Assembly: GCA_051294375.1 (NCBI GenBank) | Contig: JBJCIZ010001220.1 | Span: 1-40,849, forward strand | DNA: 40,849 nucleotides | From: Paraspadella gotoi | Lineage: Eukaryota > Animalia > Chaetognatha | Reading direction: 5' to 3' | Shown here: positions 1-40,849 of the stretch, one piece after another | How positions within the stretch are numbered: the stretch's first letter is position 1 | Layout: each line of letters opens with the position of its first letter | The notes under the pieces: generated by a model | What the model was told of the DNA's origin: nothing | Database searches by the model: none | The model's input: the letters and a program-made list of their open reading frames with translations, nothing else | Program-made: the position numbers and the translations under genes

Positions 1-106
1 CTCTCTCTCTCTCTCTTTTTACAAAAATAACAAATTATTTCACTTTTTTTTACCACCGTTTTTTTTAAATATTCTTATTTCTTTCCTTCTAAAAACTTTA
101 CTAATA

Positions 107-1336
107 TTCGCCATTTTATTCGCGCTTCTTTCTCAATACAAAATCCCAAATTTACATCTGAGGGATTTTCGTGGTATTTTTATGGGAAAAATGTGAAGAA
201 TAACTTACTTGACCTGGATTTCGTGGCCGTTGCGGGGCAACGCGTAAACAATGTCGAGGACATGACCTATACGCGTTTTGATGGCAACGAACGTTAGTGT
301 ATAAAAAAATTCCAACTTGACCGAGAGTCACGCCGATTAAACAAGAGTGACCTAATTATTGCGTATTCGTGGCGGGAAAACTTTCTCTCTTCCTCTTTTC
401 TCTCTTCTCTCTCACAACTCCCTTCTTTTTTTTCACAGTAACGCGAAGTTTCCGGCTCTCTCTCCGCTCTCCTTATTCTTGGTTCTTCTATCCTGTCTCT
501 CTCTCTCTTCTCCTTCTTTCTATCTCTTTTTTGTACAAAAATAATTTTTAAGGTCACTTTTTTTTCACCACCGTCACTGCGCGATGAGTAAACGATTAAA
601 CGAGTTCCGGCTCTCTCTCTCATTTTTAAAAAAGGAAAAATAATTATTAATGCATGGCAATGTCACATGTTACATCAGCTTGCTGCTGTACATATACCTT
701 GCTATATGTTCAGCCAATTGCGCGGTTAAATTTAATTGCATATATAATTAAAAAAAAAAAAAAAATTTTTTGTTATCTTGTTATTACTGTAACTTTGGAC
801 CGGTCGGCCACTGATTAGGCAAATTATATCTAAAATAGGGTTGAGAAGAGAGATATAGTCAAATTAAAACATTACTGTTTTTGTTTATTCTAATAATTTT
901 TTACCATTTAAATTGTTAAATTTTTTTAGGTATATATTTAATTAATTTTTATCCTTTTAAATAATAATTATTTGAGTTGGGATAAATATTATAAATTAGT
1001 TAAATATGCGATATGAAATTTGACCTCGGTCTTTGGTTTCTTTCAAAGAAAAAAAAGAAACAAATCTAAAATTTCATTCAGATTAAAACTTTTTTAAGAT
1101 GAGGACATAAAATTTTTTGTAGTAAAAAAAATATTAGAAAGGAAACAAGTTGTACCCTACTCCAGATACGTCGAAAAAACGAGTTTCAGGCTTCTGCAGG
1201 GCGCGGGCCAGACTTCTCTCTATCTTTCATCTCTCTCTCTCTCTCTCTCTCTCTCTATTTATTCCGCCATTTATTCCGCGCTTTTTCTCAAAAACAAAAT
1301 TCCCAATACATCCGAGGATTTTCGTGGATTTTTTTT
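107..1336 (+). repeat. Two dispersed direct copies of about 75 bp (107-181 and 1262-1336)
   Basis: CGCCATTT(T)ATTC(C)GCGC...GATTTTCGTGG occurs at both sites, each downstream of a (CT)n tract. Confidence 0.65.
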
Positions 1337-1539
1337 TCTAAAAATTCCTGGATTGTTATTCTGTATATCAACTAACGATAGTGAAACTGACCAGCCTCTC
1401 TCCTCTTTCTCTCTCTCTCTCTCTTTTCATTCATTTACACGGGCATTTTGTTTGTTTATTTTACGATGAATGATTCAAATCGCCGTCAATGAATGACTTA
1501 ATCATCGCATCAATGCATGGATATCATACATATCAAGAA

Positions 1540-1865
1540 TAGATATGCAGTAGTTTCGCCCGTCCGTGCATTTCTTATATATTTTTATATCGATCGATAG
1601 GAAAATTGATGTCAATAATGCGCATGCAAATTTTCAAGTCAATCGGTCACGCGTTTAAAAATGGCAGGCAAAAAACCCGCCTGTTTTTCATCCTCTTCGC
1701 AAAACAGCATATTCCCGCGACGAAAAAATAATTTTTTTGGTTCCACTTAAACGTTTTGAACAGCGCTCGCTTCTGTAGTATTTTTATATTTAGCCGCGAA
1801 GATCGGAGCGGGAGAAGGCCGGTAACTAAAAATGCCGTTTGCGTCCTAATTTGAATTTTTAAAAA
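1540..1865 (+). repeat. DNA-transposon terminus-like repeat (copy 1 of an inverted pair)
   Basis: TAGATATGCA...; about 320 bp similar to the reverse complement of 11925-12253. Confidence 0.7.
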
Positions 1866-2739
1866 AAACATTCAAATGGCCAAATAATGCTTAATTACAA
1901 AACGAAGTTATAAGATAAATGAATTCCAATCAATTAATAATAAATCAAGAATGTGTGATGTAGCAAGGACAATGGATTTTAAAATTCAACAAACCCAAAC
2001 ATTGGTCATCAAATCCTCTTTCCGAATTTACAGATCAGCGAATCTCTTCTCGCTCCATCAGTACACAAGTGCAAATGCGTGAATGAGAAGCTATACCGAT
2101 TTCCTGAGGTTTTAATCAATGCTCCGTAAGGGAACAGTAAAAACAACCCAAGATCACCTTTATTTTACAGAAAAGCTATTTAAATTTTTCTGTTACTCGT
2201 GAATAATAATTAGCAGCCGAACATAGAGGTGGGACATTAATGGTTTAGGGTTTCAGTTAGGATAATGTTAGAATCGCGGGGATAAAATAGGGTGCATGGA
2301 TTAGCCGTTAGAGGATAATGATTAAGTGAGGAATTAGTACTAACACAAAAAAACTTTATTGATAAAAACTACATTTGTCTCATAAACTACGCTACGGGTG
2401 TTACGGAAGGAAAAATCTGGCGGTCAGGATCGGGATCAACCGAAACGACGATGATTAATTTTAAAGATGGAGGAAGTAGTTGCGACGGTTGAATAGCGAC
2501 GACGAAAGCGTGACATATGAAGCCGACAAAGCAGCAAAAGAGACGAGTTTTGTGCGTGTGTTTAAGTCCGCTGCTTCAGGCAGATGCCAAACCTCTTGTG
2601 GGAGGGCGGAAAACCGACCTCACTGGTCAACCTCGACGTCCTCTTGCAGGCGTTCTTTTGGTCCTATCATCGACAGGCTTCCGGGAGCTCAGAGAAGAGA
2701 TTCTCGCGCTCAGCGCCCTCCTTCCCACCACCTTAAGCT

Positions 2740-3712
2740 CGGCCTCAATCTTATCGGGCCATTCACTATATATCATGTTCAGAACATCAAATTATGATAA
2801 ATTAATGCAAAAAAAAAGATTACGTCCGTCCGTCTGTCTGTCCGTCCATTCTACCTTAGCAAAAAACTTCAATTGCTCGTGTATTCGGATGGTGGATTGG
2901 AATGAAATTTTGTGTGTGGGGTAGAAGAGTGTGATTGCTGCTGGATTTTTTGAAGTTTCGATGGAATCGTGCGAGTAGAAATGAGTTTAAATGAAAAAAC
3001 AAAAAAAATCTATTTCACTGTGTTGAACGTCAATAACTTCATGTGTGACGGGGTGATTGACTTGAAATTGTATGTGGGTAGGAAAGTGTTATGATTAAGC
3101 CTGGAAATAAAGTTTCGATGGAATTGTCTTAGTGAAAATTGAGTTTAAATTGAAAAAAAACAAAAAACCTGTTTTCCACTAATTTGATTATGCTTCTTTT
3201 CTTTTTTATATTATATGTAAATTGCAAGATGTATTAATTAACAATAAGTTTAATAAATTAATTAATCAATTAGTCAATTAATTAAATAAATCTTAATATT
3301 TAGTTATCTATTAATTAGTAATTCAATCAATCAATTTGTTTATAAATTAATTAATTATTTAATCAAATCAATTTCAAGTCAATCGTTATTGGCATTATTA
3401 TCATCGTCCCCCGCCGATTATCGTTAGTTGCTTTTTGTTCTGATCATGACAAAAAGAGCCTAAAAACAAAACATTTAAATCAAATTAATTAATTAATTAA
3501 TATAATATATAAACTAAAATAATTAATTTAATTATGCAATTAATTATTTTTGATTGAATGTTTGTTTTTAGTCTTTTTGTCACTGATCACGACAAACACA
3601 GCAACGGACGACGATGGCGAAGACGACAATAATAACAATTATTATTTTTAGTTTATATTAATTACCGCTAATGATCGTGGGCAGGTCCGAAACTTGTTTG
3701 TCCAAACTTGTT
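2740..3712 (+). mobile_element. Helentron-associated (HINE/DINE-1-like) non-autonomous element
   Basis: GTCC/GTCT microsatellite at about 2824-2847, two internal tandem units of about 120 bp, and a 3' end GGGCAGGTCCGAAACTTGTTTGTCCAAACTTGTT shared with 10051-10649. Confidence 0.55.
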
Positions 3713-4001
3713 GATAATGAATAACATAAAATAAGATTATCCCAAACTCACATTGTACTAATTTGAATAGCGAGGGGGCACAGAAGATACGGATACTAGT
3801 TTTCAGCTACTGACGCGCCTTATCCACTTATCTTATTGAATCCTATGCTGCACTCACTGATCTTGTGGGCTAAAAATAAATTTTGATGTCAGATTAAAAT
3901 ATTTAGTTTTAATAACTCTTAATTTTCAACAAGTTTAATAAATTTTAAGGGTGTTTAATTAAGGCTAAGGACAGTGTTATATTCTTCTTTAAAATTTTAA
4001 G

Positions 4002-4155
4002 TTATTAGAAGAAAAAGTTTGAAATGAATTTTCACAACGATTTATTTTTAAATAAAAAAACGGACATGTTCGGCTTAACGACAGCCGAAAACATGTCCGT
4101 TTTTTATTAAAAATTAAAATCGTTGTTGAAAATTCATTTCAAACTATTCTAATAA
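4002..4155. repeat. Foldback palindrome of about 150 bp
   Basis: Arms AGTTTGAAATGAATTTTC...CGGACATGTT and AACATGTCCG...GAAAATTCATTTCAAACT around a short loop. Confidence 0.85.
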
Positions 4156-6159
4156 TATTACACAACGAAAGAAGGATTATACCACAAATTTTAAGTTAAA
4201 ATGTTCAAAAAACTTTTGACGCGGTAAGAGGGAATTTAAGCTAAAATAGCCCGTCGAGTTGGGTGAAGTGAAAGTTTGAGTCAAAATTCAGCAGTTATCT
4301 ATCTTGAAACTATTCATATTTAGTGAATATTAATCTATAGTTATTTTCTTTTTACAAATATTAAATAGCCAGTCAGCTTATATATGTCAAAATTTAAAAA
4401 TATTTATTTTTTTTTTAGAATTCTGAGAAACAGATTCAGATTCCTCGGTTAAAAGTAGTAAAAGAATATATAAAATCCTTTATCAAAAATTATGTCATTA
4501 AATAGGTTAAAATTTTTTACAAATATATATTAGTAGATATGTCGCTTCGCGAAGAAAAAAAATTCGAGCGATCGAAATTTTTTCAGCTTTTTTTGGTTCA
4601 TGACGAAAGTTGCACCGTAGCGCTTTAAATTACTTGCCAACTACGAAATGGTTTTTGATAGTACATGGTTTTAGTATCTTAAATCGGTGGAAACAACATA
4701 AATCAATAAATAGTTTAGTGTATTTAATAAGCCATTTTAAAACGCATTACTCCGCGAGCAGTGTTTTCCTTGTGATTTGTCTTTTTTTCGTATTTTACTG
4801 TAAATACTAAGGAATATTTTTAAATTCATTACAAGTTTCCTACTCTAAGCCAATCATTGAACTCATTTCTAAAGCAAAAAAGACTATAAATAATGGTCCT
4901 GGTACAAAATTGAGCATTTTAAAACCGGTTCTCTACTCGAAAATGTCCGTTCATTGCTATATTTTACAATATTTGCACCTGATCCTAACAAATAAATTAA
5001 AAAATGTTATTAGTATTTGAACCTCTAACGTCCGAGGTATCTTCCCTTGCGGGAACAAAGAAAATCAGTAAAGGTCTTGACATGAAACAAAGCCAGTAAA
5101 ACATAATACTACATTTAAGAATTTACATCATGTTCAACTATCGCTCGTCTAGTGCTTGTGATAAAAGTTGAATTTATCACAAAACATATAATTAGCTTAG
5201 TGTCTTGCCAAGCGGTTAAACTCTTTAGCTTATTAAAATTATCTTATTAAAAAGTCCTAAACTCACTTTTAGTGGAGGCATTAATTTGCACCTGAAGACG
5301 ACGTTAACTGATCATTATTATTTGATATTTAGATAGTACACGATCTGAACTTTCCAAATCTGGGGGAACAAAGGCGTAGTTTTCATGGTTTCATTGTTAA
5401 ATTTATTATTTAATGGAGCTGGTCCGCAGAAATCGCGCTTGTTTTCGCTCCTCGTCGCTCCTCGTCGCTACTAGTCGCTTTCGAAATTTTTACACCGCTA
5501 AACATTCTAATGCGCGGTCAGGTCCGCGTTCAAAACCAAATTACTCGTGTTATCGTGTCTCAATATCACTTTTCTAAGTTGCCATGGAAATTTCTCGACC
5601 CTTTTCGTTCGTCACGTGTTTTTTTTTTAAATTTTCATTTTCCGCTCCGCCAAGGTCGCCGTCACCGCCATCGTCTTGTGAAAAACGTGTGAAAGAACCC
5701 CCTCCTCGACCTAGCGGAGAGGGAGAAGACGTCGGGACAGAAACCACCCTCAAACCCGGGGGGGGGCGGCGGCGCCAGAAAGTTAGATGGTAGATGGTAG
5801 TCGGACTTTACACATGAAAACATTTGAAAACCGCTGAAATAAACTTCTTCCAACGCCTCTCTGTGGCTTTCTTAATTTTCATTTTCCGCGCCGCGATGAC
5901 CGCCGCAGCCGCGACGAAACGAAAAAATCCATCAGAAATTTGACACTTGTCTAATGTCTAGTGTCACATTTGTACCATGATGGGAAAAAAATTGTTACAG
6001 CAAACATTTAATTTTTTTTAAATATTTTTAATTCAAAAAATATTATTAAAATTTTTAATAAAAAGATTATTATTTTTATTAGGATTGATTCGATGATAAA
6101 TTTTAATTCTATATCCATTGTATTATTTTCTCTCTTTTCATTGCTAAGTGAATATTAAG

Positions 6160-6280
6160 AAATGTTTATTGAGTGCTAATACAACGATTTTTATTATCAA
6201 TAGTATTATGAAACATGTAACGAAACGAAATATGTACTATTGATAATAAAAATCGTTATATTAGCACTCAATAAACATTT
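6160..6280. repeat. Foldback palindrome of about 120 bp
   Basis: AAATGTTTATTGAGTGCTAAT...TCAATAGTA and TACTATTGA...ATTAGCACTCAATAAACATTT. Confidence 0.85.
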
Positions 6281-7990
6281 TCTAAAATTTTATATCAAAA
6301 AAATAATAGTATTAAAAATAAAAAATGTAAAAATTTTTGATGTTTTATAAATAAAATAAATATTTTTTTATCTTTGGATATATTAATAATATCGAGTTTT
6401 GATTGAAAGCTTGCAGGGACCTGTTATATTATTATTTTGTAAATATGATAAAAGCTTTAAACTATTAAATGAATGGATAGGTTTTATATTTTTAATATTA
6501 ATTTTACAAAAAAAATTAAAATTTTGTAAAAAATATAAAATTATATTTATTATTTTTTGTGACAGCTTTGCTTTTGCAGCTTTTAAAGCATTCAAAAATA
6601 AAAAAAAATATTTGGGTGATTAAATAAGGATATTTAAATGTGAGATATGATTAACTATTTTAAAAAATATTTTGTTATATATAATCTTGGGAACCAATAA
6701 TAAAATATAATATATTTATATAAATGAGTGGGATAAAAAAAATAAATATATTTATAACTGTTTTAAAAACTTAATGCAAAATTTTTATTGTATTATAATT
6801 TTAACAAATACGATTCGCCGACAATTAGGCGATTTTATTTTGTGAACAATTAGATTTGAAGTCAAATAATTATTTATCATTTTAAAAAAATCTGAATAAA
6901 TCTATCTCAATTCAGTTAAGTAACGGCCAAGAAAGAAACCTTCGTTTTATCGGCATTTGGGCTCATGGGATAAAAAAAATTAAGATAATATAATTTTTTT
7001 AATATTTGTTATAATATTTATTTATTATATTAATGATTAAATAATAATTTATAATTATTACAATTAATTATTTAAAGATATGATATAAAGTTTTTAGTTT
7101 TGCAAACGAATTTTATTTATATAAAGAAGATATGTTTCGATGCTTTTTCAAACTTTTTATATAAAGTAAAATTTGTTGTAAACTAAAAACTTTGTCAATC
7201 TCTAAACATTTCAAACAACGGAAAAAAAAGATTAAGTTAACATATATATAATTAATATAAAATTTATTATCTAATATATAATTTATTTTACCTTTGATTT
7301 TAAATAGATTTTGGTGGTTTAAAGCTTCCATCCACTTTTATAAAAAATAATGACATAAGGTTAAGCATAAATTAAAGAATTAAATTTAAGTTAAAAAACC
7401 GGCGCCAATTTATTTTTTCCATTATGGATAGATTCATTTTCCATCGAATTAAAAACTAAAATTCCACGTGCTCTTTCCGCGGCCGTCATTACATCGTCTT
7501 AGACGTTACATCGTCTTCGTGTCACCCTCTTCAGTTTTAGGACCTTAACTGGGCAGCGTCGAATCGTGTAAGTCCATAAACTTGGTTCCTTTTGGTTTAA
7601 ATTCTTTGCATTTTATTTCTATATGTATACACATTCTCAGGTGAGGCCGTAGAAAAATGCTTCACGCCCCTTCAATGACTCCATTTTAATCTCGGCCTTT
7701 TTTGGGGGGATAGCGCAAGGTATATTTTTTTGTTTTTCCATTTACATAAAATCCCTCACATCTAAGTTATTTTTTCGGTTACTGTGCCACTTTTTTTAAA
7801 TTTAGGTTTATTCTGAACTTAGTAGTAATCGATTTGTGATAGTTTAAGGTTAGGGGTGGTTAGTGTTGAAAGGGTTATGGGTTAGGGTAATTAGGTAATA
7901 TTTATTAAAATTTGTTTTTAAAAAGAAGTATTTTTAAGTGTTTTTTCAAAAGCCGCCAAAACGTGCGGTCGGCGAAAGTAAAATTTATCC

Positions 7991-8243
7991 GATTATTATT
8001 CTCCTCTTTGATCTTAATGTGGCGCTTTCCATTTTTAAACCACTTTGAAAATAAAAATCCTTGTTGAAATTATTTAATAAAACTTTTCACTAAATCAGTT
8101 TTTGTAAAGTTAACTAATATTGTCCTCAAAAAAGGATTATTATTCTCCTCTTCGATCTTAATGCAATGCTTTCCATTTTTAAATCACTTTGAAAATGAAA
8201 ATCCTTGTTGAAATTATTTAAAACTTTTCACTAAATCAGTTTT
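7991..8243 (+). repeat. Tandem duplication of about 110 bp
   Basis: GATTATTATTCTCCTCTT...CTAAATCAGTTTT at 7991-8102 and 8135-8243. Confidence 0.85.
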
Positions 8244-9008
8244 ATTAATTCTCTCTCTCTCTCTCTCCAGAACATCGGATTATGCGAAGACATCCGCATC
8301 ATCCGCCATAGAGTTCGTCCGCGCTGTGTTCTTCGCCTTCTCCCTTTTTGCATTGGTCTCACTCGCGGATGCAATGACGGCAGCCATCGACGTGCTCAAT
8401 GCTGTTCACCTCTCAGCGTCATCTTTAGACGACAGCGATCACCATCTTTTGAGCATCGCCCTCATCGCCATCCGGTCTGTCCGGCGTCACATAAGGTCGG
8501 AGACGGCGAGTCCAGAATTAACTCAGTCTCCTCAGCCTGCCCCTCCGCCGCCTCCTCGACTCAAACCGCGACCAGGGCCAGCTCCGCGACCTCAATTAAT
8601 ACCGCTTGTACCTCGACCAGCACCACATCCTTTTTGGCCGCCATTTCCGCCTCCTCAGCCGGCACCTCCGCCTCCTTGGCTGCAACCAACAGTCGCTTCC
8701 CAGCTGGCGCCGCCATCATTCCCCAGATGGGCGGCAACTAGACAAAAATCTTACGCGGCGCCCTGCTTGGAGGCGCCAACTGCCGCCGCCATGAACAGAA
8801 AAACGTCATGACTGGAGTCTCAGACAACGCCCTCCACAACGCCAAGAAGACTTTTTTCTGGGGGCGGGGATATGGCGACAAAGGTTTTGCCACCACGAAG
8901 TTGATCCTAGTTGGTCCCTGTATGGTAGCGTGGGAAGCAAGTTACTGACCAATTTAAGGCGTAGTGAAAGTTGCAGATCAAAATTTGAATAGTTGTTCAT
9001 GATGAGTC

Positions 9009-9478
9009 TTGTACTAAAGAACATTTTATATAAAAAAAAAATTTTTTAGTTTCTCAATTTTCGCTTACGCCCATATTTATACATAGTACTTACCATAGAA
9101 AATGTCAAAATTGTTTTTCAGTTTTGAAAGCAGATTCGAATTCCCCATAAGAAGTTGATAAAAGAAAATATAAGTCTTAATCAAAATTCTTTCATTAAGT
9201 TAGCTGAAAATTAAAAAAAATATATTTTTATACTAAAATTAAATTATAAGTTAACTATAACAGTTTTTTAGGATTTTTACCCACTTAATGAAATAATTTT
9301 CTAAAAAGAGTTATATTTCCTTTCATCAGCTTTTTGTGAGAAATTCGAATCTGCTTTCAAAAATAAAAAAAAAACATTTTAAAATTTTAACATTTTCAAT
9401 GGTTAGTACTATGTATAAATATGGGCGTATGCGAAAATGAAAAAAACAGTATATTTAAAAATGTTGACAGGTACAACT
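9009..9478. mobile_element. MITE-like foldback element
   Basis: 9057-9143 is the inverse complement of about 9342-9439 (TACGCCCATATTTATACATAGTACT / AGTACTATGTATAAATATGGGCGTA). Boundaries are approximate. Confidence 0.7.
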
Positions 9479-10050
9479 TGATTTTAATATTTTTGCTACA
9501 CTTTACTGAACTTCGACCTACCTCTCTCTCTCTCTTGGTAAGTGCCTCGCTCTCCCTCGGCAGTCTCTCTTAGTCTCTCAACGATTGAACATGTGTCTGT
9601 CAATAACTATTGTGAAATAAATGTATTTATGTGCCTCTACATATATTTCTTCATATTAACTTTTCATGATGAATCCAAATCTGCAAAAAAATCTTACAAA
9701 ATCTATTTTAAAATTGTAACATTTATTGGATTAGAACTAGTATAAATACTGCGTAAATTGTAAAATTTATTATAAAATGTTTTTATACATAAATGTTCAT
9801 TAGTATAATGTTGTTCGTTCCTCACTTTTAGAATTTTAATTAAAGTTAAATTTAAAATTTTTACTATGCTTTAATGGTCCCAATGCCCAACTACAGATAG
9901 TGAAAGTAAAGAAAAATAGGAATATACTAGTAGTAGTAGTAGTATTATTACTACAAAGAAATATTGTCTCAGGATCAGAAAGTAAAGGAAGCATATTCTT
10001 AGTTATATTTGGTTGTTTTACTTTTCATAGAATTAATGAACCACGAGACC

Positions 10051-10649
10051 TTTTTAGTCAGATCTGCTTATTAGCAGATCCCGACTCTATAATTCACTTT
10101 GTCGGTCCGCTCTCTCAATATTGTCGGGCAACCGCATATATGTCAGAATATCAAATTATGATAAATTATGTACCTTAGTAAAAAAGTCCTATTACTCGTG
10201 ATCGGATGGATGGATTGGAATGATATTTTGTGTCTGGGTAGGGAAGTGTGTGATTGAGCTGGATATGAAGTTTCGATGGAATCGTCCAAGTGGAAAGGAG
10301 TTTAAATGGAAAAAACAAAAAAATATATTTCACTATTTGAACACAAATTACTCATGAGTGGAAGGGGCGATTGACCTGAAATTTTGTATGTGGGTAGGAA
10401 AGTGTGTGATTTAGCTGGAAATTAAGTTTTGATGGAATTATTGGAGTGGAAATGAGTTTAATAATCAATTAATTAATTCATTAATTAATTCATTAATCAA
10501 TAATTAATTAATCAATCTAAACAAACATTTGGGATCAAATTCATTATTAATTGCTTAATTCATTAACTTGAATTGATTAATTATTAATTAATTTATTAAT
10601 TATCGATAATGATCGTGGGCAGATCCGACATTGTTTGCTCAAACATGTT
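10051..10649 (+). mobile_element. Helentron-associated (HINE/DINE-1-like) element, same family as 2740-3712
   Basis: 5' TTTTTAGTC, short inverted repeat, GACTCTATA; the same tandem units of about 120 bp; 3' end ...CAAACATGTT. Confidence 0.6.
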
Positions 10650-11035
10650 AAAGTAAAGATTGACGTTATCATGTGAAAATATGTGCATATAAGTGACTGC
10701 GCTGCAACGTTAAATTATTTCAGTTGCTCGTTGTTAAAATCTAACTCTTTATCTTCATCCTAATGTTATTACAATTTTTATTTTGTTCTATTGTATATTG
10801 TTAATTAAAAAAAATGTATCAAATTAATAGAAATGTTATAAATTCTAAGCTATCAAAAAGCTTACAAATGTAGTTTAGGTACAGATTTGTCCTATTTTAA
10901 AAAGCTTGTTTGTACTTTGCCACATAATTAGTTTATACATACATGTATCGTTGGCCGTTATGCAGATGTTAATAATCATAGATACGTAATTACGTATTCG
11001 GCTAACTCTACTATTGCAACATTCGTTAGTGCTAG

Positions 11036-11308
11036 TGTTAGGAGGAGAGTTACGAGTGATTAAAGTAAACACTGAAGAGACATTAATTATTGTTATGTGT
11101 TAGTGACAAAACGTTCAATATAAGCAGTCCCTGAGCTTCGGATCAGGCTGTAACACTATGTTACAGGCGGGTTAAGCGCCCGTCCCTCTTAACTGCTAGG
11201 CGACCACCGGGCTAGAACACCGGACCTTTGGGTTGGGAGGCGAATGGACTTGCCTCCGGCACCAATGGCCGCTGATGAACGGTTGGTGGATTTTAGTCCA
11301 CCATAACA
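11036..11308 (-). repeat. Solo-LTR-like copy with a tRNA-like cloverleaf (copy 1)
   Basis: Minus strand reads TGTTATGGTGGAC...CCTAACA; matches 21799-22050. No clean TSD, and the left boundary is uncertain. Confidence 0.65.
11199..11272 (-). ncRNA. tRNA-derived (Gly-CCC-like) sequence within an LTR-like repeat, probably not a functional tRNA
   Basis: Acceptor stem GCGGCCA/TGGTCGC, loop CTCCCAA, T-arm/B-box-like CCGG(T)G-TTCTAG-CCCGG. The anticodon stem is mismatched. Second copy at about 21834-21906. Confidence 0.55.
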
Positions 11309-11924
11309 CTTTGTTGCCCGGCAAGTTCGAAAATAGGTTTTAGCATATGGACGATAAGACGAATGTAGAGAAAAGTTTTTAAGCTGTGATTTATAAAACT
11401 GTACCTGACCAAGATACGGAAAAAAATGAATACGAGCTATGTCTATAGCCAAACTTTAAATTTCTATTCTTGCCAAACATATATGTTTGTGCCTCTGTAG
11501 TTTCGATCACGTTGGCTGACTTTAGTTCTTATTTAAATAACGTTCAGTTTTTGGAACAGGTTGGCGAGTTTATTTATCAACAAACAATTTGGCGACGAGG
11601 AACGGAGATAAAATGTTTGTTTCATAAAAACGAGGTGTGAAATTAATTCTTTAATTTCGAAAACTTTTCCCTATTATTTGGGCCGTCTCGATCGCGATGT
11701 CGTCCGCCGGTGACTCCGCGGACGTTGAACTTTCATTCCGCGCGGGAACGCACGCGTCGGCCGCCACGAGCGTCAAAACAATATATTTATTATTTTTTTC
11801 ATCATTTCGTTAGAAAAGGATAGAAAATTATCGTATAGAAAAGTTGAGTTTTTCTCTTATTTGATCTGCAAATTCATTGATATTAAATTCGTTTTAAATT
11901 GACTTCATTATCCCATGTTATCAG

Positions 11925-12253
11925 ACTTTTTAAATATAATCCAAATATAAGAGGACCCGAACGCGCATTTTTAGTTTACCGCATTCTCCGCTCGATCATT
12001 CGCGGCTTAAATAAAAATAACTACGAAGCGAGCGCTAGTTCAACGTTTAGTGGAACCAAAAAAAATTATTTTTCGATCGCGAATTGTTTTTGCGAAGAGG
12101 ATGAAAAAATGGCGGGTTTTTGCCTGCCATTTTCTAAACGCGGTTGGCCGATTGACTTGAATTTTGCATGCGCAATATTGACATCATTTCCTATCGATCG
12201 ATATAAAAATATATAAGAAAATTCCACGGACGGCGAAACTACATGCATATCTA
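11925..12253 (-). repeat. DNA-transposon terminus-like repeat (copy 2 of an inverted pair)
   Basis: Ends ...TGCATATCTA; inverted match to 1540-1865; no matching TSD. Confidence 0.7.
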
Positions 12254-12517
12254 AAAAGAGGGATTTGGAATTTTGGAGAAAATTAAAGAAGAAAGAAGAA
12301 AGAACGAAAGAAAGAGAATGGAAGAAGTAAATGAGAGATAAAAATGAATAATGAAACAGAAAGAACAGAAATATGAAGAGAGAAATAGATGAAGTGAAGA
12401 AAAAAAAAGGAGAAATTGAGGAATAAAGTGGCGACGTGCCGCGCTCGGCAGTCGCCTCAATACTCTATATTCCAATAAAAGGCGCACTGCGTCGGCCGAC
12501 CTTAAGTCTTCGCCGCG

Positions 12518-12616
12518 CTTTTTAGTTGCGCCGCGAGTACACGCCGGAGCAACTCTATAGTTACTTTTCGGTCGGTCTGTCGGTTGGTCGGTATGTCTGT
12601 CCGTCGGTCTGTCCCC
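12518..12616 (+). repeat. 5' end of another HINE-like element
   Basis: TTTTTAGTTGC...GCAACTCTATA inverted repeat followed by a GTCG/GTCT microsatellite. Confidence 0.45.
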
Positions 12617-13740
12617 TTACGTTAAAATGCATATAATTTGCCTATAATATAATATAATATAAATAAATATAATATATAATTTCGCTCTTTGTTAACAGAA
12701 TAAAACCTCAAATCTGAGGGACTGGCTGCTAGGTGCCTAAACTAAAAGAATAAAAGACGGAATTTTGATGCAGTGCATGTCAAAAATATACGGGCTAAGA
12801 AAGTTATTGTAGTCAGTAGTCAGTTTTATCTCACGTCACGTCATGTCATGTCATGTCACGAGAAACACACGTGATAAGGCAGTCACCGCGACGCCAACAT
12901 ATTTGAATTACCGTTCTTGTACTTTAAAAATAAGCCTGGAAATTTAAAGCGGAAAGCCCTAAATTTCCACGAGCCACCGGTACCCCCATGTCTTCCTCTT
13001 TCACTTTTGAAATTTCTCAAACTATTTCTCCGCCCGAACATAACGGAACATGCCCTAACTCTATCCTTGTACTTCTTCGTGGCCGTAAGTGATTTCGATA
13101 TTCCTCGATCGCGGATTTCAGAGACAGGCGCGTCAAAACGACTCTTGATGGCCGAGGAAACCGTAACGATGCAAAGTACCGTCCGCAATGAATGAATATT
13201 AAATATGCCCTTTGCCAAGAGAAACTCTTCACGTGTCGGTCGTTAATAATGAATTCCCGAATCGGACCCAATTTTGCTCACCAAAGCCGGCAAAAATCAG
13301 CGGACGAAAGAGTGAAACGAAACGAAAACAAGAAGAAACAAAAAAACAAAAAGAACAAAACTGCAAAAACAAACCATGGCAAAACGGCCATGGGCGCAAT
13401 AACTTCATGAAAAAACGCAAATTGTTGGAGCAAATAGAAGCAAAAAAAAAAAAATATCAAGTTACTTTGGATGAAATAAGATCATTTGTTTTATAGACTC
13501 GTTGACGGCCGCGAGAAAATATCGATTTGTTACGCCAATCCTACGAAGAGAAAAAGGAAAAAGCAAAAAAATCGTCCTTCGACGTTTTTACTTGATTTCA
13601 CCTGGCGGTTGAAAAAAAAAAAAACCGAAAAAAATCCAGCGTGGCCTTAGTACGAGTGAAATTTTATATTTACGTCTTCCCGATGATTTTAACGGCTTTT
13701 ATGTTTTAAAAAAGATTATCGCAAAGCCGAAACAATAAGA

Positions 13741-13777
<37 letters not shown>

Positions 13778-14342
13778 ACACAAAAAAAACACCAGCATGG
13801 TAAAGTTGCGATTCGCTCGAAATTAATTTTCGATGAGCAGGAAGTGAAAATGTGAAAAACAAAAGGGAATCCGGCGAAAGGGAAGGAAGAGTGTTTCAAA
13901 AAGAAAAGAAAAAAAAAGATTTGATCGTGAATCGATGTTTCTCCATGGAGAATAAAAAAGAAAAACGTTAGTCTTTTGTGTTTTTTTTTTGCTCGAGGTG
14001 AAAGGTGGATTTTTTTCGTTTCCCGCCCAAAGTCAGATAAACGAAGATCGAAAAAAGATCCTTCGCTTTTAAATTAAACAACAAAACTTATGTGGTTTTT
14101 AAAGAGGCTTAGGTTGTAACTGTATTTAGAGATTGGACGACGAAACTGCGCCCAGGCTTTTTTTTCTCTCGATGTTTCCTCTCATGACCCTCGCTCATAA
14201 TATTTTTTTTTTACAAACGGAGATAATTAACCCATTGTGAATTTAAGTAAAAAAATTAAAGGGACTCAATTCATGATATAATAAAATAAGTCTGTAAAAT
14301 GGGCAGAGGACCGTGGCGGATTTCAAAGAGCAGGCGACCGCG

Positions 14343-15518
14343 CACTATGATCGAACGTGAACGTTAAAATCGGAAAAATTATATAATGACATATTCGATA
14401 GCTTAACCAGAGTAATTCTTGAAAACTTTAGAGGTTCTTCTCGTAAAATCTTAATATTTCCAAAAAGGACAAAAATGTAAAATTTGATTTTTTTTACGAT
14501 TTCCTAAAGATAACCGAACGCTACGCGCATTTTTTTTTAGCTTTTTTTAATTTTTTTGCCTCTCAAATACGCTAAAACAAAAGTTTAAAGAGCAATTTGA
14601 TTCAATCAGTAAGCGAGAAGTTAATAGTACTAACGTGTTTTTAACTACTATTTTTTGATAAAGATGGAGGTCTCAAAATAGAGATTGAGTAAAATTATAA
14701 TTTGAAGTTTAAAATTATGGTTTTTTTTAGCATTTTCCTCTTTTAAAGAAAACATTTGATGTCAAATTCTAATCAATATTTTTACAACTGTGTTTCCTCC
14801 ATCGTTCAAAATTTCAAATTATCGTCGTTGTTCTGTCGATCTTCATCCGACCGATGAGACACACCCAGCAAGCCAACATTTTTTATTGTAAAAGTAGTGA
14901 TGAGCGGGGTTTTCCGTCAGTTGCTCACCCTTCTGAGAGTATCTATAACGCGTAGGGAAAGACAACACTAATCCCTAACCCTAATCCTAACCCTAATCCC
15001 TAACCCTAATCTCTACACTAATCCATAACCTAATCTCTATCCCTAATCTAACCTTATCCCTTATCAAAAAAATTAATTTGAAAATCATTTTGGCATTACT
15101 CATTTTGCGGATCGATGCGGATGAAATCCCGAATACATCAAGTCCATTATAATATTAATCATTATATTTAATTAGAATGGTAGTGATTCCCCATGATTCC
15201 TATATAATTTAAGCTAGTTTTCAAAAACTCAGATACAGTAAAACATTTTTAGAACAAATTTGTATTTAATCCATGCTAGGTATCCAGTTGTTTATCAAGA
15301 TTTAAAAAAAAAAGTAAATTCATCATAAAGTTCCAGGAATTAGTCGACAAAGTGAGTCTGAAATAGAGAAAAGCCTTATATCTCCTAAAGAAATGATTTT
15401 TGACAACTGATATTGCTTGAGAGGTTTCCGATGATAGTCCCTAATTAATTAAAAGCATATATATTTTTGTACGATGAACTAACCTATTCCGATAAAAAAA
15501 ATTATTTCGATGATAGTG
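14343..15518 (+). mobile_element. Non-autonomous Transib-like DNA transposon, copy A
   Basis: TIRs CACTATGATCGAA and TTCGATGATAGTG, 5-bp TSD CCGCG (14338-14342 and 15519-15523). Lacks about 140 bp present in copy B. Confidence 0.85.
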
Positions 15519-15767
15519 CCGCGGCGGAAATTTAAAATTTAAATTCTATGGTCGAGATTCAACTCGATTTACAATAGAAATAATTTTAAAATTGAGAGCC
15601 TTTTCATTAAATAATTTTTGTATACATAGCTTACTTATTTATATAATAATTTTTGCATATTTTTGTCTATTTTGTATACATAGCTTACTTATTTATACGA
15701 ATAGAAAATAAAAAAAGTCTTTCTCTGTAGTCTTCTCTTTACCATCATTCCATCTTTCTTTATACTT

Positions 15768-15768
15768 T

Positions 15769-15831
<63 letters not shown>

Positions 15832-15971
15832 AAAATTTTATTCTTTTGAGGTCGACCGCCTTTTTTGTCGACAAAAGAAATTTCCAAGTATGTGTTACAG
15901 GAATACTATATCTTGCAAACAACGCCCTATAGGGTCCTTTTTTTTTCTACCTCCCCTCTTTCTCTCTCTCT

Positions 15972-16021
<50 letters not shown>

Positions 16022-16034
16022 CTCTCTCTCTCTC
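15768..16034. repeat. (CT)n microsatellites (also near 1, 1230, 1408, 8250 and 18900)
   Basis: Visible CT dinucleotide runs. Confidence 0.9.
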
Positions 16035-16863
16035 AAAACAAAATACCCCTGATTCAAACTGTAAAAATGATTTCTTCCTTCAGCTAAAGTTTGGTTGACT
16101 CTGGTAATTAGTATAATGTTTAATTTCAAAAATTATACATTGTTATTTAATAGAAAACTACGTATGTATGTTCTCAACACACAACTTAGAAAGAAAAATT
16201 CGTTCACGGAGTTGAGTCTTTGAGAAAAACGTTGTAAATCAATCTTTATTGCTTAAAAAAAAGATAACGATGTTTCTTCATTTTTCTGCCAAGTTATTTT
16301 GAATGAACAATCGTAATTGAAAGATAGAAAAAAATTCTCACAACTTATAGATTCGCATTGAAAATGAGTTAGTGAGGCAATGGCTGACTACAGTTACACT
16401 TTTTAGTAAGCATGCGAAGACCATGAAAATTGGACAAATTCATCTTTCCTACAGTGAAACATAAAACACAATTTACCAAAAAAAAAAAAAAAAATTTGAG
16501 ATTTCAATCTTCATTTGCAGTCCTCTGCGTCATTATAGTTGTTGTCAAAAGGGAACGACATAAAAAGAGCGAAATAAAGATAATGACGGGCTTGTTGTTT
16601 ACTTGCAACTTTCACAAACTGAGGAAACAAAAACGCCATACATAAATATTTATGTATTGGGTTTTTGGTAATCTTTTCGCTTGAAGATCCGACGCCTTGG
16701 TCCATCATCAATTCATCATTGTCGGCTCACCGTCGCCACCATCATTGTCATTGTTTCCATTTTCATCTCATTATCCCAATAGTCAATGTTGTCATCATCG
16801 CCATCAATTTAATGCTGTTGCGGCATCGTGTCGACGCCTTCACCATTGACGCAATCGACATGG

Positions 16864-17252
16864 TCGTCGTCATCGTCGTCGTTATCGTCGTCGTCATCTT
16901 CGTCGTCATCGTCGTCATCTTCGTCGTCATCGTCGTCTCGTCGTCATCTTCGTCGTCTTCGTCGTCTTCGTCGTCATCGTCCTCTTCGTCGTCATCATCG
17001 TCATCGTCGTCATCGTCGTCATCTTTGTCGTCTTCGTCATCATCATCATCTTCGTCGTCATCGTCGTCATCTTCGTCGTCATCGTCGTCATCGTCATCAT
17101 CTTCGTCGTCATCGTCCTCTTCGTCGTCATCATTGTCATCGTCGTCATCATCGTCGTCATCGTCATCTTCGTCGTCATCGTCGTCATCTTCGTCGTCATC
17201 GTCGTCTTCGTCGTCATCGTCGTCGTCATCGTCGTCATTTTCGTCGTCTTCG
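16864..17252. repeat. Degenerate (TCG/TCA/TCT)n trinucleotide tract
   Basis: About 390 bp. The minus strand reads almost purely Asp/Glu codons. Confidence 0.9.
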
Positions 17253-18325
17253 ACATCTTTCCCTCTCTCTCCTTTTTTTAGCCTCGGGACGAAGAAGGAA
17301 AAAAAGAAGTGAATAGCAAAGTGCTGACCTCGTCGTGTGAGACTGAAGAGGCTTTCTCATTTCTTTTCGCATTTCGGGATTTTTCACTTTTTTTTTTCTC
17401 TTTTTCTCTTTTCACAACTGACCCAATTACATAGCTTTGGTCGACTTGTTTTTTTTTAATTTACTCGACCTTACTTTCTTTTTTTCTTTCGATCTGTATT
17501 ATTATTATATCTGTAAACGTTAAGCTAAAGTGGAATTCAAAATAATAGCTGACTTTATTGTAATCCCCTAGGACGCGAAAAAAAAATTAGGCCATTAAAA
17601 TTTAGTGTCAATTTGCATAAGAACATACATAACAGAATTCCTTTTCTAGCTCTATTGTTTCAGTATCACATACATGTATAAACGCGTGTATAAGAGTTCT
17701 GTTGGAATGTCAGTTATTATTATTATTATTTATTATTATACGAAACTCTTATCAAATATCAGTATATTTAATTGTCAATGGGTTAACGTTTTAATGCTTT
17801 TATAGTGTAATAAAAAATGGAGAGAGCTTCTCTTCCACTTAGCATTCTACAATCTACATAGAGAAAAGAGATGCACCCGGCTGTCCGCCGTGTCCGGGCA
17901 ACAATCGGGCGTGATGGCCCAATTGTGCTCATTGTTGACGCGTCTCTCTTTACTTTCGCAATAACGGATCGAATTTAAAAAAAAAGACCAAGAAAAACAA
18001 ACAATTATTGTTAAAAGAATTCGATAGAGATTGATATACTATATATATTTATATAAATGTACGATGAGATAAATTATTGTCAATAAGTCGCAGAAACCCT
18101 TTTGAAACCCCTTTGAATCTTTCTCAAATCTCCCATTTGTCACATTTTCAGCATCTGGAAATTTGGCCAAAACCGCTTCACATTTGGACATTTGTGAGTC
18201 GCGTCCTTGAAAGGCTGTGAATGGAAGAGAAAGTGTTTGGTTAATGGTTAATTAATTAATTAATTAATTAAATCAATGCGTTTTGAAGTATGTAGAAACA
18301 AAACTTACCTAAAACAAAAAGAATG

Positions 18326-18442
18326 ATGAAACTCACCCGAAAGAGAAAGCGAAGGAAAAAGGAAAGAATGAACTCACCCGAAGAGAAAGGGAAGGAAAAA
18401 GGAAAAATGAAACTCACCCGAAAGAGAAAGGGAAGGAAAAAG
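18326..18442. repeat. Three-unit minisatellite with a 40-41 bp period
   Basis: ACTCACCCG at 18331, 18372 and 18412, each followed by a purine-rich run. Confidence 0.8.
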
Positions 18443-18684
18443 AGAAGGACTGTGAAGACGAAGAGAAAAAAGGCGCAACAGAGCCCGAGGCCTCCGAGGC
18501 TCCAGTCGATCACAGTCTCCACCTAAATTATCAAAGATATATATGTAATCTCTAATTGTCAAAATATATTGTCTAAAATTCGCGGCAAATGATTTTACAC
18601 GAAATTACATTTAAAAAACTATTTCCGCCGACTAATTTTAATCAAATTTGTTTCGATTTTAAAAAATACTAATTTTTTCTGCTT

Positions 18685-18685
<1 letters not shown>

Positions 18686-18748
<63 letters not shown>
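18686..18748. repeat. (ATC)n microsatellite
   Basis: About 20 perfect ATC units. Confidence 0.95.
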
Positions 18749-18899
18749 TTTATCATCGTCGTCGTCGTCGACGTCTTCGTCGTCGTTGTTATTGTTGTAT
18801 TTTTCTTAACTCGACGCATCCGAGGTTTCATCATTTCCGGCGCCAGAGGGCGTCGGCCGTCGGGTTGCCTCCTCACAAATTTATCAATTTTAGCGCTTC

Positions 18900-18980
<81 letters not shown>

Positions 18981-20294
18981 AAGAGCTCCAGACTTGTTCA
19001 AACTTGTCCAATCAGACACCGATCGATCGACCTTCGATCCACATTGTGGGCATTGCGTCTCTTTGGTTCGAAGCCGAACTCTTCCCCGTCGTCGTAGTCG
19101 TCGTCGTTGTCGTCGTCGTCGTCGTCGGCGACGTCGCTCGCTCGGGTTTCTGAAAATAGAAAACGTTAAAAGTATATTACGTTACAAAAAAATTAAAAAA
19201 TTTACATTGAGACTCTCTCCGTTGGAGAGGTTGGAAAATCGATATTTTCTCTATTGGGTATTAGAGATTTCTTAGTGAAAATTATTTGCCTTTCTTTATA
19301 TATTTTATTCATCGGATATTTTTGGGAAAGGAAAACCTCAGCTTTTGTTGTTTTTTTTTTAATTGTATAATTTTTTTTGGCTTCAAAATTGTAAAAAGTA
19401 GACGAAACGCAAAAATAAAGGAAGAATAAAAAGAATAAAAGAAAGCCAAAAGATCGGGGAATAAGAAAAAATGCGCCAAAAAATCATGAAAACAGGAATA
19501 AGAGTAAATAAAGATTAAGTCTTTGACAGAAATAAAGCCAAGACACTGGTTTTTCCACAAGTCACAAAACATCCTCGCCCTACGAACCTACCCGGACTTC
19601 AACGTAGACGAGTCCTCGAAAACGTTTGATGTTTGATAATGATAGGACTCAATAGATTATAATGGTTCTCAACCTACGTCTCATTTACAAGCATAGATAA
19701 AGGAAGCTTAACGGAAAGATTCTAGAGCCGCTTCAGTTCCACTTACAATGGCGCTACTCCGTTATTTTTCTCAACGCACAATTATCACTGGAGGATGACG
19801 CCCATGACGGTCGTTAACGATTTAGCTTCGCGCAATCAGCCTTGAGGTGCTCACTGCTCCTGCTCACGGTTGATTTAGCGAAATTTGACACTCAAACGAA
19901 AAATTGTTTGGATATGTACGTATATCAAAAGAGAAAGCACTTTCAAGATTAAAAGCCAATACTGTCGTAAGCATGATAAATGCGCTTATAGTAAGAAAAA
20001 AAAATGGGCGAAGACTTGCTTTTTACGCTCTGATACCCTAATGTTATAAACGACGTCGCAATCTCAAAGATAAAGACATACGAGATCGTAAACGTCGCAT
20101 TTAAGCACAAGTCGCTGACACGAGGTTTAAGTTATGGTGGTTGTGAAGGTGTTTCTCCTTCACGCCCGCGGAGTCGCGCGTTCTAGACGTCGCCAGTTCC
20201 TTGTAGAGTGACGAAGGATCTTTTCTACATGAATACTTGAATCTTTTGCTGAATATCGAGTCGAATTATGATGAATATTAAGACGCGAAAAGGT

Positions 20295-20394
20295 NNNNNN
20301 NNNNNNNNNNNNNNNNNNNNNNNNNNNNNNNNNNNNNNNNNNNNNNNNNNNNNNNNNNNNNNNNNNNNNNNNNNNNNNNNNNNNNNNNNNNNNN
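20295..20394. other. Assembly gap
   Basis: 100 N. Contiguity across the gap is not established. Confidence 1.
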
Positions 20395-20395
20395 T

Positions 20396-20810
20396 AGTTA
20401 CGACAAGGAATAATTTTGAGCAAGGACAAGGAAATAATTTTTCACATAATAATTATAATACGGGGTGGAATAGGGACTTTAATATTATATGCTGGCGTTG
20501 TGATAGGAGAGGACATGTAAAGAGGGATTGTCCTCTTCAGATAGCAGATAACTATTGGATGGAAATCCAAAGGGAAAATAGGGAGAGAAGGGACAACGGG
20601 AGGCCAGTCAATAGTAACTTAGTTAATAACCAACCCAGGGTTAACCGTAATGAGCAAAGGGTTCCGTCCCAAGCAGCGCAAAACTCCCAACCTATAAAAT
20701 CTAATTCGTGTGGTTCCTTTAAACTCATAAGCCCCTTTCGGAGGGGGGCTAATCAAGTAGCGAAAGGAGTAATGAAACAAAATGGCAAGGGGATTCAGTA
20801 CAGAAAATAG
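20396..20810 (+). CDS. gag: Gag C-terminus (nucleocapsid) with CCHC zinc knuckle, partial
   Basis: CWRCDRRGHVKRDC (CX2CX4HX4C) at 20490-20531, in N/Q/R-rich flanks. The ORF-track start at 20268 only spans the N gap. Confidence 0.85.
20718..20750 (+). promoter_or_regulatory. Candidate -1 ribosomal frameshift signal (TTTAAAC plus GC-rich hairpin)
   Basis: TTTAAAC at 20718-20724, a 5-nt spacer, then AGCCCCTTTCGGAGGGGGGCT, at the gag/pol boundary. The TTA-AAC frame ends P-L-N-S-stop. Confidence 0.55.
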
Positions 20811-20959
20811 CGTAGTAAAAAAGAGCAGGTAGATATAGGGGTAAATACTGAAAAGTTTGAAAGAAAAAATTACTGAAGCCTATAAAATTAAAGAAGGAAA
20901 AGATAAAGTAAGGTTTGAATAGCAAGGGGTTGCAGTGTAAGTAAGGGAAGAAGGAAAGA

Positions 20960-21334
20960 ATGAAGAAACGTATAGACTCGAATATAGATGGGTTAAACCC
21001 TATCATAAATATCGAAAGGATTCCTGGTTCAGATGAGATTTTAGGTTGGGTTGAAGAGGAATTACCTCAAATTGATAAAAATCTCGATGTAGTTGAGGAA
21101 AGAAATTATGATGATTTTCAATCACTCCCTACTTACGCGTACGTTAATGCAGGAGTAAGGGGAATTGAGACAAGGTTAGGATTTGATACCGTTAGTGTAA
21201 AAACTTTATTATCTGAGGAGATGGTATGACATAATTAATACTGATGGAATGTATGTCTTGAACCCGCATGGATCCCAGTTTGAGGCCGTCAATGGTACAA
21301 AAATTGACATTTTTAGGTGATGTTAAATTGCCTG
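20960..21334 (+). pseudogene. Aspartic protease (retropepsin), N-terminal part, frameshifted
   Basis: RLGFDT(V)SVKTLLSEE resembles the DTG catalytic motif. It is followed, with indels, by FEAVNGTKIDI.GDVKLP, a flap-like segment, and is cut at 21334 by the nested LTR element. Confidence 0.75.
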
Positions 21335-21613
21335 TGAGGCGACTTACCTCCGTGTCTCTTTCCCTAAACCCTTCCTCTCTCCTCTTTCTTCGAGCCGGTC
21401 TATTCCACACGGTCACTTTGCCCTAGCTTTGGCAATGACCTTAGATTGACCGACACAGTAATAGGGCCAAAGGCGACGTAAGGTCAAGTTGGTCCGGGCG
21501 ATGATAAAAGTGGATCAGGAGAGAGCTAGACTCACTTCTTTCTCTACTTCTCTTACATCGTCACAATTCTTACACCTTTTCTCACTTTTATATTACTATT
21601 TTCGTCCTCTTCA
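21335..21613 (+). repeat. 5' LTR of the nested gypsy element
   Basis: TGAGGCGACTTACC...TCTTCA; near-identical to 25987-26263; followed by TTGGTGAGCCG (PBS-like). Confidence 0.93.
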
Positions 21614-21798
21614 TTGGTGAGCCGAACTTCCGAACACAACAGCAACAACAACACTTTCAGGCGACATGCTCAACTTGGGCGATGCACTATCCGCCACAAC
21701 ACATCAGGCGACATGCCTCAACTTGGTGACGAACTTTCCACCAACAATTACAATTCACTGAAGAGACGCAACAGACTTCTCCCTACGGGAGGGGGGGA

Positions 21799-22050
21799 TG
21801 TATGGTGGACTAAAATCCACCATCCGTTCATCAGTGGCCATTGGTGCCGAGGCAAGTCATTCGCCTCCCAACCCAAAGGTCCCGGGGTTCTAGCCCGCGT
21901 GGTCAGTCTAGCAAGGGACGGGGCGCTTAAACCCGCCTGTAACAAGGTGTTACAGCCTGATCCGAAGCTCAGGGACTGCTTATATTGAACGTTTCTGTCA
22001 TTAACATATATCAATAATCACTGTCTCTTCAAACTCTTTCAACTCCTCTC
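21799..22050 (+). repeat. LTR-like segment of a second family containing a tRNA-like cloverleaf (copy 2)
   Basis: Starts with TG directly after the purine tract GGGAGGGGGGGA; highly similar to the reverse complement of 11036-11308. The right boundary is approximate. Confidence 0.7.
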
Positions 22051-22059
22051 CTGATTTAG

Positions 22060-25000
22060 TCAATGGACTTTGTTTCTATCATCGGACATTTGGAGATCGA
22101 GCAATCAAAATGCTACCCAGGATGCAAGCGGGGGAAACGGCCGAGCCAGCAGCCGGAGGCAGTAAACGCCGCTGCTGGTAGTACAGAACCCTTACTGCAC
22201 GTGTACGACACACAACAAACAACTTGACATGCTTGTGGACGGTGGTGCAAGCGTCTCTTTGATGCGCCTTTGCCATCAAGAAAAGCTCCGCGGTGGCTCC
22301 GCGCCTCAACTTCATGCTGCAAACGGGTCTCCATCTCTTCCTACGGCACCAAAACAAATCACTAATCAGACTAGGAAGACGACAACATACCTCACTAACA
22401 ACCGTACCTCGCTGACGTTACGACCCCTATTCTTGGAGCTGATTTTCTGATGGGAGCATCATTTAGACGCGACCAACAAGCTCGGCCTACTCGTGATCTT
22501 GATGATTTTTCAACAATCGCAGGCAAATCTTACCTGGACAGGCCTTTCAGAGTCATACAGTCAATAATGCCTATTTCAAATTGATTGGACGAACGCCCAG
22601 AACTCACACAACTCAGATTTGACCCTTCGAAGACCAAGCATGGTGTAGAACACCACATTCCAACCGAGGGTCCGCCTGTCCACTCCCAAGCACGCCGACT
22701 TGCACCTGAACAAACTCAAAGCAGCCAAAGATGAATTTGCAAAAATGGAGAAGCTGGGCATTATACGGAAGAGCAAGAGTGCTTGGGCATCACCACTACA
22801 TGTGGTTAAAAAACCTGATGGCTCACTTAGATGTTGCGGCGACTACAGGCGCCTCAACGCAGTCACAAAAACAACCGCTACCCATCAAAAATTTGATGGA
22901 TTTCAATGCCCATGTCGCAGGCAACAATTTTTTCAAAGTAGACCTTTGTAAGGCACCATCAAGTACCTGTAGCAGAGCAGGATATTTGCAAGACAGCCGT
23001 CATCACTCCCTTTGGCTCTGGGAATTCCCGTTCACCCATTTGGTCTCAAGAATCAGGGCCTGATTTTCAAGGATGATGGATGAAGCCCTCAAAGATGTAC
23101 ACACATCTTTGTATATCTAGATGACATCCTGGTCGCCTCAAGCAACGAGGAAGAACACATGCAAGATCTCACACTACTGTTTGACACCCTGCAAGCAAAT
23201 GGTTTAGTAGTGAACAGGGCAAAATGCGTACTGGGCGTACCATCACTCGATTTTCTCAGTTACCAGGTAGACGCAACAGGCGTCAGGCCATTGGACACAA
23301 AAGTCGAAACAATCAAACAATTCCCACAGCCAACATCAGTCAAAGAGGTTCAAAGATACTTGGGCATGCTCAACTACTACCGGCGTTTCATTCCACACAT
23401 CGCCGAAGTCCTTACACATTATACCAAGCCTTAAAAGGCAACCCCGAGTCCTCAAATGGACCGATGAGATGACTCAAGCTTTCAAACAAGTCGAAAGAAG
23501 CTCTGGCAAACGCACTATGCTTGTCCACCCTGTGGACGGGGCACCTCTGGCCCTGACCGTCGATGCGTCACTAACGGCCATTGGCGGCGTCCTGGAGCAG
23601 AAGATTGGTGTCAATGGCAACCTTAGGCTTTTCTCAGCCCCGCTAGCTCAGAACCAGACAAAATGGCCACCTTTCGACCGGGAACTCCTTGCCGCACATC
23701 GCTCAGTCCGGCACTTCAGGCCTTCCCTGGAAGGGCGCTACTTCATTCTGTTCTCTGACCAGAACAGCCTAGTTCCCGCCATACGCAAGAAATCTGAGCC
23801 ACACTCAATGCGTCAAACATATCAATTATCTGCCATCTCCGAATACACAACAGACATCCGATACATCGAGGGCAAGGCCAACGTGGTAGCGGACACACTA
23901 TCAAGAATCATCAGCCCAGCAAGCAGTGGCCCCAAACCTGAAGGATCATCAGGACCTCAGAAATGCCCTCGTTGGTCGCAACGGTCAACGCAAGTTGGCC
24001 CCAAGGCGTCGATTTTGCCGCTTTAGCCGGCGACCAAAGTTCCGACGAGGAGATCCAGCGACTCCTAGCGGACGCCCACACCAGCCTGCGATTCAAGATA
24101 GTTCGCCTGAACGACTTTGACATCATCTGCGATGTCAAGTTCAGGAAGGGCGCGCCCCTTGGTTCCCACAACATGGCGCCGTCGAGTTTATGATGCCATC
24201 CACAACCCTCGCTCACCCGAGCGTCAGATGCACAAAAAAGCTGGTAACAAAGAGATTTGTTTGGCCAAAAGCCGCCGTCAGACGTGGCAAAATGGGCTCA
24301 GGCTTGCCTTGACTGCCAGCGCAGCAAGGTACACGACACACCAGGCTCCACTACAACCTTTCGAAGCACCATCGAGGCGTTTTGAACATGTTCCACATTG
24401 ACTTGGTGGGTCCCTTGCCCACTTCAGGCGTTACACGTACCTTTTAACCTGTGTAGACCGTTTTTTCCCGTTGGCCTGAAGCATATCCCCTTCGGGATAT
24501 CTCCGCAGTAACCGTAAGCAACAGCCTTCCTTCAGAACTGGATCGCCAGATTCGGCGTACCAGCCACAGTCACTTCCGACCGTGGAACACAATTCACTTC
24601 TGAATTGTGGCATCAGCTGAGCCAAGCTATAGGCTACAAGCTCACACACCACAGTATACCACCCGCGAGGCGAACGGGATGGTCGACGGTTTCACCGTAC
24701 ATGAGACATCATTGAAAGCGCGTTGTGATGCGTCCGGCGCAAATTGGTTCAATCAACTACCTTGGGTCTTATTAGGACTCAGGTCTGCACCAAAAGAAGA
24801 CCTACAAGCATCACCAGCAGAACTTGTATTCGAGATACAATAGCAATCCCAGGCGAACTGGTAATAGGTACACAGCCAACAAGAAGCAAATGCCCAAAAT
24901 GAGAGCTGCAAAACTTGAGACACGACGTTGCATTGTTGAGACCAGTAGTTCTAATTGGCACTCAAACCCACCTGTTCATCTTCCTCACAGTCTTGCTCAG

Positions 25001-25150
25001 CAAACTGGGTTTTTGTGCTCCGTGCCAACAGGGTCACTCTCTCGCTACGCCCTACTTGGGCCTTACAAAGTAGTCTCAAGAGATACAAGACCTTCACAGT
25101 GGACATCGCTGGCGAGACAAGAGAAGATCTCCATCGACAGGATCAAGCCA
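22060..25150 (+). pseudogene. pol: Frameshifted gag tail and pol of the nested gypsy element
   Basis: Fragments: GLCFYHRTFGDRA.KC.PGC (gag tail), LVDGGASVS (PR), SAWASPLHVVKKPDGSLRCCGDYRRLN and YLDD near 23113 (RT), LTVDASLTAIGGVLEQ...ADTLSR (RH), HIDLVGPLP, TSDRGTQF and EANGMV (IN). Many 1-nt indels, from decay or read error. Confidence 0.92.
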
Positions 25151-25986
25151 GCAACAACAGAACCGGATGTCCAACCAACACCTCCAGCAGCCCCAGAAGA
25201 GGACGACCACCAGCAGCAACAGGCGAGTCGTTTCCTAGGGGGGAAGGTCAAACAAATAATAGAGACAAGAGTCAGCCCACGGAACCGACTCCACTCATCT
25301 CCAACATTTATACCTCAGGCGACGCAACCTCAACAGCAACGTCAACAAGAACCTCCACAGCAACAGCACGAGCGCCACCACGACACAATCCACTCGACAA
25401 CCAACACGAATCCAACTCAGAGACAAGCACGTGCAAGACAATACCATCGTCTGGGTTCTGAAGGAATAGATATATATTGTATTAGATGTCTAAGATCAAC
25501 TATCAGTAATTCGCGAGATCCGTGATTGTTGGATAAACCGGTTATCAGCACTATCCACAAATCATCACCAGTTGGTCACTGTTACGATTAATCACAACTT
25601 GCCTAACAGCAAGTAACATCAAAAACAAAATCATCAACAGCTGGTTATTTTCATGATTTAACCAAGCTTGCCTAATAGCAAGCAATCATCATAACACTTT
25701 GACCAAACATCATTTTTTCTATCTCCCTACTATCCTTTTTGTAAAATTTCTTCACAAAATATTTTTTTTTTTTTGAGAAGAGATATATGTAAATATTTAT
25801 TGTAGAAGACAAACCCCTTTTTAGTGGGTCCCCCAATTGTTTTCTCCTAGACCTTATTGTTTTGCCCAAATATTCCCCAAGGAGAAACAATATTGTAAAG
25901 TACTTTGTTCCTTAACTAGTAGTACAAGTCACTCAACTGTAAATAGGGTCAGTTCGAACCCCTAAGGTCCGAACTTGAGGGGGGGA

Positions 25987-26263
25987 TGAGGCGACTTACC
26001 TCCGGTCTCTTTCCCTAAACCCTTCCTCTCTCCTCTTTCTTCGAGCGGTCTAATTCCACACGGTCACTATTGCCCTAGCTTTGGCAATGACCTTAGATTG
26101 ACCGGACACAGTAATAGGGCCAAGGCGACCGTAAGGTCAAGTTGGTCACGGGCGATGATAAAGTGGATCAGGAGAGAGCTAGACTCACTTCTTTTCTACT
26201 TCTCTACATCGTCACAATTCTTCACCTTCTCACTTTTATTATTAACTATTTTCGTCTTCTACA
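25987..26263 (+). repeat. 3' LTR of the nested gypsy element
   Basis: TGAGGCGACTTACC...TCTACA; preceded by the polypurine tract GAGGGGGGGA; followed by TSD CCTG. Confidence 0.93.
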
Positions 26264-26267
26264 CCTG

Positions 26268-26352
26268 TAATGTTTTATGGGTTTAATAATAATTAATTTA
26301 GCTACAATTAAATTTTATGTGATTAGAGGTTAGAAATTCAAGGTCTCCTAGG
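26268..26352 (+). pseudogene. Host protease fragment between two insertions
   Basis: Reads LATIKFYVIRG..IQGLL. It joins across the CTAGG TSD to G-L-D-E-I at 27687, restoring an LLGLD motif (retropepsin ILGxD-type). Confidence 0.75.
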
Positions 26353-27681
26353 CACTATTCATCGAAATAATTTTTTTTTATCGGAATAAGGTTAGTTCAT
26401 CGTACAAAAATAATATATGCTTTTAATTAATTAGGGACTATCATCGAGAAACCTCTCAAGCAATATCAGTTGTCAAAAATCATTTCTTTAGGAGATATAA
26501 GCTATTTCTCTATTTCAGACTCACTTTGTCGACTATATTCCTGGAACTTTATGGATGAATTTACTTTTTTTTTTAAATCTTGTATAAAACAAATGGAATA
26601 ACCTAGCATGGATTAAATACAAAATTTGTTCTAAAAAATGTTTTACTGTATCTGAGTTTTTTGAAAACTAGCTTAATTTATATAGGGAATCATGGGGGAA
26701 TCACTACCATTCTAATTAAATATAATGATTAATATTAATAACGGACTTGATGTATTCGGGATTTCATCCCGCATCGATCCGCAAAATGAGTAATGCCAAA
26801 ATGATTTTCAAAATTAATTTTTTTTTCTAACACTTCGATAAGTAACTTAATTTTTTTAACTGCGATTTTGAAGTGGTTAAGAAACTAAATTGTCTTCATG
26901 GCTGGATGACTCAGAGTCGCATGGGATCGAAACAAAAATGAGGTATATTTGTTTAGGGTTTCGGTTAGGGATAAGGTTAGATTAGGGGATAGAGATTAGG
27001 GTTATGGATTAGTGTTAGAGATTAGGGTTAGGGATTAGGGTTAGGGATTAGTGTTGTTCTTTCCTACGCGTTATAGATCTCTCAGAAGGGTGAGCAACTG
27101 ACGGAAAACCCCGCTCATCACTACTTTTACAATAAAAAAATGTTGGTTGTGGGTGTGTCTCATCGGTCGGGATGAAGATCGACAGAAACAACGACGATAA
27201 TTTGAAATTTTGAACGATGGAGGAAACACAGTTGTAAAAATATTGTTAGAAATTTGACATCAAATGTTTTCTTTAAAAGAAGGAAAATGCTAAAAAAAAA
27301 CCATAATTTGTAAACTTCAAATTAATAATTTTACTCAATATCTATTTTGAACTTCCATCTTTAATCAAAAATTAGTAGTTAAAAACACGTTAGTACTATT
27401 AACTTCCTCGCTTAACTTGTTGAATCAAATTGCTCTTTAAACTTTTGTTTAAGCGTATTTGAGAGGCAAAAAATTTAAAAAAAGCTAAAAAAAATGCGCG
27501 TAGCGTTCGGGTTATCTTTAGGAATCGTAAAAAAATCAAATTTTACATTTTGGTCCTTTTTTGGAAATATTAAGATTTTACGAGAAGAACCTCTAAAGTT
27601 TTCAAGAATTACTCTGGTTAAGCTATCCGAATATGCCATTATATAATTTTTCCGATTTTAACGTTCACTTCGATCATAGTG
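26353..27681 (-). mobile_element. Non-autonomous Transib-like DNA transposon, copy B
   Basis: CACTAT...ATAGTG termini, 5-bp TSD CTAGG (26348-26352 and 27682-27686), reverse-complement match to 14343-15518, internal degenerate TTAGGG tract. The superfamily is inferred from CAC ends plus a 5-bp TSD. Confidence 0.85.
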
Positions 27682-27686
27682 CTAGG

Positions 27687-28108
27687 GTTAGATGAAATTT
27701 GTCGTCATTCTTTTAATGTTAATTTGGCAGATGGCACTTGTTTTCAGCCAAAGGCGGGTCAACATGCATATAAATTTTGTTTATAAAAACCAACGGGAAA
27801 TTAGAAAAGTTACGATTGCAGAGGACATAGTTTTGCCTCCACAATCTGCTTGTGACATAAGGGTTGAGATTGACGGTGTGAAAGATGAGGGAGGTGAAGG
27901 AATTATTCAACCTTTTAAGGATATTTGGAAATATGGTATAAATGCAGGGAGAGTTTTAACATTAGCTAAACCTACAGTTATAACTAAAGTAATTAATCAA
28001 GGGACTCGTAGGTTAGCCTTGGTAAAAGGGGAAGATTTTGGTTCATTTACGTTTTCGCGCCCATTACCAATTTTAATTAATACTGTAAGCGAGGGAGAGG
28101 AAGAGTAT
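27687..28108 (+). pseudogene. Host pol protease end and PR-RT linker (possibly a degenerate dUTPase-like beta domain)
   Basis: IAEDIVLPPQS...VINQGTRRLALVKGEDFGSF resembles the linker seen in many gypsy pols. It continues across the AAGAGTAT TSD toward the RT ORF with a 1-nt offset. Confidence 0.65.
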
Positions 28109-30423
28109 TACACTGTTTTTTTTTAACCATGTAGTCGAAAATTTTCACAATCCTGTACAGTTTCTAGTATAATTTTAAGTGCTTAAAACGATTAACAAGG
28201 TGTCGTCAATCAGATTTTGCATTAGACCTACGCACAATTTACCGGAAGTTGGCGTGGACTACAATATGGAATTTTTCTTTTATCTACAAATGAAAAGTTA
28301 GGCAGTTGTTTACAATCCTGCAATGAGTATAATTATTTAATAAGTAGTACTTAGACAAAAATGTTCAAAAAATAGTTTTCATCAATAGTGGGCGTGTCCC
28401 AAACCGGAAATAGTGCTCGATAATCAATTAAATATGTATTATTAAAAGTTTTTGATCTATTCTGACTGCTAATGGTTTTTTACTGTTATATGACAGCTTT
28501 ATCACAAAGGATTATCATCATATAATAAAAAAATCCTATCATATTTTCAATTATTTCTCTACTTAAAAAGATTCGTTTTTTAATAGCCAAAGGACTTATA
28601 ACTTTAACTTGAAATATTCAAAATTTCATTTCGATTTCATTCAATTAATGAGACTTTGCTAATTTTAACAATTCCTGGTTTATTTTTTAATACCTTTACT
28701 AATTTAATTTTTTTCATCAGTAATTTTTTTACTGGCATACCATTTTTTTGCTCAAAAACTATGGCCGGAAGTTAGACCCTTTTTTCATAAAGTTTATGTA
28801 AATCTTTAGAGGGAATACCCTATTTTTAAGTTTTTCCAGGTGAAGGAGAAGAGAAACAATATCCATGCATCAAAAAGTTAATCAGATTTATAATTTTCTT
28901 TTCTTTTCCTTAAAAAAAACCTTTAATCCAGCAATAAAATTATCATTTATACCATTATGTGAAATCCTTTCTTTCCTCACGTTTTTGAATAGAAAGAGTT
29001 TGAAGTAGTTCAAGCAACAATTTTTCTTTAAACAGTGAAAATGTGTTTTTTTCAATATCTACCTCTCTCTCTCTGGCCTAAACCTAACCTGTCTTCACCT
29101 CGACCTCTATCCTTTTCTCAAATCTTTGTTGAAAATGTTTTCTCTATCTCTTTCTCTCTCTGTCTCTTCCCTTGCTCTCACCTAATTCTCACTCTTCTTC
29201 CTTTCTCTCCTCACTCTCCCAAATATTTCTTGTGAAGTAAAAAACTGTTAACAATTCATAAATGTGGATGAAGACTTGAATTAAAAGTTAAAACATGTTC
29301 ACTGTTTAAAATCTGATACAAATATAAGATCAGTTTTAATAAGCTGTATAAACTTTATTAATTAGTTTTTTTCTATTTAGTTTCATTTAACTTTAGTCCC
29401 AAGGGTTTTAGAAGTAAGACGACTCTTATTCAAACCTGGAGTTATTATATCAAGTTTCATTATGATAAATAATACAGCAATATAAAATTATTAAATATTT
29501 TATTGTTTTGACAAGAAATAACAAATATTTAGTATTAAGCAATTCATAGTAGAATTTACAAGTTCATTTTTATTACTTTCATGCTAATATTTTGATCCTA
29601 TGAACAAATCATTTTTAAAGGCAGTTCTTTTGTATTTTGCTTCTCTCTCTTTCTTTCTCTCTCTCTCTACCTGACTTTTTCTGGGACAATTTACTTTTAC
29701 TCTGGACTGCCTTTAAAAATGATTAGTTCCTAAGAATCAAAATGTTGGCAAAAAAGTGAGAAAATTATACTTATAAATCCCACCACGAATTGCTTAATCT
29801 AAATATTTTTTTATTCCTTGTCAAAAAAAAAGTTTATATGCTTAATACTAAATCATTATCTCCTGTGCATATGATGTCTCTTCAACATCGAATAATGAAA
29901 TAATATTAATTCTGAATTTTAACAGTTACTAAGAAACGAAACTTTTGTAACTAATATTTATTTTGTCTATTTAAAGCTATGATAGTTTTTTATGATATAT
30001 ATGATAATTCTTTGTGATACAACTATCATATGACAAATAAAAACCATTATATTTATAGTAGATCAAAACTATTAATATTGCGTATTTTATCAGTTTTTGA
30101 ACGTCATTTCCGGTTTTGGACACGCCCACTATTCGTAAGAACCTTTTTTTAAAAACATTTATAAAGTAAAACTTATCAAATAATGAGAGTAACTTAAAAT
30201 TTAGGCAATTATTATTTTTATAAAACTATTTTCTTATCTTGCAATTAAAGAAAAGAGAAAAATTCCATGTTGTAGTCAACATCAACTTCCGGTCAATTGT
30301 GCGTAGGTCAACGCAAAATCTGATTGAGGACACCTTGTTAATCGTTCTAAGCACTTAAAATTATACTAGAAACTGTACAGGATGTAAAAATTTTCGACTG
30401 CATGGTTAAAAAAAAACAGTGTA
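28109..30423. mobile_element. Non-autonomous long-TIR DNA transposon (MULE/foldback-like, superfamily uncertain)
   Basis: TACACTG...CAGTGTA ends. TIRs are near-identical for about 170 bp and recognisable to about 430 bp. 8-bp TSD AAGAGTAT (28101-28108 and 30424-30431). No transposase ORF. Confidence 0.88.
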
Positions 30424-30460
30424 AAGAGTATGCAGACTGTCTTGGGTAAGCGAGGAATGT

Positions 30461-32212
30461 GTGGAAGATACAATGGTTTATGAGGATTTTGAGAGTAAGA
30501 AGCTTGAAGAGATCTCTTTTGGGCTAGAAAAGTCAATATTAAATGACGAGCAAAAAGAACAAGTTAGGGATGAATTAATGAAGCATAAAGAAGTTTTTCA
30601 GTGGGAAGATCGCCCTGTCAGTAAGACAACTAAAACAAAGCATAAGATAGTGCTTAAGCCAGGTACAAACCCTGTTAAGCAGAAAAATCGTAAGTTTAGT
30701 GAAGAACAAAACGCGTTTATAGATAAGGAGGTTCAGAAATTAATTGCACAGGACATTGTACAACCCTCAATTAGCAATTGGAATTCGAGAATTGTATTAT
30801 CATGGGAAGAAAGAAAAAATAGATGGCGTTTATGCATAGATTATCGTGCAGTTAATTCTCTTTGTGTTGCCCCTTTAGCCCATCCGCTGCCTAACATAAA
30901 ACAGCTATTAGATCAGTTTAGGGGGCAGAAATGGTTCCATACACTTGATTTATTTCAGGGATATCACCAGTGTCCGTTAGAAGAGGAATCAAGGCCAATC
31001 ACAGCCTTTTCTACTAAGAAAGGGTTGTTCGAGTTTAAGAGGTTGCCCTTTGGCTTGAACTCTGGCCCAACAAGTTATCAGGCATTAATGGAAGAAATAT
31101 TAGAGGAAATGTGCTGGAAGGAGGCAGTTGTTTATATTGATGACGTAATAATTTTTGGTAAAACGCTGGAGGAGGCTAATGATAGGCTATTTAGAGTTCT
31201 AAAGAAATTAAAGGAAGGGGGAATGAAGCTAAGAGCGGTGAAATGTCGACTTTTTCAATCCTCTGTCGAATTTTTGGGTTTTGTCATCTCTGACAAAGGG
31301 ATTAATACATGTAAGCATATTGTTGATGCGGTCACTAATTTTCCAATACCAAAGAATGTGAAAGGAGTACAAAGGTTTTTAGGGATCTGTAATTATTACC
31401 GTACTTTTATTAAGTCTCATAGTCAAATATTAGCCCCTATAATTAATTTGACGAGAAAAGGTGTTCCATTTAAATGGACAGAAGAGTGTCAGCAAGCCAT
31501 GGATACGTTAAAACAAAAACTTATCAGTGCTCCAATAAGAAATTATTATGATCCTAAACTCCCTATAGTTCTAACCACAGACGCGTCAGGGAGAGGGATC
31601 GGTGCGACTCTATCTCAGCTTGATAGAGAGGGTAAACTGGTTTTGTTAGCTTATGGGTCCCGCACCCTGAAAGCAGCGGAGGTCTCATGGAGCACTACTG
31701 AAAAAGAGTGTTTCGCGATTGCCCATTGGGTCAAAAAATTTCGGCATTATCTGACGGCTCCTTTCATAGTTTTTTCTGATCATAGTAGTTTGAGATATGT
31801 CTCAACGATGAGAGATTCGTCTCAAAAAATTTGTAGATGGTTGAATTTTTTGTCGCAATTTAATTTCGAGGTCCACCACAAGCCAGGAAATAGTAAGGAG
31901 TTGGTTGTTGCAGATATTTTGAGTCGTGTGCCATATGATAAAGAGGATAGTGAAGAGGATAAAATGGCGGTTAAAATGCAAAAGCCCATTCTAAGGCTTT
32001 ACTCCGCTTATGGTAGTCCAATATTAACGTCATGGTTTAAAATAGAAAAACCAACTAAAGATGATTTTGATGAGAACCAAGAATTAGTCGTCAACAACGA
32101 GATTGTTGAAGTAAAGATAGGTGAAGGTAAAGAAATACAATTAAGACGGTCACTTAAGAAAATGCAGAAGGAGACAGAAAAGGAGGAAAAAATTAATTGT
32201 GCATTTGGTTAA
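30461..32212 (+). CDS. pol: Reverse transcriptase plus RNase H of the giant gypsy element (no integrase in frame)
   Basis: WRLCIDYRAVN, TLDLFQGYHQ, LPFGL, VYIDD (RT); TTDASGRGIGA, EKECFA, FSDH, ADILSR (RH). 583 aa without interruption. Confidence 0.96.
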   Translation: MEDTMVYEDFESKKLEEISFGLEKSILNDEQKEQVRDELMKHKEVFQWEDRPVSKTTKTKHKIVLKPGTNPVKQKNRKFSEEQNAFIDKEVQKLIAQDIVQPSISNWNSRIVLSWEERKNRWRLCIDYRAVNSLCVAPLAHPLPNIKQLLDQFRGQKWFHTLDLFQGYHQCPLEEESRPITAFSTKKGLFEFKRLPFGLNSGPTSYQALMEEILEEMCWKEAVVYIDDVIIFGKTLEEANDRLFRVLKKLKEGGMKLRAVKCRLFQSSVEFLGFVISDKGINTCKHIVDAVTNFPIPKNVKGVQRFLGICNYYRTFIKSHSQILAPIINLTRKGVPFKWTEECQQAMDTLKQKLISAPIRNYYDPKLPIVLTTDASGRGIGATLSQLDREGKLVLLAYGSRTLKAAEVSWSTTEKECFAIAHWVKKFRHYLTAPFIVFSDHSSLRYVSTMRDSSQKICRWLNFLSQFNFEVHHKPGNSKELVVADILSRVPYDKEDSEEDKMAVKMQKPILRLYSAYGSPILTSWFKIEKPTKDDFDENQELVVNNEIVEVKIGEGKEIQLRRSLKKMQKETEKEEKINCAFG

Positions 32213-32972
32213 TTTTGTATGGAAAAGAGTGCAGGAAGGGGAAGGGGAAAGCTTCCGGATCCTGGCACTAAATGAGGTAGAGGAATTACAATAAGAAGTT
32301 GAGGGGAGGTTGGAGCAGTAACTGTGAGGCGTGGGAAAAGGAGGAAACAGGCGATGAGCCACTTGTTATGTTTTTCTTATTTTGAAATGGAACACTCAAG
32401 TGAGAGTGACTTGGGAGTGAAAGACGGGGGTGATGAGGTGACAAGGTGTCATGCGCAGTATTAAGTCGCAATGTTTAAAAAATTCCCATTGGGTGTGAGT
32501 TAGGGAACCGCGGTAATAAAACCGGCTTTCCTAACTGTTAAAAGTCCTTGTGAACCTCGGGAAAATTCCTAGCCGTCTGTAGAGAGGTAAGACGATGTGG
32601 GGATTGAGTGTGAAAAAGTAGGAAGGCGAAAAATCGATGGCAGGAGACTTATTCTATAGTTTTTCCTTACTCATAATACCACGTTGCTGTTGCCACCACT
32701 CCCTGAATATTTACTACGTAAAGGAGTTAAAAATATTAGTTAAAAATGAAGTCGTTTAAACTTTTAAGTATTGTTGAAATTTTTTTTTAACACTAAAAAA
32801 ATTTTTTTTTACCTCAATTTTCCTCCATTTTCCTGTACTAACGAGACTCATAATAACAATAATGAAATAGTACGTTAAGTAATATCGAAAAAAATATATA
32901 TATATACGTTTTTCAATTTAGTACTGAATGGGTTAACGAAATCTATGTAAATGGTTTCTCAATTTAGGAACG

Positions 32973-33752
32973 ATGTCGCTGCACCGATTGCCAGCTGGGG
33001 TGAAGCGAGAAATCATGACGTATTTACCAGTACGGGACAAGATCGCGGCGGCTGAAGCCTCGCCGGTCTTCGACGGAGTCCTTGACCTACAAGTGGAAAC
33101 GTGTACAACTTTCAACATCCACCAAAAGAAATCACTAGTGCTGGCATTGTGCGAGACAGACGATGTGGAAACGATGAAAAACGCCTTCGAGGTCACGGCT
33201 TACCAATTCATCCACGTCATCATTGCACGAAGTCTTATCGAAACGAATGATCCAGAAGAAACGGCGCAGCTGGAACGGTGGCTAAGACTAAGTACTAATA
33301 ACGGACAATATCAATTCACCTCAATTGAACTAACGGGAAAAGCAGGGTCTTGTGGATGTGTTTTCGCGGAAATTTTGAAATTTGGAAGAGGTATTACTTT
33401 TTCTGATACACAAGAGTTTCATTTGTTGAATTTAGTAGTAGAAAATATAGATCCTGTTAATGAGGGTAAATTTTTTATTTATAATGGGAAGGCAAGTTTG
33501 AACCAGATTGCACGTATCGCCAATGGGTTAAAATATGGCATCCGATTTCACGCGAGGAGCGATAAAGCATTTATTGATCAAGGGGCCACCGAGTTGCCTG
33601 GTAGAATTGATAATCTTAGTTGGTTTTCACGTGGTGAAATGTGTCGATACCTACCGTCTTGTTTTTTTGGAATTCGTGCTAACATGGTATTACTCGAATG
33701 GTACAAAACACCGCTTAAATTATTGAATGCCCAGGCAGTTTTATTTCGATAA
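32973..33752 (+). CDS. F-box-like protein, 259 aa
   Basis: The N-terminus SLHRLPAGVKREIMTYLPVRDKIAAAEASPVF fits the F-box pattern (L..LP.....I..YL...D). The remainder is unrecognised. Confidence 0.7.
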   Translation: MSLHRLPAGVKREIMTYLPVRDKIAAAEASPVFDGVLDLQVETCTTFNIHQKKSLVLALCETDDVETMKNAFEVTAYQFIHVIIARSLIETNDPEETAQLERWLRLSTNNGQYQFTSIELTGKAGSCGCVFAEILKFGRGITFSDTQEFHLLNLVVENIDPVNEGKFFIYNGKASLNQIARIANGLKYGIRFHARSDKAFIDQGATELPGRIDNLSWFSRGEMCRYLPSCFFGIRANMVLLEWYKTPLKLLNAQAVLFR

Positions 33753-34032
33753 TTTGTATTGGAGTTCAATCCCTGGTGCCGAAATTTTTTTTTTGATTCA
33801 TACTTTTGCTAATTGTGTTTATAATTTAATTTTGGCTTCATTAGCGTAGCGAGTGCCATTAATAGTGAAATTATTAACAAACTTATTCTTAATTCGAATT
33901 TTGATGATTGAATTGTTTTTCCTGGAAAAGTCGCTTAATCAACTCCGACTGTTACATTGTCGACAATGAATTGTATTTGTCTTAATTCATTGAAACTTAC
34001 AGAATTAATTCCTGAATCATAAGCAGACCGAG

Positions 34033-34987
34033 ATGAATCCTTACGAGAATCCAGCTCAGCAGCCTCAGTGCACGATCTCGGGGTTTACGTACCCCACGGA
34101 CCCTCAAGTGCAAAACCAAATCATGTTACCTGAGGTGAGAAAGGATATAATTGTAATGAAAATATATAACACGTACTAAAAATGTAACAAAATGGCGTCA
34201 TAAACTATGAATAAATAAATGAGAAATAAATAAATAAATGGGAAAGTAATAAATTATAAATTAAAGAGGACCCAAATAAAATGGGCTTAAATATTAATAA
34301 ACAAACATGTCCCTCTCTCAGGACTGGATAGTTTTACAGCACGCACAAGAGATGGCGGCAGTGGCGGCTGCGTCGTCTAACCCGGGTACATCAACGCCGA
34401 TAGACCCACGACTGGTGAAACAAAGAGTCGGTCAAGCTGTCTTCCCGACCGGGGATCCATTTGCGATGCAGGAACCTGCTGCGGAAGTCGAAGTTCAGAC
34501 TAATATAGCAATGGGGCTTGAAGCGCGCCCTAAAGAATCGCCACGCGATTACGATCTCAGCGACATCAAAGACACGGATATGCCCGCGGAAATAAGGATA
34601 CTGGATAAAGAAAATTACCCTCAAAGGTATTCGGCCACAGCGCGGGTCGGCAGAGATCAAAGCCTTTCCGAAGGTGCAAAACGTAGAATTGAATGCAACG
34701 AGTGCCACGCTACGTTTGAGACTTACCAGCAAAGGAACGGACACAAAAAGTCACACGTGTATAAGTGCGAGCTCTGTGGGACGACGGTGAAGGGAAAAAT
34801 TTTGCTCGATGCGCACCTTGATCTTTCCCACAAAAATCTGTATCGCTGCCTGGAATGCCACGAGCAATTTGAAGAAAGAGGGGAAATTATTCAGCACATT
34901 CTTTTGCACGAGGGCTTTGAGAAGATTGCTCGGGAAATAACCTCGATGATCAAACTGGAGACCCAGGGACTCATGCGTAGCGAGTAA
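34033..34987 (+). CDS. 3xC2H2 zinc-finger protein 1, probably two exons (34033-34134 and 34322 or 34340-34987)
   Basis: CNEC..H..H, CELC..H..H and CLEC..H..H fingers. An upstream 34-codon ATG exon ends GAG|GTGAGA, followed by an AT-rich intron and in-frame CAG acceptors. Confidence 0.8.
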
Positions 34988-35380
34988 CCAACGTTTTATT
35001 ATTATGTTTTCTGTTTCAAAGACACTCAATTGGTTTCCTTAAATGATTCTGTATTATTACAAATTACGAATAAGTAATACGTTTTGGTTCTTGTGATTAA
35101 TTCTGACACTGATTATATTTGTTTGTCATAACCTTGCTTGCCAACGTACGGTCAATACTGAGTTCTAAAGTAACGTTTCTGTTATTATGATCTTTTTTAT
35201 ACATTCTCTATTAGCCGAAAGGCTGTCACCAACCCAAAATAATTTGGGATTTTATTTTGAATGATACGTTATGAAAAACCTTTTTATTTCTTGAAGCTGC
35301 TAAAAACTTCATTGTTTTATGGCATGGTACATCTTATTTCTTAATTCCATGATTCACTTTAAAAAACATTTCAGATTCTA

Positions 35381-36034
35381 GTGCATTTAAAAATAATTAT
35401 AATCGAAAGAGACTCGACCCTCAAGATGGATATGCCCAACGGTCAAATCATGCTTATTAATCCCAAGACGGGGAAACCGACAACGTCGTCAGATCTTCAG
35501 ATGGTCAGCATGGGAAATCACACCATGAATATGGGTTACGATAGCAGCTCCATTGTGGGTGGCGCCAATATCCCGGGAGGCCAGGCCAACGGTGACACAG
35601 CGCCTTACGACAACAGATCCCCATTGTACGGGCTGAGGGGATCGACGAGGGGAAGAGGCCTTGAATCCTCACTAAGCGATGATCAAGATTGGCAACCACC
35701 AGGTCGGGAACAAGATCAAGGCGGAAGACGGCCACAAAAACTTTTTGAATGCATGAGTTGCAACAAATACTTTCGCTCGGCGCGCAGTAGAAACGCGCAT
35801 ATGAGAAAACGTCATTTTGAATGTGGCTTGTGTCACAAAGCATTTCCTAATCGTATTTATTTTGATTTACATATCGAAAGCAGGCACGCAACCTCACATC
35901 AATGTATCATTTGTAATAAATTTATCAGGGATAAAGGTAATATTATTATGCACGTTATGATGCATAAGGAATTAAAAGGGCCTGCAGAGAAAATCCTTTC
36001 TTATATTGCTACTGACAGTGACGAGAATGAGTAG
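35381..36034 (+). CDS. 3xC2H2 zinc-finger protein 2 (first in-frame ATG at 35426)
   Basis: CMSC..HMRKRH, CGLC..HIESRH and CIIC..HVMMH fingers after a low-complexity N-terminus. Confidence 0.85.
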   Translation: MHLKIIIIERDSTLKMDMPNGQIMLINPKTGKPTTSSDLQMVSMGNHTMNMGYDSSSIVGGANIPGGQANGDTAPYDNRSPLYGLRGSTRGRGLESSLSDDQDWQPPGREQDQGGRRPQKLFECMSCNKYFRSARSRNAHMRKRHFECGLCHKAFPNRIYFDLHIESRHATSHQCIICNKFIRDKGNIIMHVMMHKELKGPAEKILSYIATDSDENE

Positions 36035-36419
36035 ATTAAAATTTCCTTTCTCTTTACGATTCGGAAAGATTAAACAGGAGGTTGGTTTGGCGTAGTGATA
36101 TAAAGCTCAATTGGTTTTTAGTGTATGAAGTAACCGTAATGCTAAATTGTTCTTTGCTTGATTAGTATTAAACGTGATTTCAAGAATCGTTGCAAATATT
36201 ATATTTTCATGACTTTATATTTCAATGTATTTTCATTTTGTCATCTTCTTAATTAAATACTCGTGTGGTGTTCGTGTGATATAATTGATACAAACAATAA
36301 ATTTCTCTTCTTGTTCAATGTTCATTATCAGAAATAAACACTCGTAATAGTGGTATCATATCGTTGTCCTTCTGTATTGAAAAACATTAAGTACTAAGTG
36401 AGATCAACGTATATTAAAA

Positions 36420-37577
36420 ATGAATCACGTGTCCTTAGCTAATACTAACGAACTAGTTGAAAAAGGAGAACTTCAGTCCCAAATTAAAAGGGAAAAAGAA
36501 AAGAACACTAAGTTACTACAAAAATTAAATAAAGAGGAAATTAATAAAACTGAGTTGCGCCGTCTGGTGTCACAAGTATGTCAAGGTCTAAAATTTAATC
36601 GCAGTGAGAGAAATGGAAAAACCTATGTGTGCCTTAAAAAAGAAATAGGCGCCGAAGAAAAATATTTGGTTGAGATTGAGACGCTGACGTATATCCTGAA
36701 GTCAGCGGGAATCTTACAAGAAGTTATATTAAAGATGAACCAATTTGAACAAGGTGACGAGGGTGCGGATGACAAGAAAACCGACGACTTGGTGAAGATC
36801 CTGCAGGAAGAAATGAACGCAGAGGCCGACGGAAAGGAGAGAGCTTACTTAGAAAGAGAAAGAGAGCTTGAAAAAAGAAAGAGGGCGCTGGACAGAAAAG
36901 AGGCAAGTCTTGAGAAAAATTTTTGTTTATTACAGAACATGCAAAAAGAATTTGTGGAATTATTACAAGCCAAGCTGGAACGCGATCAAGAAATGTATGG
37001 AAATAAGTTGGCAGAGGAACGGGAAATGCAAGGGCAAGAGAAAGGATTACCATTAAGTGCTGGAGACCATAGTATGCAAGAGGAGTTAGTGGTAAATGTC
37101 TCGCCAGAAGAAATTATGGAAATCGAATTGGAGGCGAGCGAAAGTGAAAAGCAAAGTAAATCATCAAATCCAAATAGTAGTGTGAGTAATTTAGGGGATG
37201 AGAAAAATAATGAGATTTTTAAAATCCAAAACGGCACGAAGTATTATATGAAAAAGCTGAAAGAAATTAGAGTGAAGCACGGTTGCAAGGTTAAAATCAG
37301 TAAATTTTTAAAACCATGGGTGAAAGAATGTATACTTATAAGAAAGCATGGAAGGATTCCGTCGAGCCTCATGAGATACTTTAACGCAAAAATGGTCTGT
37401 AGCAAATGTTTTTGCCTGGAAGTAAGGCACCTCGATCCAGGGTGCAAGGTTCTTTGCTGTGGAATTGAGAGATGCGGCAAATGCTTTCACCAACATCATG
37501 GAAAAGAATGCCCGTGTCCACACACCCGCGAATTCGTTGACTTCGTTCAGGACGGTCCACTGTTTGAAACTAACTAA
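36420..37577 (+). CDS. Unknown protein with coiled-coil segments and a C-terminal Cys/His cluster, 385 aa
   Basis: Long intact ORF; E/K/L heptad-like stretches; CSKCFC...CKVLCCGIERCGKCFHQHHGKECPC. Confidence 0.75.
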   Translation: MNHVSLANTNELVEKGELQSQIKREKEKNTKLLQKLNKEEINKTELRRLVSQVCQGLKFNRSERNGKTYVCLKKEIGAEEKYLVEIETLTYILKSAGILQEVILKMNQFEQGDEGADDKKTDDLVKILQEEMNAEADGKERAYLERERELEKRKRALDRKEASLEKNFCLLQNMQKEFVELLQAKLERDQEMYGNKLAEEREMQGQEKGLPLSAGDHSMQEELVVNVSPEEIMEIELEASESEKQSKSSNPNSSVSNLGDEKNNEIFKIQNGTKYYMKKLKEIRVKHGCKVKISKFLKPWVKECILIRKHGRIPSSLMRYFNAKMVCSKCFCLEVRHLDPGCKVLCCGIERCGKCFHQHHGKECPCPHTREFVDFVQDGPLFETN

Positions 37578-37846
37578 TGAATTATACGACGGCCACACGA
37601 GAAACTCTTGTGGATGTATAGAGACTTTTATAATGGTATAAGAAATGAATTTCAAATAGGCATTGTTTAGATACATTGTCGGAATTCCGTAGTGAGTTAA
37701 TAGTGATTTAATAGTGCGGTAATCGTTATTTAGTAAGGATCCTATTTTTAGAAATTTTAATGAAGTTAATCGTTCCTGTTCACAATTTCTTTTAAATTTT
37801 TTTTTTTCTTTCCTTGATTTTGTGTTCCTCTTTTTTCAGTTAAATA

Positions 37847-39487
37847 ATGGAATTAGAACTTGGAGATACTATCGTCAATCTTTTTGAAACTAATGCCCCG
37901 AAAACAAATGAACTCCAGCGGGCCCAAAGTCAGGATGAAGGAATAAAAATCATTATGAGATCCATCGAAAGCGGAGAAAAGCCCGATTTCAACAACGCGG
38001 CCGTAAAAGGTTACAAGTCGGTTTTCCGATCACTCGAAATTCATGACGGCGTCCTCGTCCGAAAAACCGCCAGCGGCGGCAAGGCGGTTGTAGTCCCTGA
38101 AAGCAAGATTAGCGATGTTCTGTATCATACACACGGTAGCCCAATGGCGGCGCACTATGGCATTAGTAAGTCTTATTATAAATTGGTGAAAAATTTTTAT
38201 TTTCCTAAAATGGTTTTAAGACTCTCAGAGTTTATTAATACTTGTCCATTATGCGTTAGGAGAAAAAATCCTAAAAACACTCCTCGAGCTGAAATACAGC
38301 CAATTAGCGTCGATGCATACGACATTGGGGCATGCATTTCATATGACTTTAAGGGGCCATTGCCAGTGAGTAATAAATCCGTGATTTATCAGTGTAAAAA
38401 TCGATTTGTCTTAGTAATAATTGATCACGCCACTAGGTACGTCTTGGCCTATCCAACGCCCACGATGGAAGCCTCAGTGGTGGCGGAGGTGATCGTCTCG
38501 TCCTGGATCCCGCGATTTGGAGTTCCAAGGGCCATCATATCGGACAGGGCCAAAACTTTTACTGGTAGGATACTAAGAACAATTTATGAATCCTTACAAA
38601 TAGATGTATGTTTAACTGCATCATATAATCCAGCAGCTAATGGCTTAATTGAACAAGTTAATAGAAATATCTCTAGTATATTAGCAGTAATGTTAGATGG
38701 GTCTCTAGAAGATTGGCCAAAACAATTAAATTTATTATTCTGTGCTTATAATAGCAGTCCTAACATAGCAACGGGTGTGTCTCCTAATTATTTAGTATAC
38801 GGACGGGAGTTGATCATGCCAATTGATCTTATTTTAACTAGGAGTGGGAACCATGGGTGGAAAGACAGAAAAGTCTTGGATGAACTTGAAGAGCGACTAA
38901 GAGCGCGAAGAAAGGTCATGGAATTGCTAGATTTAAGGTACGAAAAAGGGCAAGAAAAAAGAAGGGAAAAGTCGAAATTAGTGGCAAACATTCCTACGTA
39001 TAAAGTTGGGGAAGTAGTTGGATTTAAACCACCATTACAGCCTGGTAAATTAATGAAAGCATATGAAATTAATCATACAATAATTAAAGTATTGTCTCCT
39101 ACTACTTATGTCATAAGAAATAATGATACGGGATTCGAGAGAATAGTGAACGCGCGGAAATTAAAGAAAGCGCCAGTTCGAGATCTTAAGCCTAAAGATT
39201 GTCAAAAAGGAGGAGTAGTTATTGAAGAAGATTCTGACTTTTCAGATGCGTCGAGCGAATCCGAGGTCGACTATGAGAAGAATCTAGCCTCTGACAGCCA
39301 AGGCATGAGGGAATCCGCGCTGACTGGTGGCGAAAAGGAAGACGACAGCCTCGACACGATGGGGGACTCCACGCTGACAAGCAGCAAAGAGGAAGATGGG
39401 AGCTCTGAGGAAGAACCACAGTATGGGTGGAATAAAAGACTACGAAATAGACAATCCATTAAAAAACCAAAAAAGCTGGAATTGTAG
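37847..39487 (+). CDS. Stand-alone gypsy-type integrase, 546 aa
   Basis: HHCC (HGSPMAAH...CPLC), DDE core (SYDFKGPLP, ISDRA, NGLIE), GPY/F-like C-terminal domain, and an acidic tail followed by a basic one. Confidence 0.95.
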   Translation: MELELGDTIVNLFETNAPKTNELQRAQSQDEGIKIIMRSIESGEKPDFNNAAVKGYKSVFRSLEIHDGVLVRKTASGGKAVVVPESKISDVLYHTHGSPMAAHYGISKSYYKLVKNFYFPKMVLRLSEFINTCPLCVRRKNPKNTPRAEIQPISVDAYDIGACISYDFKGPLPVSNKSVIYQCKNRFVLVIIDHATRYVLAYPTPTMEASVVAEVIVSSWIPRFGVPRAIISDRAKTFTGRILRTIYESLQIDVCLTASYNPAANGLIEQVNRNISSILAVMLDGSLEDWPKQLNLLFCAYNSSPNIATGVSPNYLVYGRELIMPIDLILTRSGNHGWKDRKVLDELEERLRARRKVMELLDLRYEKGQEKRREKSKLVANIPTYKVGEVVGFKPPLQPGKLMKAYEINHTIIKVLSPTTYVIRNNDTGFERIVNARKLKKAPVRDLKPKDCQKGGVVIEEDSDFSDASSESEVDYEKNLASDSQGMRESALTGGEKEDDSLDTMGDSTLTSSKEEDGSSEEEPQYGWNKRLRNRQSIKKPKKLEL

Positions 39488-39576
39488 TGTTCTTTCATTA
39501 TTGATTTTGATTTGTATCTCGAATTCTGCTCTTTTCATTGCATATTAAATTAATAGTATGGTTTGAGGTTTTGGCC

Positions 39577-39591
39577 AGGGGGGGAAAGATG
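39577..39591 (+). promoter_or_regulatory. Candidate polypurine tract plus TG (3' LTR start at 39590)
   Basis: AGGGGGGGAAAGA|TGTG, 90 nt after the integrase stop, which is the canonical position. Confidence 0.55.
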
Positions 39592-39647
39592 TGTGATTCA
39601 CATCTTATTAATTTGATGTGTAAAATGAATTAATAGGTGAAATAACT

Positions 39648-40727
39648 ATGGCAATGGTACAATTATTAAAAGGAAGTGATCAGCATATAATAACAATGGC
39701 ATTAGAGTATAAGTTGCCTTACGCCCTACATGTTGCAGTTGAGCATGAAAGGGAAACAGTTGTAAAACGATTATTGGATGAAGACTTTGATACAAACGAA
39801 GTACGACCACGTGACGGGTATACGCCGCTTCATTTAGCTGTAGTAAGGAAGAACGCGACCATGGTTGAGCAAATACTGATAAGGGGAGGAAGCGTGATGA
39901 AAAAGGATTACTCAGGAAATACGTGTTTAGCAAAGTTGTTAAGGGAAAAATTTGATAGTAAGGCAAGACGGGTTATAAATTTAATTTTTGATAAAATGAG
40001 AGAGGAAGACTTTAAAGTGGAAAACATTCATGAAGAGTCTTTTTTACACATAGCGGCTTCTAACCCCGAGATTATAGAAATTAGGCTGTATCAAGAATTA
40101 ATAGAAAAGGGAGTGCCAATGGAAAACCATGATGCTTATGCCGGAAGAACATTTTTAATGAATCTTTGCCATTCAAATTGGGATGACGAGTTTATTATCG
40201 AAGTAATAAAAATGGCTACAGATAGAGGATTAAATATTAACCAAAGTGATAAGAGTCAGACATCCCTTTTACAATATGCAATAAATGAAGGAAATAGAAA
40301 GATAGTAGAGGCTATTTTAAAGAACCCTAACACATTGGTGTCGGCGAGAAACACCTATGGAATGACGCCAATGTGGAGCGCATCTCTTAAGGGGGACCTA
40401 AGAATGATCAAAGAAATTTATGCAGCAGGAGGGGAGATGAAGGATATGGCATTTGCTAATGCAGCAGCAAGCAGGAAAATTACTACATGGCAAGCAGCTA
40501 AAAGGTCCCGTCACGACTTCGTAGCAGGAAAAATATTAGAATTCATGACAGGTAGAGAGGATGGAAAAAACCCAGGGTTGATTGTCAAGTCCCTAAAACA
40601 CAGCGCTAAAATAGTAATCAGGCGGCATTTAGTCATGTGCAATCAGGAGAGAGTACTGCTTGACCAGTATAAGGAGCTGAGCCTCCCAATTATTCTTCAA
40701 AACTACCTACGCGACATAAAATATTAG
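39648..40727 (+). CDS. Ankyrin-repeat protein with C-terminal SOCS box (ASB-like), 359 aa
   Basis: Ankyrin motifs ALHVAV, GYTPLHLAV, SFLHIAA, GRTFLM, TSLLQYAI and GMTPMWSA. The C-terminus SLKHSAKIVIRRHL...LSLPIILQNYL fits BC box plus cullin box. Confidence 0.9.
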   Translation: MAMVQLLKGSDQHIITMALEYKLPYALHVAVEHERETVVKRLLDEDFDTNEVRPRDGYTPLHLAVVRKNATMVEQILIRGGSVMKKDYSGNTCLAKLLREKFDSKARRVINLIFDKMREEDFKVENIHEESFLHIAASNPEIIEIRLYQELIEKGVPMENHDAYAGRTFLMNLCHSNWDDEFIIEVIKMATDRGLNINQSDKSQTSLLQYAINEGNRKIVEAILKNPNTLVSARNTYGMTPMWSASLKGDLRMIKEIYAAGGEMKDMAFANAAASRKITTWQAAKRSRHDFVAGKILEFMTGREDGKNPGLIVKSLKHSAKIVIRRHLVMCNQERVLLDQYKELSLPIILQNYLRDIKY

Positions 40728-40849
40728 TAGCAACGAAGAATCTACTAACAAGAGGAAAAACAACCTGCGCACAAGGGAATCAAATCGTCAAACAGAACTC
40801 TGTCTGAACTTTTTAACAAGCATGGGGACATGCTTGAATCTAGATCGGG

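What the first reader, a model, noticed from the sequence alone, without database searches (positions are those of the whole stretch)
30461..40727. Giant gypsy-type retroelement with pol split by a four-gene cargo cassette between RNase H and integrase
Seen: RT-RH ends at 32212 and integrase starts at 37847. Between them are four intact, same-strand, compactly spaced ORFs (F-box-like, two C2H2, coiled-coil/Cys-rich), and a fifth (ANK-SOCS) follows integrase. This 10-kb stretch has no microsatellites or MITEs, unlike the flanks. Known: in Ty3/gypsy elements RT-RH-IN is normally one polyprotein, and extra ORFs usually sit before gag or after pol; giant cargo-bearing gypsies exist (plant Ogre, planarian Burro). 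Inference: this is a virus-like multigene retroelement of more than 11 kb after removing the nested insertions. I do not recognise cargo between RH and IN from any described family.
Basis: partly seen in the sequence, partly recalled or inferred. Interest (0 to 1): 0.92.

Follow-up and report, generated by a model that had tools for sequence, protein, structure and literature searches.

The report
Retrotransposon with a stand-alone integrase gene
This gypsy-type jumping gene keeps its integrase as a separate gene, cut off from reverse transcriptase by four extra genes. Many relatives elsewhere show the same split, so it is likely an undescribed, virus-like retrotransposon lineage that makes its integrase from its own, probably spliced, message.

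Summary
Observation confirmed and extended. RT-RNase H (30473-32212) and integrase (37847-39487) are separate same-strand ORFs with four intact ORFs between them and ANK-SOCS after. One 8,091-bp run contig spans cargo, IN and ANK. The split is family-wide. All 12 close RT relatives (59-73% identity) lack IN, and 9 end at one shared C-terminal motif. All 17 close IN relatives (50-60%) lack RT, and 10 start within 3 residues of the window Met. The break maps to Ty3's RT/IN boundary. The Cys/His-rich gene before IN has 34 relatives. Three of their contig lengths equal those of IN relatives (P about 1e-4), so it likely travels with IN. The region's strongest splice acceptor lies 8 nt before the IN start. 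Not shown: LTRs, cargo order in relatives, RT and IN on one relative's contig, transcripts; fused family members were outside the search lengths. Sibling copies in the same genome share RT and the post-RH leader but not this cargo or IN at 85% identity or more. Best reading: a split-pol, accessory-gene-bearing gypsy lineage. No precedent was found in the ten library searches.

The parts
20395..20810 (+). 3' part of gag with a CCHC zinc knuckle; its 5' part and any 5' LTR lie in or beyond the N gap 20295-20394
   Evidence: zf-CCHC E 7e-5; sequence
20945..21334 (+). Start of the PR-RT-RH gene (protease N-terminal part), with frame breaks in the window
   Evidence: tblastn of relative P0022 residues 4-100, 55-63% identity
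21335..26263 (+). Nested ordinary gypsy LTR element (LTRs 21335-21613 and 25987-26263, 4-bp TSD) inserted in the protease
   Evidence: junction sequences; RH hits; its LTR has very high run depth
26353..27681 (.). Nested non-autonomous TIR element (CAC ends, 5-bp TSD, Transib-like by recall); an inverted copy lies at about 14342-15520
   Evidence: an X1 contig joins across the empty site
27679..28108 (+). Protease end and PR-RT spacer of the split-pol element
   Evidence: P0022 residues 133-273 match at 50-71%
28109..30423 (.). Nested DNA transposon with long TIRs and an 8-bp TSD
   Evidence: contigs of X1, X5 and X6 join 28108 to 30446 without it
30473..32212 (+). RT-RNase H, catalytic motifs present (YIDD; RH D-E-D-D); the family's terminal motif and stop lie at 32294 in another frame
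   Evidence: family profile matches Ty3 Gag-Pol 584-1017
32295..32972 (+). Post-RH leader shared by about three related copies; consensus splice donor at 32586
   Evidence: variant contigs with 4-11 other letters; donor scan
32973..33752 (+). F-box-like protein, 259 aa
   Evidence: ESM Atlas 0.96 to F-box clusters; no Pfam hit; single-sequence model uninformative
34035..34134 (+). Possible short coding exon ending at a consensus donor, in phase with the C2H2 genes (inferred)
34307..34987 (+). C2H2 zinc-finger protein 1
   Evidence: zf-C2H2 hits; paralog of ZF2, 28% over 108 aa, E 1e-17
35426..36034 (+). C2H2 zinc-finger protein 2
36420..37577 (+). Coiled-coil protein with a family-specific Cys/His-rich C-terminal domain (6 Cys and 3 His invariant in 22 aligned sequences); likely linked to IN in relatives
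   Evidence: 34 relatives; alignment; model pLDDT 82; contig-length matches
37847..39487 (+). Stand-alone integrase with its own Met, H2C2, D167-D233-E269 triad and basic C-terminal tail; strong splice acceptor ending at 37839
   Evidence: family profile matches Ty3 Gag-Pol 1021-1448
39648..40727 (+). Ankyrin-repeat and SOCS-box protein
40731..40849 (+). Start of a 3' stretch again shared with sibling copies (a purine tract at 40750-40760; possibly the approach to the 3' LTR, untested)
   Evidence: unique contigs end at 40760 and variants appear from 40774

Best explanation
This is a gypsy-type retroelement whose pol is split at the RT-RNase H/integrase boundary into two genes with accessory genes between them, a layout likely shared by a whole undescribed lineage, and whose integrase is predicted to be made from its own start codon on a spliced or internally promoted message. 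Shown: the split in the window and in relatives, and the contiguity of cargo, IN and ANK. Inferred: PR-RT-RH comes from the long RNA; IN and each accessory ORF come from subgenomic RNAs (donor at 32586 or in the 5' LTR, acceptor 8 nt before the IN AUG). IN would enter the particle through RNA or Gag binding by its basic tail rather than as part of a polyprotein, as foamy virus Pol does. The conserved Cys/His coiled-coil gene is likely a core regulator, for example of RNA export. The F-box and ANK-SOCS proteins are likely cullin-ligase adaptors aimed at host silencing factors, and the C2H2 pair likely transcription regulators. This copy is probably dead, because three insertions break its protease.
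For: 12 of 25 RT hits are close (59-73%); none carries an IN domain, 9 are 854-921-aa PR-RT-RH ORFs, and 9 end at the same EVEYL-type motif. 17 of 21 IN hits are close (50-60%); none carries RT, 10 start within 3 residues of the window Met, 1 about 17 residues in, 4 have 18-50-residue extensions and 2 start internally. There are no cross-hits between the profiles at E<=10 (0 of 19 RT-cluster and 0 of 20 IN-cluster proteins). On Ty3 Gag-Pol the RT-RH profile ends at 1017 and the IN profile starts at 1021. Clade support is 100/99 for RT (12 rows) and 100/100 for IN (17 rows). 3 of 32 contig lengths of Cys/His-gene relatives equal one of 20 IN contig lengths (4698, both Logan; 5782 and 2550, both ENA); 0.1 expected, P 1-2e-4. 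0 of 19 RT contig lengths equal an IN length, although 7 RT and 7 IN contigs are at least 4.4 kb. The only one of 206 YAG sites in 32213-40849 with 11 or more of 14 pyrimidines lies 8 nt before the IN ATG. In 3 of 4 IN relatives with an open upstream frame (4 of 5 with cluster member P0055), Gln, compatible with a CAG acceptor, sits directly before the aligned Met. One 8,091-bp contig spans cargo, IN and ANK.
Against: No LTR, TSD or second full copy was seen (no genome held). No relative's DNA showing RT and IN on one contig was obtained. Both protein searches excluded proteins above 956 and 1014 aa, so fused members of about 1,400 aa could exist unseen. Summed run depth over RT is about twice, and over the leader about three times, that over cargo and IN. 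Sibling copies share RT and leader but no cargo or IN at 85% identity or more, which fits deletion derivatives or module swaps but also an IN module that is a separate unit. Outgroup placement is unresolved in both trees, so RT/IN congruence is not shown. Conservation of the F-box, C2H2 and ANK genes in relatives was not tested. Linkage rests on contig lengths, not DNA, and gene order in relatives is not shown.
Confidence: 0.75

Rival explanations
1. Two partners: an IN-less gag-PR-RT-RH retroelement and a separate IN-plus-cargo module (Ginger- or Polinton-like DNA transposon, or a helper) that lie side by side here and may complement each other in trans.
For: Cargo and IN have about half the summed depth of RT, and siblings share RT and leader but not the module. 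No relative contig holds both RT and IN. Ginger transposons encode stand-alone gypsy-like integrases (PMC2836005, passages).
Against: No inverted or direct repeat matches 30430-40849 anywhere in the window. The IN N-terminus shows no YPYY motif and there is no OTU or Ulp1 tail. IN keeps the pol linker starting exactly where RT-RH ends on Ty3. All 12 close RT relatives lack IN and need one. Siblings rejoin the window sequence after ANK, as expected inside one element.
Confidence: 0.13
2. The cargo lies in an intron of pol: splicing joins RH to IN, and a normal Pol polyprotein is made.
For: Strong acceptor before IN. In relatives, Gln directly before Met would allow an in-frame join.
Against: RT-RH relatives end at a conserved terminal motif and stop. 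In the window an in-frame TAA lies between the acceptor and the IN ATG. The N-terminal Met is conserved across IN relatives. Donors inside the RT-RH ORF were not scanned.
Confidence: 0.07
3. A one-off accident: host genes or another insertion landed between RH and IN of an ordinary gypsy copy, or the assembly is chimeric.
For: The cargo region is low-copy by depth. F-box, C2H2 and ankyrin genes are common host gene types.
Against: The split is present in 12 RT and 17 IN relatives from other datasets. The Cys/His gene co-occurs with IN in three. One contig spans cargo, IN and ANK. The ORFs are compact and nearly intron-free.
Confidence: 0.05

Closest known systems
Ty3/gypsy LTR retrotransposons (Metaviridae; Ty3 Gag-Pol, PDB 7q5b)
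   Same: Best solved-structure hit for both halves (E 1e-95 and 2e-25); order gag, PR, RT, RH, IN.
   Different: RT-RH and IN are separate genes 5.6 kb apart with four ORFs between them; LTRs not yet shown.
Burro/GYPSM1 (planarian) and Ogre (plant) giant gypsies (PMC6431247, passages)
   Same: Large elements with accessory genes tied to ubiquitin or apoptosis control, ankyrin repeats among them.
   Different: In the passages seen, Burro holds its extra domains mostly in one polyprotein with PR-RT-RH-IN, and Ogre has 1-2 extra ORFs. No separate IN gene or RH-IN cargo is described. No sequence comparison with Burro or Ogre was run.
Foamy virus Pol (PMC6669543, passages)
   Same: Pol is made apart from Gag from a spliced mRNA, packaged through RNA, and cut once into PR-RT-RH and IN, the same two products that are two genes here.
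   Different: Foamy Pol is still one ORF; the RT here is closer to Ty3; no cargo ORF has a transmembrane stretch, so no env is evident.
Cer1 CERV (PMC10309623, abstract and passages)
   Same: A gypsy accessory protein from a spliced mRNA with coiled-coil and Cys-rich parts, needed for genomic RNA export: a functional model for the 385-aa protein.
   Different: Analogy only; no sequence or fold similarity was tested or found.
Ginger1/Ginger2 DNA transposons (PMC2836005, passages)
   Same: Stand-alone gypsy-like integrase.
   Different: No TIRs, YPYY motif or OTU/Ulp1 tail here; RT-RH and gag lie upstream on the same strand.
Daidara (Kojima 2023; recalled, paper not held), Troyka (PMC12440569, passages), ancient errantiviruses (PMC13524379, passages and section 7)
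   Same: Animal gypsy-like lineages with extra proteins or extra domains between RH and IN.
   Different: Troyka has a single Gag-Pol or Gag plus Pol. Errantivirus bridge domains are in frame inside Pol. Daidara as recalled has gag, pol and one extra protein, which could not be checked.

Membership tests
Ty3/gypsy (Metaviridae) | RT-RH and IN of Ty3/gypsy type | tested here: met
   Ty3 is the top PDB hit for both profiles
Ty3/gypsy (Metaviridae) | Order gag-PR-RT-RH-IN | tested here: met
Ty3/gypsy (Metaviridae) | PR-RT-RH-IN in one Pol polyprotein | tested here: not met
   separate ORFs in the window and in 12 RT and 17 IN relatives
Ty3/gypsy (Metaviridae) | LTR pair, PBS, PPT and TSD | tested here: inconclusive
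   the 5' end lies in an N gap and the 3' end beyond the window; no repeat found inside; no genome held
Ty3/gypsy (Metaviridae) | RT and IN in the same named clade | tested here: inconclusive
   both clades are monophyletic on long stems; outgroups unresolved; no named references
Burro / Ogre / Daidara giant gypsies | RT clusters with the lineage; total length over 20 kb; long LTRs | not testable with these tools
   no reference sequences at hand; element ends not in the window
Ginger1 | 40-270-bp TIRs with a 4-bp TSD around the IN gene | tested here: not met
   no inverted repeat for 30430-40849 within the window; a partner beyond the window end is not excluded
Ginger1 | YPYY motif and C-terminal OTU or Ulp1 domain | tested here: not met
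   absent from alignment A1 and from the Pfam scan
Errantivirus / env-bearing gypsy | env ORF with a transmembrane segment | tested here: inconclusive
   no cargo ORF exceeds hydropathy 1.25 over 19 residues; DNA beyond 40849 is unseen

The most novel reading that the evidence does not exclude
A new lineage of complex, retrovirus-like LTR retroelements in which integrase has become a free-standing gene. It would be expressed from a spliced message and packaged apart from RT, behind a conserved new zinc-binding regulator. The gap between RH and IN would serve as a swappable cassette of host-control genes (SCF and SOCS ubiquitin-ligase adaptors, zinc fingers), exchanged between sibling elements at a shared leader.
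Probability: 0.5. Interest if true: 0.9.

Novelty: new variant of a known kind. Interest (0 to 1): 0.8.

Why it matters
In LTR retrotransposons and retroviruses, integrase rides into the particle as part of Pol (established knowledge; PMC3383448 passage). A lineage that keeps IN as its own gene over divergences of 40-50% needs another way to make, dose and package it. That makes it a natural test of why Pol is a polyprotein, and a living model for how stand-alone integrases such as Ginger could arise from gypsy pol. It also opens a new slot for accessory genes. Standard annotation, which expects RT and IN together, would misfile such elements as broken fragments plus host genes.

Tried and rejected
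No genome was held, so copies, LTRs and TSD could not be mapped. Viral-contig scans with IN, the IN and RT alignments and a Cys/His relative found no relative. The metagenome scan gave 17 loci and the genome scan 3, all distant (23-34%); the long ones are ordinary contiguous pols and were used only as outgroups. The word-based search with the Cys/His alignment returned 1 protein. Rfam found nothing in 32100-40849, and the leader hairpin at 32490-32600 folds no better than shuffles (z -0.16), so a ribozyme idea was dropped. Fold searches of the 385-aa model gave no match at E<=0.001 in PDB or BFVD and only generic coiled coils by VIA; the Cys/His domain was not folded alone, and the Atlas hint of RING (0.86) is a lead only. 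The F-box model had pLDDT 33. ANK-SOCS matched only Wolbachia phage ankyrins at 25% among phage records: generic. No RNA holder was listed; X9 (guessed RNA) gave no splice joint. No joint from the leader to the 3' end was listed for sibling copies. Earlier scan notes: nothing by sequence or place, two unrelated Burro-like notes by words. Ten literature searches showed no split-pol gypsy in listings or in the passages read. Repbase, GyDB and subscription papers, including the Daidara paper, could not be seen, and no supplements were read, so a prior Repbase entry is not excluded.
Full report
Observation. The ORF list and Pfam scan confirm seven same-strand ORFs in 30473-40727: RT-RNase H, a 259-aa ORF, two C2H2 proteins, a 385-aa ORF, integrase and ANK-SOCS. 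Catalytic motifs of RT, RH and IN are present. The region is 75% coding and poor in simple repeats (2.7 bases per kb against 29-96 in the upstream flank). The 259-aa ORF has no Pfam hit but scores 0.96 against F-box clusters in the ESM Atlas. The two C2H2 proteins are paralogs. The window's RT-RH frame stops at 32212, about 27 codons short of the family's terminal motif, which lies in another frame and ends at a stop at 32294. Small indels against run contigs occur in this multi-copy part.

Upstream anatomy. A gag zinc knuckle (20395-20810) follows an N gap. The protease is broken by three insertions, each with a TSD: an ordinary gypsy element (21335-26263), a TIR element (26353-27681) and a 2.3-kb DNA transposon (28109-30423). 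A full-length relative maps across them in order, and run contigs join across two of the empty sites. Without them the element is about 11.9 kb from gag to the window end, with no LTR in view. This copy is probably dead, while its 3' genes are intact.

The assembly is real. Nine runs of one organism in three studies hold the stretch, eight with half its words or more. In X2 one 8,091-bp contig covers 32669-40760 with one other letter and one gap. Shorter overlapping contigs tile from RH to it. X1 and X2 may be the window's source; X5, X6 and X7 are other samples and hold pieces of cargo and IN with few differences.

The split is a family trait. Of 25 RT hits, 12 are close (59-73%). None has an IN domain, 9 are PR-RT-RH ORFs of 854-921 aa, and 9 end at one motif. 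Of 21 IN hits, 17 are close (50-60%) and none has RT. Ten begin within 3 residues of the window Met, one about 17 residues in, four have 18-50-residue extensions and two start internally. The profiles do not cross-hit. On Ty3 Gag-Pol the RT-RH profile ends at residue 1017 and the IN profile starts at 1021, so the break is at the RT/IN boundary. In trees of 30 rows each, the window RT groups with 11 relatives (100/99) and the window IN with 16 (100/100). P0033 and P0017 were dropped for low coverage, and L006 and L007 as duplicates of L005. Outgroups are unresolved, so congruence is untested. Caveat: proteins above 956 and 1014 aa were not searched, so fused members are not excluded.

At least one cargo gene belongs to the family. 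The 385-aa protein has 34 relatives at the 50% cluster level. They share a C-terminal domain with 6 invariant Cys and 3 invariant His in 22 aligned sequences; it is modelled at high confidence and has no fold match. Contig lengths were obtained for 21 of the 34 representatives and listed cluster members, 32 lengths in all. These are 3 of the 9 contigs of 2 kb or more; 0.1 matches were expected, P 1-2e-4. None of 19 RT contig lengths equals an IN or Cys/His length. This is indirect: no DNA was seen and gene order in relatives is not shown. F-box, C2H2 and ANK relatives were not searched in these collections.

Sibling copies. Summed contig depth, which is no copy number, is about twice as high over RT and three times over 32200-32730 and beyond 40731 as over cargo and IN, and variant contigs appear in those parts only. 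So related copies share RT, the post-RH leader and the 3' end, but no cargo or IN at 85% identity or more. One X1 contig leaves the window sequence at 32953, just after an ATG at the end of the leader, a weak hint of a different first cargo gene. Deletion derivatives, module swaps or an independent IN module could all explain this; it is the main evidence for the first rival.

Mechanism (inferred). The one strong acceptor among 206 YAG sites in 32213-40849 ends 8 nt before the IN ATG, with an in-frame stop between them. Consensus donors occur only at 32586, in the shared leader, and at 34134. Three of four IN relatives with an open upstream frame have Gln directly before the aligned Met, as a CAG acceptor would give; two of these three are close kin. 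I therefore propose that IN, and likely each cargo ORF, is translated from its own AUG on subgenomic RNA. IN would then be packaged through RNA or Gag contacts, perhaps by its basic tail (motif found in 9 of 17 relatives). The precedent is foamy virus Pol, made apart from Gag, packaged via RNA and cut once into PR-RT-RH and IN (PMC6669543, passages). F-box and SOCS boxes are cullin-ligase adaptors (established knowledge), so these cargo genes likely degrade host factors. The conserved coiled-coil Cys/His protein may act like Cer1 CERV in RNA export (PMC10309623, abstract and passages); that is analogy only. No RNA evidence was available.

Comparison and novelty. It works like a Ty3/gypsy element but fails the single-Pol feature, and LTRs are untested. 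Burro and Ogre carry cargo with an intact pol in the passages seen (PMC6431247). Troyka has Gag-Pol (PMC12440569, passages). Kuafuorterviruses (PMC11673190, first third read) gave no sign of a split. Errantivirus bridge domains are in frame (PMC13524379, section 7). Bdelloid extra ORFs are ORF3s beside gag and pol (PMC5408684, abstract). Ginger features are absent (PMC2836005, passages). Ten searches found no split-pol gypsy. Repbase, GyDB, the Daidara paper (recalled only) and supplements were not seen.

Verdict. Observation confirmed; interpretation supported. New variant of a known kind; confidence 0.75; interest 0.8.

Noticed in passing
window 20945-21334 and relatives P0022-P0032: PR-RT-RH relatives are called from their own Met just before the protease, so pol may also be a separate ORF from gag, making three core genes: gag, PR-RT-RH and IN.
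   Followed up: partly
window 27692-28108: A 140-aa conserved spacer between protease and RT without a Pfam hit, shared with the env-bearing outgroup L005 and with L001; dUTPase-like by recall only.
   Followed up: no
window 34035-34134: A 33-codon ORF ends at a consensus donor in phase with possible acceptors of both C2H2 genes, suggesting a shared first exon.
   Followed up: partly
window 32908-32967: The TTCAATTTAG acceptor-like word occurs twice before the F-box ORF, with an out-of-frame ATG at 32951 between the two.
   Followed up: no
window 11109-11305: Inverted copy of the internal leader (about 21800-21994) of the nested gypsy element, outside its LTRs.
   Followed up: no
window 14342-15520 and 26353-27681: A 1.3-kb TIR element with CAC ends and a 5-bp TSD carries internal TTAGGG-like repeats; two copies in opposite orientation.
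   Followed up: partly
L005 5694-13997: Tandem gag-pol-env gypsy units sharing boundaries on one metagenome contig, with an 858-aa env-like ORF.
   Followed up: no
P0074, P0082, P0086, P0089 and P0060-P0067: N- and C-terminal halves of the Cys/His protein are often called as separate proteins in relatives, which may reflect an intron or contig ends.
   Followed up: no

Follow-up and report, generated by a model that had tools for sequence, protein, structure and literature searches.

Host cullin ligases are hijacked by several viral proteins, among them HIV-1 Vif and adenovirus E4orf6 (PMC3355856) and the ANK/F-box proteins of poxviruses (PMC4353913). Among retrotransposons the nearest precedent is the Burro elements of planarians, giant Gypsy-like LTR elements with ankyrin repeats and MATH, BIR and SUMO-like domains, for which meddling in host ubiquitination has been proposed; F-box goes unmentioned in the available sections of that review (PMC6431247). 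In the available part of another review, the additional ORFs described for LTR retrotransposons are placed upstream or downstream of gag-pol, and neither F-box nor ubiquitin is mentioned (PMC7264820). Ginger1 DNA transposons, as described in the accessible text of PMC2836005, combine a stand-alone Gypsy-like integrase with OTU/Ulp1 accessory domains, fused proteases and terminal inverted repeats, and have no reverse transcriptase. Kuafuorterviruses and Troyka elements are 5–6 kb long and carry IADD, VADD or LADD within their reverse transcriptase (PMC11673190). Our literature search turned up no retrotransposon that encodes F-box or SOCS-box receptors.

We analysed a window of 40,849 nucleotides (the whole stretch of DNA treated here) from the chaetognath Paraspadella gotoi. 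On its + strand lies the C-terminal part of gag with a CCHC zinc knuckle (20395..20810; Pfam zf-CCHC E 4.4e-05, above cut-off), the 5′ part being swallowed by a gap of 100 N at 20295-20394. It is followed by a probable protease region in a broken frame with a nested element inside (20945..21334, +), assigned by its position after gag and a D-T-V-S read by eye, Pfam giving no support. A pol stretch between protease and reverse transcriptase, in the position of a dUTPase (27682..28108, +), has no Pfam match and is continuous with the reverse transcriptase in contigs from three of the four sequencing runs. Reverse transcriptase (YIDD) and RNase H share an ORF at 30425..32212 (+; RVT_1 4.6e-30, RT_RNaseH 1.9e-31) that ends without an integrase, and no integrase match occurs from 31978 to 37853. 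Exactly at the joint between RNase H and integrase stand four extra ORFs, then a stand-alone integrase about 5.6 kb past the RT–RNase H stop, then an ankyrin–SOCS gene; three pol proteins of the ordinary kind align collinearly to the locus, with RT–RNase H before this block and integrase after it. The order gag-PR-RT-RNase H-integrase, with the protease placed by position only, is that of Ty3/Gypsy (Metaviridae). Because the integrase sits in its own ORF rather than forming the last domain of a single Pol polyprotein, the element is classed, from its domain order, as Gypsy-type and not as canonical. No LTR or other long direct repeat was found for it, the 5′ side meeting the N gap and the 3′ side leaving the window, nor was any tRNA found. 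Identity with Kuafuorterviruses or Troyka was rejected on the YIDD motif.

Three insertions interrupt the pol of the present copy. One is a nested, unrelated, high-copy Gypsy LTR element (21335..26264, +) with TG...CA ends, a CCTG target duplication, an RNase H match and very high read depth. The others have inverted ends and no assigned strand: 26348..27682, which has an inverted copy at about 14357-15468 and is crossed by a read joint (26347-27682) in run X2, and 28109..30426, with an 8-bp target duplication and a read joint at 28108-30446, which is presumably hAT-like.

Like Burro, the element is Gypsy-like and joins ankyrin repeats to ubiquitin-linked accessory domains; Burro, however, has most of these in a single polyprotein of 4,900 aa in which PR-RT-RH-IN are joined, whereas here the genes are separate, pol is split and the boxes are those of cullin adaptors (PMC6431247, available sections). 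The extra sense ORF that may follow the integrase in other LTR elements occupies the position of our ankyrin–SOCS gene, but those ORFs lie outside gag-pol, while four of ours lie inside pol (PMC7264820, available part). With Ginger1 the locus shares a stand-alone Gypsy-like integrase and ubiquitin-pathway accessory domains (PMC2836005, accessible text). Ginger1 identity was nevertheless rejected, as no YPYY was seen by eye and Pfam gave no C-terminal OTU or Ulp1 domain.

The first receptor-type gene is, as the original prediction had it, an uninterrupted ORF of 259 aa at 32973..33752 (+), preceded by a splice-acceptor-like TAG at 32965-32967. The F-box-like N-terminus claimed for it was confirmed, though by routes other than the Pfam and PDB searches. 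Pfam gives the protein no family at E <= 1, so that the curated F-box cut-off was not reached; PDB profile searches with the family or with the N-terminus alone found no F-box protein, and PDB sequence searches found no F-box or SOCS relatives. On the other side, the best ESM Atlas match reached 0.96, with F-box families making up all 10 of the best named matches. Removing P0077 (Ig repeats) as spurious from the 24 search matches left 23 diverged relatives (29-45% identical where they match, with a pairwise median of 31%), a divergence which argues that the protein was long kept under selection. Eight of the 24 matches have an F-box or F-box-like hit at the N-terminus (E 0.0026-0.23, all below cut-off); an N-terminus is complete in 12 relatives, and these eight are among them. 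In the alignment P7 is kept in 12 of 13 and L18 in 17 of 17; the F-box spacing pattern occurs in 12 of 13 against 0.125% of shuffles, and, as the pattern was written after the alignment had been seen, this is not independent support. The family has E28-A29 and A/S at positions where F-boxes usually have other residues. None of nine family clusters looked up is named beyond 'hypothetical protein', and a word-indexed search yielded none from 427 candidates.

The fold model built for this protein (pLDDT 92, pTM 0.89; 33 pLDDT from the single sequence) has N-terminal helices at 8-16, 20-29 and 31-36, followed by an alpha/beta solenoid. Residues 37-220 resemble RNI-like LRR solenoids, the best match having 174 residues aligned at Z 9.0 and rmsd 3.9; Skp2 scores Z 6.5 and TIR1 Z 6.0 (rmsd about 4). 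There is no Pfam LRR, and repeat proteins often reach such Z scores. Foldseek returned nothing at E <= 0.001 from two libraries (PDB, BFVD): the top PDB rows were TIM barrels with rmsd above 9 and Skp2 ranked 30, while many weak BFVD rows were filled by F-box/LRR proteins. In complex prediction, another of the checks proposed, residues 1-50 were predicted to dock onto a stand-in Skp1, not the host's own, with a score of 0.72 in each of three runs against 0.02 for the best of three controls. The runs share at least 75% of contacts, the interface lies on the C-terminal helices of Skp1, and partner pLDDT is 66-68. Among microbial pairs, 51 of 78 solved ones and 2 of 108 mismatched ones reached the pass mark used; among eukaryotic pairs, 71 of 105 solved ones and 2 of 126 unrelated ones did. 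Since the pairing of F-box and Skp1 is a textbook case, resemblance to structures already solved may account for the pass. The predicted layout, in which a three-helix box at the N-terminus precedes an alpha/beta solenoid and docks on the Skp1 C-terminal helices, resembles that of FBXL receptors such as Skp2 and TIR1 and of the divergent F-box families of nematodes and giant viruses; it differs from them in falling below the Pfam cut-off, in a solenoid lacking the LRR sequence signature and in relatives drawn only from metagenome contigs. As the window protein itself is unmatched and its eight matching relatives lie below cut-off, we file it as F-box-like; the name that suits alignment and model best is divergent F-box-like protein.

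The second receptor-type gene, also where predicted, is an uninterrupted ORF of 359 aa at 39648..40727 (+), and here ankyrin repeats and a BC-box/cullin-box C-terminus were confirmed by Pfam (Ank_2 E 7.6e-21). SOCS_box spans residues 313-354 and, at 25.4 bits, exceeds its curated cut-off (23.5); the last 59 residues alone give 29.9 bits (E 6.6e-07). The BC box, S315-L-K-H-S-A-K-I-V-I324 (SLKHSAKIVI; residues 315-324), fits the consensus (S,T,P)LXXX(C,S,A)XXX-hydrophobic (PMC3355856). The cullin box (341-354) is slightly degenerate, reading L-S-L-P, with the fourth proline kept and the second lost relative to the Cul5 box L-P-hydrophobic-P; this stretch, 21 residues past the BC box, also fits the looser Cul2-box consensus. 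N-terminal ankyrins followed by BC and cullin boxes are the layout of the ASB family of CRL5 receptors, from which the gene differs in lying intron-less beside a retroelement integrase, in LSLP for LP-hydrophobic-P and in that we found no close host ASB. No close relative was found, the best 27 matches being generic ankyrin proteins.

That the element carries both receptors holds directly for the F-box-like gene, which lies in the RNase H–integrase interval, and by adjacency only for the ankyrin–SOCS gene, which begins 160 nt past the integrase stop. Only 122 nt of the window follow its own ORF, and the window contains no 3′ LTR; we infer that the gene lies inside the element ends. Joints between diverged integrase contigs and the ankyrin ORF (38670-40457, 38844-40485) are weak, with sides of 23-24 nt.

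Three more ORFs complete the block. C2H2 zinc-finger gene 1 (34033..34987, +; three fingers, Pfam zf-C2H2) has a probable 5′ mini-exon (34033-34134) and a 187-nt GT-AG intron, both predicted from sequence only; C2H2 zinc-finger gene 2 (35426..36034, +; Pfam) is its paralog (BLASTP E 1e-17, 28% over 108 aa). A coiled-coil-like protein with a C-terminal cysteine cluster (36420..37577, +) has no Pfam family of note, and its best Atlas match, a RING family (0.86, recognition 1787), is weak and gives a RING-like lead only. The accessory kit of the lineage proposed below would hold F-box-like, SOCS-box, possibly RING and two zinc-finger proteins.

The integrase (37847..39487, +; H2C2 finger and DDE core, Pfam Integrase_H2C2 and rve) starts at its own ATG, preceded by polypyrimidine-CAG, and in run X9, taken as RNA by guess, three GT-AG introns (38166-38259, 38366-38436, 38938-39245) are spliced out. 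We rejected a diverged sister copy as the source of these joints, since they have GT-AG ends and are absent from the three DNA runs. An X9 contig match begins at 32966, at the acceptor ahead of the F-box-like ATG, where a splice onto that gene is probable; the putative F-box message has a 28-nt leader, which may be a cis exon or a trans-spliced leader. Protein searching gave 14 stand-alone integrase relatives 53-63% identical, 10 of which have their starts only a few residues apart; all three protein searches spanned near lengths, so that fused Pol forms above 956 aa may occur in this lineage. The 14 form one group (support 100/100) on a long stem of 2.07, a lineage of stand-alone integrases. 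No loci of relatives were found in the viral or genome contigs searched, and the metagenome contigs yielded a single, distant integrase (28%).

Read depth bears on how the block belongs to the element. The block stands near single copy (84-93 in run X2 against 94 in the flank) and gag-RT at about twice that, depth falling from ~2x to 1x near 32300-32700, where read contigs part from the window. Such a step could mark two adjoining elements, an integrase-less gag-RT unit beside an integrase element that resembles Ginger or Polinton and owns the extra genes; the lack of an observed LTR would fit, and Ginger is defined by stand-alone Gypsy-like integrases in the accessible text of PMC2836005. We consider this decidedly improbable, as the block falls exactly at the pol joint, the Ginger marks YPYY, OTU and Ulp1 are missing, and contig depths of diverged RT and diverged integrase agree (137.3 and 136.5 in X2, 16-20 and 17.8 in X5), which is weak but concordant. 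Nor do 32200-33000 and 39480-40849 share an inverted match of 12 nt or a terminal inverted repeat of the Ginger1 type (40-270 bp), although an end may lie past the window. Single-copy depth would also suit a host-serving or passenger cassette, that is, a dead and nearly fixed copy with extra genes that the host keeps or tolerates; two other studies show 0-3 differences among the listed pieces, and all six downstream ORFs are open although the 5′ part took three insertions. Yet RT copies are only about 0.5% apart (8 differences in ~1,820 nt, run X5), and a young insertion would explain the same data; the integrase is likewise intact, diverged sister copies span RT, integrase and the SOCS end, and the nine family clusters looked up are labelled 'hypothetical protein' at most, so we find the cassette quite unlikely. 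Among the 40 variants listed (340 more are unlisted), 16 fall in coding frames, of which 11 are silent and 5 are not; one listed variant lies in the F-box-like ORF and four in the ankyrin–SOCS ORF.

What the receptors do is a separate matter. Both might bind Skp1 and Elongin BC and act as decoys, or as timers removing the element's own proteins, and the same SOCS profile and predicted Skp1 docking would fit. An imperfect cullin box, for which weak Cul5 binding of the SOCS1 type is on record (PMC3355856), and an element that appears to limit its own integrase through splicing would suit this too, but both proteins retain full-length substrate-type domains, the solenoid being conserved in its family, and the viral precedents target host proteins; we rate it unlikely. 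That the 32973 N-terminus looks like an F-box without binding Skp1, leaving one receptor, is a very slim prospect: the negative Pfam and PDB profile searches and the unusual residues noted above would speak for it, but ESM Atlas, the relatives' matches, the fold with its solenoid and the docking are four routes agreeing on an F-box. The claim of two cullin-RING substrate-receptor-type genes in a retroelement was supported, by profile for the SOCS box and, below the Pfam cut-off, by family, fold and predicted docking for the F-box.

Our preferred reading, to which we give about even weight, is a split-pol Gypsy-type element whose two predicted receptors send restraining host proteins to the proteasome. 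The F-box-like solenoid protein would be a substrate receptor for the host Skp1-Cul1 ligase and the ankyrin–SOCS-box protein one for Elongin BC-Cul5, with the solenoid and ankyrin surfaces as the predicted substrate-binding parts; candidate targets would be silencing or innate-immunity factors. Each downstream gene would come from its own spliced message, as in complex retroviruses, since acceptor-like sites precede five of the six downstream starts and splicing is seen in the one RNA-like run. Counter-defence through degradation of host proteins, as originally proposed, is plausible. The likeness to viral hijackers is a parasite-encoded receptor predicted to borrow a host cullin ligase, with accessory genes that, as in complex retroviruses, would be on spliced messages; the difference is that no homology to them was shown and that the carrier is a Gypsy-type element.

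To borrow cullin ligases for the targeted destruction of host restriction factors is a hallmark of complex viruses; for LTR retrotransposons this was unreported in the literature searched. A split pol with genes between RNase H and integrase is an architecture that annotation pipelines would misread, and it appears to be common to at least 14 related integrases. Somewhat more tentatively, we suggest that the element is one member of a lineage of complex retroelements in invertebrates that is as yet undescribed, with split pol, a spliced integrase and an accessory kit hijacking two to three ubiquitin ligases against defence, Vif-like and independently evolved in Gypsy-type elements. If the receptors work as predicted, their substrates, testable by substrate trapping, would point at the invertebrate proteins that restrain retroelements.

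Downstream of a gag zinc knuckle (Pfam, from 20395, plus strand), the plus strand carries a broken region in the protease position, a linker, and RT (YIDD) and RNase H domains (Pfam), in a frame that ends at 32212 without integrase. Next come, in order, an F-box-like ORF, a pair of C2H2 paralogs and a coiled-coil ORF with a cysteine cluster; behind these lie an integrase that has a separate ATG and, last, an ankyrin-SOCS ORF. Three ordinary pol proteins align collinearly to both flanks of the block formed by the first four of these ORFs, which therefore occupies the site of the 50–70-residue linker of a normal pol. The original prediction that the element carries both ORFs holds directly for the F-box-like one, between RNase H and integrase, and by adjacency for the ankyrin-SOCS ORF next to the integrase. 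No LTR of the element was found within the window, where the search was bounded by an N gap on the 5′ side and by the window end 122 nt past the ankyrin-SOCS stop.

Between gag and RNase H lie three secondary insertions, first a nested Gypsy LTR element with its CCTG target duplication, then two elements with inverted repeats; read contigs of three of four runs span the joint at the last of them. The Gypsy element (21335–26264) is high-copy, with an extremely high-depth SINE-like stretch near 21780–21990 that recurs inverted at about 11109–11305. Microsatellites, a SINE-like repeat and the presence of a SOCS-box gene suggest that the AT-rich host genome is that of an animal. Many small gaps separate the window from read contigs in 19109–28939 and none in 32684–40760; misassembly may therefore account for some of the 5′ breaks.

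The 359-aa ankyrin-SOCS ORF (39648–40727, plus strand) is intact. Pfam finds ankyrin repeats (Ank_2, E 7.6e-21) and, at residues 313–354, a SOCS box at 25.4 bits against a cut-off of 23.5 (29.9 bits for the tail alone), bearing out the proposed ankyrin repeats with a BC-box/cullin-box C-terminus. The BC box, SLKHSAKIVI, agrees with the published consensus (PMC3355856). The cullin box reads LSLP, against the LP-hydrophobic-P of the Cul5 box, whose fourth proline is the most important (PMC3355856); because this stretch also agrees with the looser Cul2-box pattern, Cul5 is the likely but not certain partner. The protein search gave no near relative, its 27 matches being generic ankyrin proteins.

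The 259-aa product of 32973–33752 (plus strand, likewise uninterrupted), which we call a divergent F-box-like protein, matches no Pfam family at E ≤ 1, and a word-indexed search found no homolog. In a full HMMER scan it matched 24 proteins, 29–45% identical over the matched stretches, of which all but an Ig-repeat protein were kept as the family (23). The nine family clusters looked up came from ENA or JGI contigs, and their only name was 'hypothetical protein'. Eight of the 24 proteins, or 8 of the 12 whose N-terminus is complete, have an N-terminal F-box or F-box-like match (E 0.0026–0.23), all below the Pfam cut-off. F-box clusters came top in the ESM Atlas (0.96; 10 of the 10 best named matches); PDB profile searches with the family and with its N-terminus alone gave no F-box protein.

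AlphaFold2 with the family alignment (pLDDT 92, pTM 0.89) predicts helices at 8–16, 20–29 and 31–36, then repeating strand-helix units. Residues 37–220 best match RNI-like LRR solenoids (Z 9.0, middling for a repeat fold; rmsd 3.9 over 174 residues), with Skp2 at Z 6.5 and TIR1 at 6.0; Foldseek gave nothing at E ≤ 0.001. Residues 1–50 were folded together with a Skp1 encoded on a viral contig, which served as a stand-in and matches solved Skp1 at E about 1e-52; the complex scored 0.72 in three of three runs (best of three controls, 0.02), with at least 75% of contacts shared between runs, a partner pLDDT of 66–68, and the interface on the C-terminal helices of Skp1. The docking mark is passed by 51/78 solved against 2/108 mismatched microbial pairs, and by 71/105 solved against 2/126 unrelated eukaryotic pairs. 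Because solved F-box–Skp1 complexes exist, this modelled pass shows likeness to them, not binding. Intron-less Skp1 genes occur on three viral contigs, L002, L004 and L006 (L002 and L004 giant-virus-type); that of L004 matches solved Skp1 chains at E about 1e-52.

Elsewhere in the block, the C2H2 paralogs (34033–36034) have three fingers each. A 5′ mini-exon followed by a 187-nt intron is probable in the first of them, which is uncommon in an element that copies itself via RNA. The coiled-coil-like ORF (36420–37577) ends in a cysteine cluster with a weak RING-family lead (0.86), which if true would make it a third ubiquitin-pathway gene.

The integrase split is not peculiar to this copy, since 14 of 26 search matches, 53–63% identical, lack an RNase H domain and the start positions of 10 of these agree to within a few residues. 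They form one group with the window integrase (100/100, long stem) in a midpoint-rooted tree that carries a long-branch warning. The search covered 300–956 aa, so the lineage may include fused members.

In X9, a run that is RNA by guess only, single contigs (depth 5.7–6.4) each join one of three GT-AG introns in the integrase ORF, 38166–38259, 38366–38436 and 38938–39245, with canonical donors (GTAAGT, GTGAGT, GTACGA); three DNA runs showed no such joints. Removing the first two together would keep frame and lose the zinc-finger cysteines and first catalytic Asp, and removing the third would truncate the protein. The integrase may be switched off by splicing. In another X9 contig the match to the window starts from an acceptor-like AG immediately 5′ of the F-box-like ATG (32965–32973). 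The 28 letters before that point map elsewhere, with no joint within 30300–40849; they would be either a cis exon lying far away or a leader added by trans-splicing. Acceptor-like sites precede five of six downstream ORF starts, which fits separate genes read from spliced messages, as judged from one run and single contigs.

The stretch is present in nine runs from one organism and three studies; four of the runs may be its source. Depth in run X2 (flank 94, block 84–93, gag-RT 167–184) suggests a single-copy block and two copies of gag-RT, contig depth being a rough guide. The block differs from listed pieces of the other studies at 0–3 positions; more diverged sister sequences span RT, integrase and the SOCS end, and the four variant sites listed at that end are either silent or hit one of the cullin box's two free positions. 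Across 32213–32972 depth drops to half and read contigs depart from the window; a sister copy may have another accessory block here, or none.

In Burro elements, which were suggested to interfere with ubiquitination, most of the ankyrin, MATH, BIR and SUMO-like domains belong to a single polyprotein (reviewed in PMC6431247), whereas here the accessory proteins are separate ORFs. Extra ORFs of LTR retrotransposons are described before or after gag-pol and, in the available text, never inside pol (PMC7264820), unlike the four here. Ginger1 is set apart by its TIRs and fused proteases (PMC2836005), and Kuafuor and Troyka have a different RT motif and size (PMC11673190, PMC12440569). The term F-box is absent from the available main text of an atlas of Arabidopsis TE proteins (PMC13547354). 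The literature listings searched gave no retrotransposon with F-box or SOCS-box receptors or this pol split; Repbase reports, subscription journals and supplements may contain one.

Other readings must be weighed. The receptors could act as decoys or self-timers, which seems unlikely, and we hold it about as doubtful, if not slightly more so, that the block is host-co-opted or a passenger. That two adjacent elements are present rather than one is improbable. A false F-box is very improbable; the relatives, Atlas matches, predicted fold and predicted docking stand against the missing Pfam match.

The two ORFs are confirmed, and the proposed interpretation is partly supported: a retroelement with two receptor-type genes has support, and their action against host silencing or restriction proteins is putative. 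On the simplest reading, to which we give an even chance, the element uses them to borrow host cullin ligases: it would make two receptors, the established SOCS box and the predicted F-box each borrowing a ligase and the repeat surface of each selecting a target to the element's presumed benefit, the scheme of box and target surface used by Vif, E4orf6 and poxvirus ANK/F-box proteins (PMC3355856, PMC4353913).
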